64,000 bases of DNA from Candidatus Latescibacterota bacterium (lineage in GTDB: Bacteria; Latescibacterota; UBA2968; UBA8231). The stretch is from assembly GCA_965203175.1 (NCBI GenBank), contig OZ241867.1, positions 5,696,001 through 5,760,000 of the forward strand, given 5' to 3'. Position numbers and translations under genes: made by a program. Below are positions 1-64,000 of the stretch, in pieces (position 1 is the first letter of the stretch; every line of letters starts with the position of its first letter). The notes under the pieces are model-generated. The model was not told where the DNA came from, searched no databases, and saw nothing but the letters and a program-made list of their open reading frames with translations.

Positions 1-772
1 TCTGCCCAGCAGTGAGGCTGCCAGCAACCAAATCGCCGGTGAACATGTCGAGCAGTGTATTGCCATTGCTGGCGTCCATCACTTGGGCACCGACCTCGAC
101 GAAATCACCTACCTGGAACGTCGCTCGCCCACCAAATAACGAGGTGATATTAGTCTGCGTCACCGGCTCGGTAATCCCGCCCGAAAGCTGGGTGGAGCCG
201 CGGATCGGCTCGCTGATGCGCGAGGCGAGGATCGTCGCCTGATACTTGTCCGAGGCAAAATCCACCTGCACCCCGTTGAAGTCCGGCTTGGAAAACGTCA
301 TCGGCGTCAGCGTCGTGCGAATCCGGTCGCCAACCGTAATCGCGTAGTTGTACTGACCCTGCGAATCGCCGCTGATGGTCACCGCGTTGAACCAGCGATT
401 GAAGCGCGTGCTCTGGAAGATGCCGCTGCCCAAGGGCTGCGGCTGGAACTGACGCCAGTCGTAGATCAGCCAACCGCGCGTAGTAAAATTGCCATACACA
501 TCGTAGAAGTAGTCGCCCTCGCGGGTAGTGTTGACGTAGCGCTCATACGGAGTGCGGGCGTAGTTGGAGTACTCCCATTGACGCCAGCCGTAGTCCACGA
601 AGAGTTCCTGCGGCACGTACCACTTTTTGACCGCCGGATCGAGTGCACCAAAGAGCACGCCCGGGCCAGTCGGCTCAAAGCTGACGCCCCCGCCGCGCTG
701 GACGTTGGTCTGGCCTCGGGCCGAAACGCCCACTATCAGCACCAGTCCCAAGATGACGAAGTATTTCTTCAT
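1..772 (-). CDS. Secreted hypothetical protein, possibly outer-membrane; 3' end runs off the window
   Basis: Absent from the ORF track because it has no stop in the window. Manual translation from ATG 772 gives MKKYFVILGLVLIVGVSA (signal peptide), then GGGVSFEPTGPGVLFGALDPAVKKWYVPQEL...; the frame stays open to position 1. It starts 16 bp after the 789-3050 gene. Confidence 0.8.
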   Translation of the reverse strand, partial: MKKYFVILGLVLIVGVSARGQTNVQRGGGVSFEPTGPGVLFGALDPAVKKWYVPQELFVDYGWRQWEYSNYARTPYERYVNTTREGDYFYDVYGNFTTRGWLIYDWRQFQPQPLGSGIFQSTRFNRWFNAVTISGDSQGQYNYAITVGDRIRTTLTPMTFSKPDFNGVQVDFASDKYQATILASRISEPIRGSTQLSGGITEPVTQTNITSLFGGRATFQVGDFVEVGAQVMDASNGNTLLDMFTGDLVAGSLTAGQ

Positions 773-788
773 AGCACCCATTTTCCGT

Positions 789-3050
789 TCAATATGCCAC
801 CACAACCGCGGCGACCGCTCTAGCTCGGCCCGTCTTGGCGTCCAACGCGACGCTGAACACGTAATTGCCCGGCGGCACCAACTGTCCCGCGTCGTCGCGT
901 CCATCCCAAAGCCGGGCAAAGCGCCCACTCTGATCCAGCGCGTCGTACAAATGCCGCACCGGCCGACCGGCCAGATCGAAAATCGCAACCCGCAGCGGCG
1001 TGGGGCGGCCCACATTGGTCAGGTCGTATTGCAACTCGGCTTGGTCGTTGACATCGTCCCCATTGGGAGTAAAAACCGGCGGCTGAGCGCGCACGTTAAT
1101 CAGCAGTTCGCCGGAGATGGGTACTTGCACCGACAGATTGCCCTCAAAAGGCGTACCCAGCGCCTGCGTGTCCGGGTCGCCCTCCCCCAAATCGGCCGCA
1201 TTGCCAGCCACTACACTCTGCCCCAACTGACCCTCGGATGCGGTGTTAAACACCTGGCCGCTGAACGTGGTGCCGAAGCGCAGAACCGCGTTTGCAAAAC
1301 TCACCCGCAACTCCGTGTCGTCCTCGCCCACAATCGGGAACTCAATGGCAAAGGCATCGTCGGCTACCTCTACAACCGCAAAGTCGCCGCGCACCACTGG
1401 CAACTCGTCGAGCATCGCGCCGCTGAAATCAGCTTCCAACACATCGCCCTCGGGTGGGTGTATCCGCACCGCTCCGACCCGTTCCACCCGGAGCGGAGTG
1501 GCGATCCGCAAGCGGTTAAAACCCCGATCCTGACCAGTGCGAAACTTGCTCCGCACCGCGTAGGTGAAGTCCGTCTTCTCGCCCAAGGCTGCGCTGCGGG
1601 GGCCGATCTCGGCGATCAATTCCTCGGCAAAGGGCGATGGCAGCACGTCAAAGGAAAGCCCTCCAACGCCCGTGGCCGCCTCGAAGTCGTCGCTGAAGAA
1701 CTCGATCATAAACTGGAAATAGCGCCTCGGGCTTGGCGAGACGATGGGCCCACCCGCGCCCTCGGTGCCCAAGGTCTCCGGAAGGACGATACTACTCGGG
1801 GAATAGGGCGGTGACCACGCGCTCCAGTTGCTCACGTCGTTGCGGATCGTCGCCCGGTCGCCGCGTGGAAGTTTCTTGTAGTCGGCCTCGCTCAACGTCA
1901 CCTGCTCCCGCTCCTCCTGCGACAGCGTATTAAACGCCTGTACCGCGTCGCGCAAATCTACTTCCTCGTTGTCGAGGACCTCCGCAACTAGCGCCTGCAG
2001 GCCCTCGTCTTCGATATCTTTGGCGAATTTCCACGGCACCCCCACTTCTCCCGTGCCTAAGCCGCTGCTGATCCCAGCGCCACTGCCCCCAGCCCCACCG
2101 GACTGCAACCCAACATTGCCCCCACCGACGCGGAAGATCTTCTCGCCAGGCCGCACCTTGTTGAATTCCACCGGCTCGGGATCAATACCTGTGCGCGTGC
2201 GCACCGCAATCCGCGAGAGCTGCGGATCGCCGACTTGCTCCTGCACCCAGCGCACATTGCCCAACAGCGCCAGATCGCCAAAGTCAAAGATATTGGAGAT
2301 ATAGACGGCCTCGGGCACAAAGCCCGTGCCAAAGACCTGGAACTCGGCAATGTCAAAACCCAGCGCCGTCAGGGACTTGAGCCGCACGAAGCGCACGTAT
2401 TGCGGCGGGATGCGGATATCGACGACCGCCTCTTCGTTTTGACCCTCTAGCGCCACACTCGTGCGGATGGGCACCCCCTCGCGCTGAGTGTCCGGCGTAC
2501 CGTCGTTGATGAAGATCTCAAAGCTGCGCATGAAATCGTTTTGGAAGGGGAAATTCGGCGCGGGGAATTCGGGCGCGGCGTTGCGCGGAAAGAAGCGGAA
2601 GCGATTGACGCCAAAGCGCGCGCCCAAGTCCAAGTCGATGATCAGCCCCAAAACCTGGGCACTTTTGGCCCCGGCACTCAAGCGCAGATCGAGTCCACTC
2701 TGGCCGTCGTTGTCGATGAGCTTGGCCAGTTCGCCGCGAACGTTGAGGTTGTTGGGCGAAGTGATCGAACCGCCGCGCGACTCGGTGTTGGCCCCGAGGG
2801 CGATGTTTAGCGTGGTATCGGCGCGCTGGGGAAAAATCCAGTCCGCAAAATTAGCGGCTGCAAAGTCGATAACGCCGCCGGGCGCGTTGGTGTTCTCAAC
2901 GCTTTGGGCACTGCGAATGACCTTGGCTTGGATCTCGCCGCCACCATCGCGCCAACTCAGTCCGCTCGCACCGACGACGATGGTGTCGGCAGCAGCGGGC
3001 AGGACGCTCAAGGCGGCGATGAAGACGGCGCAAAGAAGGGGATATTGCAT
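789..3050 (-). CDS. Secreted protein with C-terminal FlgD Ig-like / gliding-motility-CTD-like domain
   Basis: 753 aa with signal peptide (LPAAA-D). The C-terminus VFTPNGDDVND...IFDLAGRPVR...WDGRDDAGQLVPPGNY is typical of FlgD_ig/CHU_C-like domains. Confidence 0.8.
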   Translation of the reverse strand: MQYPLLCAVFIAALSVLPAAADTIVVGASGLSWRDGGGEIQAKVIRSAQSVENTNAPGGVIDFAAANFADWIFPQRADTTLNIALGANTESRGGSITSPNNLNVRGELAKLIDNDGQSGLDLRLSAGAKSAQVLGLIIDLDLGARFGVNRFRFFPRNAAPEFPAPNFPFQNDFMRSFEIFINDGTPDTQREGVPIRTSVALEGQNEEAVVDIRIPPQYVRFVRLKSLTALGFDIAEFQVFGTGFVPEAVYISNIFDFGDLALLGNVRWVQEQVGDPQLSRIAVRTRTGIDPEPVEFNKVRPGEKIFRVGGGNVGLQSGGAGGSGAGISSGLGTGEVGVPWKFAKDIEDEGLQALVAEVLDNEEVDLRDAVQAFNTLSQEEREQVTLSEADYKKLPRGDRATIRNDVSNWSAWSPPYSPSSIVLPETLGTEGAGGPIVSPSPRRYFQFMIEFFSDDFEAATGVGGLSFDVLPSPFAEELIAEIGPRSAALGEKTDFTYAVRSKFRTGQDRGFNRLRIATPLRVERVGAVRIHPPEGDVLEADFSGAMLDELPVVRGDFAVVEVADDAFAIEFPIVGEDDTELRVSFANAVLRFGTTFSGQVFNTASEGQLGQSVVAGNAADLGEGDPDTQALGTPFEGNLSVQVPISGELLINVRAQPPVFTPNGDDVNDQAELQYDLTNVGRPTPLRVAIFDLAGRPVRHLYDALDQSGRFARLWDGRDDAGQLVPPGNYVFSVALDAKTGRARAVAAVVVAY

Positions 3051-3056
3051 GGCTGT

Positions 3057-3085
3057 TTGTTACGCTTTTCCGCCGGACTTGTCAA
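3057..3085 (-). promoter_or_regulatory. Sigma70-like promoter, probably leaderless, for the 789-3050 gene
   Basis: Minus strand TTGACA-17 nt-TAACAA-6 nt-ATG, with no Shine-Dalgarno sequence. Confidence 0.5.
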
Positions 3086-3302
3086 GAATCCGCCGCGCAG
3101 ACGGCAGGGCAGGCCAGCCAGCGAACTGCCAAAAAGTTGAAGGCCGATCTCGGCCGGGCTTCGTACTCCCCCAAACAGCGAAAGGAACCTAAGCAACCCA
3201 TTGATGGATACCATTCGACACAGCTTGCGCCGACTACGCACCGCCCTATCAGACTGTCCGCTCTGGCATGGATATTGCAGGACACGCACCGGAAGCCGCC
3301 TG

Positions 3303-3331
3303 TTGGTGGTTTTTAGTCCTTCATTTATATT
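3303..3331 (+). promoter_or_regulatory. Sigma70-like promoter for the 3353 gene
   Basis: TTGGTG-17 nt-TATATT, followed by a GAGGA RBS before ATG 3353. Confidence 0.5.
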
Positions 3332-3352
3332 CCCCCACTGAGGAATCCAGCC

Positions 3353-3685
3353 ATGAGCGAAAGCACCGACCCCCAAACTCGTGCGGTCCCTACCCCTGAA
3401 GAAATGCCTTGGAGCATTAGCTATTTGCGCGACGATATTAAAGATCTGCGCACCCAAGTAGGTGCCATACATGGGCGCATCGACGAAACCAACAAGCGCA
3501 TCGATGAGACCAACCGCTCATTGGGCAAACGCATCGACGAAACCAACAAGCGCATCGACGAGACCAACCGCTCATTGGGTGAACAAATTCGCGCACTCCA
3601 TAAGCGCATGGACACCTATTTCCTTTGGATGATGGGCACGTTGGTGGCCATCACCAGCGTCCTCATCGCCGTCATCAAGCTCTGA
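3353..3685 (+). CDS. Small coiled-coil repeat protein with C-terminal TM anchor (CCDC90/DUF1640/Bdr-like architecture)
   Basis: 110 aa with RBS. RIDETNK/RIDETNR repeats are followed by the hydrophobic tail FLWMMGTLVAITSVLIAVIKL. Confidence 0.8.
   Translation: MSESTDPQTRAVPTPEEMPWSISYLRDDIKDLRTQVGAIHGRIDETNKRIDETNRSLGKRIDETNKRIDETNRSLGEQIRALHKRMDTYFLWMMGTLVAITSVLIAVIKL
3476..3583 (+). repeat. Intragenic tandem repeat, 2 x 54 bp, each with a 21-bp subrepeat
   Basis: cgcatcgacgaaaccaacaagcgcatcga(t/c)gagaccaaccgctcattggg at 3476 and 3530. Confidence 0.95.
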
Positions 3686-3860
3686 CCCGCCACCCATCGG
3701 CCGGCCCCTCGAACGCGGTCGAGCTTACCAGTCGTCAACCATGCGACCGGCCTCGTCGAGGGATCGCATGATCGGCAACAGTACTATCGCGACGATGGCC
3801 GCACCGTAGCGTTCCAGTTGGCGCGGCCTATCCCTTCGATGCGTCCCAATTATAGCCCGT

Positions 3861-5399
3861 ATGCTACCAAAACTCTCATTTGCTACCTTGCTCTTCTTGA
3901 GCACCGCCTTGAGCGCCCAGACGCCCGCGGCCGATACCACCATCGCCGGCCAAACCCTGCCCCTACTCCCCATTGAGACTCTGATCGCCCAATTACAACG
4001 CCCAGCCAACGGCCCAGCCGTCATCCATCGGCAGGTTGCCTTCCGCGGACGCCTGTTTGCGCCAACTTCAGGACTCGACACCCTGCGCGTCCCCCTCGAC
4101 TTGGAGGAAGTGTACTTTCTCGACGAGGTGTCCTTCAGCCAAGTAGTGTTCCTCACCCCAGTGCGCTTTGAACGCGCTCACTTTGCCGGTGGCCTCTCCT
4201 TTGCCGAAGCGAGCTTTACCGACGACTTCTCCCTGCGCGCAAGCCATCTGGCCAAACACGCGACCTTCCAAAAGACCCACTTCCTCGGCGATGCCAACCT
4301 AACCGCAAGCCGCTTCGCTGGAGTCGCCTCATTCGTTGGCGCGCGCTTCGCTAGCCAGCGCGCCCACTTCGCCCAGACCCAATTCGACAACGCCGCCTAT
4401 TTCGAGCAGGCCGCCTTTGCCGCGCCAGCCACCTTCACCGACGCCGCCTTCGCCGGAATCGCCTCTTTCAAAGAGACCACTTGGGCGCAGCCCATATCTT
4501 TCGCTGGAGTCCGCTTCGCCGACCGAGCGCTGTTTTGGGATGCGCGCTTCGCCGAGGAAGTGTCCTTCGACAGCGGACGTGCCGACGGGGAAGTCGCCTT
4601 CGACCGAGCGCGTTTCAGCGGCGAGGCGTCCTTTGCCGACTTCACCTTTGCGCGGGCGGCGCGCTTCCGCAGTGCGACCTTTGACCAAGTCCACTTTGAC
4701 GGAGCGTATTTCCGCCAAGAAGCCGACTTCAGCGAGAGCGAGGGCCGCGTCATCCGCCTCAGTGCATTCTTCAACCGCTCCCTCGACCTGAGCCGCGCCG
4801 CCTTCGCCTTGATTGATCTGCGAACAGCCGGAGCGGATTCGACCTTTGCCACTAACAGTCACCTCTACTTGCACCAGCCGCGCTTCGGCCGCATCCAAGT
4901 GCGCTGGCTCCAGCTAGCAGGCCATCTCGCCGCAGCCGACTCAACCCACACCGCCCTCGACCCAACCTACGCCGCCCTGTACCACCAATTCCTAGCCCAA
5001 GGCTTGAACAGCGACGCCGCGTCCTGCCGCGCCGAACGCATGGACCACCAGCGCCTCGCACGCGCATGGAACGAGCCAGCGCGCTGGGGCCTAGAACTGT
5101 GGCGACTAAGTTCGGATTACGGCACGGCCCCCCAGCGAATAATCGCCTTCATGCTCGCCATTATCCTCCTCTGTGGCTTGGCGTACCGCACAGCTTCCGG
5201 CTCCATGCGCTCCGCCTCCAGCGCAAACCAACCCACCCTCGCCGACTGCATCGCCTTCAGCCTCTACACCTTCATCCACGTCAACTCCCGCGCTTGGGAT
5301 GCGACGGGCAAGCTCAAGCTCCTCGTTGTCGCAGAGGCCCTGCTAGGCTGGGTCTCCTTCGGCCTGCTAATCGCCGCAGCTTTGGCCCACGTGCTGTGA
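3861..5399 (+). CDS. Pentapeptide-repeat protein with C-terminal two-TM channel-like domain
   Basis: Long A(S/T/R)F-xx pentapeptide array, then SSDYG-TM-FSLYTF-EALLGW-TM, as in pentapeptide/Ion_trans_2 fusions. The N-terminus resembles a signal peptide. Confidence 0.8.
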   Translation: MLPKLSFATLLFLSTALSAQTPAADTTIAGQTLPLLPIETLIAQLQRPANGPAVIHRQVAFRGRLFAPTSGLDTLRVPLDLEEVYFLDEVSFSQVVFLTPVRFERAHFAGGLSFAEASFTDDFSLRASHLAKHATFQKTHFLGDANLTASRFAGVASFVGARFASQRAHFAQTQFDNAAYFEQAAFAAPATFTDAAFAGIASFKETTWAQPISFAGVRFADRALFWDARFAEEVSFDSGRADGEVAFDRARFSGEASFADFTFARAARFRSATFDQVHFDGAYFRQEADFSESEGRVIRLSAFFNRSLDLSRAAFALIDLRTAGADSTFATNSHLYLHQPRFGRIQVRWLQLAGHLAAADSTHTALDPTYAALYHQFLAQGLNSDAASCRAERMDHQRLARAWNEPARWGLELWRLSSDYGTAPQRIIAFMLAIILLCGLAYRTASGSMRSASSANQPTLADCIAFSLYTFIHVNSRAWDATGKLKLLVVAEALLGWVSFGLLIAAALAHVL

Positions 5400-5415
5400 T
5401 CTGGCCTCTGCCACC

Positions 5416-5607
5416 TTATTGCTGGCGGTCCGCTACTAGCACCCCGCCTCTTGCCCAATTCTCGCGCTCGCATTCTTCGAGCACTACCGTCGTCCCCTCC
5501 CGGGGCGCATCGCAGGTATCCACTATGGCTTGGGTCAGCGCTTCGACTAAGGCCCGCTTCTGCTCGGTGGAACGCCCTGCAAGCATCTTCACGTTGATAA
5601 ACGGCAT
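5416..5607 (-). CDS. 4-oxalocrotonate tautomerase family protein
   Basis: 63 aa with catalytic Pro-1 (M-PFINV), GRSTEQKRAL and NWARGG. Confidence 0.9.
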   Translation of the reverse strand: MPFINVKMLAGRSTEQKRALVEALTQAIVDTCDAPREGTTVVLEECERENWARGGVLVADRQQ

Positions 5608-5638
5608 TGTCCGTTCTCCCGTTTAGTGGTTAGTAGAC

Positions 5639-7306
5639 ATGTGTCCAGTCTCACAATCTGCACGCCCGCGCATCCGATTTCAAGTGCCAATATGGGGTCT
5701 CGCCCTCGCCAGCACTCTCTGCGCCTGCTCCCCTAAAGACCCTCCAGCACCACCAGTGCATTTCGCCGACGCTGGAGCTGCCGCTGGCATCGACTTCGTC
5801 CACTACAACGGCTTTTCCGGCGAATACTACTATGTCGAAACCTTCGGTGCCGGAGCGGCCTTCTTCGACTACGACAGCGATGGCCACCTCGACCTCTACC
5901 TTGCCAACGGCACCTACCTAACCGGTCATCCCCCGGACCAACCGCCGGTCAATCGGCTCTATCGCAATGCGGGCGCAGACACCTTCGCCGACGTCACCGC
6001 CCACAGTGGCAGCGCCGACCCCGGCTACGGCTTTGGCGTTGCGGCCGCAGACTACGACGCCGACGGCGATCCCGACCTCTTCGTCGCCAATTACGGCCCC
6101 AATGCCCTCTACCGCAACGACCAAGGCACCTTCGCCAAAATATCGGCTGGCCTAGCAGATCCGCGCTGGGGCTCCAGTGCCGGTTTCCTCGACTACGATC
6201 TCGACGGCGATCTCGACCTGTTCGTCGCCAATTATGTGCGCTACGCCCTCGACGATGAATCCGTTTGCCAACAGGGCCAAGTGCGCTCGTACTGTGAGCC
6301 TAGCGTGTATGACCCCACCGGCGACCTCCTCTACCGCAACGACGGCAACACCTTCGCCGACGTCACTGAGGAGACCGGCATCGCACTCAAGGGCAAGGGG
6401 CTGGGTGTCGCGCTGGCCGATTACGACCGCGACGGCGATACCGACATCTACGTGGCCAACGACGGCACCATGAACTTTCTCTACGCCAACCAGCACAGCA
6501 CCTTCGCCGAAGTGGGCTTGATCGCTGGCACTCGCTACAACGAGCACGGGCACGCCGACGCGGGTATGGGCGTCGATTTTGGCGACTACGACCGCGATGG
6601 CGATGCCGACCTCTTCGTCACCAACTTCGCCTTTGAAACCAACGCCCTCTACCGCAACGACGGCCAAGGCCAATTCGCCGTCGCCACCCAGCGCCTAGGA
6701 CTGGCCGATCCTTCGTACCGACACCTCGGCTTTGGCACCAAGTTTTTCGACTACGACAACGACGGCGACCTCGACCTCTTCGCCGCCAACGGCCACGTCA
6801 TCGACCGCATTGCAGAAGTGGATTCGAGCCAGACCTATCGGCAACCCAACCAGATGTTCCGCAACGACGCTGGCCGCCGCTTTGCCGATGTCTCGGCCAC
6901 GATGGGACCAAATTTTCAAAAGGCCAACGCCGGTCGGGCTACGGCGGTGGCCGACTACGACGACGACGGCGACCTCGACCTCCTAGTGACCACAGTAGCA
7001 GCCCGGCCGCGACTGTTGCGCAACGACGGCGGCAATGCCCATCACTGGCTACAAATCCTGTTAGTGGGAAAGATCCACCCCGATGCCCTTGGTACGCGAG
7101 TGGAGGTTGTAGCCGACGGAATACGCCAAGTGCAGGAGCGCCAATCGGGCGGCAGCTATCTGTCCAGCCACGACCCCCGCCTGCACTTCGGACTGGGCGC
7201 GGCCACGAGCGCCCAAGTGGAAATCTACTGGCCGGATGGGACGCATCAAATCATAGAAGAGGTCGCCGCCAACCAAGTGCTCAAAGTCATCCAGCCAGAC
7301 CCCTAG
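5639..7306 (+). CDS. CRTAC1 family (FG-GAP/VCBS + ASPIC/UnbV) protein, probable lipoprotein
   Basis: Repeated DYDxDGDxDL and LYRNxG motifs, C-terminal GGSYLSSHDPRLHFGLG, and a lipobox-like LCAC. Confidence 0.9.
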   Translation: MCPVSQSARPRIRFQVPIWGLALASTLCACSPKDPPAPPVHFADAGAAAGIDFVHYNGFSGEYYYVETFGAGAAFFDYDSDGHLDLYLANGTYLTGHPPDQPPVNRLYRNAGADTFADVTAHSGSADPGYGFGVAAADYDADGDPDLFVANYGPNALYRNDQGTFAKISAGLADPRWGSSAGFLDYDLDGDLDLFVANYVRYALDDESVCQQGQVRSYCEPSVYDPTGDLLYRNDGNTFADVTEETGIALKGKGLGVALADYDRDGDTDIYVANDGTMNFLYANQHSTFAEVGLIAGTRYNEHGHADAGMGVDFGDYDRDGDADLFVTNFAFETNALYRNDGQGQFAVATQRLGLADPSYRHLGFGTKFFDYDNDGDLDLFAANGHVIDRIAEVDSSQTYRQPNQMFRNDAGRRFADVSATMGPNFQKANAGRATAVADYDDDGDLDLLVTTVAARPRLLRNDGGNAHHWLQILLVGKIHPDALGTRVEVVADGIRQVQERQSGGSYLSSHDPRLHFGLGAATSAQVEIYWPDGTHQIIEEVAANQVLKVIQPDP

Positions 7307-9108
7307 CGGCCCAACGCCCGCGTCTGTATCTCTTCGTAGAACTGACGCAAGCGCTCGCGCTCGGCGGGCAAGTGATCGACCGCTCGTTGGAGGACGTGCG
7401 CTGCTCGGGCTAGATCGCCCATCTGCCCGTAGAGGCGGATCATCTCCACGTAAGCTGGTAGTAGCTTGGGATTAGCCTTAAGCGCGGCCTCGTAGTAGCT
7501 AAAGGCTCCTTCTATGTCTCGCTGCATGATCCGCACGTGCGCCAAGTTCATCCACGGCTCGACTTGCCGAGGGGCCTTTTGCGCCACCCGCACAAAAATT
7601 TCTTCGCCGCCTGTGAGGTCACCCAGCGCCGCCTTGACCCCACCCAGATTTAACCACGCCTGCCAATACTCGGGATCCTCAGCCACCGCCCGCTCAAACG
7701 CCGCCAGTGCTCGCTCTTTGTCCCCAGCCTCGGCATACGCGTTGCCCAGGTTGTAGTGGATGGCAGCATCCCCCTCCATGTCCATTGGCGCTAGGTGGCT
7801 ATTGGCCACCAACGCAAAGGCCGAGCAAACAGCCAATCCCAGTCCTAGGCCGCGCCAATAGCCCGCCCGCCCCCAATCCCACAACGCCCACACCCCATAG
7901 GCGGCAAAGACTATGAGTACTGGCAACACTGGCACTCGGTAGCGCGCAGCCACAAAAAACGCAATCACCCCCAAGCAATAGCACAGCACGTACAGCAGCG
8001 GCCACGTCGGCCCGACTCGCCGCAGACTTAGCAACATGCCCCACAGCGCCAAAGGAGCCACCAAGCCAAAGGGGAAGGCAATGCCCGCTTTCCACAAAGT
8101 CGCCGACAGCACCGTTGAATAGGTGCGCCAGAAGTAGATCGGCTGATTGCGCCCCCGCTCATCGCCGTGCCAAAACGCCCCTAATTTGCGCCCCATCAAT
8201 CCCAGCCACCCAGTCGGATCGCCCCGTATGTAGTCCCAAGCCCGCGCGGCAAAATAAGCCGACTTAGCCGAGGGCCGCTCAATCCCCTCCCGCGCCGGTT
8301 GGGTAACTAAATCGTCCCACTCCCACCCCGGACGAATGGCCACAGTCTCTGCATAGTCGGGATTATTGCCAATGTACAGATTGATCCCCGCGTTGTAGGA
8401 AATCCCCACCCCGTCGCCGCCAATGGCCCAGTTGCGCCAAGCCACCGGCGCGATGGCCAAGACCACGCCGAGTGAAAACGCACCGGCCCAAATCAAACCC
8501 TGCCGACGGGGAGTACGCCATAAGAGGACGATGGGCACGGCTGCCGCAAAAGTCAGCACCGTCGGGACCGCCAACGCACCAATGCCAAAGGCCACCCCAG
8601 TACCCAAAAACCCCCAATGGCTCGGACGACGCCAGACGAGCAAAAGCACCACTAGAGCCAGCAGATCGACAAAGGCGGCTAACGAAGCCGGCAACAGCTC
8701 GCCGTCAAAAAAGATCAGCGGCCCGCACAGCGCCGCGCCGACCCCAGCGAGCAACCCCACCGCCGGATTGAACAAAGCGCGCCCGACCCACCAACTCATC
8801 GCGCAGATCAGCGCCCCTAGCAGGGCCTGCACAAAACGCACGGCGTAAAAAAATGACTCTGGAAAAAGACTCTTTACCGCCCCGAGGAAGTACGGGTAGA
8901 GCGGCGGCTGCCAAAACGGCCCCTCACCGACGCCCAACCAATTGCCCGCAGCCAAGCGCTGGGCGTGGTGGGTGTACGTCTTGGCATCGACCGCCGGATG
9001 CTCAAAAAGCGGACTCGCATCTGCTTCGAGGATATAGGCGAGCCGCACCGCGAGGGCGAGGGCAAAGACGAGCCAGCCCAAGCGCCCACCCTGTAACCCG
9101 GCGATCAT
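7303..9108 (-). CDS. GT-C fold (GT39/PMT_2-like) membrane glycosyltransferase with C-terminal TPRs
   Basis: Multi-TM protein with first-loop DAKTY, PFWQPPLYPYFL and RYRVP motifs, and TPRs (IHYNLGNAY, AWLNLG). Confidence 0.8.
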   Translation of the reverse strand: MIAGLQGGRLGWLVFALALAVRLAYILEADASPLFEHPAVDAKTYTHHAQRLAAGNWLGVGEGPFWQPPLYPYFLGAVKSLFPESFFYAVRFVQALLGALICAMSWWVGRALFNPAVGLLAGVGAALCGPLIFFDGELLPASLAAFVDLLALVVLLLVWRRPSHWGFLGTGVAFGIGALAVPTVLTFAAAVPIVLLWRTPRRQGLIWAGAFSLGVVLAIAPVAWRNWAIGGDGVGISYNAGINLYIGNNPDYAETVAIRPGWEWDDLVTQPAREGIERPSAKSAYFAARAWDYIRGDPTGWLGLMGRKLGAFWHGDERGRNQPIYFWRTYSTVLSATLWKAGIAFPFGLVAPLALWGMLLSLRRVGPTWPLLYVLCYCLGVIAFFVAARYRVPVLPVLIVFAAYGVWALWDWGRAGYWRGLGLGLAVCSAFALVANSHLAPMDMEGDAAIHYNLGNAYAEAGDKERALAAFERAVAEDPEYWQAWLNLGGVKAALGDLTGGEEIFVRVAQKAPRQVEPWMNLAHVRIMQRDIEGAFSYYEAALKANPKLLPAYVEMIRLYGQMGDLARAAHVLQRAVDHLPAERERLRQFYEEIQTRALGR

Positions 9109-9162
9109 TGCGTATATATCTGCTGAATGGTATCGTTAGTGGCCATCAACCAACAGACAACT

Positions 9163-11067
9163 ATGCGCTCGTCCTTCCTCGGCACCTGTTTCTCCTTCGT
9201 CCTCGTCCTAGTCTTTACCGTCTGCATGACCTTCACCAGTGTGCGGACCTACGTTCTCTATGGCAACTACACAGGGCTGACCGATCACTTCAACACCGTC
9301 GGCGTCATCTTCCTGATCTTCTGGATTGTAGTCGTCGCCCTCGCGCTGCGCCTGCTCCACCCGCTCTTGCGCCTCTCGCCAGCCAATTTTGCCTTGGTCT
9401 ATGCCGCGCTCATGGTCGCCGTGGTACTGCCCTCCATGGGCTTTGGCGGCTACTTCATCCCTTTAATCGCTGGCGTCTTTTACTACGCCACCCCAGAAAA
9501 CAACTGGTCCGACCTGCTCTGGCCGCACATTCCCCACTGGGCCGTCCCCCGCGACCTCGAAGCGATCCGCCAGCTTTTTGAAGGCACGGATGCTGCCGCG
9601 CCCGTGCCTTGGGCCTTGTGGGCTGGGCCGCTGTTGTGGTGGTGTCTCTTCATGCTGGCCTTCTTCTTGGTTAGCATCGCGCTAATAAGCCTCGTCCACC
9701 ACCAGTGGTCGCGCCAAGAGCGCTTGGTGTACCCCCTCGCCGCCGTCCCCAACATGCTCCTCGAAAGCTTGGAAAACCCCACCGCGTCTATCCTCAAAAG
9801 CAAGCTATTGTGGCTGGGGTTTCTCATCGCCTGGACACTGCCGACCGTCAACATGCTCGACCGAGTATTGGATATCGAGATCATCCACGGCTTCGGCATT
9901 CCCGGCGGCCGCATCGAGATCCGTCAATTCGGGCTTAGCTACGGGCTTAACACAGACCTGCTGGTCGTGGGCTTGAGCTATCTGGTCGGCCTCAACGTGC
10001 TGTTCAGCGTCTGGTTTTTTCACATACTCATCGCCGCCGAAGGTGCCCTGCTGAACTGGCTGGGCATTTCCCTAGCGCTGCCGGCCCAGCCCCATGCACC
10101 CGACGTGCTGCTCGCCCATCAGCAGATTGGCTCGCTCGCGTGCATCGTCGGAATCTCGCTGTGGATATCGCGCCACTTCCTGCGTCGCCAGTGGCGGCTG
10201 ATCATCAGCGGTGCCCCAGACCGCGACAACCCGATATCGCCGCGTGTCGCTGCTCTGCTCGGACTTGTCGGGTTGACGTACATGACTGGCTTCCTCTGGG
10301 CCAGCGGCCTGAGTCTGATCTGGAGCATCGTCTTTTTGCTCGTCGCGCTGGTGATATTCTTCGGCATCGCCCGCCTATTGGCCCAGACCGGGATCGGCCG
10401 CCTGCGCGCTCCGGCCTCCGTGCCGCCGATCCTGACCAATCTCGTAGGCACCGCCCCTTTTGGTGCCCAAGGGCTGAGCGCAATGGGGCTGAGCATGGTC
10501 TGGACCGCCGACTTGCAACTCTTTTTGATGGGCACCCTCGCCCACGCCTTCAAGGTCTGCGAGCCAGCTCGGCTCAAAATCAGCGGACGCAAGCTGGTGT
10601 TCTTTTTGTCCGCCGCCATGATCGTCGGCCTCATAACCACCATGGTCTGCTACATATGGCTGGGCTACCGCCACGGACTGATCCACGGCTACCGCTGGTA
10701 CTTCGTCAATTCGCCGCAATACCATTGGTCCTGGGTCGCCAATTCGATCAACAACCCCAACCCCGCCGAGCCGCTAGTGGCCGTGTTCCTCGCCGTTGGC
10801 GCTGGCCTCGCCGGGCTGCTCGCGCTGGCCCAGTACCGCTTCGCCGGCTGGCCCTTGCACCCGGTGGGCCTGGGCATCGCCCTAACCAACACCGTCTCCA
10901 TCGACTGGTTTGGGATTTTCTTGGCCTGGCTGATCAAACTCCTGGCCCTGCGCTACGGCGGCATCCGGCTCTACCGCACCCTGCTACCCTTTTTCATCGG
11001 CCTGATCTTGGGCACCTGCGTTGGCGTCGGCGGGGCCGCGCTGGTTTATGCGTTTTACTATTACTGA
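9163..11067 (+). CDS. DUF6785/DUF6784-type polytopic membrane protein (putative transporter), copy 1
   Basis: YYATPENNW, QW..QERLVYPL, WPLHPVG and RYGGIRLYR..PFFIGL are shared with 20550 and 57773. The start (9163 or 9127) was chosen by alignment to the paralogs. Confidence 0.75.
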   Translation: MRSSFLGTCFSFVLVLVFTVCMTFTSVRTYVLYGNYTGLTDHFNTVGVIFLIFWIVVVALALRLLHPLLRLSPANFALVYAALMVAVVLPSMGFGGYFIPLIAGVFYYATPENNWSDLLWPHIPHWAVPRDLEAIRQLFEGTDAAAPVPWALWAGPLLWWCLFMLAFFLVSIALISLVHHQWSRQERLVYPLAAVPNMLLESLENPTASILKSKLLWLGFLIAWTLPTVNMLDRVLDIEIIHGFGIPGGRIEIRQFGLSYGLNTDLLVVGLSYLVGLNVLFSVWFFHILIAAEGALLNWLGISLALPAQPHAPDVLLAHQQIGSLACIVGISLWISRHFLRRQWRLIISGAPDRDNPISPRVAALLGLVGLTYMTGFLWASGLSLIWSIVFLLVALVIFFGIARLLAQTGIGRLRAPASVPPILTNLVGTAPFGAQGLSAMGLSMVWTADLQLFLMGTLAHAFKVCEPARLKISGRKLVFFLSAAMIVGLITTMVCYIWLGYRHGLIHGYRWYFVNSPQYHWSWVANSINNPNPAEPLVAVFLAVGAGLAGLLALAQYRFAGWPLHPVGLGIALTNTVSIDWFGIFLAWLIKLLALRYGGIRLYRTLLPFFIGLILGTCVGVGGAALVYAFYYY

Positions 11068-11084
11068 GACAACCGCTGCAAGAC

Positions 11085-11876
11085 CTAATCAGGATCGGTC
11101 CCCACCCCGTCGAGACGCGCCATCTCCTCGTCTCCTAGCTGCCAGTCGAACAAATCCAAATTGTCGCGCAAATGACTCGTTGAACTGGCCTTGGGGATGA
11201 CGATCATATCCTTTTGCAAAAGCCACTTTAAGGCCACTTGCGCTGGGGTTTTTCCGTGTTCGGCGGCCACCTGTTTTAGGGCCTCGTCCTGGGCGAGGTC
11301 ACCTTGGGCCAACGGGCGGTGCGCCGTCAGTACCACGTTGTGGGCGTGGCAATGGTGCCGCAGCCTTTCGCGGTTGTGGCGCAGGTGATACTCCACCTGA
11401 TTGGTGCAGATCGGCAAGCCGGTGGCGGCTCGAGCCCGATCGGTCTGCTCAATGCTGAAATTGCTGATGCCAATGCTCTTGGCCTGACCGGCCTCGTAGA
11501 TCTTTTCAAAAGCGGCCAAGGTGCGCTCCACCGGCACGCCCTGACCGGGGCTGTGGATGAGCAGGAGATCAACGTACTCAGTCTGCAGATCGCGCAGAAT
11601 CTCCTCCATCTGCTCCAAGGTCGCCTCGTACTCTAAGTGCGAATGCCAGATCTTGGAGGTGATGAAGAGGCTATCGCGATCTGCCCCGATCTCCTTGAGG
11701 ACTTGGCCGATGGCGTCCTGATTCTCGTACATCCAGGCCGAATCCAAATGCGTATAGCCCATTTCGAGGGCCTCTTTGACCACGTCTTTGCACTGCTGGC
11801 CGCGCAACATCCAAGTGCCTAACCCAAATTGCGGAATGGCGTGGCCCGAGGCCAAGGTAATGTCTGGCGTACTCAT
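11085..11876 (-). CDS. Aldo/keto reductase (DkgA/B-like)
   Basis: GLGTW, DSAWMYENQ, FITSK, DLLLIH, SIGISNF and IPKASS motifs; AAGGAG RBS. Confidence 0.92.
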   Translation of the reverse strand: MSTPDITLASGHAIPQFGLGTWMLRGQQCKDVVKEALEMGYTHLDSAWMYENQDAIGQVLKEIGADRDSLFITSKIWHSHLEYEATLEQMEEILRDLQTEYVDLLLIHSPGQGVPVERTLAAFEKIYEAGQAKSIGISNFSIEQTDRARAATGLPICTNQVEYHLRHNRERLRHHCHAHNVVLTAHRPLAQGDLAQDEALKQVAAEHGKTPAQVALKWLLQKDMIVIPKASSTSHLRDNLDLFDWQLGDEEMARLDGVGTDPD

Positions 11877-11920
11877 GTCGATTTCTCCTTGTATGGATAG
11901 TTCTCCCTACCGCATTATCC

Positions 11921-11966
11921 TGCATAAAATAAAACAGGGGAAGGAACCCAAAAGCCCCTTCCCCTG
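11921..11966 (-). terminator. Rho-independent terminator after the 11990-12973 gene
   Basis: Perfect 10-bp stem caggggaagg/ccttcccctg, followed on the minus strand by TTTTATTTT. Confidence 0.75.
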
Positions 11967-11989
11967 ATTTTCTACTCCATCGAATAGGA

Positions 11990-12973
11990 CTACGGAGTCC
12001 CCTGATGAATCACCTTCTCGATCAGGCTGCCCGCAAAAGAAATCCCCACCGCATAGGTCGGACCAGCGAAATACCTGTTGCCGCTGACCGTCATGCGCGC
12101 CGAGGCTTCAAGACTCACGTTGGGATGGACGCCAACCAAGACTGTCGGCGCTAGATAGGATACGCTTTGGCTGAGCTTTTCCGGATCGCCGGGATTGCTT
12201 AGGGCGTCGTACTCCGCTCCTGCAATGCCTTCGTACTTGAGGGCGACGAGGAGTTTGTCCATGGGGCTATAGCCTGCCTCGGCGTTAAAAATAAACTCTG
12301 CGCCCGGGGTGTAGCTACGATCGGGATTAGGATCGGAATCCTTGTATTCTCCGCGCCAGCGATACCCCAGATCGAGATTGGCGTAAACAGGCACTGGATA
12401 AAAGGAGCGGCCCAGTTGTGCGACCACGTCAAAATCCCATTGGCCGCCGGTTATGGAAAGGGCCTCGGGCACTTCCCGGTAGTCGCCCATAGGGGCTTTG
12501 AATCCCAACTTCAGCGTACCCACCAGGTCAGCGCTGTTCACGAGGTTAATTTTGGCAAATCCGCGTATATCTCCCAAGCCCGATTCCGTTTCCAGAGCAG
12601 GCGGCGGAGTCGCCACATCATTGCTCTCATCTTTATCTACGAACTTATTACTGAGATACGGAATCTGTAGGCCGAGGTCGATTTGGTCGGTCACGCCGTA
12701 GCGAATGTCGAAATAGACCTGCTGCGATTGGTAGCGGGCGTCGGCGGGCATGTCAAGCGCATTTCCACCCGCATCATAGTGCTGCTCGGTCGATTGCGAC
12801 ATGACAGTGATTTTGCTCCATACGTGGCCCTTTTCAAGCGTCCAAGCGCCTGCCGATGCCATCTGCGGCATCAGGACACTAAGGGCAACGACGAGCAAGG
12901 GGGTTATGCGCCGGGTGAGTTTCTGGTGCAGAAACTCCGGGCATACGTTTGCGGTGCGGGGGAAAGAGGTCAT
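11990..12973 (-). CDS. Putative outer-membrane beta-barrel (MetA/phenol-pathway 'transporter'-like)
   Basis: Signal peptide ending ASA-GAWT; YGVTD, SGLGDI and LGFKAPMGDY motifs; amphipathic strands; AAAGGAG RBS. Confidence 0.65.
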   Translation of the reverse strand: MTSFPRTANVCPEFLHQKLTRRITPLLVVALSVLMPQMASAGAWTLEKGHVWSKITVMSQSTEQHYDAGGNALDMPADARYQSQQVYFDIRYGVTDQIDLGLQIPYLSNKFVDKDESNDVATPPPALETESGLGDIRGFAKINLVNSADLVGTLKLGFKAPMGDYREVPEALSITGGQWDFDVVAQLGRSFYPVPVYANLDLGYRWRGEYKDSDPNPDRSYTPGAEFIFNAEAGYSPMDKLLVALKYEGIAGAEYDALSNPGDPEKLSQSVSYLAPTVLVGVHPNVSLEASARMTVSGNRYFAGPTYAVGISFAGSLIEKVIHQGTP

Positions 12974-13107
12974 GCCTCTCCTTTCTAATTAAGTCCTCGA
13001 GTCTGGTTAGAAGGTTATCCAGCAGACTTAGAGGACGAGGTTGAGATGATTTCCCAGGCGCAAGGATCTGGTAATCGGCCTTAAGATACGTCCAAGAAAT
13101 CTACTGC

Positions 13108-16100
13108 TCAAGGCGTCGAATCCTCGGCGGGCGAGAGGAGGCTCCACAAGGCTGGATCGGGTACGCCGCGGCTTACGATGAACAGACCCGGTTCCGGTAA
13201 CGCCTCCCGTGCGGTCCGTAAAACCGGCCCCGATTCTGGCCAGTCTCGCAGGATACCTTGCACTTGTCCAGTGGAGGGATCCTGCAAGATGGCGACCGGC
13301 CGAGGTCCATCGCCATCTATCGTCACCACCCCCTTGGGACCGGAAAGCGTGATGCGCTCCAACTCATCGGCCCACTCCGGTCGTACCGGGAGGGCAAACG
13401 CAAAGGCAGCGCCTGCGTCTCCATCGGCGCTCGCGGCCATATCGAAGCTAAAAGCGAATAATTCGCTGCCGTCGGCATCTTCACCTGTGAGCCGGTACGG
13501 ACCGCCCGTCTGCGGTAGTGCCGGCGGGGCGTTGACCACGAACGCCGGCTCAAGGACGGGTTCGCCGCTCGCCTTCACTCTTCCCCACAGCAACATTGTC
13601 GTCGTCGGGGCAGGCGGCTTGGCCGCCGCGCTGTGCTCCCTACTACGGCGGTATTCGAGTGCCTTGCTAAAGTTGTAGTCGCTGATCCAACGGGGCCCGC
13701 AGTAGCTCATCAAGTCCGGGGTGTTGGGATGCACTAAGGTCCGCGTGCGGGAATTGTACCCCCACGCGCCGATGGTTCCGTCTCTATAGGGATAACGGAG
13801 ATCGGCAGCATCCACATTGCCACACGGGGAATGCTTGAGCGCCATGTTGTGCCCAAGTTCGTGCGCCATAGTCGATCCGTCGAGGGCTGATACGCTCGCG
13901 GTTCCAGGGATCAGGGCTTTACCACCACCGCGCCGCAGGATGCCCATGTAGTGTCCGCGTCCGCGTCCTCCATCCAAGACCTGAATCGCCGCGATCTCAG
14001 CGAGTAGTTCATCGCTGTTGGCAACCACAGGATCCATCGACGTCCATACGGGTCTGCGCACCCTCAGGCTAAAGTCGCGCACAGGCAAGAGATCGCGCAT
14101 CGGCCAGAACAGATCGTCATCGGCCGACAAGCCCTCGATTTCGTCCAGTATAGAACGGTCTGGGGCTTCCTCCCAGAGCAAGGGAACCAGCGTCAGATCG
14201 AGCGGTGGCACTTCCCTCACGTCTAGAGCCATCCGACCCGTCTCGGGTATGCGACCACCAAGGCCCAAGGCGGGGTCCAACGTGCCACCGGGATCGATTT
14301 CGACCACCATCTCCAACCCCGGACTCACAACCGAACTAGGAATCTCCGCATTGGCAGACGCCGAGAGCACGCCTTCGTCAACGGCCCTGGGGATCTCCCC
14401 TTGCCGATTTGGAATCTCCGCGGTATGCACCCAAATGCCATTGCGATAGAAGGTCGCACGCACCGGGGGTATGCCGACATCAAGGGCCTGATGCGCCGTG
14501 ACGAACACCCGCAAGAGAGCTCGCTTCCCGGCCACTAAGGGTACGGGATGCGTCAGCGATTGCGTCGCCTGCGTCAGGTACGCCTGCGACTCGTCGCTGC
14601 GGATGCAGATGGGAACGCGCCTATTCCGAATCCCCTGTAGCCACATCTGGAATTCGTCGTCCGGCGGTATGCACAACTGCGTTCCACTTAACATTAGATC
14701 CGTGAGGCTGAGGCGGGTAAGGGCACGGGGTAATACTCCCGCTAAACCCGCGTTTTGGTTGAGATATAGCTTCTCCAGATTGGACAGATTACCCAACGCC
14801 GGCGGCACGGGGCCAGTCAGCGCATTGGTATCGAGAAACAGAGAGCGCAAGCTGGATAAGTCGCCCAACGCCGACGGCAGCGCACCCGTCAGACCATTGG
14901 TGTGAAGAGACAGCGTCATCAAGTTGGACAGATTGCCCAACGCCGGCGGCACGGGGCCAGTCAGCGCATTGGTGTGAAGGGACAGATAGCGCAGGTTGGA
15001 CAAGTTGCCCAACGCCGATGGCAGCGCACCCGTCAGACCATTGGTGTGAAGAGATAGTGTCGTCAGGTTAGACAGATTGCCCAACGCCGGCGGCACGGGA
15101 CCAGTGAGCGCATTGGTGTGAAGGGATAGCGTCGTCAGGTAGGACAAATCGCCCAACTCGGATGGGATGGGCCCACTCAACTTATTGTCAGAAAGGTCCA
15201 GTTCGGTCACTTCCCAGTTGGAAACTGTGACGCCATACCAATCCGCAAGGGGTTTCTTGCTCAGCCAGTTGGTGTTGTTCTTCCAGTTGGGTCCATCGGT
15301 CGCGTCGTACAGGGCCACCAAGGCGGATATACCACCGGTTCCTATCGGAATCACCTCAGTAATCACGGCATCCGAACAATTGTTGTTGGTATCGCTCTCT
15401 CCGATCACCGCATCTACACATGCCCCGTAGTAATAAGTTCCTACCGTCCACGGGGCCTTTAGGGCAATCGACTCTGGACTGTTGCTCGAAGCGTTTAGGC
15501 CGATCACGGCATCCGTGCCTACTAGACTATCTTTTACAGAGATCGTCGCGTCCGTCGATTGATAGTAGCGCAAGGTCGTCGAGGCCGCCTCCCCGTTTCC
15601 TTGGTTGCGCACTATGACTTTTATTCTAAAGGGTTGACCCGTTTTCTGGGTACTGTGGTTTACCCAAGGCGGCTGAACCACCAAGTCTGGAGCCGACGGC
15701 GACTGGGATGCAGTGAGCGGGGCTACCGCCTTGCCGATCGGAATTCCAGCTAGCCCATCAACTAGCACCATTCGGCGGGCCAGACTCGCCCCACCCATCG
15801 TCAGCCGATAGATATAAACTCCCGCTGCACCTGTGGCATTCCACATCGCAGCATGAGCGCCAGCCGGCCGTTGCCCATCGACTAACGTCGCAATGCGCTG
15901 TCCTAGTAGATTGAACACCTCCAACCGCACGTGGGCAGAAACCGACAGTTGGTAGGGAATAATCGTAGAGGGGTTGAAGGGATTGGGATAATTCTGGCCC
16001 AAGCTAAAGCCTTGGGGAAGGGCGCTTCCTCTCAGTGCCTCTACGGGCGGCTCTGCGCCGACACCACCCTCTAAAATTAGCCCAATAAGCCCCCCAATTA

Positions 16101-16110
16101 TGGCCTTCAT
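13108..16110 (-). CDS. Mosaic secreted protein: N-terminal T9SS-CTD-like Ig domain, CARDB domain, plant-type LRRs, metzincin (M66-like) protease
   Basis: QNYPNPFNPST; PDLVV...VRNQG...YYGACVD; LRR N-cap LVALYDATDGPNW; six to seven 24-aa LRRs; HELGHNMALKH and Met-turn DLMSYCG. Confidence 0.85.
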   Translation of the reverse strand: MKAIIGGLIGLILEGGVGAEPPVEALRGSALPQGFSLGQNYPNPFNPSTIIPYQLSVSAHVRLEVFNLLGQRIATLVDGQRPAGAHAAMWNATGAAGVYIYRLTMGGASLARRMVLVDGLAGIPIGKAVAPLTASQSPSAPDLVVQPPWVNHSTQKTGQPFRIKVIVRNQGNGEAASTTLRYYQSTDATISVKDSLVGTDAVIGLNASSNSPESIALKAPWTVGTYYYGACVDAVIGESDTNNNCSDAVITEVIPIGTGGISALVALYDATDGPNWKNNTNWLSKKPLADWYGVTVSNWEVTELDLSDNKLSGPIPSELGDLSYLTTLSLHTNALTGPVPPALGNLSNLTTLSLHTNGLTGALPSALGNLSNLRYLSLHTNALTGPVPPALGNLSNLMTLSLHTNGLTGALPSALGDLSSLRSLFLDTNALTGPVPPALGNLSNLEKLYLNQNAGLAGVLPRALTRLSLTDLMLSGTQLCIPPDDEFQMWLQGIRNRRVPICIRSDESQAYLTQATQSLTHPVPLVAGKRALLRVFVTAHQALDVGIPPVRATFYRNGIWVHTAEIPNRQGEIPRAVDEGVLSASANAEIPSSVVSPGLEMVVEIDPGGTLDPALGLGGRIPETGRMALDVREVPPLDLTLVPLLWEEAPDRSILDEIEGLSADDDLFWPMRDLLPVRDFSLRVRRPVWTSMDPVVANSDELLAEIAAIQVLDGGRGRGHYMGILRRGGGKALIPGTASVSALDGSTMAHELGHNMALKHSPCGNVDAADLRYPYRDGTIGAWGYNSRTRTLVHPNTPDLMSYCGPRWISDYNFSKALEYRRSREHSAAAKPPAPTTTMLLWGRVKASGEPVLEPAFVVNAPPALPQTGGPYRLTGEDADGSELFAFSFDMAASADGDAGAAFAFALPVRPEWADELERITLSGPKGVVTIDGDGPRPVAILQDPSTGQVQGILRDWPESGPVLRTAREALPEPGLFIVSRGVPDPALWSLLSPAEDSTP
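14780..15160 (-). repeat. LRR-coding tandem repeat, 72-bp units with a 144-bp higher-order period
   Basis: cccaacgccggcggcacggg...agcgcattggt recurs at 14792, 14936 and 15080; units alternate NALTGPVPPA and NGLTGALPSA. Confidence 0.9.
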
Positions 16111-16191
16111 AAGCTCAGCTCATTGGACCATGTTAAACCATTCGGGATGGCGCGGCCCGAGGCCAACGTCGCATTGTGCACTTGCCTAGTC

Positions 16192-16959
16192 CTAACCCTC
16201 CACTCGGCGAAAGTAATCCTCGGCGTCGTCTTGCGGCATATAACCCAGATCTTTCTCGGTCACCTCCAAGTCAAAAACGCGCCGTCCATTGCCGCTGACC
16301 ACATAGGCTAGCAGGTACTGGGTATCCACTTCCAAGGCTCGACGATGGGCTTCGATGCAATCGCGATGGCTGAGGAACATGGCACGCATATAGTCCTCGG
16401 CAGAGGTGCCGCGCATGGTGGTCGGATCGTCCTCAGCAATGATCCAGCCGATGCGCAAACCGACAAATTCGAGGCCGTAGCGCTGACTGTACAGCTTGCC
16501 CATGTTTTCGCCAAAGAGCTTGGAGACCGCGTACATGGAGTCGGGATTAGGCGGCTCGTCCAAACGCATGCGGGTGCGCTTGGACGGATCCAAGGTCTCT
16601 GGAGTGGTCAAAATAGTATTGCCGTGCTGGGTGTGATTGGTCGAGGCAAATACTAGACGTCTGACCCCAGATCGGCGGCACTCTTCCAGCACCTGATACA
16701 TACCTTCTAGGTTGTGATCCCGCACGCTCTCCCAAGAGGCGCTTGGGCTGGGATCGGCCGCTAGGTGAATGACGGCCTCCAAGCCCTCAAAGGCCCCTTC
16801 GACCTCTGCGGCGCGGTCGAAATTGACTATCGTGGCGGGAAAATCGACTGGGCGGCGCGTGAATGCCTTGAACTCGTATTCGGCTCCCAAGCCGGCCAGC
16901 AGCACGCGGCCGATGGTGCCGTTGGCCCCGGTCAGGCCAATGCGGGTATAGCGCGTCAT
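16192..16959 (-). CDS. NAD-dependent epimerase/dehydratase (uronate dehydrogenase-like)
   Basis: TGANGTIG, IHLAA, FASTNH, PDSMYAVSK and LRIG motifs. Confidence 0.85.
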   Translation of the reverse strand: MTRYTRIGLTGANGTIGRVLLAGLGAEYEFKAFTRRPVDFPATIVNFDRAAEVEGAFEGLEAVIHLAADPSPSASWESVRDHNLEGMYQVLEECRRSGVRRLVFASTNHTQHGNTILTTPETLDPSKRTRMRLDEPPNPDSMYAVSKLFGENMGKLYSQRYGLEFVGLRIGWIIAEDDPTTMRGTSAEDYMRAMFLSHRDCIEAHRRALEVDTQYLLAYVVSGNGRRVFDLEVTEKDLGYMPQDDAEDYFRRVEG

Positions 16960-16984
16960 GTTGTATGCTCCTTGCTCGATACTC

Positions 16985-19465
16985 TCATCCTACGACAAAA
17001 GTCCGTTGGCTGTTCTCACGCAGCACGAGCTCCCGATCAAAGGTATGCTCGCCCACGCCGGTCAGCCGAAAGTGCTTAATCTTGATCCGCCCATACAAAA
17101 CGTCCAAGACGATGCGATAGCCCGACTGGCGCTGGGCAATGTGCACCGTGCCCCAAGCAGCGCCATTTGACCAGAAAAAGGTTCCGGGCTCTGCGGCAAA
17201 GGCGATGGACTTTGTAACCCCCGAATAATTAAATCCCGTCAGCGCCAGCACCCCGGCCCAAGCAACCATGGCCCGGGCGTAGTGATGGCCGCATTCGGCT
17301 TCGTCAAAGGGACTGCGTTTGGCCCCGTCGTAGCGATTGCGAACGTCGCGCATGGTTTGCAGACCGTTTTTGAGCTGACCCTCGTAGAGCATGCCAATGG
17401 CCGCGGTGTATTCAAACCCGGTCATCACTTCCGTGAAATAAGGAAATGGATTGTCGGGCCGCTCGCGGGGATAGCTCGCCATGAGCAAGGCCGATTCATC
17501 CCCCAAGGCATAAGAGCGCATGCAGTTGAAGTGATCAGTCAGCTTCTTGCGGTGGTTGTACTTGCGGATGCTCTTGAGGGTTTGGCGCACGTGGGCGCGT
17601 TTGGTCAGATAGCCCAAACCGCAGACGTGGGCGAAAAACTGGCCAACGAGCTGATCTACCAGACAACCGCGGCCGAGTTGGTAATCTGGATCGGAGAGTT
17701 TGGCCGCGCCCATGCCCAGCCGCAGCGCTGCGGCCACTTTTTTGGGTGGCTCAATGCGATGCTCGTAGTATTCGCCATTGAACAATTGCTCGTCGATGTA
17801 GGCGCGGCCACTCTCGTAGAGCCGACGGCAAGTTTGCGCAAAGTCAGCTTCGCCCAGATGGACCGCCATTTCCTCGCCGGCGCGCAAAGCCCCCAGATAC
17901 CATATCCCCATTTGTGGATTAGGCCCGTAGTATTCGACATCCATGGTATTGTGCTGGCAGCCCTCCATAACCCCGTCGCCATCGCCGTCCCACCCTCCTT
18001 CGATCCAGCAAAATTCAAGGGCCTTTTTGACCTTTGGCCAAATCGATTGCAGGAAGGCATCGTCGCCGCAAAGCTGCCAGTCGCGATAGGCTTTCATAAT
18101 ACAACCCATCTGACCGTCGGCCGCGGCTTTGCCAAATTCACGAGCGCGACTGAGGGGCAGATGGACGCGAAAGTTCATCATGCCTTGGTCGTCGGTGGCG
18201 TGATTGAATTCGGTATCGCGCATCGTGCGGGCCAGATCGCCAAAAAGAAACGCCGTACTTTGTTCGTAATTCCACACATGCGTACAGGAGCCCATGCAGC
18301 AGCCGCTGTGATCGTTGTATCCCTCCCAGCCAAATAAACGTCCATCCGGGGTGCGGAAGCACGTTTGCGTCCGCAGAGTGCTGAGATTGAAAAGAGCGGC
18401 TTCCTTTACGACCTCGGGCAGATCGCTTGCCGCGAAGGCTGAGACAAAGCGCACGGTCTGTTGTTCGAGCTTTTTGAGCCGCGGCGCGGTTTTGCCGGCC
18501 ACATCCCACGCATCGCCATAGTGCGTCGCATAGTAGTTGCCAATGGGATCGTCGCCCGGCGACCACGTGTGCCGATTGGGAAAGTGCCACGTCAGCAAGA
18601 AGGTGATCGTCTTGTGTTGCTTGGGCAAAATGTTGGTGCGCACCACGAGCGAGGCACTCGGCATGTCAGCCCCTTCGCCGGGGCGCTTTTCCACCCGGCC
18701 ATCGGCTGCAAAGTCGTCCCAAAAGTCGAGCAGAGACGTGCCCCACCCGGCTTTTTTCCAAGCCGTGCGATAAGTAATACCCGTTTTGGCCGTGGTGGTC
18801 AGGGCCATAGTGCCATAACTCATGGCGGTGGGATCAACCCCTGTGCTGTCCATGAAAATGCCCTGACAGTGGGTTGCCTTGCGAAAGCGATTGCGATTGG
18901 CCTGGGCCAATTCTTCCACGCCATCGTTGCCAATGAAATTGGGCAGCGAGCCGCACACCGAGACCGCGACGCGCTTGTTGGTCCGATTAGTGAGCGTATA
19001 GCGCAGCACCGCGATGGGGATCCCGCTGTCATCGGCGTTGGCGGGTATAAACGGGTTAAACGCTTCGAGACAAACCGCGACCGGAACTTGTGGATCGGAC
19101 AGATGTACCTGTGCAAGTGGATAAGCCGCAGCAAACGCACATTGTGCAAAGCGCGGCAAGCCGTGATTGACCGCCACACTGCCGCTCGCACCCTGGTATT
19201 CGGATACGTCCACCGGCCCTTCGAGCGCACGGGTGACGGATGGGCCGCCAGCGGGTTTGGCGTACAGAGCAAAAAATGCCCCCGCTCCCCGGCCCCCATC
19301 GCCCCTTGGGACAAATCCCTTGGCCGGGCGGTTCATCAGTTCCCAGTCGCGCAAATCCCCGCGTCCGCCCAGTGAAACGGTGCCCGTGCCAATGCCGCCA
19401 ATGGGCATGGCAATGCTGACGAGATGATCCCGATCGTAGTGCTTGAGCATCGGCCAATTGGACAT
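16985..19465 (-). CDS. GH116 glycoside hydrolase (non-lysosomal glucosylceramidase family)
   Basis: MPIGGIGTG, GWEG, SCTHVWNY, HNTMD, EVMTGFEY and EAECGHHYAR motifs. Start moved to ATG 19465, which has a GAGGAG RBS. Confidence 0.9.
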   Translation of the reverse strand: MSNWPMLKHYDRDHLVSIAMPIGGIGTGTVSLGGRGDLRDWELMNRPAKGFVPRGDGGRGAGAFFALYAKPAGGPSVTRALEGPVDVSEYQGASGSVAVNHGLPRFAQCAFAAAYPLAQVHLSDPQVPVAVCLEAFNPFIPANADDSGIPIAVLRYTLTNRTNKRVAVSVCGSLPNFIGNDGVEELAQANRNRFRKATHCQGIFMDSTGVDPTAMSYGTMALTTTAKTGITYRTAWKKAGWGTSLLDFWDDFAADGRVEKRPGEGADMPSASLVVRTNILPKQHKTITFLLTWHFPNRHTWSPGDDPIGNYYATHYGDAWDVAGKTAPRLKKLEQQTVRFVSAFAASDLPEVVKEAALFNLSTLRTQTCFRTPDGRLFGWEGYNDHSGCCMGSCTHVWNYEQSTAFLFGDLARTMRDTEFNHATDDQGMMNFRVHLPLSRAREFGKAAADGQMGCIMKAYRDWQLCGDDAFLQSIWPKVKKALEFCWIEGGWDGDGDGVMEGCQHNTMDVEYYGPNPQMGIWYLGALRAGEEMAVHLGEADFAQTCRRLYESGRAYIDEQLFNGEYYEHRIEPPKKVAAALRLGMGAAKLSDPDYQLGRGCLVDQLVGQFFAHVCGLGYLTKRAHVRQTLKSIRKYNHRKKLTDHFNCMRSYALGDESALLMASYPRERPDNPFPYFTEVMTGFEYTAAIGMLYEGQLKNGLQTMRDVRNRYDGAKRSPFDEAECGHHYARAMVAWAGVLALTGFNYSGVTKSIAFAAEPGTFFWSNGAAWGTVHIAQRQSGYRIVLDVLYGRIKIKHFRLTGVGEHTFDRELVLRENSQRTFVVG

Positions 19466-19509
19466 TGTGATTACTCCTCGGTGTGAATGGGAATCGTTCG
19501 CATCGATGC

Positions 19510-20538
19510 CTAAGGCGTCGGAGCCTCCGCGTCGATCAACCCCTCCTGCTTGAGCTCGGCCCAATAGTCGGCGGGGATTGCGCGCTCTAGGCAATCCACA
19601 TTGGCGGCAACTTCCGCGACGGTTCGCGCCCCGGGAATGACGGTCGCCACCGCCGGATGCCCAAAGGGAAATTGCAGTGCTGCAGCCGACAAGGGCACCT
19701 CGTGCCGCGCGCAAACCGCCTCAATGCGGCGCACCTTCTCCAGCACATCTTCCGGTGCCGGCGCGTAGTTGTAATACGCACCTTCGACTGCTCCGGTAGC
19801 CAAAATCCCCGAATTGTACGGCCCGCCGATGACGATCCGCACCCCCTTCTCCAAACACAGCGGCAACAACTCGCGCAGCGATTCCTGCTCCAGCAGCGTA
19901 TAGCGGCCAGCCAGCAAAAAGGCGTCGAAGTCCCCAGCGCGAGCGAAATCGGCCAGCATTTGCCATTGGTTCATACCCAAGCCAAGCGCCTTAATCACCT
20001 TTTGCTGGCGCAACTCGTCGAGCGCGGGATAGGTTTCAGCCATCACTTGATCGAAGTACCCTCGCTCGCCCGGCGTCCAATCCGGTTCAATGCTCTTCCC
20101 CTCGTCCGGGTCGTGGATCAGCACCAGATCGAGGCGATCCATTTTGAGCCGCTCTAAACTTCCCTCGATCGAGCGCAGCACTGCGTCGCGCGAGAAATCG
20201 AAATAGCTGGTCAGCTCGGGCGCATTGATGAACAGATCGACGTAATCGTCGCCAGGTTTCCGCTCCACCAGCGTATAGCCCACTTTCGAGGACAGGACGA
20301 TCTCGTCGCGGTTGTAGCGCGCCAGCCCCGGCCCCAAGCGCGTCTCGCTCAGGCCGTAGCCGTACAGCGGCGCAGTGTCAAAGTAGCGCACCCCAGCCGC
20401 AAAGGCCGCGTCTAGCACGTCCAGCCCCTCCTGCTCGCTCAGTACCGAGTACATGTTGCCAAAAGTCGTGCCTCCAAGCCCCAAGCGCGTCACCTCCAAG
20501 CCGTGTGGCCCAATTTTTTCTCTATCTCCTGCTCGCAT
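19510..20538 (-). CDS. Aldo/keto reductase (L-fucose/D-threo-aldose dehydrogenase-like)
   Basis: FDTAPLYGYG, SSKVG, LIHDPD, LAGRYTLLEQ and GGPYNSG motifs; start 20538 with GGAGG RBS. Confidence 0.88.
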   Translation of the reverse strand: MRAGDREKIGPHGLEVTRLGLGGTTFGNMYSVLSEQEGLDVLDAAFAAGVRYFDTAPLYGYGLSETRLGPGLARYNRDEIVLSSKVGYTLVERKPGDDYVDLFINAPELTSYFDFSRDAVLRSIEGSLERLKMDRLDLVLIHDPDEGKSIEPDWTPGERGYFDQVMAETYPALDELRQQKVIKALGLGMNQWQMLADFARAGDFDAFLLAGRYTLLEQESLRELLPLCLEKGVRIVIGGPYNSGILATGAVEGAYYNYAPAPEDVLEKVRRIEAVCARHEVPLSAAALQFPFGHPAVATVIPGARTVAEVAANVDCLERAIPADYWAELKQEGLIDAEAPTP

Positions 20539-20549
20539 TGTTGCCTCCC

Positions 20550-22493
20550 TTAGTAAATCGGAATCCGATTGCCGGTCTCCCCGGTGATATAGTCGAAGAA
20601 CACCCAAAACCCCGACACAAAAATGTGCCCCAAAATCAACCCCAAAAACAGCGGCCGTAACTGTCTATAGAGCGTCACGCCCCCGTATTTGAGCACCAGT
20701 GCCTTCAAGACCCAACCGATGAAGACGCTGAACCACGTCCAGATGATCGTCAGCGTCGCGCCGATGGGGAAGCCCAGATAATGCACCGGCCACCAGAGGA
20801 AGTGGTGCCGGGCGTACATCAACATCCCCATGATCGCCGCGCCGATCCCCGCGAACAAAAAGCGCGGCCCAATCTCGTCAAAATCATTTAAGGGATGCCT
20901 CGGGTTGGCGATCTTGTAGGCCGAGTCGCCGTGGACGATCTCGCCGAAGCGATTGTAGAACCACCAGTCCAAATTGATACCCCCATACTGGTACCCCATC
21001 CACACCACCATCCACACCGAACCAGCCAAACCGACCACAATCGAGAGCATCAGCGCCCAGAACAGCGGCCGTCCCCGCACTCGGCCAATATCAGCTAGCT
21101 TGAGCCCATTGATTGCCGAGGCCATCACCATGGTGCGCAAATCACCCGCCCAGCTAAAGGTCATCCCCAAGCTCACTAGCCCCGACGGACCTATCGCCTC
21201 TGTGCCCACCGCGTCGATCACAAACGGCTGCGCCGTCATCTGCGCCCGCGCAAAACCCAACCCGCCCTCGGCGACGATCCGCGTCAGCCCGTAAAATATG
21301 CAAAAGGCGACGAAGAGAAAAAACAGCGAAACCCACCACGGCACGCCCGATAAGGTCAGCCAGACGGTGGCGTACGCGCTGGCCAGAACCAAGACGATCA
21401 GCGCCGCCCGATACGAGAGAATCTCCTGCGAATCGTCCAGTCCCTCCTCGTTGTACAGGGCCTTGCGCCAGACCCGCCGCAGATAGCCGCGGCTGTTCCA
21501 CAGCCCGTAGATCACCAACACCAGCATGGCCCCCATCCCCTCGTAGGACACCGACATCGAGCCTTCCATAAATAGGTCGGTGCGGCCCGGCAGCGAATAG
21601 CCGAGGACGTTCTCAGTGGCAATTTGCGCTTTGGTCAACAAGTGGAAGAGCCAGATGCTCAACCCCACGTCTAAGCTCAAAAAGTACGCCAACCCTATCG
21701 CCACAAAGTTCACGTTGGTCGCCAGGTTCAGCGCGTGGTTAAACAGCGAGATGTGGTGGCGCAACTGTATCGCCGGGATAAAGGGGAAATAGTGGTTTAG
21801 AGCATTGGTGCTGTGCAGCACAACGGGTAGCGCGAACCCGATCCACAAAAGCGGCCTTTTGAACAGCGGCCCGATTATGGACCCGCTCTTGCCTTCTTCG
21901 GTCAGGTCGATGGGTAGCTGCAACAGCGGAAAGGTCAAGCGGTCGTAGTCAACCCATTGGCGGCGGACGATCGACGCGATGCAGATCATCATCAGGTAGA
22001 TCGCCAGAATGAACGAGACCCAAGCCGCAAGCGGCACCATCCAGTGTTCCCAGGGGATGGGCTGCCCCTTGGGTAGGCCCTCGAAGAAGTACTTGATCGC
22101 GTCTGGGTCCTGCGGCACCATCCACTCGCGGACGTAGGGATGCAGCAGTTCCGACCAATTATTCTCGGGGGTGGCATAGTAGTAGATATTGGGCAACATG
22201 GCGATCAAGTTGCCCGTAAAACCCCACGTGGGGATGGCCGAACCGATGATCATCATCGCGTAGATGATAATCAACTCGGAGCGATTAAAGCCCCAAGCAC
22301 GGCGCATCAGCTTGAGCGCGGGATTGATAAAAGCCACCACCAGAAAGAACAGGAACACCGCTCCGGCGGTGATGTAATCGGAGGACATGCCCGCGGTGGC
22401 CATCGCCAGCCGGGCATATGCGAAAAACACGTTGATCGCCAGGGACAGCAAGGCCCCAAAAGCGAACGAGCGATAGGTGAAATTACCGGGCAT
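20550..22493 (-). CDS. DUF6785/DUF6784-type polytopic membrane protein, copy 2
   Basis: YYATPENNW, QWVDYDRLTFPL, WPVHYLG and KYGGVTLYR motifs. Confidence 0.78.
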   Translation of the reverse strand: MPGNFTYRSFAFGALLSLAINVFFAYARLAMATAGMSSDYITAGAVFLFFLVVAFINPALKLMRRAWGFNRSELIIIYAMMIIGSAIPTWGFTGNLIAMLPNIYYYATPENNWSELLHPYVREWMVPQDPDAIKYFFEGLPKGQPIPWEHWMVPLAAWVSFILAIYLMMICIASIVRRQWVDYDRLTFPLLQLPIDLTEEGKSGSIIGPLFKRPLLWIGFALPVVLHSTNALNHYFPFIPAIQLRHHISLFNHALNLATNVNFVAIGLAYFLSLDVGLSIWLFHLLTKAQIATENVLGYSLPGRTDLFMEGSMSVSYEGMGAMLVLVIYGLWNSRGYLRRVWRKALYNEEGLDDSQEILSYRAALIVLVLASAYATVWLTLSGVPWWVSLFFLFVAFCIFYGLTRIVAEGGLGFARAQMTAQPFVIDAVGTEAIGPSGLVSLGMTFSWAGDLRTMVMASAINGLKLADIGRVRGRPLFWALMLSIVVGLAGSVWMVVWMGYQYGGINLDWWFYNRFGEIVHGDSAYKIANPRHPLNDFDEIGPRFLFAGIGAAIMGMLMYARHHFLWWPVHYLGFPIGATLTIIWTWFSVFIGWVLKALVLKYGGVTLYRQLRPLFLGLILGHIFVSGFWVFFDYITGETGNRIPIY

Positions 22494-22499
22494 CAGAGC

Positions 22500-22528
22500 A
22501 TCTTAGGATATAATTTATTTTGCCGCAA
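22500..22528 (-). promoter_or_regulatory. Sigma70-like promoter, probably leaderless, for the 22493 operon
   Basis: TTGCGG-17 nt-TAAGAT-6 nt-ATG, with no SD. Confidence 0.55.
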
Positions 22529-22540
22529 ATGGGCGGCGAT

Positions 22541-22569
22541 TTGTGGCCGGGCAAGCCGCAGTCTATACT
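22541..22569 (+). promoter_or_regulatory. Sigma70-like promoter for the 22603 gene
   Basis: TTGTGG-17 nt-TATACT, with an AAGGA RBS downstream. Confidence 0.55.
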
Positions 22570-22602
22570 TAGCGCACTCTCATTCACAGCAAAGGATACC
22601 CT

Positions 22603-23655
22603 ATGGCAGCGCTCAAAGTCGGCATCATTGGCCTCGGCGGCATCGCCCGTTCCCACTGCGATGCAATCGCCCATCTCGACCAAGTAGAAGTCATCGCAGT
22701 CGCCGATCTGTTCGAGGAGAAGCGGCGCGAGTACATGGACAAGTACCACATCCCCAAGGGCTATTCAACGCACCACGAACTCTTGGAAGATGCCGACGTC
22801 GATGCGGTCGCCGTCGTGCTCGGTCATCAGTTGCACCACCAGCTCACTATCGACGCCTGCCGCGCCGGCAAGCACGTACTCGTCGAAAAACCCATGGCCA
22901 TCAACCTAGAGCAATGCGACGCCATGGTCGCCGCGGCCGCGGAAAACAATGTCAAGCTAATGGTCGGGCTGTCGCAGCACTTTTACAGCACCAGCCTCAA
23001 GGCCAAGGAAATCCTCGACTCCGGTCAACTTGGACCCGTGATTACGGCTGTCAGCTACATGTCGAAAAACTGGAATTTCGCCGGCCGCCGGCCCCAGTAC
23101 CGCAGTCGCTTCCACGGCGGCGGCATGTGGTTGACCAACGGAGTCCACGTCGTCGATCGGCTCACGTGGGTGATGGCTTCGCAAGCCGCGTCGGTCTCAG
23201 CTTCCATTGGCACCCGCGCTCATTACCAAGCCGCCGACGATTCAGCCACGGCCTTTATCCGCTACAAAAACGGCCTCGCCGGCACGGCCGTGGCCGTGGG
23301 CTTCGCGGACGGTGCGCCGAATTTTGAATGCCAAGTGATCTGCGCCAACGGCTCGCTGCGCTTCAGCCAGCACGGCGAGAAATACGTCAAAGTAGGCCAA
23401 GGCGATACGTGGGAAGACGTCCCGTTCGAGGACGCGCCAACCGAAATGTACCACGAGTGGAAAAGTTTTGCCGAGGCCATTGCGCTCAACATCGAGCCAC
23501 CGACTCACGGCCAATACGGGCGGCACATCATGGAAATCCTCTTCGCCGCCGAAGCCTCGTCCCTCACTCGGCGCGAGGTCAAAATAGGCCGCCGCCCGCA
23601 TTGGCAGACCCAGACTTCCGGCTCGCCCGTGACCACTCAGCACGGCTGGATTTAA
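22603..23655 (+). CDS. Gfo/Idh/MocA family oxidoreductase
   Basis: GIIGLGGIA, AGKHVLVEKPMA and GGGMWLTNGVHVVD motifs. Confidence 0.92.
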   Translation: MAALKVGIIGLGGIARSHCDAIAHLDQVEVIAVADLFEEKRREYMDKYHIPKGYSTHHELLEDADVDAVAVVLGHQLHHQLTIDACRAGKHVLVEKPMAINLEQCDAMVAAAAENNVKLMVGLSQHFYSTSLKAKEILDSGQLGPVITAVSYMSKNWNFAGRRPQYRSRFHGGGMWLTNGVHVVDRLTWVMASQAASVSASIGTRAHYQAADDSATAFIRYKNGLAGTAVAVGFADGAPNFECQVICANGSLRFSQHGEKYVKVGQGDTWEDVPFEDAPTEMYHEWKSFAEAIALNIEPPTHGQYGRHIMEILFAAEASSLTRREVKIGRRPHWQTQTSGSPVTTQHGWI

Positions 23656-23658
23656 GCG

Positions 23659-24522
23659 CTAGTGCTCCAGCGGCGTCATATCCCCGGCCTGCGCCACTTC
23701 CTCTAGCTCCGCCACGCTCGCCGCGCCACTGGACACGGTCGAGACCCGCTCGTCGGCCAAGACCCAGCGAAACGCGCTCTGCGGCAGCGTTGATTCCTGT
23801 CGCTTTAGCTGCTCGATAATCGCCCATGCCCGCTGCCGCTCTTCCTCGCCCTCGAACCGACGCTCCACCGCCGCGCGCTGGTCCTTACCAGCGACGTACA
23901 CACCTCCAGCCAGCACTGTCGCCAGCACCACGCCCATATCGCTTTGCGCGGCGGCCGGCAAAACTTGCTCCGCTGCTAACTGCACACAGGGATGGTAGTC
24001 GTGGTAGCACAGCACCGAGTCGAATTCGCCTGTTGCCGCCAGCCGCGCCAGCAGGGGAATGGCCCGGCCCGTCACGCCGATAAAATCGCACAGCCCCTGT
24101 TTTTGCGCGGCGCGCAAACCCTCCAAAGTCCCGCCCTTTTCCACGATTCGCTCCCAGCCCGCCATGTTCACCTCGTGGATCTGCGCCACCGTCAGCTTAG
24201 TTAGGCCCAGCAAGGCCAAGCTGCGTTCCAAACTCTGCAAGACCGAATCGCGCCGGTAGTCAAAGTCGTCCGGCTTAAACCCTACCTTGGTCGCCAAGTA
24301 AAAGGGGCGGCGCTCCCCGGCCAGCGCCTTGCCCAGCAGCTCTTCGCTCGGCCCGTAGAGCGGTGCTGTATCGATGTAATTGCAGCCCAAATCCAACGCG
24401 CGGCGCACAATCTCCTGGGCATTTTCCGCGGTGCGCTCCGGATCCTTGCCCCCCAAGTAGGCCCCGCCTAAGCTGACCGCGCTCACTTGTAATTCCGTGC
24501 GCCCAAATCGCCGATAGCGCAT
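23659..24522 (-). CDS. Aldo/keto reductase
   Basis: YRRFGRTEL, IDTAPLYG, ATKVG and QIHE motifs; AAGGAG RBS. Confidence 0.88.
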   Translation of the reverse strand: MRYRRFGRTELQVSAVSLGGAYLGGKDPERTAENAQEIVRRALDLGCNYIDTAPLYGPSEELLGKALAGERRPFYLATKVGFKPDDFDYRRDSVLQSLERSLALLGLTKLTVAQIHEVNMAGWERIVEKGGTLEGLRAAQKQGLCDFIGVTGRAIPLLARLAATGEFDSVLCYHDYHPCVQLAAEQVLPAAAQSDMGVVLATVLAGGVYVAGKDQRAAVERRFEGEEERQRAWAIIEQLKRQESTLPQSAFRWVLADERVSTVSSGAASVAELEEVAQAGDMTPLEH

Positions 24523-24535
24523 GGTTGTTCTCCTT

Positions 24536-24838
24536 TTATCTTACCTCTACGACTTCCTCTCTCCTGACAGTAATCCGAGTAGTCAGTCCAACTCGTGCGG
24601 CCATGTTCACTAGTTTGTCAATGGTGAATTTGCTGATTCGGCCATTGACGAGCTCACTCACACGCGATCGCGTCACACCAAGCCGTTTGGCCGCCTCTTC
24701 CTGAGTGAGTTTCTCTTGATCAATGTACGCCTTTATGGCATCCATTAGCAGAGAACGGAGCTTGAGGTTAGCCGCTTCTTCGGGGCTGTCCGCAATGGCA
24801 TCCCAGACGCTCCGGTAGGTGTGAATCTCCTGTAGCAT
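24536..24838 (-). CDS. XRE-family HTH protein (HigA-like antitoxin type)
   Basis: SVWDAIADSPEEAANLKLRS...TQEEAAKRLGVTRSRVSELVNGRISKFTIDKL. Confidence 0.85.
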   Translation of the reverse strand: MLQEIHTYRSVWDAIADSPEEAANLKLRSLLMDAIKAYIDQEKLTQEEAAKRLGVTRSRVSELVNGRISKFTIDKLVNMAARVGLTTRITVRREEVVEVR

Positions 24839-24844
24839 TGCACC

Positions 24845-26575
24845 CTATCCCTCCACCGGCTCCAGCCCGAGCAACACCAAGAGCCACGTGTTGTGCCAGT
24901 AGGCGCTGTTGATATAGGGGTTTTTCGCCGACGGCCAGTTCTTCCAGTAGGTCTGGTTGTGCGGGATGCGGTGATACCACTGTACGATGGGGATGGAGGG
25001 CAGCTCGGCCAGCCAGATTTCCATGGCCTCGCGAAAGAGCGTCTGCAGCGCCGGGTCGTCGGGCGCGGTCTGTCCCATCTGATCGACCAGCGCGTCAAAC
25101 TCCGGGTTCGACCAGCGCCAGAACCGCTCGGAGTGCGTGCCAGTGGGCCGAACGAATCGGCTGTGGTAGAGCCGCAGCGTGAAATACGGATCGCGCACGC
25201 TCGCACCATTACCCATCAAGAAGGCCCGCGCCGCGCCCTGCGCCATGCGCGAAAACGCATCGGGCGTCATGCGGAAGTCGGCGTCAAAACCCGACCGCTC
25301 CAACTGCGCCACCAAGACCGGTGCCAAGTCAGTAAAAATATCGAAAATGTCGATGACGATCTTGAGCCGCTCGCCCTCTTTGGTCCAGAAGCCCTCGGCG
25401 TCCTTGCTCCACCCTTTGCGCTCCATAATCGCCGCAGCCTTGGCCGGGTCGTGGACGCCGATCTCGTACTTTTCCACCAAGTCTTGAATCGTGTCGGTGT
25501 ATTGGCGGATGGGCGGGAAGTCCGGTAGCGGCAGGTGCGATTTAGTCCCGGCTCCCTGCCAGCCAATAGCTACCAATTGGTCGCGGTCAATGGCGTAGTT
25601 GATGGCGCGGCGGATATCCGGGTCGTCAAACGGCGGCTCCAAATTGTTGAACCCCAAGCACACCGGCCACCAGTCGAGATATCCGAGCGGCAACTCGCGC
25701 CCGGTCCAAGTAGAGACGTTGGGATTGGCGTCGAGGATCGATTGTATATTCGGCGGCCGGATGTCGAGGCAAGTGTCCATGGCGTTGGAGATCAAATTCT
25801 GCACTCGCTTGGTCTCCTCCATGTGCGTCAGATAGATGATGCGCTCCACGGCCGGAGGCTCGCGAAAGCCCGTCTTCTGCGCCCACCATCCCGGGCGCAA
25901 ATCCCACACCCGCTGTGCGGGCACGGAAATGAAGATCTCGTACGGGCCGCTGGCGACCGGCCAGCCTTTTTCCGAGTCGAAGTTACTGAACGTCTGCGGG
26001 TCTTGGCCCTCCCAAATGTGCTTGGGTACAATGGGGACGCCGTTGTCGAAGTTGTTGGTGAAGTAGCTAAAGACAAAGCGCGGATTAGGCTTGGTAAGCG
26101 CGATTTTAGCTGTGTGATCGTCGGTCGCCACAGCGCTCTTTACCCACGTCTGCATGTCGGTAGAAAAAGACAAATGTGGCGCGTTGTCTTTGAGCATGTT
26201 GATCGTAAAGACCAAGTCGTGCGCCGTCCACGGCTGCCCATCGCTCCACTCAACCCCATCGCGAATGTGGATGGTGACCTCGGTGTAGTCTTCGTTGTAC
26301 TCGTGCCCGGTGGCGATCCAAGGGATGATGTTGTCGGCGTGTGGATTGTAGGCGTTGTAGAAGTACAGCGGTTCGTATTGGAAGTTCCAACCCGTCTTGG
26401 AAACGCCAGTCAACAAAAACGGGTTAAACGAGTTGTAGTCCTTGATCTGCCCGCTACAGTCCTGCAAGCTCGAACAATCCATGACCAAGGTCCGGCTCCG
26501 TGGCACGTTCTTGTGCCCCTCGTCCCCACAGCTAACCAACAGCACCCCCACCAAACACAACAACAGACCCTGCAT
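24845..26575 (-). CDS. ABC transporter substrate-binding lipoprotein, family 5 (peptide/oligosaccharide)
   Basis: Lipobox LVSC; YEPL, IRDGVEWSDG.PWTAHD and RRAINYAIDR motifs. Start moved to ATG 26575. Confidence 0.88.
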   Translation of the reverse strand: MQGLLLCLVGVLLVSCGDEGHKNVPRSRTLVMDCSSLQDCSGQIKDYNSFNPFLLTGVSKTGWNFQYEPLYFYNAYNPHADNIIPWIATGHEYNEDYTEVTIHIRDGVEWSDGQPWTAHDLVFTINMLKDNAPHLSFSTDMQTWVKSAVATDDHTAKIALTKPNPRFVFSYFTNNFDNGVPIVPKHIWEGQDPQTFSNFDSEKGWPVASGPYEIFISVPAQRVWDLRPGWWAQKTGFREPPAVERIIYLTHMEETKRVQNLISNAMDTCLDIRPPNIQSILDANPNVSTWTGRELPLGYLDWWPVCLGFNNLEPPFDDPDIRRAINYAIDRDQLVAIGWQGAGTKSHLPLPDFPPIRQYTDTIQDLVEKYEIGVHDPAKAAAIMERKGWSKDAEGFWTKEGERLKIVIDIFDIFTDLAPVLVAQLERSGFDADFRMTPDAFSRMAQGAARAFLMGNGASVRDPYFTLRLYHSRFVRPTGTHSERFWRWSNPEFDALVDQMGQTAPDDPALQTLFREAMEIWLAELPSIPIVQWYHRIPHNQTYWKNWPSAKNPYINSAYWHNTWLLVLLGLEPVEG

Positions 26576-26592
26576 CGCATTTCTCCGGAAAA

Positions 26593-27648
26593 TTATTTTT
26601 GCGCGTCGGCCGCCGCCGAGAACACTTCGTTTAGATCGCCGCTTTCCAACACCGGCGACTCCGCGTGCAGAAAACAAGCCACCGCCCGCTCGGCTTCTGG
26701 TCTGTAAAACGGCGGCGCGGTCGCACACTGGGCCATGGCTTGAGGGCAGCGCAGCACATAGCGGCAGCCGGCAGCCGCCTCTTCGGCCTCTATAGCCTCT
26801 ATATCGACCACTTCCTTTTCTTCCACTGCTTCGTCGATCCACTCACGCCCCGGCTCGGGCACGGGGATCGAGTGAATTAACTCGCGCGTATAGGGGTGCT
26901 GCGGATCCTTAATCACCTTCTCCGTGTGACCAGCTTCGGCCACAGCCCCGTGGAACAAGACGACGATGTTCTCGCTGACTTGGTACGCGGTTGTCAGATC
27001 GTGGGTGATGTAGATAAAGGAAATACCGAAATCGCGATACAGCGCGTGCAGGGTGGAGAGAATAGTCGCGCGGAGCGAGGCGTCCACCATGGACACCGGC
27101 TCGTCGGCGATGATCAGCTTGGGCTTGAGCAACAGCGCGCGCGCAATGGTGATGCGCTGGCGCTGCCCGCCCGAAAGCTGGTGCGGGTAGCGACCCAACG
27201 TCTCCTCGGGTCGTAGTCCAACTGCGCGCAGGGCCTCGCGTATCTTATCGTACGCATCGGCCTTGGAGTCGGCCAATCCGAACTTCCGCACCGGCGTCGT
27301 CAGGATGTGATCGATCTTGTAGAAGGGATTGTACACCTCAAAGGGATCTTGAAAAATCGCCTGTACGTCCTTGCGAAACTGCCGCCGCTCCTCCTTTTGC
27401 AGGTCGTGGACATCGCGTCCTTGGTAGAGCACCTCGCCGGCGCTGGGATCGAGTACCCCGAGCAACATGCGGGCGATCGTGGTCTTGCCGCTGCCCGACT
27501 CGCCAGCAATCGTGGTAAAGGAGGGCCTATCGGCGTCAATCGACAGAGAAAAGTCGCTGACGGCTATGGTCTCGGTACTGGGGCCGAAGCGCTGGCCGCC
27601 GCTGCGGAAGACCTTGCGCAGGTGGCGCGCCTCAAGAAGCGGGGGCAT
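26593..27648 (-). CDS. ABC transporter ATP-binding protein (OppF-like)
   Basis: GESGSGKT, LSGGQRQR, ADEP and HPYT motifs; C-terminal Cys motif. Confidence 0.92.
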   Translation of the reverse strand: MPPLLEARHLRKVFRSGGQRFGPSTETIAVSDFSLSIDADRPSFTTIAGESGSGKTTIARMLLGVLDPSAGEVLYQGRDVHDLQKEERRQFRKDVQAIFQDPFEVYNPFYKIDHILTTPVRKFGLADSKADAYDKIREALRAVGLRPEETLGRYPHQLSGGQRQRITIARALLLKPKLIIADEPVSMVDASLRATILSTLHALYRDFGISFIYITHDLTTAYQVSENIVVLFHGAVAEAGHTEKVIKDPQHPYTRELIHSIPVPEPGREWIDEAVEEKEVVDIEAIEAEEAAAGCRYVLRCPQAMAQCATAPPFYRPEAERAVACFLHAESPVLESGDLNEVFSAAADAQK

Positions 27649-28639
27649 CTGCGTCCTCCTCGTGCAACAGACACGACGCTAAGTGGTCGGGGGCGACCGT
27701 TTTCAAGGTCGGTATGCGCTGGCTGCACTGGGGCATGGCTTGAGGGCAGCGCGGGTGGAAAAGACAGCCCGACGGCGGCTCCAACAACGACAGCGCGACC
27801 CCGGGAATGCCCTTGAACTCGCCCTTGGTCTCAAACGAGGGAATGCTAGAAATCAGAAGTTGAGTGTAGGGGTGTTGCGGATTGTGAAAAATCTCCTCGA
27901 CCCGGCCCACCTCGACCAATTTGCCGCCGTACATGATGCCCACGCGCTCGGCGAACTGCGCCATCAGGCCCATGTCGTGGCCCACCAAGAGCACGGTGGC
28001 ATTGAGCTGGTGCTGTAGCTGGCGCAAGGTCTGCATGATCTGCCGCTGCACGACCACGTCGAGGGCAGAGGTCGGTTCGTCGGCCAAGATGAGCTGCGGA
28101 TTGAGCGAGATGGCTTGGGCAATGCAGGCCCGCTGCTTCATGCCGCCGCTCAATTCGTGGGGGAACAGACGGGCCACTTCCGGTTTCAACCCGACCCTAG
28201 CCAACAGCTCAATCGCGCGCTCCAACTGCGCGGCCTTGGGCGGCGGTTGATCTTCGACCGCGTGCTCGCGCATCGTCAGCATCAGTTGATCCCCGATCCT
28301 CATCACCGGATTGAGCGAGTTCATCGCGCCCTGCGGCACCATGGCGACCCGCTTGAGCCGGGCCTGCCGCACTTGCTCGCGGTCGAGCTGAATCAGGTCG
28401 GTGCCGTCGTCTAAGGTCGCCTTGCCTCCGGCGATGAGACCCGGCGTCTTGATCATCCGCAACAGCGCCAAAATCAACGTGGTCTTACCGCTGCCAGATT
28501 CGCCGACGAGGCCAAAGCGCTCGCCTTTGTACAGGGTCAGATCAACCTTGTTGACGGCGCGGGCAATGCCGCGCCGGGTCTCGAAGTGGACCTCCAAGCC
28601 ACGGATGTCCAGCAGCACCTCTTTGTCGGCCTTGCTCAT
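27632..28639 (-). CDS. ABC transporter ATP-binding protein (OppD-like)
   Basis: GESGSGKT, LSGGMKQR, DEPTSALD and GCLFHPRC motifs; ATG 28639 overlaps the permease stop. Confidence 0.92.
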   Translation of the reverse strand: MSKADKEVLLDIRGLEVHFETRRGIARAVNKVDLTLYKGERFGLVGESGSGKTTLILALLRMIKTPGLIAGGKATLDDGTDLIQLDREQVRQARLKRVAMVPQGAMNSLNPVMRIGDQLMLTMREHAVEDQPPPKAAQLERAIELLARVGLKPEVARLFPHELSGGMKQRACIAQAISLNPQLILADEPTSALDVVVQRQIMQTLRQLQHQLNATVLLVGHDMGLMAQFAERVGIMYGGKLVEVGRVEEIFHNPQHPYTQLLISSIPSFETKGEFKGIPGVALSLLEPPSGCLFHPRCPQAMPQCSQRIPTLKTVAPDHLASCLLHEEDADAPAS

Positions 28640-29493
28640 ACGGCCTTGCGTTGTTTGGGGTTGGCCAGCTCGTCTAAGCCAGCCGCGGTCATCAACAAAC
28701 CGACGAAGATCACACCGATAAAGAAGATTGGAATCGCCCACCACCACCACATGCCGCGAATAAGCGCAGAGAACGTGATGGCCCAATAAATGGTCATGCC
28801 GACCGTTGGATCGTTCTGCGGCCCCAAGCCGAGCGCTTCTAGGCCGATTGACGAGAGAATGGCCCAGTTGACGGCATTGGTAAAATTGGCCGCGAGGTAG
28901 GGCAGCAGATTGGGGAAAAGCTCCTTCCAGATGATCTCGCCGTTGCTCATGCCGTTGAGCTTGGCCATCTGCACGTACGCCCGCTCGCGCATGGTCAAAA
29001 CCTGCGAGCGGATCGTGCGCGTGGGCCACATCCACGCCAGCGAAGCCACCACCAAGGCCATGATATTGACGCTGATTTCCTCGCGGATCGTCGAGGCAAT
29101 GGAGACCAGCACCACGAGGCCGGGCACAGTCAGTAGCGTATCCACGAGGCCGCGGATGACCGTGTCGATCTTACCTCCCATATAGCCGCTCGTAAAACCG
29201 AGAAAAATGCCCAACCCGAGCCCCACTGTGCCAGCCAACAGACCAATCCGCATAGTCAGCGGCACCCCCACCACCATCACGGCGAGGAGGTCGCGACCGG
29301 AGTCGTCGGTGCCAAAGGGATGCTCCAGCGAGGGCTCTTGTCGCGGCGGCGTAGCCAGTGGCTGTGCCTTCGAGGTATCGACGAAGATCGGCCCCAAGAC
29401 CCCAAACAGCACCACCAACAGGATCATGCACAGGCCGGCCGCAAGCATCGGGCTTTCGCGCAAGTAGTAGAGAATTTGGTCTAAACGGTGCAT
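28636..29493 (-). CDS. ABC transporter permease (OppC-like)
   Basis: HPFGTDDSGRD motif and EAA-type loop AYVQMAKLNG. Confidence 0.92.
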   Translation of the reverse strand: MHRLDQILYYLRESPMLAAGLCMILLVVLFGVLGPIFVDTSKAQPLATPPRQEPSLEHPFGTDDSGRDLLAVMVVGVPLTMRIGLLAGTVGLGLGIFLGFTSGYMGGKIDTVIRGLVDTLLTVPGLVVLVSIASTIREEISVNIMALVVASLAWMWPTRTIRSQVLTMRERAYVQMAKLNGMSNGEIIWKELFPNLLPYLAANFTNAVNWAILSSIGLEALGLGPQNDPTVGMTIYWAITFSALIRGMWWWWAIPIFFIGVIFVGLLMTAAGLDELANPKQRKAV

Positions 29494-29495
29494 GG

Positions 29496-30506
29496 CTAGT
29501 GGTGGCGGCTATGGGTAATACGCGGGTCGAGCAGCGGATAGAAGAAGTCCATCAGCATAGTCACCAAGCCGATGGACATGATGAGAATCAGCACCACGCC
29601 GTTGATAACCGTATAATCCGAGGCCTGGATGGCCTGAAAGAGCACCGTGCCGATCCCCGGATAGGCGAAGATCACCTCGACGATGACCTGGCCGGCGACC
29701 ACGTTGGCCAGCGACAACCCCAGCGCCGTGAGCTGCGGCAGCAGAGCGTTGCGCAGGCCGAAGCGGAAGAAGATCGTGCGGTTGCGCAGGCCATTGGCCT
29801 CGGCGAGCGTGATGTAATCCTCGCCCGAGGTCGTGACCATCATCCCCCGCATCCCCAGCGCCCAGAAGCCGACCTGCTGCAAGACGATGGCCAGCGCCGG
29901 CAAAATCGAATGGTGCAACACGTCGAGGGCAAAGGTGAGATTGAAGATCGCCAACATGCCGGGCGAGTATCCGCCCGAAAGCGGAAAGAGGTTCAGCTTG
30001 AGGCCCAATATGTAGAGCACAATCAGCCCCAGCAGATAGGGGGGAATCGCCGACATGGTCATCATCGGCACCGCCAAGTTGCGCATAAAGCGCGGTGCCG
30101 TCGGCCAAGCCGCCAGCGCCCCCATGAGCGTGCCCAAGGCAAACCCTAGCAGCACTGAAATGATCATCAGCCCAATAGTCCAAGGGATCGCGTTGCCGAT
30201 GATCTGCCCGACGCGGGCCGGATAGTTGGCCAGCGAATAGCCCAAGTCGAGCGTAAAGGTATCGCTGAGAAAGTTGAAGTATTGGACGTGGAGCGGTTTG
30301 TCGAGGCCGAACTTGGCTTGATAGGCCTTTACCATGGCCTCAATGCCGTCTTGGCGCAATCCCCCACTGGCCGCTAGCTGGCCGAGCTTTTCGCGAATGG
30401 GATCGCGGCCCGTACCCAGCCGGGGCACGAAGAAGTTCACGCTCGCCGCTGCCCATACTACAATCAGGAAAAGGGCGACCCTTTTGACGACAAAATTCCA
30501 AGACAT
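29496..30506 (-). CDS. ABC transporter permease (OppB-like)
   Basis: FGLDKPLHVQY, DYITLAEANG, EVIFAYPGIG and DPRI motifs. Confidence 0.92.
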   Translation of the reverse strand: MSWNFVVKRVALFLIVVWAAASVNFFVPRLGTGRDPIREKLGQLAASGGLRQDGIEAMVKAYQAKFGLDKPLHVQYFNFLSDTFTLDLGYSLANYPARVGQIIGNAIPWTIGLMIISVLLGFALGTLMGALAAWPTAPRFMRNLAVPMMTMSAIPPYLLGLIVLYILGLKLNLFPLSGGYSPGMLAIFNLTFALDVLHHSILPALAIVLQQVGFWALGMRGMMVTTSGEDYITLAEANGLRNRTIFFRFGLRNALLPQLTALGLSLANVVAGQVIVEVIFAYPGIGTVLFQAIQASDYTVINGVVLILIMSIGLVTMLMDFFYPLLDPRITHSRHH

Positions 30507-30564
30507 GAGTTATATACAGGTGAATTTGGAAAGACGCTAAAGCTAGGGAATAAAGATCGCCTCG

Positions 30565-32175
30565 TCAATTGTCCCCGCCCTTTACCACCACCACCTCATC
30601 CACCGGCAAATCCTCCAACCGCGTCACCGTGCCATCGGGCCACAGCACCTCCACGCGCTCCACGCGCTCGGCCCGGCCCAAACCAAAGTGTAGGCGCACA
30701 TCGCCGTGACCCAAGTAGCCCGCCGCCCCGCCAACCGACCGCACCTGCGTCCGTCCACCCGCCGTGATTCTCACCCAAGTGCCGACGACTTCCGGATCGA
30801 TTTGCACCACAAGATAGCGACCAGCGAGCGTCTCATTGCGCAAGAGCGTCGGGCTGTCGTCGATATTGGTCGTGAACAAATCGACATCGCCGTCTTGGTC
30901 GTAGTCGCCGCTGATAGTCGCACGGCTCGACTTCTTCACCTCTAGCCCAGGGCCACCCCCTTCCACCGCAGAGAACGCGCCCGCTCCCTCATTGGCAAAA
31001 AGCTGGTTGCGCTGGGCGTATGTGCCCCCGGCGCTGGCGTGATCGACTTGGGGATAGATGTGGCCATTGGCTACGAATAGATCTAAGTCGCCGTCGAAGT
31101 CAAAGTCGAAAAAGCGCGTGCCCCACCCAAGATAGCCCACGGTCGGGGCCGCCAAGCCGCGCTCGGCAGTAGCGTCAATGAAGGTTCCACCACCCGAGTT
31201 CAAATAGAGCGTATTGGTCTCGCCGTAGAAATTGGTCACGTAGAGGTCGAGATCGCCGTCGCCGTCGCAATCGCCCGCATCTACGCCCATGCTCGCCTCA
31301 AGCTCGCCGTCGCCGTTGTACGCCACGCCGGCCTGCAAGCCTATGTCGTCCAAGCGACCGCCGTCGTTGCGGAACAGCACATTGGACGTCTCGTCGTTGG
31401 CCACGAATAAGTCGAGATCTCCATCGCGGTCAAAGTCTGCGGGCATCACGCCCAAGCCATAGTGGAAATTGGCCGTGGCCACGCCGGACGCGACCGTGAC
31501 GTCGGTAAAAACCTCACCGTCGTTGCGGTAAAGCCGATCCCGCCCGCCTTCCATCCCCTGCGGACCGCAAAAAACCCGCAGCCCGCCCAGATAGACGCAG
31601 GGATCGTCCAAGTCCGGATCTTGTAGCACCGGCTCGATATCGAAGACCACGTAGTTGGCAACGTAGAGGTCGAGGTCGCCGTCTTGATCGTAGTCGAAAA
31701 ACGCCGCACTCGCGCTGAAGTCATCGCCGGCAACCCCAGCCTGCGCTGTAACCTCGGCAAAGGTGCCATCCCCGCGATTGCGATAGAGCGCGTTGGCACC
31801 GTAGTTGGTCACATAGAGATCGCGCTGCCCGTCGCCGTCGTAATCCCCCACAGCCACCCCCATGCCCCAACCGCGATCCTCGACGCCAGCTACAACCGCC
31901 ACAAAAGCTCCGCCGTCGTTGCGGTAAAGCACATTACCCGGCCCCACACCATAGTTGGCATAAGTCGATCCATCCACCACATAGAGATCGAGATCGCCGT
32001 CTTGATCGTAGTCGAAAAACGCTGCGCCGCTGCCAGTGGATTCGAGGATGAAGCGCTTGTGCGGGCTGCCACTGACGGTGGGATGATCTAGACCGGCTTC
32101 TCGCGTCGCATCCACGAAGAAGGGATCGGCCTGAACGCTGGCGGCGAGCAGGAGGACAAAAATTAGCGCGGGCAT
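30565..32175 (-). CDS. CRTAC1 family (FG-GAP + ASPIC/UnbV) secreted protein
   Basis: Signal peptide, DYDQDGDLDL repeats and LHFGLG. Confidence 0.9.
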   Translation of the reverse strand: MPALIFVLLLAASVQADPFFVDATREAGLDHPTVSGSPHKRFILESTGSGAAFFDYDQDGDLDLYVVDGSTYANYGVGPGNVLYRNDGGAFVAVVAGVEDRGWGMGVAVGDYDGDGQRDLYVTNYGANALYRNRGDGTFAEVTAQAGVAGDDFSASAAFFDYDQDGDLDLYVANYVVFDIEPVLQDPDLDDPCVYLGGLRVFCGPQGMEGGRDRLYRNDGEVFTDVTVASGVATANFHYGLGVMPADFDRDGDLDLFVANDETSNVLFRNDGGRLDDIGLQAGVAYNGDGELEASMGVDAGDCDGDGDLDLYVTNFYGETNTLYLNSGGGTFIDATAERGLAAPTVGYLGWGTRFFDFDFDGDLDLFVANGHIYPQVDHASAGGTYAQRNQLFANEGAGAFSAVEGGGPGLEVKKSSRATISGDYDQDGDVDLFTTNIDDSPTLLRNETLAGRYLVVQIDPEVVGTWVRITAGGRTQVRSVGGAAGYLGHGDVRLHFGLGRAERVERVEVLWPDGTVTRLEDLPVDEVVVVKGGDN

Positions 32176-32880
32176 TTAGCGGGCGCAGCGAAAGCCTATG
32201 GTGTTGCCCTTGATGTACGAATGCGAGTCCTTGGTGTTGGTCCGCTTGTTGCACTGGGTCAAGGTCGGGCCATTGACCCACGATCCCCCGCGCAGGAACT
32301 GCATTTTCTCGCCTCCTTGCGTCCACTCCCACACATTGCCGCCCATATCCAAGAGTCCAAAAGGACTGGCTCCACTCGGAAAGGATCCCACCGGCGCCGT
32401 TCGCGCATGGCCGTCTTTGTCTCCGAAAATATTAGCGCGTCCCTCCTCAAAATCCGCCCCCCACGGGTACTTTAGCCCTTCAACTCCCTCACAGGCGAAT
32501 TGCCATTCCTCCTGCGTCGGCAGGCGCTTGCCCGCCCACTGGCAATAGGCCATCGCCCCGTACCACGACACCTCAATGACCGGATGCCGCGCAAATCCTT
32601 CTTTGACCTTGTACACACCGTCTTCCTCCACTAGCGCCGTATATCGACTCCCCAACTCCACCCAGTACATGCCCTCCACCTTGGCGTTTCCCTTCTCGGT
32701 CAGAAAAGCTGCGTACTCCTCGTTGGTCACCTCGTATTTATCTATGTAAAATTCGCTCTTTTCTCCTGCGATCTTTACCATCTCCCCGCCCTTGAGGGAG
32801 TCGGCCGCGGCTTGTCCCTCCTGGGCCAAAGCCGAGGCCGCAACGGCAACACACAGCGCGATTCCGCAAAACACCTGCAT
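32176..32880 (-). CDS. Secreted FGE-sulfatase (SUMF1-like) domain protein, likely non-catalytic
   Basis: YEVTN, RLPT.EEW, DMGGNVWEW, RGGSW and GFRC motifs; lacks the FGE catalytic Cys pair after RGGS. Confidence 0.85.
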   Translation of the reverse strand: MQVFCGIALCVAVAASALAQEGQAAADSLKGGEMVKIAGEKSEFYIDKYEVTNEEYAAFLTEKGNAKVEGMYWVELGSRYTALVEEDGVYKVKEGFARHPVIEVSWYGAMAYCQWAGKRLPTQEEWQFACEGVEGLKYPWGADFEEGRANIFGDKDGHARTAPVGSFPSGASPFGLLDMGGNVWEWTQGGEKMQFLRGGSWVNGPTLTQCNKRTNTKDSHSYIKGNTIGFRCAR

Positions 32881-33746
32881 TATTTCTGCTCCCGTCCATC
32901 CAGCGCGTATTCCCGCACCATTTTGGCAAATCCATCGTCGGCAAAACTCGGTCCAATCCGCACTCCATCCCCGGCTACGGCCGTCTTTACCTCGTCCTTT
33001 GCATTCCCCAGCAACACCCCAGTCCCCGCCGCGCGCAACATGGGCAAGTCGTTGTCCGCGTCCCCTACCGCCAAGACGCGCTCTGTACTCCCACCTATCC
33101 GCTCGGCTAGCGTCCGCAGAGCTACGCCCTTATCCACGCCCCGGCGCATAAATTCCACCCGATCGGGAATCGCCCACGCTATATAGACCCGATCTCCGCA
33201 CAGCGCTTTGATATCGGCGATGTGCTGCTCCCGCCGCGCCGGATCTACCTCCAGCATGAGCTTGGGCGGTACGCCCAACTCGCCGCTCTGGCAACGCGCG
33301 TACAAATCAACGTCGAGCACCATGCCCGGCCCTCTGAGTGCTTCGAGGTGATCTATAGGCCGGACATGCCGGTACTCCTCGGCGATCCCTGCGTCCGTGC
33401 GTTCGAATAGACAGTACATCAGGTTTAGCCCCTCGGCGCGTCCGTATTCGACTATTTGGGCAAAGGACTCCTCGTCCAATCGCTCCTCGTGCAGCACCTC
33501 TCGCTCCGCTCCTTCTCCCGGCCCGAGAATCACCGAGCCATTATAGCCAGCCATGTAAAGTGCCCGCGCCAGTGTTGGATGAGACTCAAAAGGGTGTTGG
33601 ATGCGCAGGATGCTGCGCCCAGTGACGCTGGCTATGGGGATGCCGCGCACAATCAGCTCCTCGAGCGTCGCCGCAGCCGAATCTGCCAGCCGCCCTTCTG
33701 CGTCGAGTATTGTACCGTCGAGGTCAAAAGCCACTAAGTCGATCAT
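32880..33746 (-). CDS. Cof-type HAD-IIB hydrolase
   Basis: FDLDGT, VTGR, DKG and GDADNDLPM motifs; start 33746 with AGGAGG RBS. Confidence 0.9.
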   Translation of the reverse strand: MIDLVAFDLDGTILDAEGRLADSAAATLEELIVRGIPIASVTGRSILRIQHPFESHPTLARALYMAGYNGSVILGPGEGAEREVLHEERLDEESFAQIVEYGRAEGLNLMYCLFERTDAGIAEEYRHVRPIDHLEALRGPGMVLDVDLYARCQSGELGVPPKLMLEVDPARREQHIADIKALCGDRVYIAWAIPDRVEFMRRGVDKGVALRTLAERIGGSTERVLAVGDADNDLPMLRAAGTGVLLGNAKDEVKTAVAGDGVRIGPSFADDGFAKMVREYALDGREQK

Positions 33747-35134
33747 CGTTCCTCCTGTTGTAAAGTTTGCAACCGCGAGCGCGCGTGGACCAGTCGCTGC
33801 GCCTCGCTCGCGTCGTCTTCTGCCAAAGATGCGTACGCGCGCCACTCGGCCCGCGCTCGGCCGGGGTCTAACCGCTCGTAGGTCGAGGCGAGGTGAAAGC
33901 GCCACAGCGCCCGCTCGGGTTCGAGCCGAACGGCCTCCTCACCGGCCTGCACAGCCGCGGCGAGCAAGCCCAACTGCCGATAGACATCGCCCAAGGACGC
34001 GAAAAGCTCGGCGTGGTGCGGATGCGCGACCGTGGCTTCTTTGAACACCTGCACAGCCGCGCGCAGCCGCCGCTGATGCACGTATAGCCCTCCTAACTTC
34101 AAGGCCGCATCCCCTTCCGCTCCGCCCAACGCGATCGCTGCCTTGAACGCCTCTTCCGCTGCGTCGAGCGCGCCCATGCGACTGTGGACGATGCCAATGC
34201 TTACTTGGGCCGCGGCATTGCCGGGCTGTCGGTTAGCAAACGCGGCAAACGCGGCCAGTGCCGAGTCCAGCCGCCCTTCTGCGCTGTGAATCAAACCAAG
34301 ATAGCGATAAACCGGGTACAGGTCGGGATCGGCGGCCTGCGCCCGTTCAAACTGCGCCAGGGCCCCTGTTCCATCTCGTTCCTCCCAGAGCAGCCGCCCC
34401 AGTTCGTAGTGCAAGACGGCTTCCTCGCCCCCCCCATCGCGTGCGCCCAAACCCTCGACGAGCGCGGCGCGGGCCAACTCCCGTTGCCCGGTCTCTCTGT
34501 ATAGCGCGGCGAGGTCGGCCCGGATCCCAGGGTCTTTGGGCGCACTAGCGAGCGCCTGCTCCATCAGAGCGCGCGCCTCCGCGTCCCGCCCCAACCGCAC
34601 CTCTACCCGCGCTAGTTGGTAGCGCACCTCCGCCTGCTCGGGCGCAAGCTGTAGGGATGCGCGATAGGCCGCCTGCGCCGCGTGGAGATTTTCTTGCAAG
34701 TGGCCGAGCGCCTGATAGGCGTGGCCCAGCCACGCGTAAATAAGCGCCGACTTCTCGCCCCGGCGCACGGCGTCCTGATAGGCACGCAGTGCCCCGCTAT
34801 AGCGCCCTTGGGCGGCTAGGCTAAGCCCCAGTTCGGCATAGGCGCGCCCGTCGTCGGGGCGTGCCTCCACTAGGCTGCGGTAGAGTGCGGTCGCGTCTTC
34901 GTACGCACCGCGCGCCACGTAGAGCGCGGCCAAGGTAAAGCTCGCCTCGTACAATTCGGGATCGAGTGCCCGCGCCTGCGCTGCTAGGCGTTCGGCCTGT
35001 GCCAATTCGGCCTGACTCAAGCTCCGCAGCGGCCGGCCGCCGATCAACTCCTGCGCTTGGCGGTACGCGGTCGGCGCATCCGGCTCGGCGGCGCACCCAG
35101 CCAATAACAGCGCGATTGCAGCCAGCACCTTCAC
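33743..35134 (-). CDS. TPR-repeat lipoprotein
   Basis: GTG start, lipobox LAGC and many TPR helices. Confidence 0.85.
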   Translation of the reverse strand: MKVLAAIALLLAGCAAEPDAPTAYRQAQELIGGRPLRSLSQAELAQAERLAAQARALDPELYEASFTLAALYVARGAYEDATALYRSLVEARPDDGRAYAELGLSLAAQGRYSGALRAYQDAVRRGEKSALIYAWLGHAYQALGHLQENLHAAQAAYRASLQLAPEQAEVRYQLARVEVRLGRDAEARALMEQALASAPKDPGIRADLAALYRETGQRELARAALVEGLGARDGGGEEAVLHYELGRLLWEERDGTGALAQFERAQAADPDLYPVYRYLGLIHSAEGRLDSALAAFAAFANRQPGNAAAQVSIGIVHSRMGALDAAEEAFKAAIALGGAEGDAALKLGGLYVHQRRLRAAVQVFKEATVAHPHHAELFASLGDVYRQLGLLAAAVQAGEEAVRLEPERALWRFHLASTYERLDPGRARAEWRAYASLAEDDASEAQRLVHARSRLQTLQQEER

Positions 35135-37197
35135 CGCGTCTCCCTTTCCCTGAGCAACAAGTGCTGGTCGGCCTCAATATCCCGATACACATCGACCTGC
35201 CCACTGGGCCACGCCACCTTAATGCGATCAGCCCGCACCCGTTGCCCCAAACCAAATTCCAACTCCAAGCTGTTGCTGTTGCCAAAGCTGTATCCAGAAG
35301 CTACCTCTTGGTACTGCATCAAGTCGCCGGCATACACCCATACTTTGGCACCGATTCCGTCGCGATTGCTCTCGACCCCTTCCAACTCCAGCACCAAGTA
35401 GTGATTGCCAAAGCCCTCGCTGCGGTAGAACGCATTGGGCCACTGGTCGCCCGGCTGAGCGCCGCCCACTGGCGCATAGAGGTCGAGATCGCCGTCGCGG
35501 TCGTAGTCGGCAAAGGTCACGCCGTGCGATTTGCCCAAGTGCCCCAGCCCGGCGGCTACCGTCGCATCGACAAAGGTGCCATCGCCCCGATTGCGGAAAA
35601 GCACATCCGGCTCGCGCCGGCCCATCTGCGGCCCGCCGTTGCCGAGGTAGATATCTACCCAGCCATCGTTATCCACATCGCCGGGAACGCCGCTCATCGT
35701 GCCCAGCGCTCGCTCTAGCCCGGCAGCTTCCGTCACATCGGCAAAGGTGCCGTCGCCCTTGTTGCGAAAAAGCACCGGCCGGTCGCGCTCGCTCGTCGAT
35801 TTTCCCGCGACTCGATCGGCCAGCACCACCAGGTACTGGCTCCAGTTGCCCACGAAGATGTCCAGCGCACCGTCGTTGTCGTAATCGAGGACAAACGTTA
35901 TAAAGCCATCGATGTACTCGGCACCTACACCGGCCGCTTCCGTCTGATCCGCGAACGCACTGCCACTTCGATTGCGATAGAGCACATTCGGCTCGGTAAA
36001 ATTGCACACGTACAGATCAGGCCAGCCATCTCCGTCAAAGTCGCCCCACGCCGTGCTTAACGCCTGCCCCTTGTGCGCCACCCCGGCGGCTTCCGCCACA
36101 TCGGCAAAGGTGCCATTGCCACGATTGCGATAGAGCACATTGGTCGAGTCGCCAGTCGCGCCCGTGCCATTGGCCACGTAGATGTCGAGGTATCCATCGC
36201 GATCGAAATCGCTCCACGCCGCGCAAAAGCTCGATCCCGGATCGCCCGTACCCGACACTTCCGTCGCATCGGCGAAGACGCCCCGGCCGTCGTTTTGGAA
36301 GAGCGCATTCACGCCGCCGCCAAACCACCCATCGCGCGTCACGTACACATCGGCGTCCCCGTCGTTGTCGTAGTCAGCCGTCTGCACCCCGATCCCGCCC
36401 TCGGGTAGTACCAATTCAGCGGCCTGCGTCCGCTCGGCAAAACGCGCGCCGTCGTTGCGGAAGTACGCCAGTGCTGGATGGCCGATGACGATCAAGTCGA
36501 GATCTCCGTCCTCGTCGTAGTCGGCCCAAGCGCTAGCGCGACCTCCGTCGAATTTATCGACTCCCACCTCGGCCCCGATCTCGCTAAACCGCCCGCTGAT
36601 GGTTCCCTGCGGCACGGCATCGGCAAATTCCCCGGTCGCCGACCGCCCCAATGCCTCCTGCAACCACTTCCGGTGCCAGCGCAACTCCAGCGGCTCGGGA
36701 TGCAACGCCACGGCCTGTTGCAAGATCGAATCGGCGTGGGCGTAATCCTCCTGCCACAGCGCGGCAACCGCCGTCCAGTAGAGCGATTCATATCCCTCGG
36801 GATCGGCGGCCAGCGCCCGCTGCAAATACTTTTCCGCCTGCGCGAACTGCCCCTCTTCCAGCGCCTCTTTCCCCCGACCCAAAAACGTCTCCAACACCAA
36901 AGACCGCGCCGCCGTTAATTCAGGGTCCAGGCTCGCCGCCTGTTCCAGCAACCCCACGCCTTCTTCTATCCGCCCCTGCACGAGCCGCACCCTCCCTAGC
37001 TGCCAGTAGCCCTCGGCGGCCTCGGGTTCCAGCCGAACGCAATGCGCAAAAGCGCGTTCGGCCGCCCTGAGCCGATAGCGCTCCAGCAAGTCCAAGCCCT
37101 GGTAGTACGACTGGAGAAACGCCTCTGAGCGGCCAGTCGGCTCTTGGCAACCGCTTAGGACGAGGAGAGAAAGGGTAATGACTAGAGAAACTCTCAT
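35131..37197 (-). CDS. TPR + FG-GAP/ASPIC-UnbV lipoprotein
   Basis: Lipobox LSGC after ATG 37197; N-terminal TPRs, FG-GAP repeats, SNRDGIGAKV and LEFGLG. Confidence 0.85.
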   Translation of the reverse strand: MRVSLVITLSLLVLSGCQEPTGRSEAFLQSYYQGLDLLERYRLRAAERAFAHCVRLEPEAAEGYWQLGRVRLVQGRIEEGVGLLEQAASLDPELTAARSLVLETFLGRGKEALEEGQFAQAEKYLQRALAADPEGYESLYWTAVAALWQEDYAHADSILQQAVALHPEPLELRWHRKWLQEALGRSATGEFADAVPQGTISGRFSEIGAEVGVDKFDGGRASAWADYDEDGDLDLIVIGHPALAYFRNDGARFAERTQAAELVLPEGGIGVQTADYDNDGDADVYVTRDGWFGGGVNALFQNDGRGVFADATEVSGTGDPGSSFCAAWSDFDRDGYLDIYVANGTGATGDSTNVLYRNRGNGTFADVAEAAGVAHKGQALSTAWGDFDGDGWPDLYVCNFTEPNVLYRNRSGSAFADQTEAAGVGAEYIDGFITFVLDYDNDGALDIFVGNWSQYLVVLADRVAGKSTSERDRPVLFRNKGDGTFADVTEAAGLERALGTMSGVPGDVDNDGWVDIYLGNGGPQMGRREPDVLFRNRGDGTFVDATVAAGLGHLGKSHGVTFADYDRDGDLDLYAPVGGAQPGDQWPNAFYRSEGFGNHYLVLELEGVESNRDGIGAKVWVYAGDLMQYQEVASGYSFGNSNSLELEFGLGQRVRADRIKVAWPSGQVDVYRDIEADQHLLLRERETR

Positions 37198-37294
37198 AGC
37201 AGAAACAACATCCGCCGTCTTTTGCCTGCTGTCAATTTCTAGTACGTTGTTACGTCTCTTTTGACATCTTTCACCAATAAAAGGAGCACCCATA

Positions 37295-38407
37295 ATGAAA
37301 TGGACCCTCTTCTTCGTCGCTTTCCTCTGGACGGCTTCGCATAGCACGGCCGAAGACCGCCCCACCCTCGTACTCGACGGCCAAGCAGCCATGCTAGTCG
37401 TCGATTTAGGCGGCGGCTCCATTTCCGACTTCCACCTCAAAAGCAATCCGCTCAACCCCTTGCAATGGGATTCTTGGTCTTTCGGCGACACCCCCAACCA
37501 AGCGCCGCCCATAGAGCCGCGCTCCATGGGGCACTTCCTCTGCCTCGACCGCTGGGGGCCGGCCACCAAAGCCGAGCAGGCCCACGGCATGGGCTGGCAC
37601 GGCGAGGCCACGCGCGTGTGGTGGACCGTAGATGAGGACGTCCGCGCAGAAGACGGTCACCTCATGGCCCAAATGTCGGCCGAACTGCCCCTGGCCAGCC
37701 TCAAGGTAGTGCGCTCGATTCGCATGGCTCAGGATCAGGCCATCTTTGCAGTCGCCGAGGCCGTCACCAACACCCGCCATTTGGGACGCGTGTACAACAT
37801 CGTCCAGCACCCAACCATTGGTCCACCCTTTTTGGACGAGAGCACCCGCGTTGATGCCAACGGCACGCGCGGCTTTATGCAGGAAACGCCCATGCCAACG
37901 CCCGAGAACCCGGAGGTGAGCTGGCCCTCCGCACTCAAAAAAGACGGCACCGAGGTCGATATTCGCCATTTGACGGATGACGCCTCTCCAGCGGTCGTCT
38001 CGTACATAATCGAGGAAGAATACGGTTGGACCACAGCCATCAACGCCAGCAAAGGACTCCTTATTGGCTACATCTGGCCGGAGGAGGAATACCCTTGGTT
38101 CGACGCTTGGCGGCACGTCCGCGACGGCAAGCCCTTTGCCCGCGGCTTGGAGTTTGGCACTACGGGCCTGCACCAACCTAGCCCGGTGTTGTTGGAAAAG
38201 GGCCAGATTTTCGGCCGCTATCTCTTTCACTATATCGATGCCGACGAGACCCAGGTTTTCACCTACGCCAATTTTCTCATGGAGATTCCCTCCGACTTCG
38301 CCGGCGTTTCTGATGTCGAATACTCCGAGGGGCAGCTAGTGGTGCGCGAGGACGGCGGTCAGGGCCGAGAGCTGACGATGGAGGCGGGAGAACTTTTTGC
38401 GTGGTGA
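37295..38407 (+). CDS. Secreted hypothetical protein, possible galactose-mutarotase/aldose-epimerase fold
   Basis: AAGGAG RBS and signal peptide; WHGEA, QHPTIG and GLEFG resemble mutarotase-fold His/His/Glu motifs. Confidence 0.55.
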   Translation: MKWTLFFVAFLWTASHSTAEDRPTLVLDGQAAMLVVDLGGGSISDFHLKSNPLNPLQWDSWSFGDTPNQAPPIEPRSMGHFLCLDRWGPATKAEQAHGMGWHGEATRVWWTVDEDVRAEDGHLMAQMSAELPLASLKVVRSIRMAQDQAIFAVAEAVTNTRHLGRVYNIVQHPTIGPPFLDESTRVDANGTRGFMQETPMPTPENPEVSWPSALKKDGTEVDIRHLTDDASPAVVSYIIEEEYGWTTAINASKGLLIGYIWPEEEYPWFDAWRHVRDGKPFARGLEFGTTGLHQPSPVLLEKGQIFGRYLFHYIDADETQVFTYANFLMEIPSDFAGVSDVEYSEGQLVVREDGGQGRELTMEAGELFAW

Positions 38408-38563
38408 AGAGATAAGAGGGATAGGTTATAACTGATCCGCTAACTTTGGCCGTTGATGCCCTGAAGCAACCGATGGAGAGTAGGAAAGAGTGAGGACTGT
38501 GGGCCCGAAGTAATTCTCAAACTGAAGGATCGGCCCCGCGTCGAAAGTTCGCAGCCTCTCAGC

Positions 38564-39397
38564 CTACCCTTCCTCCCGCGCCACCTTCCCCTTGACGACC
38601 CACTCGGCCAGCGCCGGCCACAGGGCGTGGACCATCGCCAGCAGCCTGAGCCGCCTCGGAACGTAGAGCTGCTGGCGCCGCTTCAGCATCCCGCGCACAA
38701 TCGCCCGCGCCGCCTTCTCCAAGCTCACCGCTCCCGCCCGGTGTTTGCGCGATGCATCGCCCAACGCCTTCCCGTCTTTTCCCAGAGCACGTTGCCGCAA
38801 CTCCGTCCCCTTGAGCCAGTGCAAGAGCACGGTCATCACCCCCACCCCACTCTCGGCCACCTCCATCCGCAAAGCATCGCAAAACCCCTGTAGCGCGTGT
38901 TTGGACGCCGAGTACCCTGTGTGCAGCGGCACCCCCACCTGCCCCTGAATGGACGAAATAGCCACGAATAGCCCCTTGCTTTTTTTCAGATGCGGCAGCG
39001 CCGGATGCGCGCAATGCACGGCCCCCAAGTAATTCACCTCCATCAGCTTGCGGAATAATGCTACATCCTCGATCGCGGCAAACGCGGTCCACATGCTGAC
39101 GCCAGCGTTGGCGACCAAGTAATCTATGTGCCCAAAGCGCTCGATCGCGGCCTCCACCAGCCGCTTGCCATCCTCGGCTATGGCGACATCCCCAACGACA
39201 GTCAGCACCTCGCTCCCCAACTGCTCGCACTCTTGGGCGACGGCCTCCAACCGCTCGGCATTCCGCGCTAAGAGAACCAGCCGCGCTCCCTGCTGGGCGC
39301 ACTCCACCGCCAGCGTCGCGCCCAAGCCCGCAGAAGCACCAGTGATAACAACGGTCTTATTGCTCAGGCTTCCGGCGCGCACTCCCAAAAATCCCAT
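38564..39397 (-). CDS. Classical SDR oxidoreductase, DHRS7/DHRS7B-like
   Basis: VVITGASAGLG, NAG, VNYLG, AISSIQG and YSASK motifs; start at ATG 39397 or GTG 39382. Confidence 0.88.
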   Translation of the reverse strand: MGFLGVRAGSLSNKTVVITGASAGLGATLAVECAQQGARLVLLARNAERLEAVAQECEQLGSEVLTVVGDVAIAEDGKRLVEAAIERFGHIDYLVANAGVSMWTAFAAIEDVALFRKLMEVNYLGAVHCAHPALPHLKKSKGLFVAISSIQGQVGVPLHTGYSASKHALQGFCDALRMEVAESGVGVMTVLLHWLKGTELRQRALGKDGKALGDASRKHRAGAVSLEKAARAIVRGMLKRRQQLYVPRRLRLLAMVHALWPALAEWVVKGKVAREEG

Positions 39398-39506
39398 TCT
39401 GAATGCCGAAAATATTCTGGGGATCCAGCGCTTCTTTAGTCTTGCGCAGGACCTCGATGCTGTTGTCGCTCTGGATGTGCTGGACAAAGCTCTGCCGAAT
39501 TTTGCC
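39334..39506. repeat. 173-bp direct repeat, copy 1
   Basis: Matches 40449-40621 with 4 substitutions. Confidence 0.97.
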
Positions 39507-39510
39507 GGCC

Positions 39511-40353
39511 CTATGGGTGAAGGGACAGCTCCTGGGCCGCTGCGTATGTCAGCCGCGCCAGCTCGGCCGGCGATTCACCCCGGCGAGGAGTGGCCACCTC
39601 GAAGGTCCAGAAACCGCGGTAGCCGACCTCTCGCAGGGCCTCGCGGATCGCCTCCCAGTCGAGGTCCCCCTGCAGCGGGGCCCAGTGGTTGTCCTGCGGG
39701 TCCTCGCCGTCGACGTCCTGCAGATGGGTTCCCCACAGGCGCTCGCCCGCGGCCCTGATTTCCCCGCCCGGGTCGTTCCCCGCGGTCCAGGCGTGGCCGG
39801 TGTCGACCACCAGCCCCACCGCCTCCTCCGGGTAGTCGTCGACGAGGCCGCGCAGCTCCGTCATGGTCAGGAACGGGTAGTGGGAGCGGTAGGGCAGGTT
39901 TTCCAGCAGAATTCGCACCCCCGACTCGAGCGCCACCGGCACCAGGTCGTCGAGGGAGCGCCGCGCCGCCCCGGACATGATCCCGGTCAGCTCCGGGCGT
40001 TCCGGATCCTCGACGAACCGCGGGTTCGGCACCGGGTGGATGACCATGCCGCCGGCGCCGAGGGCGCCCGACATGCGCAGGTACTCCCCGAGCAGGGCGG
40101 CCTTCTCCCGCCGCCAGTCCTCCTCCGGGGCACCGAGCACGTTGCGCATCATCGGCGCGTGCACGGTGCCGGTGCGCAGATCGGACCCCTCGATCCGCGA
40201 CCGCAGCTGCTCGAGCTCCCGGCTCGTGAAGATCCGTTCGAGGTGGCCCTCCTGCGAGGAAAGCTCGATGTGGGAATACCCGGCGGCGGCGATCTCATCG
40301 AGGGCCTCATCGAGCGGGTCCTTGAATCCTGCGGTGGCGTAGCTGATTTGCAT
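39511..40353 (-). CDS. Sugar phosphate isomerase/epimerase (xylose-isomerase-like TIM barrel), inserted gene
   Basis: IEL, VHAP, VIHP, LLEN, DTGHA, HLQD and WTFE motifs; AGGAGG RBS; visibly higher GC than its flanks. Confidence 0.88.
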   Translation of the reverse strand: MQISYATAGFKDPLDEALDEIAAAGYSHIELSSQEGHLERIFTSRELEQLRSRIEGSDLRTGTVHAPMMRNVLGAPEEDWRREKAALLGEYLRMSGALGAGGMVIHPVPNPRFVEDPERPELTGIMSGAARRSLDDLVPVALESGVRILLENLPYRSHYPFLTMTELRGLVDDYPEEAVGLVVDTGHAWTAGNDPGGEIRAAGERLWGTHLQDVDGEDPQDNHWAPLQGDLDWEAIREALREVGYRGFWTFEVATPRRGESPAELARLTYAAAQELSLHP

Positions 40354-40448
40354 TGGTCCGGTCCTCCTAAGGGAATCGGTTGATCGGTAACTTGATGGAC
40401 AGCCCGGGCCCGGCGAGGGCCGCAGACCCGTGGGGCGTTTTCACAACA

Positions 40449-40621
40449 AAGCACCGGTGATAACGACGGTCTTATTGCTCAGGCTTCCGGCACGCACTCC
40501 CAAAAATCCCATTCTGAATGCCGAAAATATTCTGGGGATCCAGCGCCTCTTTAGTCTTGCGCAGGACCTCGATGCTGTTGTCGCTCTGGATGTGCTGGAC
40601 AAAGCTCTGCCGAATTTTGCC
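40449..40621. repeat. 173-bp direct repeat, copy 2
   Basis: Contains the AGPS 3' end and an SDR 5' stub that stops just outside the repeat (…KTVVITGALL*). Confidence 0.97.
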
Positions 40622-42313
40622 TACCCCGTGGTGGTGGGATAGCGAGCCGCCGTTGTCCAAGATCGTCTGCCGCAGCGCGTGCTCAATGTCGTGATAGACC
40701 TCAATGGGATGCTCCAATCCCCGCCCAGAAAATCCCATCGTAAAGTAGATGCACACCCCCGTGTGGTACGTCTGCGTCACCCGGTACGACAGGTAGGGCC
40801 GCCCGGCGACGCCGCGCGCGCTACACTGCGCGGTCAACTCCGCTTGTACGGCCTGCGTCACGTCGTGGATGCGACTCCAAGGCACAGAGGTCTCAAAGGT
40901 TTCGCCTAAAAAATCGAACTGGTTCAAAAAGTCGCGTATATAGGCGATCCCAAAGGTCGCCATGTAGCCGCGCCGGCCGTTGGTAGCGCCGGCGCTCTTG
41001 CCACCGTGGGCCTTGGCCAGCTTGAAGATCGTCCGCTTCTGGTGCGCGACCTCGGCATGGGTTCCCTCCATGGCGATCGTACACGCCGCCATTTTTAGCG
41101 GATCAAATCCCAACACCTTCAACAAGGCGAACTTCTGCACCTTTTCCTTGAGGTGTTTCAAGGGAGAGGGCGCAGCCTTGAGGGCCTGGCCGAAGCGAAA
41201 TTCTTGGTTGTTGACCAAGCGGATACTCGCCGGCAAGGTCCCGGTCTGGCGCAATGCCTGCAAGTACTCCACGCCTTGGGCGAAGGACTTGAACACCAAC
41301 GAGCCGTATTCGCGCACTTCTGGTAGGGGATGGATCTTGAGCACGGCCTTGGTGATGATGCCGAGGTTGCCCTCTGAGCCAAAAAGCAGCCCGCGCGGCT
41401 GGATGCCAGTCGAGTTGCGCGGCGTGGTGTGCAAGGTCTCCACCGCTCCGGTCGGCGTCACCAAGGTCGCTTCGAGGACGATATCTTCGATATTGCCGTA
41501 GCGGTTTTTCTTCATGCCGCTGGCATTGGTGGCGATCCAGCCGCCCAAGGTCGAAAGCTCAATGCTGTCGGGATCGTGGCCGACGGTGTAGCCCCGAGCG
41601 GCGAGTTCTCGCTCCAGCTCCTTGCCCGAAATCCCCGCTTCGATGCAAGCTTGGAGGTTGTCCTCGTCGAGATCGACAATTCGGTTCATGCGCCGCATAT
41701 CGACCGAGGCGAAAACGCGATCGTCGTCAGTGGGCAGGGCCAGCGCACCGCTGACGTTGGTGCCACCACCGTAGGGCACGAGGCAGACATTGTGCTCGGA
41801 AGCGAGGCGCACGATGGCGCGCACGTGATCTCCGCTTTCTGGATAAATCACCAGATCGATCACTCGCTCCAAGGCGTCGCCGTAGAGCAAGCGATAAACC
41901 TCATCGACGCTGAGCTGGCCGTGACTGTGGATCAGGCGCTCCTCGTCGTCGAGCGAAACCCGCTCTGCGCCGAGCTCGTCTTGCCAAGCGGCGACGAGGC
42001 TTGCGTCTGCCCGCGAGGGCGGTACCTCGTGGCTCTCTTTTTCGACGGCCATCTCGTCGGGGTCAATCGGAACCTGGAGCATTTCTTCGACAAAGGGGAT
42101 GAAATGCGGCATGGTGAAGCCGGCCAGCGGATAGCGGCTGCCGGTCACCCGCACGGTCTTCGGCCCATCGAACTCAAAGCGGGTGTCCGTGTAGCCCCAT
42201 TTGTGCGGATGGCGCTCTCCGTCGGAGAGATCGTAGCACGCATCGGCCGCGGCTTGGCGGACAATGGCCGCGGCAACGGCGAAGACGGCGACGGCGAGGA
42301 CGACTTCGAGCAT
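40472..42313 (-). CDS. agpS: Alkyl-dihydroxyacetonephosphate synthase (AGPS/ADHAPS)-like FAD enzyme
   Basis: KWGYTD, HSHG, PYGGGTNV, GHDPDSIELSTLGGWIATNASGMKKNRYGNIED, GSEGNLG, RVTQTY and SLSHHHGVGK motifs; N-terminal hydrophobic anchor. Confidence 0.88.
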   Translation of the reverse strand: MLEVVLAVAVFAVAAAIVRQAAADACYDLSDGERHPHKWGYTDTRFEFDGPKTVRVTGSRYPLAGFTMPHFIPFVEEMLQVPIDPDEMAVEKESHEVPPSRADASLVAAWQDELGAERVSLDDEERLIHSHGQLSVDEVYRLLYGDALERVIDLVIYPESGDHVRAIVRLASEHNVCLVPYGGGTNVSGALALPTDDDRVFASVDMRRMNRIVDLDEDNLQACIEAGISGKELERELAARGYTVGHDPDSIELSTLGGWIATNASGMKKNRYGNIEDIVLEATLVTPTGAVETLHTTPRNSTGIQPRGLLFGSEGNLGIITKAVLKIHPLPEVREYGSLVFKSFAQGVEYLQALRQTGTLPASIRLVNNQEFRFGQALKAAPSPLKHLKEKVQKFALLKVLGFDPLKMAACTIAMEGTHAEVAHQKRTIFKLAKAHGGKSAGATNGRRGYMATFGIAYIRDFLNQFDFLGETFETSVPWSRIHDVTQAVQAELTAQCSARGVAGRPYLSYRVTQTYHTGVCIYFTMGFSGRGLEHPIEVYHDIEHALRQTILDNGGSLSHHHGVGKIRQSFVQHIQSDNSIEVLRKTKEALDPQNIFGIQNGIFGSACRKPEQ

Positions 42314-42352
42314 AGCTCAATCTCCTAGCACTAATTAAGTGATCAGTAGCTA

Positions 42353-43405
42353 CTACAGCCCCTCCTGCACGTCCTTTTTCCGCACCTTCCATATAAATGC
42401 GTCGTAGTAGTAGTGGATCAGGGCAAAGGAACTGAGCAGCGAATAGCTGAAGAGGTCGAAATTGGTGTTGAAGCCAACGAGGCCAAAGCCAAAGTCGCGC
42501 ACCAAGCCCTCGCTCAGCGCGTGAAAGACGACGGCATAGGCTGCGCACAGCAGGAGAAAGAACTTGACGCCCCCCTTGCCCGCCACGTAGCGCATGAGGG
42601 CCGAGTCGCCGCCCGTGCGCTCGACCTTGTGGCGGTTGTAGAAATACACCATGACGATGTACTGGATCCCGTGCATGATCCGGTGCGCCACCGCAAAGAC
42701 GAGCAGATAGGCCGTGGTAAAACTAGTGAAGTACCACAGAAAATAGCTCGACAATAGAAAGGCGTATTTGAGGGGATTGAGCGCGTAGCCGCGCCAGGCG
42801 CAATAGGCAATGTGTCCCACGTAAACCAGGCCGTAGGCAATGGCAATAGTCCACGAGACTAGGTGTACCGTCGTCACCGCTTCCGCGCTGATGGGCAGGT
42901 GCCACTCGTGCAACATGCGCACCCAGACCGTAGAAAAAAGCGGCGACACCACGAGCATGTTGCCAAAGAAGATCCAATTGAAGGCCAAGTCGAACTTGGC
43001 AGTCGCGGGCGTGCCGGCCTTGGCCTTGAAGTCGTACACGCGCGCAAAGCCGTATTGCTGCATCAAACTGTGCTGGTGATCCCACAAAGTCACGATCAAC
43101 ACCAAGCTCAACGGTGCCCACTGGATCAGGCCGTAGGCAAAGGCGACCAATACTATCGGCCCGAGAATGAACCGCTCCTTGAAGCGGGCGAATTCCGCCG
43201 GCGAGCCATAGACGCGCAACCAAGTGACGAAGTGGTGCGGAATGGTTACCCACAAGGCAATGGCCGCCAGCGCCGCCCCCGGCAGGTAGTGCCCCGACAC
43301 TAACGCAAAGCAGACCGCGGCAAAGGGCAGGCTTACAAACCAGATATAGTCCTGCCGGCGATCGACAATATAGGCAGGTTGCAGAACGATGGAATTACTC
43401 GCCAT
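42353..43405 (-). CDS. Histidine-motif polytopic membrane protein of unknown function
   Basis: About 9 hydrophobic segments; PHH, WDHQH..QQYGF, HRIMHGIQY and HYYYDAFIW motifs. Confidence 0.75.
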   Translation of the reverse strand: MASNSIVLQPAYIVDRRQDYIWFVSLPFAAVCFALVSGHYLPGAALAAIALWVTIPHHFVTWLRVYGSPAEFARFKERFILGPIVLVAFAYGLIQWAPLSLVLIVTLWDHQHSLMQQYGFARVYDFKAKAGTPATAKFDLAFNWIFFGNMLVVSPLFSTVWVRMLHEWHLPISAEAVTTVHLVSWTIAIAYGLVYVGHIAYCAWRGYALNPLKYAFLLSSYFLWYFTSFTTAYLLVFAVAHRIMHGIQYIVMVYFYNRHKVERTGGDSALMRYVAGKGGVKFFLLLCAAYAVVFHALSEGLVRDFGFGLVGFNTNFDLFSYSLLSSFALIHYYYDAFIWKVRKKDVQEGL

Positions 43406-44960
43406 GAGAAGTCAGGGCTAGTGCCACAGCGTCTGGGCTGAAGCGGATTTCGTTGGCGCGGCGCTGGCGCAGAGACGCAGCCAGCTCCTTGACCGCAGCT
43501 TGGAGCTGCGCCGTCGCCCAATCCGCCTCGACCCGCTCGCGGATCTCGTCCAGCGGCGGCAGTCGATCCGGGCGGCGGCGCAATACCTGTAAGACAATAT
43601 AACCATTATCCGTGGCAAAGGGACCGTGAAAAGTCCCTTCGTCGGCGCGCAGAGCGCGGCTGACCGGATTGTCGCCCTCTAGCGCGCCGCTGCCGTAAAT
43701 CACGCTGACGAAACGATCCGCTAGCTCGGTCGTATCGCGACCGGCGCGCATCCGCTCGACAATGGCGGTGCCCTCGGCCTCGTCGCGGGCGAGGAGCCGG
43801 CGCACCTCCACCTCGGCCGGCGCGGTGTAACGGAGCTTGTGCTCCTCGTAAAACAGGCTCAGGCCGTTGGGATTGGGCGGTGGCACCTGCGCTTGCAGCG
43901 CGTCCTGCAAGCGCCGCGCAAGCTGCACCTGCCGCAGTCGCTCCAACTCGCGTTGCAGGTCCGGGTCGGCGGCGAGTGCGAGCCGCGTGGTTTCGAGCGG
44001 GACCAACACGCGCCGCCCGACCTCGCGCCGCAGCACCTTCTCGCTCGCGCCTTGGCCCTTTAGCAGTTCGCGGGCCCGCGCGACCGTTAGCACCCCGCCG
44101 TCGTACTCGGCCACGACGGCCTCTGGCGAACGGTCCGCCGCTAGCCCATCCAGCTCGTAGCGCACATTATAGCGCGCGTGCAGGGTGTCGTAATAAGCCA
44201 AGAGCTGCCGCCCGAGCTTTTCCCGCATCACCAAGCGCTGAATGGTCTCTCGCTCCTGCTCGAAACTAACCGGGTGCATGTCCGTGAGCTTGATGAGAAA
44301 GTACCCATCGGCCACCTGCATCGGCTCGGAGATCTCCCCGATCTGCATGGAGAAGGCCCTTTCGGTCAGGGCGGCGTGCGAGGCCATGGTATCGCCCCAG
44401 CGGTGATAGCCCATGTCGGCCTGACGCTCTAGAATCCGCGAATCCTGCGAGTGCCGCATCGACAGTTCCTCAAAGTCCGCTCCTTCGGCGAGTGCGGCCA
44501 AAATCTCCGGCAGTTGCTCTTGGTCGCGCACCATCAGCAGGCTGAAGCGCACGCGGCGGTTGTACGGGCTGCGCTGGAAATAGGCTCGCAGTTCCTCCTC
44601 GGCGACCTCGGGTTGGACGATCCCGGTGCGCTCGTACAAAGCCTGCTGCACCAGCCGCGCCTGCGCCTGCGCCTGCCACTGCAAAAACTCCGCGCTCTCG
44701 CCCAATCCCCGCCGCTCGGCTTCCTGCACGAGCAGCGTTTGCTCGACGATGGCTTCCAACAGTTTCTCAGCCCCGTATTCCACCCGCAATTCCGGTGCCA
44801 CTCGCGCGATGTAGTGGCGATAGTCCGCCACCCGAATCGCCATTTGCCCCACCTCCACCAAAACGGCATCCTCGGTGGCCATGGCCGGGCCGTCCTCAGC
44901 GCAGCCGATTAGGCCGAGCAACGCCGAGCAAAGTGCCATTCCCATCCAACGCTTACTCAT
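43395..44960 (-). CDS. Parvulin-type PPIase/foldase lipoprotein (SurA/PrsA-like)
   Basis: Lipobox LIGC; EAERRGL, DFEELSMRHSQD, GEISEP..VADGY and GPFATDNGY motifs. Confidence 0.82.
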   Translation of the reverse strand: MSKRWMGMALCSALLGLIGCAEDGPAMATEDAVLVEVGQMAIRVADYRHYIARVAPELRVEYGAEKLLEAIVEQTLLVQEAERRGLGESAEFLQWQAQAQARLVQQALYERTGIVQPEVAEEELRAYFQRSPYNRRVRFSLLMVRDQEQLPEILAALAEGADFEELSMRHSQDSRILERQADMGYHRWGDTMASHAALTERAFSMQIGEISEPMQVADGYFLIKLTDMHPVSFEQERETIQRLVMREKLGRQLLAYYDTLHARYNVRYELDGLAADRSPEAVVAEYDGGVLTVARARELLKGQGASEKVLRREVGRRVLVPLETTRLALAADPDLQRELERLRQVQLARRLQDALQAQVPPPNPNGLSLFYEEHKLRYTAPAEVEVRRLLARDEAEGTAIVERMRAGRDTTELADRFVSVIYGSGALEGDNPVSRALRADEGTFHGPFATDNGYIVLQVLRRRPDRLPPLDEIRERVEADWATAQLQAAVKELAASLRQRRANEIRFSPDAVALALTSHGE

Positions 44961-46323
44961 GCTGCTCGCTCTCTTTCATCTGCTGGATCGCCGCTAGCTC
45001 CCGCTTGCTCTCTTCTACCTTTCCCAACTTCAAGTACGCCACAGCTAACTTCTGCCGCGCGTCGAGCCAGTCCGGCCGGGCCGCCACCACAATGGTCAGC
45101 ATCTCGGCAGCCTTGGCGTAATCACCGACGCGCGCGTGCAGCAGTCCCAAAAAGTAATGTGTCTCCACATCTTCCGGCGCTAAGCGGCGCGCCTCTGCGA
45201 GGCTAGCTAGGGCCTCGTCAAAGCGCTGCAAGCGCATGTACGCCTGACCTAGATTGTAGTGGGCATTGGCGTATTCTGAGTCCAAGGCCAGCGCGGCTTG
45301 ATACTCGACGACGGCCTCGGCGAGTTGGCCCAAGCGCAGGTAGAGGTTGCCTAGGTTGTTGCGGTAGCGCAAGCTGTCCGGCGCGAGCCGCACGGCCAGC
45401 CGATATGCTTCGGCCGCTTCAGTCAAGCGCCCCTGTTCTGTATACAGCAGGCCCAGTTGCGCCCGCGCCTCGTGGTCGTCGGGCGCATTGCCCAACATCC
45501 GCAGTTGGTCGTCGATTTTGTCGAGCTGCTGGTCGAGCTCCCGAAACTGCGTCAGCACTTCGGTGCTCTCTTCGCGGCGGCCGAGCCGCTTGAGGGCATT
45601 AGCCAGCGCGAAGTACGCCTCTTTGGACAAGGAGTCGAGCGCAATGGCGCGGCGAGCAGCGCGTTCAGCCGCCGCGTACTCGCGCCGCTTGAGTTCCACC
45701 TGCGCCAGATCGACGTACGCGGCCGCGGCCGTGCTGTCCAGCTCGACCGCGCGCGTCAGAGTCGCCGCAGCCCGCTCAAAGTCGAGTTCCTTCAGGCGCG
45801 TCCGGCCCAAGAGCCGGTAGAAGGAAGCATTGGTCGAGTCGCGGTCCAGGCCCGCTTGCAGCAGCGTCTCCACCTCGCCGTACTCACCGCGCAAGAAGTA
45901 GATGTAGCCGAGGTCGTAGTAGGTCGTCAGATGGCTGGGATCTAACGAGAGCACCCGGCGGTGTTCGTCAATAGCTTGGGCATAGTTGAGCTGTTTGACG
46001 TACATGGCCGCGAGGTTGTGCCGCGCTGATACGTGCGTCGAATCCAGCGTCAATACGCGCTGATAGGCCGCCATCGCGCTGGGGTAATCGAGCTGGCGCA
46101 CGTAGGCATTGCCGAGGTTGTAGTGAATCTTAGCGGATTTAGGTGCGAGTGCGGCGGCCTGTTTATAGGCGTCAATAGCTTCCGTGTGGCGGCCTTCGGA
46201 GGCGAGCGCAGTGCCGCGCGTAAAGAGCACTTCGGCGTCCATGGCTGCGCCAGGACGCACTTTTTCCTGCGGACTTTCCTCCGCACAGGCGTACAATGCG
46301 AGACAGATCAGCAGCACCTTCAT
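44953..46323 (-). CDS. TPR-repeat lipoprotein
   Basis: ATG 46323 overlaps the upstream stop; lipobox LYAC; HYNLGNAY and NNLGNLY TPRs. Confidence 0.87.
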   Translation of the reverse strand: MKVLLICLALYACAEESPQEKVRPGAAMDAEVLFTRGTALASEGRHTEAIDAYKQAAALAPKSAKIHYNLGNAYVRQLDYPSAMAAYQRVLTLDSTHVSARHNLAAMYVKQLNYAQAIDEHRRVLSLDPSHLTTYYDLGYIYFLRGEYGEVETLLQAGLDRDSTNASFYRLLGRTRLKELDFERAAATLTRAVELDSTAAAAYVDLAQVELKRREYAAAERAARRAIALDSLSKEAYFALANALKRLGRREESTEVLTQFRELDQQLDKIDDQLRMLGNAPDDHEARAQLGLLYTEQGRLTEAAEAYRLAVRLAPDSLRYRNNLGNLYLRLGQLAEAVVEYQAALALDSEYANAHYNLGQAYMRLQRFDEALASLAEARRLAPEDVETHYFLGLLHARVGDYAKAAEMLTIVVAARPDWLDARQKLAVAYLKLGKVEESKRELAAIQQMKESEQHE

Positions 46324-47948
46324 TGCGCCGCTCCTTCGACGAGCAAATGCTCTTGGTTGATGCCTAAATCTGCGTATTCCTCGACCCGGCCGCTCGGCCA
46401 ATAGACGATTACACGCTCAATACTCGTGGCCGTTCCTAACCCAAAGTGCAGTTGCACGTCGCTCTGCGAGAGGTAGCTGGCCCCCGAGCGTACTTCGTCG
46501 GTTTGCACCCGTCCGTCACTTACTACTTCGACGCGGGTGCCGATGCCCGCGCGGTTGCTGTCGCGGCCCTCTAGCCGCAGCCGCACCCAGTGGCCACTCG
46601 CGCCGTCGTTGCGCATCAAGGTCGGCTGAGCGGCGACATTGGCCACTAGCATGTCGATATCCCCATCGTCGTCGTAGTCGCCAAAGGCCGCGCCGCGACT
46701 GACTCGTTTCAACGACAAGGCACCGCCGTCCTCTGCGTATTCCTCAAAACGGCCGTCGCCAATGTTGAGAAAGAGCTGATTGCGCTGCGGGAAGGTCGCG
46801 TTCTCGTATTGCTCGACATCGCTTTCCAAGTGGCCATTGGCGATAAAAAGATCGCGGTCGCCATCGTTGTCCACATCGAAAAAACGCGTACCCCACGCCA
46901 AGTAGGCAATGCTGCCCTTGCCCAACCCAGCCAAGAAGGTTTCATCGACAAAGGTGCCATCGCCGAGGTTTTTGTACAGTGTATTCGTCTCCCACTGAAA
47001 GTTGGTAACGAAGAGGTCGGGATCGCCGTCATTGTCATAGTCGCCCATGTCAACGCCCATGCCCGCTTCGACATCCCCGTCCTCGTTGTACGCAACTCCG
47101 GCCAGCAGCGCTTCGTCCGCAAAGTGGCCAGTGCCGTCGTTGAGATACAAGAAGTTCGAGGTCTTGTCGTTCGCTAGGTAGAGGTCGGGATCGCCGTCGA
47201 GATCCACATCGCCGAAGACCACCCCTAGCTCCTTGCCCTCGGCACTGCCCAACCCGGCTGCGGTCGTGATGTCGGCAAAGGTGCCATCGCCCCCGTTCCG
47301 ATATAGCACGTCGGTCACCCCGTCAAAGGCCTCCGGGCCGCAATAGAGCTGAAGCCCGCTGCCACCCTCGGCGCAGACGCGGTGATTGGTATAGGAGAAG
47401 TTGTGGTAATTGCCCACGTACAAATCGACGAAACCATCGCGATCAATGTCGGCAAACGCAGCACTCGCTCCCCAACCCTCGTCGCCGACTTGGGCCGCGA
47501 CTGTCACATCCGCAAAGGTGCCATCACCCTCGTTCCGATATAGCACATTCGCGCCGAAGTTGGTCACGTACAGATCGAGGTCGCCATCGTTGTCGTAGTC
47601 GCCGACCGCGCACCCCATGCCGTAACCCGTGTCGCCGACACCGGCGTGCGCCGTTACATCGGCAAAGGTGCCGTCGCCGCGATTGTGGTAGAGCGCGTTT
47701 TGCGGCGCGGGGTCGTAGTCGGTCCCAGGCACAGCGGCCCCGTTGATTAGGTAAATGTCGAGACGACCGTCCCCATCGTAGTCGAAAAGTCCCCCGCCGG
47801 GACCGACTGTTTCAATGACGAACTTCTGGCCGTTGGCCCCATTGACGTGGACAAAGCCAATACCCGCTTCTTGGGTGGCGTCGTGGAAGCGAGGGCTGGC
47901 GTAGAGGGGGACGGACAAGAGAAGCAGAAGCAGAAAGAAATTGAGCAT
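46320..47948 (-). CDS. CRTAC1 family (FG-GAP + ASPIC/UnbV) secreted protein
   Basis: Signal peptide, FG-GAP repeats and SGASYLSQSD.QLHFGLG. Confidence 0.9.
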   Translation of the reverse strand: MLNFFLLLLLLSVPLYASPRFHDATQEAGIGFVHVNGANGQKFVIETVGPGGGLFDYDGDGRLDIYLINGAAVPGTDYDPAPQNALYHNRGDGTFADVTAHAGVGDTGYGMGCAVGDYDNDGDLDLYVTNFGANVLYRNEGDGTFADVTVAAQVGDEGWGASAAFADIDRDGFVDLYVGNYHNFSYTNHRVCAEGGSGLQLYCGPEAFDGVTDVLYRNGGDGTFADITTAAGLGSAEGKELGVVFGDVDLDGDPDLYLANDKTSNFLYLNDGTGHFADEALLAGVAYNEDGDVEAGMGVDMGDYDNDGDPDLFVTNFQWETNTLYKNLGDGTFVDETFLAGLGKGSIAYLAWGTRFFDVDNDGDRDLFIANGHLESDVEQYENATFPQRNQLFLNIGDGRFEEYAEDGGALSLKRVSRGAAFGDYDDDGDIDMLVANVAAQPTLMRNDGASGHWVRLRLEGRDSNRAGIGTRVEVVSDGRVQTDEVRSGASYLSQSDVQLHFGLGTATSIERVIVYWPSGRVEEYADLGINQEHLLVEGAAQ

Positions 47949-48079
47949 TTTTTACGTAAAGATCGCATTCTATCTATGGGAAGTATCGATACATATCCTG
48001 ACGCGGCAACCATCGTACAAAAACTACCGCATCCTCGTTCAATAGCAAACCAAGCCTATGGTTGCAATCCGAAAGACCG

Positions 48080-49051
48080 TCAGTCGCCGCCAGCTAGGGC
48101 CTCGGCGATAAGCTGGTAAGCCCGCTGTCGGATATCGTCGGGAAAGTCGTGGCCGCAGTCGGGATGGACCACTTGGAGGGCCTCGCCGGCACCGTACAGA
48201 TCGTACACCGCTCGGGCTGTTTCGACCACTGAATCGACGCTGCGCCAGCGAAAATTGGAGTCGCCCAAAGGTGCAGAGATGAAGCAAGGACGCGGTGCTA
48301 ACGCGGCGATCATATCGTGGAAGTCGAAGGGAAGGTCCGCTAGGATGTAGTCCTTTAAGCGTGGCATGTAGCGATCGCTGGTCCAGCCCGTGATATCGCC
48401 GTCCATATAATCTTGGTAGGAATCGAGGCCGCAATTGGAGACGACAACGGCGATGCGCAGATCGAAAACCGCGGTGTAGATCGAATTGTGACCGCCCAGC
48501 GAGTGGCCGATGGAGGCGAAAGACGACCCCGCGACATAGGGCAGTTCAGCCAGTAGATCGAGGCCGCACATATTGTCCCATATCGCCTTCATAGTCCCCG
48601 ACTGGTAGCCAAGAGCACGCCAGTCGGGGCGATAGTCGGCTAGCAAGGGATAAGCCGGAGCGAGCGTGACAAAGCCAGCCTGAGCCAATTCGCTGGCATA
48701 CGCGCAGTTGGCACGATCTCCCAAACCGACGACCACCTTGTGGCCGATGCGGTCGTCTGTGGGATGGGGACAAAGCACGGCCGGGGCCGGAGCTTTTAGG
48801 GCGGCGTGGGGAATCAGCAAATAGGCAGGAACCCGACAATTCGGTTCAGAGACGTAGGTAATGAGACGGCGAGTATAAGAGCCGCAGTCCACTTCCTCGT
48901 CGATTTGGACATCGAGCGGCCCGCGCTTCTCCGGTCCGGGCAAAGGCCCCATGATCTGCTGCATGGCCTCCAAGAGAGCGGGACGTTGGGCTTCCCAAGC
49001 ATTCCGAGAGGAAGGCGGAGCGGCGAGGCGCAGGCTGGAAAAGGTGGACAT
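48080..49051 (-). CDS. Alpha/beta hydrolase (dienelactone hydrolase/esterase-like)
   Basis: Nucleophile elbow GHSLGG; PAYLLIP, LAPRP and GHDF motifs. Confidence 0.85.
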   Translation of the reverse strand: MSTFSSLRLAAPPSSRNAWEAQRPALLEAMQQIMGPLPGPEKRGPLDVQIDEEVDCGSYTRRLITYVSEPNCRVPAYLLIPHAALKAPAPAVLCPHPTDDRIGHKVVVGLGDRANCAYASELAQAGFVTLAPAYPLLADYRPDWRALGYQSGTMKAIWDNMCGLDLLAELPYVAGSSFASIGHSLGGHNSIYTAVFDLRIAVVVSNCGLDSYQDYMDGDITGWTSDRYMPRLKDYILADLPFDFHDMIAALAPRPCFISAPLGDSNFRWRSVDSVVETARAVYDLYGAGEALQVVHPDCGHDFPDDIRQRAYQLIAEALAGGD

Positions 49052-49059
49052 AAGCGGTC

Positions 49060-49803
49060 TTAATCAGATAGCCGGAAGGGTGGATACTGGTCGGTGACTA
49101 GGATAAAGGCGTAAGCGTCAACGCGCAGCCACCAGCGATCAACACCAACTACTAGATTGAACAAGTCTCGGGGATAGCGCCCAGTAAAGAGGATGGCAAA
49201 CCAAGCCACGATGATACAGAGAAGAGCTACAATGCTCAACGGGATCAGGATGATGTAGTGGGGGATGGCCAAAAACCACTTGATTAGGGGCAACCAGCGG
49301 TTGAGATCTTGCTGGGCATCTGGGTAATCGATGTCCAAGTGAACAGCCTGTTCCTCGTCCGTGGAGGGGTATTCGTCGCGCAGTAGCGATGCGTAGGTCC
49401 AGACTCGGGTAGCGAAACGCAGGAATTCGAGATTAAAGTCGAACCACCAGCGGGGATACTTGCGGCGGAAGAGCAGCATAAGCAGGATCGGGATGAAGAG
49501 CAGGCCGAAGCCGTAATTCCACTCCCATTCGCCTTCTGCGTTTTGGACCCACCCGAAGAAGCTGACCCAATTGAAGAAGACATCGGAGACCCAGTTGAAG
49601 AGATTGTTGGGGAACCATTCGAAGAGGTACTCAAGGTAACCAAAGTAACCAAGGCTGTACATCATACTGGAGTCTATAAAGGCCAAGACGATCGCAATGG
49701 GAATGACGGTAAACAACCGGAAGAAGGTCGTGAGGCGATTGAGGGGCCGGTCGGGATAATCGACGTCAAAGCGGAGGGGATAGGAATCGGTGGGTGCGTT
49801 CAT
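49060..49803 (-). CDS. DUF4389 domain membrane protein
   Basis: LNRLT.FFRL, KYPRW, DEYP, LNRWLPLIKWFLAIPHY and TDQYPPF motifs; start moved to ATG 49803. Confidence 0.85.
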   Translation of the reverse strand: MNAPTDSYPLRFDVDYPDRPLNRLTTFFRLFTVIPIAIVLAFIDSSMMYSLGYFGYLEYLFEWFPNNLFNWVSDVFFNWVSFFGWVQNAEGEWEWNYGFGLLFIPILLMLLFRRKYPRWWFDFNLEFLRFATRVWTYASLLRDEYPSTDEEQAVHLDIDYPDAQQDLNRWLPLIKWFLAIPHYIILIPLSIVALLCIIVAWFAILFTGRYPRDLFNLVVGVDRWWLRVDAYAFILVTDQYPPFRLSD

Positions 49804-49933
49804 AGGGACGCTCCTGAAGAGGATTGGGAATGTATGGGAACATTGTAAAGTAGGTATCGACCATTCTTGAGCAATAGGTTGGGTTGCGGTCCAAAACAGC
49901 GTCGGAATGGGAAAATGTAGCGAAATTGAGCCT

Positions 49934-52384
49934 TCAAAAGTCCCGCAGCGCATCCGGCCACACCTCGGCCGCAATCGGCGGGCGCGGATGAGCAGCCGAA
50001 GGGGCTGCACCCCAATAGCGCGCGCCGATAAAGCTAAAGGCCGCATACCACAGCAGAGCGACCAAGAGCAGAGCACCCACCGCCCAGCGGCCCGCACTAG
50101 CCGGGCGAGTCACTTCCACGTCCGCAGAAGTCCGGCGGCTGCCCAAGAAGAGCGCCGTACCCACCGCCACATACGCAGCCGCGCCGACCGCGAGCGATGC
50201 GCTCGCTCCCCATTCCATACCCAAAGCCACGGCTCCGACCGATCCGAGCACCGAGAAGAAACCATTGACAGCCCACAGCCAAGGGACGATTCCGGCGCGT
50301 TGTGAACCACCCAAGCGCAGGCAGGAGGGAAAACAGGTGCCTAACAACATCCCGAGTGGCGCGACGAGAGCCAGAGTCAACCCGACGCGCGCAGCCAGCG
50401 GCCACGCCAACGCCCCAACGAGCGCACCATCGAGCAAGAACCCATAGAGATAACAGACAAGGCCGACAGCCACGCCAACCCACCCCAACCCCCGAGGGTG
50501 CGCAAGTGTGCGGCACCACCCACCTACGAGACTCCCGGCCCCCGTGCCCAGCAATAGCCCGAAGAGCGCGACTGCCAGCGTCAGGGTTGGATAGCCTAAG
50601 AACAGGCCAAAGCGCTGCAAGAGATGGATTTCGACCATCATAAAGCCCACGCCCAACCCAGCGGCGAACAACGCCCACAGCAGAGGCGGCAGCCCAGACG
50701 CGCTCCGCTGGCGCATACTCGGCGCACCAAGCGGCACCAACATCACCAGTGCGCACGCCAACAGCGCACCGACCAACAGCCGAGTTAGCTTGGAATCCAG
50801 CCCGCGAGTAGCGTCGTAAAAAAAAGGGCGGTCGTCAGTCGTCGGCGAAATATCGAGTGCAGATGCAGCGACAAAGTCCGCCAATGTAGTCCCGCGCAAC
50901 GCCGCCAGCGCAGGCCGTTCGCGTCTGCCGGGCGAGAAGTACGCATCTAAACCCAACTCCTCCATGACCGCGTGTAGTCGCGCCAATTGCTCGACCGTAT
51001 AGGGCTGCTGTTGCACCAGCAACAAGGGACGGTGCGCCTCTTGCCGCGCCGGGTCGCCGCGAGCACCGTTGACGACGACGAGATGGTCGAGGACCGCACT
51101 CGGCTCGTAGCCGCGCTCTTCCCACAAGGCACCTAAAGTGGCGACCACGCGCAACATCAGCGCGTGATTGTGAACTATGAGCGCCAGTCGTCCCCCCTCA
51201 GCGAGGTGATCGAGATAGGCGGCAAACGCCTCGCGAGTGAACAGGTAATTCTCGGAGAGCGCGTACCCCACCAAATCGGCCGCCTCAGCATACACCAAAG
51301 GCAGAGCAATTAGATCGTAGCGCGCACGCGAACGCTCCAAATAGTTGCGGCCATCGCCAATGTGCAACTCCACGCCCTCCAAGTCGTACAAACCGCCATT
51401 GTACTCTCCGTATGAGCGAACCAGCGCAGCGATCTCCGGGTTAATCTCTACAGCTTCGATATGCCGCCAGCCGGTCATCAGCGCGTAGAGCACGTCGGCA
51501 CCACCGCCCGGCCCAATAATCAGGGCGCGCTCGCGGCGCGAAAAGTAATAGGGGAAAAACGCGGCCTCGCGGCGCACAAAAAACAGCCGCCGGTAATCCC
51601 CGGAGAAGCGGAACATGTACGAGCCAGCCCCGCCGTCTACATACAGATTCAGGCCCGTGTCGCCCGTGCGATCGACTAAGTCAGTGCGCGCGTACGCGCT
51701 CCAGCGCGTGTCCTTCACTTCCCCACGATGGCGCTCCGCACCCAAGGCGCGGAACATCGGCTTGTCGCCGTCCTCAGCTAGGGCACTGAGATCAATGAGT
51801 TCGCGTTGTTGGAAACTGTAAACGACAAGCCCAGTCGCTAAAATAATTGGGCAGGTCCATATCCAGCGATTCAAAAAGAAAGCCGCGGCGGCCATAGCGA
51901 AGACGCTCGCGCCTAATAGGACACCGACGCCGCCCAGCCATTCGAGGGCCGGCACGACGTAGAGGATGCCCAGCGCTGCGCCGACCAAGTCCCAAAAGTA
52001 GAGAATTTGGCTTTGTTGATAACGCGCCCGAAAGGCGAAGGCAAGGAATGCGCCAGCGGCGATGAAGGGAAGGCCGGCTATGCCGACCAGCAGCAGTAGT
52101 GGCATGCGGGGAAATTGCGCTACGGCAAACGCACCGCAGATCATGCTGACGCCACAGCCGACCGCCCAATAGCCCAAGTGCCAGTGTAGCCGCTCTTCCC
52201 GCACGTGCAGCACTGCACTCAACGCGGCCCCAAGCCCCAAGCCGCACACCGCCCCTGAGACCACTAAGAACGTATAGTGATAGTGTTGCAAAAAAGAAAA
52301 CAGCCGGACGAGGCCGATTTCATAGCCAATGACGGCCGCGGCTATCAGCCCCACGCCGAGCTGCAGCCACCGCTCAGCGCTCAC
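49934..52384 (-). CDS. Polytopic membrane protein with spermidine-synthase-like class I SAM-binding domain
   Basis: N- and C-terminal TM bundles; LIIGPGGGAD, AVEINP, GDGRNYL, TDDRPFF and WAVNG motifs; GTG start overlaps the upstream gene. Confidence 0.82.
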   Translation of the reverse strand: MSAERWLQLGVGLIAAAVIGYEIGLVRLFSFLQHYHYTFLVVSGAVCGLGLGAALSAVLHVREERLHWHLGYWAVGCGVSMICGAFAVAQFPRMPLLLLVGIAGLPFIAAGAFLAFAFRARYQQSQILYFWDLVGAALGILYVVPALEWLGGVGVLLGASVFAMAAAAFFLNRWIWTCPIILATGLVVYSFQQRELIDLSALAEDGDKPMFRALGAERHRGEVKDTRWSAYARTDLVDRTGDTGLNLYVDGGAGSYMFRFSGDYRRLFFVRREAAFFPYYFSRRERALIIGPGGGADVLYALMTGWRHIEAVEINPEIAALVRSYGEYNGGLYDLEGVELHIGDGRNYLERSRARYDLIALPLVYAEAADLVGYALSENYLFTREAFAAYLDHLAEGGRLALIVHNHALMLRVVATLGALWEERGYEPSAVLDHLVVVNGARGDPARQEAHRPLLLVQQQPYTVEQLARLHAVMEELGLDAYFSPGRRERPALAALRGTTLADFVAASALDISPTTDDRPFFYDATRGLDSKLTRLLVGALLACALVMLVPLGAPSMRQRSASGLPPLLWALFAAGLGVGFMMVEIHLLQRFGLFLGYPTLTLAVALFGLLLGTGAGSLVGGWCRTLAHPRGLGWVGVAVGLVCYLYGFLLDGALVGALAWPLAARVGLTLALVAPLGMLLGTCFPSCLRLGGSQRAGIVPWLWAVNGFFSVLGSVGAVALGMEWGASASLAVGAAAYVAVGTALFLGSRRTSADVEVTRPASAGRWAVGALLLVALLWYAAFSFIGARYWGAAPSAAHPRPPIAAEVWPDALRDF

Positions 52385-55300
52385 CTTGGGCCTCGCGCTG
52401 ACGTAGCTTGGCGAGCATCTGCTGCGCCTTGCGGTGTTCGGGGTCGGCTTCGACCGCTTGGGCAAACGCCGCTGCGGCACGCGCCCCCTCGCCAGCCAAC
52501 AGGTACGCATTACCCAAGTTGTAATGGGCACGAGCGTAATCGGGATCGCGGCGCAACACCTCTTGGTACGCAGCAACGGCCAGCCCCAATGCCCGGCGGC
52601 GGAGGTAGATATTGCCCAAGTTGTTGCGGGCGTCGAGATGACCCGGTGCCACGGCTAAGGCCGCTTGGTACGCTTGGCTGGCGGCCTCGTAGCGACCAAT
52701 CCGCGCATAGACCACACCCAATTTGTAATACGCGTCCGCGTCGTTGGGGTTGAGCACCACGGCCGTTTTGTGGGCCAGCAATTTTTGGTGCTCCTGCTGC
52801 AACGAGTGGAAATAGTCGAGGAGCTTGCGGCCGCGCACGGTCGCGCCGCGCCGCAACAACGCCTGGCCCAAGTGATAGTACACTTCCTCGCGATCCGGAT
52901 CTGCCTTTAAGGCCCGCTGCAAAAGGGGTATGGCTTCGGCGTCCGCGCCCTCCTGCAAGAGCAGGATGCCCAACCGCCCCAAGAGCGCGGCGCTGTTCGG
53001 AGCGTGCTCCAGCCCCTGTTGCAAAGCGGCACAGGCCGCAGCCACATCCTCGCGCGCCATCCAGATCTGGGCCGCCAGCTCATGTGCTTCAGCGCGCGGG
53101 GGCTGCGCTTGTACCACGCTGGCGAGCTGCGCTAGCGCAGCTTCGTATTGCGCCTGGGCAAAGTAGATCCGCGCCAATTGCAGCATGAGTTCCACTTCTT
53201 CGGGCAGGGCCGCAAGACCTCGGTGCAAAACGTCTATGGCCGGGCCGTAATCAGTCTGCCGCGCGTGCAAGCCGGCCAAGTTGAAATAGGCTTGAAGGTA
53301 GCGCGGCGACAGCGCGATGGCGCGCTCGTAGAGCGGTACGGCTGCGGCCAAACGCTGTTGGCTCAGGTGGATGTTGCCTAGCACGTAGTGCGGCTCAGCT
53401 AGGGTACTGTCGAGTGCAATCGCTTGTCTCAGCGCGGCGACCGCTTGTCCTAGCGCCCCGCGGTCGGCGTAGAGCTTCCCCAAGCCCACGTAGGCTGGGG
53501 CCACGCCCGCGTCGAGTTGCAACGCACGGCGATAAGCCGCCTCCGCTTCGCCGTACGCGCGCTCGCGCGCAAGCGCGGCGGCTAGTGCGGTGTGGACGCT
53601 GGCTACTTCCGGCTGGACGCGGGCCGCAGTGCGCAACTCGGACAACGGGGTTGCGCGCGGCAGAGGAGCGCGTGTCTTTTCCGGCAAGACTAAGGGTGCT
53701 TCCCTCCAGAACTGCTCCAGATCCTCGGCATCGCGGCCTTGGGGCGCAGCCTGCGCGATAGCTGCATCAGCCGCTTCTTGTGGCGCACTCGCATCCGGCT
53801 CGACGACCCGCAGCACCTGACCGGCGCGCACGCCCTTTAACACTTGGCGAATGCCCGACGGCCACGCGATCTCCACCCGCTCGGCCTCCTCGCTCGACCC
53901 CAAGCCAAAAAACATCCGCGCGTCGTTTTGCGACAAATAGCTCGCTGCGCTGCGCTTTTCCGCCACCAGCGTCCGGCCGGCCACGTGCACCACCACGCGA
54001 GCGCCGTAGCCATCTCGATTGCTCGTCCGCCCCTCTAGCGCCAGCGCTAAGTAGTGCCCCGCTTGGGTGTCGTTGCGCCAGAGCAGAGCGCGTTGCCCAG
54101 TGTTGACCAAAAAAATATCTAAGTCCCCATCGTTGTCGTAATCGGCCACAGCCGAGCCACGGCCGACCAAATCCCGCGTCGGCGCGGCCACGCCAGTGCT
54201 CACACTCGCATCGGCAAAGCGACCTTGACCATCGTTGAGGTACAACTGATCGCTCTGGCCGTACGCGGCCTGTGGGTCAAACCGATTGATGTCTTCGTCG
54301 ATGTGGCCATTGGCCACGTAGAGATCGGGATCGCCGTCGTTGTCGGCGTCGAGGAAGTTGATGCCAAAGGCCAACTTGTCCAAGCTGTTGGCAGCTATAC
54401 CCGCGGCCAGTGATTCGTCGGCAAACATCCCGCCGCCCGCATTGTGGTACAGGGTGTTGCTCTCCCATTGGAAATTGGTCATTACCAAGTCGAGGCGACC
54501 ATCGCCATCGCCGTCGGCCACATCCACGCCCATTGTCCCTTCGGGCTTGCCTCCGGCATTGTACGCCACGCCAGCCACGAGCCCCACTTCGGTAAAGCGG
54601 CCGCCGTCGTTGCGCCAGAGAAAATTCGGCGTGGCGTCGTTGCCCTGAAACAGATCGGGATCGCCGTCGAAGTCGCAATCGACAAATACTGTGCCCAACT
54701 CGCGGCCTTCGCGCGTGAGCAGCCCAACCGCGTCTGTCACATCCACAAAGCGACCGCCGTCGTTGCGCCAGAGCGCGTTCCGCTCCCCCGGGTATTCGGT
54801 AGGAGCCAAGTGCCGCCGCGGCCAGCGCAGCGTTCCCCCCTCACTCAGCTCGCCGCGCTCAAATTCGTAGCGCAAGTAATTCGCCACGTACAGATCTAGA
54901 TCGCCGTCGAGATCGTAATCGGCAAACGACGATCCGGTTGACCAGCGTTCGTCCGCCCCAATCCCGACCGCAGCCGTCACATCCGCAAAGACCCAATCCA
55001 TCGCCGATCCTTCGTTGCGATAGAGCCGGTTGCGGCCAAAGTTGGTGACGAAGAGGTCGGCATCCCCGTCGTTGTCGTAGTCCCCGGCGGACGCGCCCAT
55101 GCCGTAACCCGCATCCGCCACCCCGAGGCTTGCGCCGATCTCGGCGAAGTACCCGCCGTCGTTGCGATACAGCGCGTTTTGCGGCGGCACCGCCGAGACA
55201 TACCCAGGCAAATCCGCCCCATTGACCACGTACAAATCCATCCACCCATCGCGATTGTAATCGAAAAACGCCGCTCCAGAACCAATCGTCTCCACCCCGT

Positions 55301-55457
55301 ATTTGCGCCCGGACCGGCCGCTGGTATGCACAAAATCGATTCCTGCTTCGGCGGTCGCATCGACAAAGCGCACAGTAGGCACAGCCGGTGGCTCGCTCGC
55401 AGTACAGCCGCATACTAAGGCGACGATGCACGTTGAAAGTCTGCTTGGAATAATCAT
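52374..55457 (-). CDS. FG-GAP/ASPIC-UnbV protein with C-terminal TPR array
   Basis: Lipobox-like VCGC, FG-GAP repeats, SYLSQND..FFGLG and about 10 TPRs. Confidence 0.9.
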   Translation of the reverse strand: MIIPSRLSTCIVALVCGCTASEPPAVPTVRFVDATAEAGIDFVHTSGRSGRKYGVETIGSGAAFFDYNRDGWMDLYVVNGADLPGYVSAVPPQNALYRNDGGYFAEIGASLGVADAGYGMGASAGDYDNDGDADLFVTNFGRNRLYRNEGSAMDWVFADVTAAVGIGADERWSTGSSFADYDLDGDLDLYVANYLRYEFERGELSEGGTLRWPRRHLAPTEYPGERNALWRNDGGRFVDVTDAVGLLTREGRELGTVFVDCDFDGDPDLFQGNDATPNFLWRNDGGRFTEVGLVAGVAYNAGGKPEGTMGVDVADGDGDGRLDLVMTNFQWESNTLYHNAGGGMFADESLAAGIAANSLDKLAFGINFLDADNDGDPDLYVANGHIDEDINRFDPQAAYGQSDQLYLNDGQGRFADASVSTGVAAPTRDLVGRGSAVADYDNDGDLDIFLVNTGQRALLWRNDTQAGHYLALALEGRTSNRDGYGARVVVHVAGRTLVAEKRSAASYLSQNDARMFFGLGSSEEAERVEIAWPSGIRQVLKGVRAGQVLRVVEPDASAPQEAADAAIAQAAPQGRDAEDLEQFWREAPLVLPEKTRAPLPRATPLSELRTAARVQPEVASVHTALAAALARERAYGEAEAAYRRALQLDAGVAPAYVGLGKLYADRGALGQAVAALRQAIALDSTLAEPHYVLGNIHLSQQRLAAAVPLYERAIALSPRYLQAYFNLAGLHARQTDYGPAIDVLHRGLAALPEEVELMLQLARIYFAQAQYEAALAQLASVVQAQPPRAEAHELAAQIWMAREDVAAACAALQQGLEHAPNSAALLGRLGILLLQEGADAEAIPLLQRALKADPDREEVYYHLGQALLRRGATVRGRKLLDYFHSLQQEHQKLLAHKTAVVLNPNDADAYYKLGVVYARIGRYEAASQAYQAALAVAPGHLDARNNLGNIYLRRRALGLAVAAYQEVLRRDPDYARAHYNLGNAYLLAGEGARAAAAFAQAVEADPEHRKAQQMLAKLRQREAQGER

Positions 55458-55499
55458 TACTTTGATGCGTTTACAATAACCTAATTAGCATTTAGCAAA

Positions 55500-55528
55500 T
55501 TTACACGGCACTAAGGCGCTAATATATT
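55500..55528 (+). promoter_or_regulatory. Sigma70-like promoter for the 55566 gene
   Basis: TTTACA-17 nt-TATATT in an AT-rich divergent spacer; AGGAGG RBS before the TTG start. Confidence 0.6.
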
Positions 55529-55565
55529 TATTGGAATAGATGAAAATTTCCACCAGGAGGCCTCT

Positions 55566-57191
55566 TTGCTGCGTCTTTTTCTTTTGTTGCTCACTGCTGT
55601 ACTCCTCGCCTGCACCTCCCCCGAACCTCCGCCCAGCCCAGATGTCCTCGCCCGCGTCGGCGACGTCACCATCACGCGCGACCGCGTCGAGCGCGCTGCT
55701 GCACGGCTTTTTCCCAAGAACGCCCAAGGCGACCTCCAGCGCCAAGCCCTTGAGCGACTCATCGACGTCGAGATCTTGCTGTTGGCCGCTCGTCAAAACG
55801 GCCTAGAAAACGACTTCCAGGTCAAAAGCAAGGTCGCGCAACGACAACAGGAACTCATCCTCGACGAAATGTACCGCCGCGGCGTGGTCGCTGTCGCCGA
55901 GGACATAAGCCGCGACGAGGCCCGCCAGTACTTTGAGCAGCACCGCATCGGCCAGCAGCGCCGCCTGAGCCGCATCCTCGCCAGCGGGCCAGCCGCTATC
56001 GACCAAGTACTCGCCCGGCTGCGCGGCCCCGACAGCTTTGCCACCGTGGCGAGCGAACTCTCCGACGACGGCAACACCGCCCAGCAAGGGGGAGACCTTG
56101 GCTGGAAGAGCCGCCTCGATTTCAAAAACTACGTTCTGCGCCGCCAGATATTCAGGGCCAAACCCGGCGAGATCATCGGTCCCGTGCAGGAGCCAGACGG
56201 CTTCTCGGTCTTCGTCGTCACCGACGAGCGCAAAGTGACCTTCGAGGAGATGGCCCCGGCCGTCATCAAAGCCATGCAGGAGCAGAAGCACGCCCTCGCC
56301 ACCTTTGAATTCCTCGAAGGACTAGCCAACCGCGCCGACATTACAGAACGACGTGAAACCTTAGAGCTGCTCTTGGCTCGGCTCAGCGAAGCTGGCGAAG
56401 AAATGCCCACGTTCAAAAAGGGAGAGACTCAGCTAGTGCTGCTCGAACTCGACGGCGAGCCGTGGACGCTGAGTAACTTTATGGCCGCCATGACCAGCGA
56501 GCGCAACCCGGCGGAGATCCGCGAATTGGATGACTTGCGCCGCTTCGCCCGTCGCCTCTATGCCCTCAAGGTTTTGTTGCCACGCCACGCCCGCGAAATA
56601 GGCATCCACGAGGCTGAGGGCGTCGCCAAGGGCATTGAAACCACGCGCCGCCAAGCCTTAGTCGAGCGCATCCGCCAAATCAGAGTACTCGAAACGCTCA
56701 AACCGTCCAAAGAGGAAATTCGCGCGTACTACGAGGCGCACAAGGACCTCTACGTGCGCGAAGAGCGGATCTCGATCCTCGAAATCCTCGTCGATACCCG
56801 AGTCCAAGCGGACTCGCTGTTGGCCGCCATCGAACGCGGCGGCGACCTCGGCGAGTTGGCCCGCCGCTACTCGCGGCGCAGCACCCGCATCCGCCGCGCT
56901 GAAGGGCGCATCCAGCTTTTGCGCCCCGACAAGTACGGCAATTTAGGTTGGGAAGCCAAAGACGCCGAGGTCGGCCAGATCGTCGGCCCGGTCAAAACCG
57001 CGCAGGGTTTTACGGTCTTCAAGGTGCTCAACAAGGTGCCCAGTCGCCAGCAGAGCTTGGACGAGGTCTGGGGCCGAGTGCGCTCCCACGTGCTTCAAGA
57101 CCTGACTCAAGAACGCTTCGATGCGTTGCTGGTCAAACTCAAGGATCAGTACGCCGACCAGATTCACATCTACGAGGACCGCCTGCATTGA
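55566..57191 (+). CDS. Parvulin-type PPIase/foldase lipoprotein with two rotamase domains
   Basis: Lipobox LLAC; SFATVASELSDD..QGGDLGW and GQIVGPVKTAQGF motifs. Confidence 0.85.
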   Translation: MLRLFLLLLTAVLLACTSPEPPPSPDVLARVGDVTITRDRVERAAARLFPKNAQGDLQRQALERLIDVEILLLAARQNGLENDFQVKSKVAQRQQELILDEMYRRGVVAVAEDISRDEARQYFEQHRIGQQRRLSRILASGPAAIDQVLARLRGPDSFATVASELSDDGNTAQQGGDLGWKSRLDFKNYVLRRQIFRAKPGEIIGPVQEPDGFSVFVVTDERKVTFEEMAPAVIKAMQEQKHALATFEFLEGLANRADITERRETLELLLARLSEAGEEMPTFKKGETQLVLLELDGEPWTLSNFMAAMTSERNPAEIRELDDLRRFARRLYALKVLLPRHAREIGIHEAEGVAKGIETTRRQALVERIRQIRVLETLKPSKEEIRAYYEAHKDLYVREERISILEILVDTRVQADSLLAAIERGGDLGELARRYSRRSTRIRRAEGRIQLLRPDKYGNLGWEAKDAEVGQIVGPVKTAQGFTVFKVLNKVPSRQQSLDEVWGRVRSHVLQDLTQERFDALLVKLKDQYADQIHIYEDRLH

Positions 57192-57268
57192 GAATTAGGA
57201 ATTAAGAATTGAGAATTGAGAATTAGGGCTGGGGCCGGGAATTCCTAATTCCTAATTCTTAATTCTCA
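57189..57268. repeat. Heptamer (GAATTRR) tandem repeats forming an inverted repeat between convergent genes
   Basis: tga-gaattag-gaattaa-gaattga-gaattga-gaattag, a GC spacer, then gaattc-ctaattc-ctaattc-ttaattc-tca. Confidence 0.92.
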
Positions 57269-57742
57269 GTAAAGATCATCCTCGCCAAACCGCATCTTCC
57301 CTTTTGAAGCCTCCCCAAAGTACTGCTCCACCTTCTCCCGCGACCGAGGAAAGTACCGATTCAATTCTTCCACCACCTCTTGCACTTTTTCCGCATCCTC
57401 TCCCATATCCAGCAAAAGCCGCGCGTACAAAAAGAGTAGCTGCAAATTGCGCCGGTCCACTTCCATCGCCTTCTCCAGATGCGCCCGGGCCTCCTCCAAC
57501 CGTCCCTCGTCAGCTAGAGCCGTACCCATCAGCAGATTGGCTTCGGCTCCCTCTGGATACAGTTCCAGCAACACTCGCGCCAGCTCCTGCAAGGACGTGC
57601 CTTTGAGCTGAGGTTGCCCCCGTGCGTGCGTGCGTTCCAAAAGGTGCCCGTACTCAGTCGTACGCTGCCGTTCAAAAAAGGCTAGCCCGGCACCGATGAT
57701 CGCGACAGCCAAGAGCAATTTGAGCGAGCGCAAGTATCGCAT
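57266..57742 (-). CDS. Small membrane-anchored TPR protein
   Basis: N-terminal TM, YPEGAEANLLMG...EARAHLEKA TPR-like helices, and an AAGGA RBS. Confidence 0.75.
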   Translation of the reverse strand: MRYLRSLKLLLAVAIIGAGLAFFERQRTTEYGHLLERTHARGQPQLKGTSLQELARVLLELYPEGAEANLLMGTALADEGRLEEARAHLEKAMEVDRRNLQLLFLYARLLLDMGEDAEKVQEVVEELNRYFPRSREKVEQYFGEASKGKMRFGEDDLY

Positions 57743-57772
57743 TTGGATTTCCTTTTCGTGCCCTTTAGAACC

Positions 57773-59683
57773 TCAGAATACGAAAATCATATTGCCCTCT
57801 ACCCCGAATGCTCCGTCGATAAAGACCCAGAGTGCAGAAGCGGAGAACTCGCCCAGCGCTAGGCCCAAAAAGAAGGGTCTCATCGTCCGATAGAGCCGCA
57901 CCCCACCGTAGCGCAGGATCGCCGCCTTGCACAACCAAGCCAGCAGGATAGACAACCAGCCGAAGGTGATGATCGGGTGGGTGTTGGACACTGGGAAACC
58001 GATGGGGTGCAAGGGCCAGGCCAAAAAGCGCTGGCGCAGGTACAGTAGCGCGCCCATGACGCCAGCCCCTAGGGTAATAAAGGTCAGCCTCGGTGCAAAA
58101 CTCGCCTCGGGCGCATTGGCCAGTGAAGCCATGTGATTGAAGGGCCAGCGCACCACGCCGCGAAAGTACCAGCCGTGCAGATTAATACCGCCGTGAGTGT
58201 AGGCCAAGCTCATGGTGTACCAGATCGAACCGGCTAGGGCTATCATTAGAGCGATCAGCAGCGCCCAAGGCAGGTGGCGTAGGTGCCGCTCTTGGCCAGA
58301 GCTCAGGCGCAAGCTATGCATCACTGAATTCATCATATTGGCCGCAGTATCTCCCAACCACACCGTACTCAACCCCAAGCCGGTCATGTTCTGCAGGCCC
58401 AGCACTTGAGGACCAAAGCCGCGGATCATAAAAGCTTGGGGTACCATCGGTGTCTGGATACTGGGCAGACCAGCCTCGCAGGTTATACGCGCTAGGCCGA
58501 TAAACACAACTAAGGCACCAACGACTAGCAGGATGGCTACATACACATCGAGCCCCGTGCTTATGAGCCAAACCGACATGAAGAGTACCCCCCCTGCGAA
58601 ACCGCACACTGCCGCTCGCGGGCCGAGCAATTCCCGGCGGGTCGATTCCTCGCGGCCTAAGGCTTGACGCCAAAAACTGCCCAGATGCTGGCGCGCATTC
58701 CACAATACAAATACAACCAGCACTAACATAGCGCCCGACATCTGCAGTGAAAGGGGCGGGCTTGCTCCACCGGAAGTCCACATATCCCCGCCGCTGAGCT
58801 GTACGCCGATGCGAGCAAAGGCGCTTTGTTCGAGCAGCCCCACCAGGCAGAAGAACCACAGGCTGAAGGAGACGCCCAGCGGCATGAGGTAAGACAAACC
58901 GAGCACGGGAAAATTGAGCAGGAAAGGCACGCTCATCCGACCGTCGAGCAAGGGTATCCTGCCTTTTACGGCGAGCGGCTGAAAGGCGTCGTGGTAGTTG
59001 TGCAACGAATTCCACGAGTGCAACAATAGAGGTAGCAAAATCCCCAGCCACAGCAAGCGGCTTTTGAAGAAGCGACCGACGCGCCGTTCTGCGCTCTCGG
59101 CATCCTCGATCATTGCCAGGGGTAACTGGGTCAGCGGAAAGACCAGTCGCTCCCGGTCTATCCACTGGCCGCGCAGCATAATGCCTAGACAGAACATAAC
59201 CACCGAAAAGGCTATCATAAAAGAAGTCCACGCCGCCAGTGATATGATCCAAGCGGACCAGGGAATCGGAGCGCCTGGAGGCAGCCCCTCGAAAAACAAG
59301 TGTACTGCTTGGGGGTCTTGGGGAGTGACCCAAGGATCGAGGTGGGGAATAAAAAGATTGGCCCAATTGTTTTCGGGCGTGGCGTAGTAGTAGATCCCGG
59401 AAATGATGGACATGAAACCGCCAGTAAAGCCGGTAGTGACCACGGCTCCGGCTACCAGCATCATGGCGTAAATGAGGATCAGATCGGCGCGGGTGAAAGC
59501 GAGATGGCGGCTCAGGGATTTGAGCAGGGGCGAGACCAGTGCTGTCAGCACAAAGAAGAACAGCACGGCGATGACGGGGATGGCATTGCCGGTCAGGAGC
59601 GAACCTTTGACGATGAGCACGGCCCACGGGCTTATCAGGCTTATAGCCGCGACCAGCACCACACCGATCAAGAGGGCGCGCAT
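57773..59683 (-). CDS. DUF6785/DUF6784-type polytopic membrane protein, copy 3
   Basis: YYATPENNW, QWIDRERLVFPL, WPLHPIG and RYGGVRLYR motifs; GAGGAG RBS. Confidence 0.78.
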   Translation of the reverse strand: MRALLIGVVLVAAISLISPWAVLIVKGSLLTGNAIPVIAVLFFFVLTALVSPLLKSLSRHLAFTRADLILIYAMMLVAGAVVTTGFTGGFMSIISGIYYYATPENNWANLFIPHLDPWVTPQDPQAVHLFFEGLPPGAPIPWSAWIISLAAWTSFMIAFSVVMFCLGIMLRGQWIDRERLVFPLTQLPLAMIEDAESAERRVGRFFKSRLLWLGILLPLLLHSWNSLHNYHDAFQPLAVKGRIPLLDGRMSVPFLLNFPVLGLSYLMPLGVSFSLWFFCLVGLLEQSAFARIGVQLSGGDMWTSGGASPPLSLQMSGAMLVLVVFVLWNARQHLGSFWRQALGREESTRRELLGPRAAVCGFAGGVLFMSVWLISTGLDVYVAILLVVGALVVFIGLARITCEAGLPSIQTPMVPQAFMIRGFGPQVLGLQNMTGLGLSTVWLGDTAANMMNSVMHSLRLSSGQERHLRHLPWALLIALMIALAGSIWYTMSLAYTHGGINLHGWYFRGVVRWPFNHMASLANAPEASFAPRLTFITLGAGVMGALLYLRQRFLAWPLHPIGFPVSNTHPIITFGWLSILLAWLCKAAILRYGGVRLYRTMRPFFLGLALGEFSASALWVFIDGAFGVEGNMIFVF

Positions 59684-59714
59684 TCGGCTTGCTCCTCACA
59701 CCCCGTCGCAACCA

Positions 59715-59751
59715 AAGAAGGGAGGGCAGGTACTCCCCGCCCTCCCTTCTT
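59715..59751 (-). terminator. Intergenic stem-loop (partial terminator or mRNA stabiliser)
   Basis: 13-bp stem aagaagggagggc/gccctcccttctt, downstream of the 59779 gene. Confidence 0.6.
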
Positions 59752-59778
59752 GGCACAAAAGAAAAACGACCTAATGGC

Positions 59779-60696
59779 TTACAGACCTTCCCCTATCAGG
59801 CCTTTCACCTGACCCCAAGAAGTAACTTCAACCGCGGTGTCCACGTCTTCTGTCGGCGTCATGAAGACATCGGGGATGCCTCCGGTGTTGGCGAACTGAT
59901 CGCCCATGCTCACATACGCCTGCCACCAGAAACCATTCTCGCAGCATTCCTCAGACAATGGATCGTTGCCGTTGGCGTTGAGGCCCTCGTCGGCATCGTC
60001 GAGGGAAATGCCCATGCCGATGGTCGATTCAGGCGTCAGAATCCATTCCGTGCTGGCGTCGGGCCCGCCGCTGATCGACAGCGGATCGAAGAATAGGAGA
60101 CTGAACTCGTAAAAGTACTCGTTACCCACGTTGGCGTTGACGTTCTGGACGAAATCGCCCGAATGCGTCCACCAGAAATTGAGCGCGTCCTGCTCAAAGT
60201 TGCCCAGCGCTCCATTGTACATCTGCACCCGGGGGAACTGCTCGGACATACTCAAGCAGATCTGATAGGCCGGCTGTAGGTCCTGGTCGTTGGGTGCCGA
60301 GTAGGGACCGCCGCCTTGATTGTCTGGATCGAAGTGAATCTCGCAATTGTCGTCGCGGAAGGTGCAACCGGGGTTTTTGTCCACAATCAGATAATCGTCA
60401 ACCACGTGGACCATGCCGTACACCCGATTCTGCCCTTCGTTCCAGCCGAGCAGAATGTCTATGAAGTGGTCGTCGGCGTCATCTACTCCGCCGGTCAGGA
60501 TGAACATATCGGTACTAGTTATCTCAAAGCTCGGATCCACCCACGCCCAATCATCGCGTTCTCCGTCGATGGTGGGCAGGATGTTGTCGGGAATGCCCAC
60601 GGCAAAATAGAGCGGCACTTCGACTGGATCTTGGGCGAAAGAGGAAGTCGCAACGAGAGGCAACAAAAAGGCAACCAGTAACAGCGAGCGTCGCAT
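59779..60696 (-). CDS. Secreted acidic protein with CBM9/DOMON-like domain and C-terminal TAVEVTSWGQVK motif
   Basis: Signal peptide from ATG 60696; PTIDGERDDW, VVDD, DNCEIHFDPDN and YEFSL motifs. Confidence 0.7.
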   Translation of the reverse strand: MRRSLLLVAFLLPLVATSSFAQDPVEVPLYFAVGIPDNILPTIDGERDDWAWVDPSFEITSTDMFILTGGVDDADDHFIDILLGWNEGQNRVYGMVHVVDDYLIVDKNPGCTFRDDNCEIHFDPDNQGGGPYSAPNDQDLQPAYQICLSMSEQFPRVQMYNGALGNFEQDALNFWWTHSGDFVQNVNANVGNEYFYEFSLLFFDPLSISGGPDASTEWILTPESTIGMGISLDDADEGLNANGNDPLSEECCENGFWWQAYVSMGDQFANTGGIPDVFMTPTEDVDTAVEVTSWGQVKGLIGEGL

Positions 60697-60886
60697 ATAA
60701 AAGGCTCCTTTTGAAGGGTGAGGCAAGCCCTTGGATGGGACTCGCACAACGGAAAAACTAGTGAGAGCCGCTACCTCCTTTCGAGCTCCTTGCGGAATTG
60801 AAGAATGGTGGCTAAATGGATGCTCTCCTTAAATAATTAAAATCCAACCTCATAACAAGCTAATTCTGCTCTTGTTATGGGCATGT

Positions 60887-63800
60887 TTATGGTGGAGACC
60901 CAGTCAGTTCCTCGTAGATCGCTAACTGTTGCCGCGCTTCGGCAATTTTCCCCTGCTGCATGTAGAGTGCACCTAGACTGGAGTACGCCTGAGCGTATTT
61001 GGGATCAATCGCAATCGCTTTTTTATACGTTTGGATGGCCCGCTGAGGCAAGTTGATGGCCAGATAGGCATAGCCGAGGTTGTTGTACGCTCGCACATAG
61101 CTCGAATCGGCCTGTAGCAAGGCGCTGAAAACCTGGATGGCTTGGTGTGGACGCTGCTGGCGCAGATAGATATTGCCCAAATTGTTCTGGGCGTCGATAT
61201 GGCTGGGATCGATCTTCAAAACGGCCAGATACGCTTGGCGAGCCGCTTCGTAGCGCCCGATGCGCCCATACACCTTTCCCAGCCCGAAGCACGCTGCGGC
61301 ATCGCTGGGATTGAGCACGATAGCCGTTTTCAAGTCCAGTAATTCCCGGTAGTTATTCTGCAAAAGCTCGAAGTAGTGCAGCACGGCACGGCCCCTATCA
61401 CTTAGACCGGTGCGCAAATAGGCCTGCCCTAAGCTGTAATAGGCTTCTGCGTGATCTGGATCTTCGCGGATGGCCCGCTCGAGGTATTCACTAGCCTGAA
61501 CGGGATTTCTCGCATCGAGCAGCAAGACCCCCAATCGCGCCAGCAGGGCACTCGCGTCGGGATGAGCCGCTAGGGCTTGCTGCAAAAGTTGCTGGGCCTC
61601 TTCCCTCTTCTCCTGGGCCATGTACATCCGCGCGATAAAGTCATAGGCTTGGTGGCGTTGGGGATCCAAGCGGATAACTTGTTGGAATTGCTCCACTGCT
61701 GCCGCATGGCGGCCTTGGACAGAGTAATTCCACCCTAGGCGAAACTTGAGTTCGGCGCTGCCGGGCAGCGCGGCAACGCCCCGCGTCAGGATCTGAATGG
61801 CCGTGCTGTATTCTGTTTGGCGGGCATAGACGCCAGCCAAATTGATGTAGGCCTGCTCGTAGTCGGACCGACGCTCGATAGCCTGCTGGTAGTGCGAGAT
61901 AGCCTGTTGGTACGAGCCTTGGCTGGCGTAAAAATTTCCCAAGTAGTAGTGGGCGATGGCTTCGTCCCCTAGGGCCAGCGCCTGCTGAAGCGCCGCCAGC
62001 GCCTTAGTTCGATCGCCCTGATCGCCGTAGAGTTTTCCTAGTCCGGTATAAGCCTGGGCATGGGAGGAATCGAGGGCGACGACTCTTTGGAAATGAACCT
62101 CTGCCTCCTTATAGCGTCGCAGTCGGTACAGGGCTTCGGCCAAGCGGAAGTGGGCGTCTGGATCTCGGGGTTTGCTGGCGACTGCTTCGGTCAGCACATC
62201 GACTGCATCGCCAGACGCGCGGTCTGCGCCATCGGGCGGGGCAAAGCGACCGGCGTCGATCAAGACGGGTGGGGCTTCCCGCCAGAACCGCTCTAGTTCA
62301 AATGCGGACGGTGCCGAGTGTTGTCCTGCTTGGATCGTTCTTTTGTGGATGCTATCCCCGTGGGGTGTGCGATCTGCGACCGGCTCTGTTGGCTCCAAAA
62401 TATCCAGTAGCTGGTCGGCCTCCACGGCTTTTAATTGCTGGCGGATGCCGGAGGGCCAAGCGATGTCTATCCGGTCGGCCCGGTCGTATGCACCCAGTCC
62501 AAAGAAGAGACGGGGATCGCTCTGCGATAGATAGCTAAAACTGCCGCGGGTTTGCAGCGTTTGTTCGCGGTCTCCCGTCCGCACGGTAACCCGAGAGCCC
62601 AAGCCGTCCCGGTTGCTGCGAGTGCCGACCAAGCGCAGGGCCAGCCAGTGGTTTGCCGACGCCGTATCGTTGCGCAGCAGTACGGCGGATTGGTTGCTGT
62701 TGACTACGAAGAGATCGCCGTCGCCATCGTTGTCGTAATCCGCCGTGGCCGCGCCGCGCCCCACCATGGCTCGCTGAAAAAAAGGACCGGCTTGCTCGGA
62801 GATTTCGGCGAAGCGCCCCTGGCCGTCGTTGAGGAAAAGCTGGTCGCGCTGGCCATGCGAAACCTGGGGGTCGAAAGCGGCGATATTGTCGTCGATGTGG
62901 CCGTTGGCCACGTAGAGATCCGGGTCGCCGTCGCGGTCGAAATCGAAGAAGTTGACCGCGAAAGCCAAGCGGTCGAAGCTGGGTGCCCCCAATCCCGAAG
63001 CGGTGGACCGATCGCGCAATAATCCATCTCCCCTACTTTGGTAGAGGGTATTGCTCTCCCACTGAAAATTGGTCACCACAATCTCTAAGTGGCCATCTCC
63101 GTCTGTATCGGCAATGTCGGTGCCCATGCCCCCTTCGGGCTTGCCCGCTTCGTTGTAGGCCGCGCCGGCCGCCAAGCCGATTTCGCTAAAAGAGCCGTTC
63201 CCTTCGTTGCGGTAGAGAAAATTAGGCGTGGCGTCGTTGGCCTGGAACAGATCGGGATCGCCATCGCCATCCCAGTCGAAAAAGACGACACCCAATTCGC
63301 GTCCTTCGAGGCTGAAAAGCCCCGCTTCTTCGGTGATATCGACGAAGCGACCTTCGCCCTCATTGCGATAGAGAAAGTCGCGCTGACCGGGGTATTCAGT
63401 GGGGGCGTAGTGACGTCTGTCTTTCTTCAGGCGACCGTTTTCATCGAGAGGATCGGTTTCGAACTGGTAGTCGAGATAGTTGGCCACGTAGAGATCCAAG
63501 TCGCCGTCTAAGTCGTAATCGGCGAAAGCCGAGCCTGTGGACCAGCTGCGGTCGCTATCCGGGATGGCCGCAGCCGTCACATCGGTGAAGCGAACGCCTT
63601 CGTTGCGGTAGAGCACGTTGGTGCCAAAATTGGCGACAAAGAGATCAGCATCTCCATCGTTGTCGTAATCACCCGCGCTACAGCCCATGCCGTAACTGGT
63701 ATCGGCGACCCCGGCCACCGTTTCAACGAAGCGTCCGTCTGTTCGGTTGCGGTAGAGCGCGTTGCGGGGCGGCTGGGGCGACACGTGACCGGGCAGGTCG

Positions 63801-64000
63801 GCCCCGTTGACGACGTAGAGATCCATGTGCCCGTCGCCATTGTAATCAAAAAAAGCAGCTCCCGAGCCGAGGGCTTCCACCCCGTATTTCCGACCTGAAA
63901 GACCGCTGGTATGCTTAAAGTGGATACCAGCGGCCGAGGTGACATCGGCGAAGTGGACCACCGGCGACGACCGCTCTTGCAGGCGCAGGGGCGGATCGGC
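60887..64000 (-). CDS. FG-GAP/ASPIC-UnbV protein with C-terminal TPR array (5' end outside the window), paralog of 52374-55457
   Basis: Frame is open to the window end; shares HTSG.SGRKYGVE, APTEYPG and FWREAP with the 52374 gene. Confidence 0.9.
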   Translation of the reverse strand, partial: ADPPLRLQERSSPVVHFADVTSAAGIHFKHTSGLSGRKYGVEALGSGAAFFDYNGDGHMDLYVVNGADLPGHVSPQPPRNALYRNRTDGRFVETVAGVADTSYGMGCSAGDYDNDGDADLFVANFGTNVLYRNEGVRFTDVTAAAIPDSDRSWSTGSAFADYDLDGDLDLYVANYLDYQFETDPLDENGRLKKDRRHYAPTEYPGQRDFLYRNEGEGRFVDITEEAGLFSLEGRELGVVFFDWDGDGDPDLFQANDATPNFLYRNEGNGSFSEIGLAAGAAYNEAGKPEGGMGTDIADTDGDGHLEIVVTNFQWESNTLYQSRGDGLLRDRSTASGLGAPSFDRLAFAVNFFDFDRDGDPDLYVANGHIDDNIAAFDPQVSHGQRDQLFLNDGQGRFAEISEQAGPFFQRAMVGRGAATADYDNDGDGDLFVVNSNQSAVLLRNDTASANHWLALRLVGTRSNRDGLGSRVTVRTGDREQTLQTRGSFSYLSQSDPRLFFGLGAYDRADRIDIAWPSGIRQQLKAVEADQLLDILEPTEPVADRTPHGDSIHKRTIQAGQHSAPSAFELERFWREAPPVLIDAGRFAPPDGADRASGDAVDVLTEAVASKPRDPDAHFRLAEALYRLRRYKEAEVHFQRVVALDSSHAQAYTGLGKLYGDQGDRTKALAALQQALALGDEAIAHYYLGNFYASQGSYQQAISHYQQAIERRSDYEQAYINLAGVYARQTEYSTAIQILTRGVAALPGSAELKFRLGWNYSVQGRHAAAVEQFQQVIRLDPQRHQAYDFIARMYMAQEKREEAQQLLQQALAAHPDASALLARLGVLLLDARNPVQASEYLERAIREDPDHAEAYYSLGQAYLRTGLSDRGRAVLHYFELLQNNYRELLDLKTAIVLNPSDAAACFGLGKVYGRIGRYEAARQAYLAVLKIDPSHIDAQNNLGNIYLRQQRPHQAIQVFSALLQADSSYVRAYNNLGYAYLAINLPQRAIQTYKKAIAIDPKYAQAYSSLGALYMQQGKIAEARQQLAIYEELTGSPP

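Follow-up and report, generated by a model that had tools for sequence, protein, structure and literature searches.

A putative two-gene unit for alkyl-ether glycerolipid synthesis, an AGPS homologue with a linked SDR, in a Latescibacterota bacterium

To our knowledge, aerobic ether-lipid synthesis in bacteria is known in detail from Myxococcus only, and we know of no named bacterial enzyme candidate for its keto-reduction step. Mammals use a peroxisomal series, FAR1-GNPAT-AGPS-DHRS7B (and DHRS7), and the AGPS of animals has a signal for peroxisomal targeting. DHRS7B is identified as the alkylglycerone-phosphate reductase in the available text of three sources (PMC7517302, PMC13200781, PMC9131029). 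For Myxococcus xanthus, the accessible parts of two papers describe an operon of MXAN_1676 (AGPS), MXAN_1675 (a FAR-GNPAT fusion) and MXAN_1674 (an NAD-dependent epimerase/dehydratase) (PMC9131029, PMC13012113); this operon ends in a gene of the SDR superfamily, and loss of AGPS is reported there to lower ether lipids only slightly (PMC9131029). Myxobacteria also have the ElbD pathway (elbA-E), and matches to elbD and agps co-occur in Latescibacterota sponge MAGs according to an excerpt of a recent preprint (10.64898/2026.06.23.733905). A 2026 PNAS study, as far as its available text goes, leaves the origin of the eukaryotic AGPS and reductase open, with AGPS signal lacking (PMC13012113).

Here we describe a locus of a sponge-associated Latescibacterota bacterium, located on a stretch of 64,000 nucleotides (the window), which has the following features:

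38564–39397, minus strand: classical SDR, candidate acyl/alkyl-DHAP reductase, 277 aa when started at the ATG at 39397 (adh_short, PRK06181)
39334–39516: repeat copy B, holding the working SDR 5′ end and a defunct copy of the terminal ~54 codons of AGPS (about 39360–39521)
39511–40353, minus strand: inserted xylose-isomerase-like TIM-barrel gene, 280 aa (PF01261, 110 bits)
40449–40631: repeat copy A, holding the working AGPS 3′ end and a truncated SDR 5′ stub (about 40441–40512)
40472–42313, minus strand: homologue of AGPS (alkyl-DHAP synthase), 613 aa, with a hydrophobic N-terminal segment (Pfam, similarity to 4bby)
42353–43405, minus strand: neighbouring His-rich polytopic membrane protein, 350 aa (no family match)
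43395–44960, minus strand: SurA/PrsA-like PPIase, partner of the membrane protein (Rotamase_2, 75 bits)

In many relatives the pair forms part of a FAR-X-AGPS-SDR cluster, where X is a putative acyltransferase, and this cluster has the same logical order as the mammalian series. AGPS is clearly homologous in the two systems, with the catalytic residues kept, and the reductase, a candidate one in the bacteria, belongs to the classical SDRs in each. They differ in that the bacterial genes form an operon-like cluster, bacterial AGPS has a hydrophobic N-terminus where the animal enzyme has its targeting signal, and X is far from GNPAT in sequence, its Pfam Acyltransferase match lying under the cut-off. 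The M. xanthus operon, as its available description goes, is likewise a bacterial AGPS operon with a FAR, an acyltransferase and an SDR-superfamily gene. On the other hand, its gene order is different, while in Latescibacterota the FAR and the acyltransferase are separate genes, the acyltransferase has an additional helical N-terminal domain, and the reductase is a classical SDR (PF00106), not an extended one. Indeed, the window contains neither a FAR-acyltransferase fusion nor an extended-SDR (epimerase/dehydratase) gene beside AGPS. The genome does encode an ElbD-like multidomain protein, but its gene has no elbA/B/C/E neighbours.

We propose that AGPS and the SDR work as a two-gene unit that carries out the two committed steps in the aerobic synthesis of alkyl-ether glycerolipids, and put the probability of this reading at roughly 0.7. 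The likely product of the pair is the alkyl-glycerol-phosphate backbone of ether lipids, because a close relative of animal AGPS adjoins a small reductase gene that accompanies it from genome to genome. We infer that the membrane-anchored, FAD-dependent AGPS would replace the acyl group of 1-acyl-DHAP by a fatty alcohol, giving 1-O-alkyl-DHAP, and that the SDR would reduce the 2-keto group, probably with NADPH, to 1-O-alkyl-sn-glycerol-3-phosphate, which ordinary acyltransferases could process further. Acyl-DHAP and fatty alcohol would be supplied by X and an ElbD-like FAR-ACS-acyltransferase encoded elsewhere in the genome. The pathway may be a minor one, because AGPS loss in M. xanthus had only a slight effect on ether lipids. 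Two consecutive alkylglycerol steps had already been proposed in the initial annotation, and the AGPS homology and the overlap, synteny, phyletic pattern and joint transfer of the SDR fit this proposal.

By its sequence, the FAD enzyme is a genuine homologue of AGPS, not a glycolate or lactate oxidase. The reading frame contains ASGMKKNRYGNIED, RVTQTY and HHH and has the hydrophobic N-terminus MLEVVLAVAVFAVAAAIV, so that the motifs and the membrane anchor of the initial annotation are all found within 40472–42313 of the minus strand; of 78 related loci, 61 likewise encode a hydrophobic N-terminal window. Pfam describes a two-domain VAO-type flavoprotein (FAD_binding_4, 137 bits; FAD-oxidase_C, 125.9 bits). 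Guinea-pig AGPS (4bby) matches residues 37–601 with 498.6 bits (E 2.4e-148) and Dictyostelium AGPS scores 291 bits, whereas any other flavoenzyme (GlcD/D-LDH-like) reaches at most 95 bits. The AGPS paralogues of the genome are ~30% identical, over the FAD domain only. Guinea-pig R419, T568, Y578 and H615–617, which we take to be the active-site residues with roles assigned in structural papers, align to R365, T513, Y523 and H560–562 of the window protein, and all are invariant in an alignment of seven diverse sequences (A2). R419H and Y578F are presumably the labels of guinea-pig AGPS variants; structure 4bca shows a Tyr-to-Phe change in the alignment. The description "eukaryote-type" overstates the rarity of the enzyme, since relatives are encoded at 548 or more species-representative loci.

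The SDR frame reaches 39487, with an ATG at 39397, and the motifs reported for it, AISSIQG...YSASKHALQGFCDALRME, are indeed present on the minus strand at 38564–39397/39487. It scores 170.6 bits with adh_short and 294 bits with the NCBIfam model PRK06181 (cut-off 215), an "SDR family oxidoreductase" itself without assigned function. The TGxxxGxG motif (TGASxGLG), N122, S149, Y162 and K166 are conserved in the family alignment (A5), and "PHWLRGT" shows a conserved HW in place of the usual PG before the final Thr. Although 24 genome regions, the SDR itself counted, match its profile at E <= 1e-25, it is single copy (423 bits vs 166 for the next paralogue). Against solved structures the profile scores 172 bits with 2et6, 159 with 2jah, 137 with 11β-HSD1 and 132 with FabG; 11β-HSD1 is thus among the best matches with a margin over FabG of ~5 bits, and is outscored by yeast hydroxyacyl-CoA dehydrogenase and clavaldehyde dehydrogenase. 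These nearest solved relatives form a mixed group, and the resemblance to DHRS7B/PexRAP suggested in the initial annotation is a possible one. An Atlas search with a stored SDR homologue returned generic SDR clusters only. The residue after β-strand 2, the usual NADP-preference site, is Arg in the window protein, which hints at NADPH; it is acidic in several orthologues, and this variation makes the cofactor uncertain. Taken with its genomic linkage, the SDR is likely an acyl/alkyl-DHAP reductase.

This linkage was followed across genomes. The order membrane protein-AGPS-SDR is found in all 19 other loci of the genus, 17 of which also include the PPIase gene while the remaining two reach the contig end. 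Of 80 related loci, 71 have the SDR in the same orientation as AGPS and no more than 2.5 kb downstream (four of the others are short of flank and five have no SDR), so that the pair is syntenic in relatives; 59 of the 71 overlap with AGPS or leave a gap of at most 150 nt, and the other flanking genes vary. One sample of 151 genomes of the phylum contains both genes in 105, AGPS only in 4, the SDR only in none and neither in 42; these synteny and co-occurrence counts are inflated, because related genomes are not independent. In four genomes (G025, G105, G112 and G117) the SDR is kept though far from AGPS or on another contig. AGPS occurs in 1 of 81 sampled genomes of the phylum of a complete chromosome labelled Trueperaceae, which has all four genes (FAR, X, AGPS and SDR), and in 1 of 61 genomes of the phylum of a MAG labelled Poribacteria; a second large AGPS clade in these phyla was therefore discarded in favour of sporadic presence. 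In G028, AGPS is paired with an SDR of another subfamily (28% identical, with an ATGA overlap), and the two genes have GC3 values of 0.56 and 0.48 vs 0.82–0.92 in the surrounding cluster. On this sequence evidence, AGPS and the SDR have been transferred laterally together in the Trueperaceae-labelled chromosome and in G028, and the SDR is tied to AGPS by overlap, synteny, phyletic pattern and joint transfer. Apparent AGPS-SDR fusions (L078 and L087, ORFs of 856–858 aa) were rejected as an Arg/Pro-rich out-of-frame read over AGPS.

In the window itself the AGPS/SDR junction is interrupted by the TIM-barrel gene, with one copy of a direct repeat on either side. The repeat is 183 nt long (39334–39516 vs 40449–40631, 8 mismatches, from a repeat search of the stretch) and includes the 173-bp duplication first noticed as its cleaner core (39334–39506). 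The AGPS remnant in copy B (G000:C1:5735360-5735521) is 91% identical to residues 560–613. When the repeat is collapsed the AGPS stop overlaps the SDR start, as had been predicted; indeed, the alignments of the two genes overlap by 14–38 nt in each of the 18 genus loci that lack the insert, and this ancestral overlap suggests translational coupling. Contigs from two independent sponge-metagenome runs (X5 and X8) span the TIM-barrel gene and enter both repeat copies, so the insert and the repeat are not an artefact of one assembly. The gene is present in 2 of 31 genus genomes, has a GC content of 70.2% and a GC3 of 0.90 (neighbours 0.77–0.79), and its best NCBIfam match, CbiR, stays under its cut-off. 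It is a recent foreign insertion outside the conserved module, which would have entered the junction in the window strain; the junction was duplicated, and therefore AGPS and the SDR both remain whole. A promoter/terminator scan gave no excess over shuffled controls. Contigs from RNA libraries cover parts of the genes, such cover being no proof of transcription, and the uncovered parts of the stretch carry no evidential weight. In one RNA run (X15) a joint skips 1766 nt, at odds with the repeat spacing.

As for the substrates, a FAR-X-AGPS-SDR cluster is found in 26 of 65 loci with enough upstream flank, and no FAR lies near AGPS-SDR in the other 39. The genome search for GNPAT and FAR that the initial annotation called for located X away from the AGPS locus and, 3.4 Mb from the window, an ElbD-like protein of 1406 aa with FAR, Sterile, AMP-binding and Acyltransferase domains, its gene lying among Lgt-like, OYE-like, SDR and diacylglycerol-kinase genes. 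GPAT_C (PF19277) gave no match in this genome; PEDS1/CarF (PF10520) gave none either, but this search is not informative, since its control likewise matched nothing in any genome. The structure model of X (pLDDT 82.5, pTM 0.86) has a helical N-terminal domain of ~350 aa, and its C-terminal half matches PlsC 5kym (Z 16.8, rmsd 3.3, 215 aligned) and, more weakly, human GPAT1 8e50 (Z 11.1) and plant GPAT 1iuq (Z 8.5) in a fold search, over residues ~358–646. With Pfam Acyltransferase (PF01553) X reaches 15.8 bits at best (cut-off 23); weak matches, confined to the C-terminal part, occur in 7 of 16 members. In the HX4D motif H446 is invariant, and five residues further on 10 of 16 members have D and 6 have E. 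A search of solved structures with the sequence profile of X found no match, and the fold search alone succeeded. The model thus indicates that X is a divergent acyltransferase of the GPAT/PlsC fold, a family that would take the place of GNPAT. Since X occurs without AGPS in 8 of the 151 genomes, it is not reserved for the ether-lipid pathway. Substrates had been expected to come from elsewhere or from a host: the former fits X and the ElbD-like protein, and given these two no host supply need be invoked.

Among other explanations, the AGPS homologue and the SDR could use another ketol phosphate or acceptor and give a product other than alkylglycerol phosphate, as the small ether-lipid defect of the M. 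xanthus AGPS mutant might suggest (PMC9131029, available text). However, the residues that make up the active site of animal AGPS are kept without variation and many genomes place a FAR and a GPAT-fold acyltransferase, makers of the AGPS substrates, alongside, and we consider this unlikely. Alternatively, the SDR could act before AGPS, as a fatty aldehyde/alcohol-forming reductase supplying the fatty alcohol co-substrate: aldehyde reduction is within the range of SDRs, clavaldehyde dehydrogenase ranks among the top matches of known structure (159 bits), and a FAR is absent nearby in 39 of 65 loci. This order is quite improbable, for the SDR is present in 27 of 27 FAR-X loci (four with broken SDR frames counted), and being present wherever FAR is, it is no stand-in for FAR; moreover, it lies directly 3′ of AGPS, not beside FAR, and FAR enzymes with a Sterile domain are generally known to convert acyl-CoA to alcohol. 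Finally, an accidental adjacency of a co-transcribed housekeeping SDR without functional meaning, conceivable given the 24 SDR-like regions of the genome, is highly improbable for a single-copy family that is set apart from its paralogues, occurs without AGPS in none of 151 genomes and moves jointly with it.

The two-gene unit offers a bacterial candidate for the keto-reduction step, a single-copy SDR family never found without AGPS in the sampled genomes, and FAR, X, AGPS and SDR make a four-gene set open to direct expression and assay. It is doubtful that FAR-X-AGPS-SDR is a complete, self-contained bacterial pathway of the peroxisomal type whose SDR is genuinely related to eukaryotic DHRS7B/DHRS7 and is the first acyl/alkyl-DHAP reductase from a bacterium. 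If this were so, the eukaryotic AGPS and reductase steps would derive from such a cluster rather than from the operon of myxobacteria; in any case the genes contribute the reductase step that has been missing from the discussion of how plasmalogen synthesis came to eukaryotes. The origin of the ether lipids in which sponges are rich is disputed, and the carriers of AGPS-SDR are abundant sponge symbionts, so these genes bear on who makes sponge ether lipids.

The range first assigned to the module (38564–43405) does contain the AGPS and SDR features, but its 350-aa membrane protein probably belongs with the PPIase gene and not with AGPS-SDR. It has no Pfam or NCBIfam match, and fold searches gave none either (best E 0.19 in Foldseek, best Z 6.9 in VIA). 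Among 11 loci of other genera, 7 have its gene beside the PPIase gene, and no AGPS was found downstream in these 11 (~1.5 kb examined, ~0.1 kb in one). A role as lipid desaturase or module member was therefore rejected, as the protein stays with the PPIase without AGPS and has no fold match. Its His and Asp residues include invariant ones, and its paralogues are fused to TPR repeats.

The alkyl-DHAP synthase (AGPS) homologue, an FAD enzyme, lies within a run of five consecutive genes on one strand, in which a TIM-barrel gene separates it from a small reductase gene (SDR) and a direct repeat is found on both sides of the TIM-barrel gene. The features are as follows:

43395-44960, reverse strand: SurA-like PPIase, first of the five genes
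42353-43405, reverse strand: membrane protein, 350 aa, second
40472-42313, reverse strand: FAD enzyme (AGPS), 613 aa, third
39511-40353, reverse strand: TIM-barrel protein, 280 aa, fourth
38564-39397, reverse strand: SDR, fifth
39334-39516 and 40449-40631: the two copies of the 183-nt direct repeat

The motifs quoted in the initial annotation are all found in the window. In a search of all solved structures, the top match of the FAD enzyme is guinea-pig AGPS (E 2.4e-148, 498.6 bits, residues 37-601), and Dictyostelium AGPS scores 291 bits. After the AGPS structures come putative oxidoreductases, D-lactate dehydrogenase and glycolate oxidase at no more than 95 bits, so that the enzyme does not group with the lactate/glycolate oxidases and the earlier identification stands. 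No NCBIfam model was found for it, the GlcD models remaining far under their cut-offs. In the structure-search alignment, R365, T513, Y523 and H560-562 are the counterparts of guinea-pig R419, T568, Y578 and H615-617, whose functional roles come from the structural literature; these residues are invariant across seven sequences with identity down to 46%. Judged by its sequence, the window enzyme is an AGPS. An N-terminal hydrophobic segment is present in the window protein and in 61 of 78 evaluable related loci. As for four genus relatives (L048, L049, L062 and L100), no such in-frame segment was found and the matches start at residue 23, which suggests that the membrane anchor may vary within the genus.

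The SDR is of the classical type (TGxxxGxG plus N122, S149, Y162 and K166) and passes the NCBIfam model PRK06181, which has no assigned function, with 294 bits vs a cut-off of 215. It represents a single, well-separated family in its own genome, scoring 423 bits, with the closest of 23 paralogues reaching 166. Against solved structures, the best relatives of the family profile are a mixed set: yeast (3R)-hydroxyacyl-CoA dehydrogenase (172 bits), clavaldehyde dehydrogenase (159), 11beta-HSD1 (137) and FabG (132). The proposed specific likeness to the mammalian reductase DHRS7B is a lead only, and that label is not supported.

The proposal that AGPS followed by a reductase constitutes a two-step ether-lipid unit, with two consecutive steps encoded together, is well supported by comparative genomics. 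The order membrane protein-AGPS-SDR is found in all 19 other genus loci examined, with the PPIase gene also present in 17; the remaining two stop at a contig end. For a wider synteny sample, the 80 best AGPS loci were taken out of at least 548 in species-representative genomes. In 71 of these 80, the SDR is found on the AGPS strand, no more than 2.5 kb downstream; the two genes overlap in 16 cases and are 1-150 nt apart in 43, 151-700 nt apart in 7 and farther apart in 5. Four of the 80 loci end too soon and five have no SDR, two of the latter with only ~1.1 kb of flank. The genes around the pair differ widely between loci. Co-occurrence was scored across 151 phylum genomes, taken as one even sample: 109 carry AGPS and 105 the SDR family. 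Both genes are present in 105 genomes, AGPS alone in 4, SDR alone in none and neither in 42. Of the AGPS-only genomes, G109 is 75% complete and has AGPS at the end of a contig, and in G107 a stop codon interrupts AGPS; the other two are G024 and G057. Furthermore, G025, G105, G112 and G117 retain the SDR, though it lies megabases from AGPS or on a different contig. Since related genomes are not independent, separate events are fewer than these counts would suggest.

The initial annotation had also argued that collapsing a 173-bp duplication would bring AGPS and SDR into overlap. This duplication corresponds to the 183-nt direct repeat, whose copies differ at 8 positions and whose cleaner core is 173 nt. 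The upstream copy carries the functional end of the FAD gene together with a truncated SDR start; the downstream copy carries the functional SDR start and a non-functional duplicate of the FAD gene's last ~54 codons. In the 18 genus loci without the TIM-barrel gene, the SDR alignment starts 14-38 nt ahead of the end of the AGPS alignment, in agreement with the proposed collapse and indicating that overlapping genes are the ancestral state. Of 31 genus genomes, 2 carry the TIM-barrel gene, and nowhere but at this junction; its GC3 is 0.90 vs 0.77-0.79 in its neighbours. On compositional and positional grounds, it is a foreign insertion exactly at the AGPS/SDR overlap, with the junction duplicated and both genes surviving; because the genes overlap, both stay intact after an insertion only with a duplicated junction. 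The left junction is identical in the window's own genome and in G022, and the duplicated stretch measures 183 nt vs ~66 nt in G022. Two independent sponge-metagenome runs yielded contigs that cover the TIM-barrel gene and both junctions. Two metatranscriptome libraries yield contigs over parts of SDR, TIM and AGPS at 90-99% identity, which are no proof of transcription. In another Latescibacterota genus, the junction carries small genes, namely DUF6036 (nucleotidyltransferase-like) genes with DUF433 or unnamed small ORFs (L035:7810-8942, L036:5089-5939, L109, L110 and L115; the Pfam basis is from L035 and L036 only). The junction appears to take up insertions repeatedly.

Upstream DNA of 4.2 kb or more is available for 65 loci, of which 26 have the order FAR-X-AGPS-SDR, where FAR is a fatty acyl-CoA reductase (NAD_binding_4 plus Sterile) and X a protein of 640-690 aa. 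No Pfam family is above cut-off for X, and weak Acyltransferase matches are seen at the C-terminus in 7 of 16 members. X has an invariant His within an H-x4-D/E motif, and residues ~358-646 of its confident structure model (pLDDT 82.5) match PlsC (Z 16.8, rmsd 3.3, 215 residues); the model also matches human GPAT1 (Z 11.1) and a plant GPAT (Z 8.5). The fold matches point to X as a divergent glycerolipid acyltransferase, at the place where GNPAT, the acyltransferase of the peroxisomal pathway, would act; its substrate would be DHAP. X accompanies AGPS in 107 of the 151 phylum genomes; a further 8 have X without AGPS, and 2 AGPS carriers lack X. In the window's own genome, X is solitary at 1.54 Mb, and a 1406-aa FAR-Sterile-AMP-binding-Acyltransferase protein, resembling the myxobacterial ether-lipid protein ElbD, is encoded at 2.28 Mb. 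Makers of both AGPS substrates would thus be encoded in the genome, and host supply, which is not supported, need not be invoked.

Two cases point to joint transfer of AGPS and the SDR between lineages. FAR-X-AGPS-SDR is present in a complete 3.1-Mb chromosome labelled Trueperaceae (L101 in G162), the sole AGPS carrier among 81 sampled genomes of its phylum. The GC of this cluster matches that of its flanks, so its transfer was probably not recent. In a further genome (L041, G028:C96), the cluster is preceded by an acyl-CoA synthetase (ACS) and followed by an ORF that its sequence marks as HAD-like; the SDR next to AGPS belongs to another subfamily (28% identity) and overlaps it by ATGA. GC3 is 0.56 for this AGPS and 0.48 for this SDR, vs 0.82-0.92 for the surrounding ACS, FAR, X, HAD-like and methyltransferase genes, and GC is 49.5% and 43.8% vs 65-69% in the rest of the cluster. 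Its composition marks the pair as a low-GC cassette of foreign origin inside an ACS-FAR-X cluster.

The AGPS operon of M. xanthus is already in print (PMC9131029, PMC13012113), and its last gene is an SDR-superfamily member (PMC9131029); like the Latescibacterota pair and the G028 cassette, it couples AGPS with an SDR-type gene. Three different SDR-type genes linked to AGPS in three lineages fit a shared need for a keto-reduction step. Matches to agps and elbD in Latescibacterota sponge MAGs are described as stand-alone genes in a June 2026 preprint (10.64898/2026.06.23.733905), where the word 'dehydrogenase' is absent, and the mammalian reductases DHRS7B and DHRS7 have been published (PMC7517302, PMC13200781). 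Neither a bacterial AGPS-SDR pair nor a FAR-X-AGPS-SDR cluster turned up in our literature search; supplements may hold more.

The membrane protein is polytopic. Its family is unnamed and has no Pfam match, and H57, D109, H112, H245, H331 and D335 are invariant in it. Its structure model is confident (pLDDT 83.4), and a fold search with it gave no match. In the phylum sample, it is limited to the window's family (43 of 63 other genomes there). Membership in the module was considered and rejected: in 11 loci from other genera the protein occurs without AGPS in the downstream DNA covered, and in 7 of these the PPIase gene is kept ahead of it. We take it to be a neighbour by descent, outside the module. 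Two own-genome paralogues bear C-terminal TPR repeats (L155:4402-6297 and L156:4370-6112). Large FG-GAP/ASPIC-UnbV plus TPR proteins and a TPR protein are encoded on either side of the window locus (35131-37611 and 44953-46401, both reverse strand), and comparable genes also border the membrane-protein paralogues elsewhere in the genome.

Two other own-genome or relative loci deserve mention. The ElbD-like gene (L027, G000:C1:2274000-2290000) is bordered by genes for a Lgt-like diacylglyceryl transferase, an OYE-like flavoprotein, a 281-aa SDR and a YegS-type lipid kinase, and may belong to another ether-lipid cluster, one that differs from the elb operon of myxobacteria. Finally, L028 encodes an 835-aa protein in which a FAR-like NAD_binding_4 domain is fused to a sulfotransferase domain (6468-8975, reverse strand); its gene adjoins an ORF of 1742 aa and a B12-binding radical-SAM gene.
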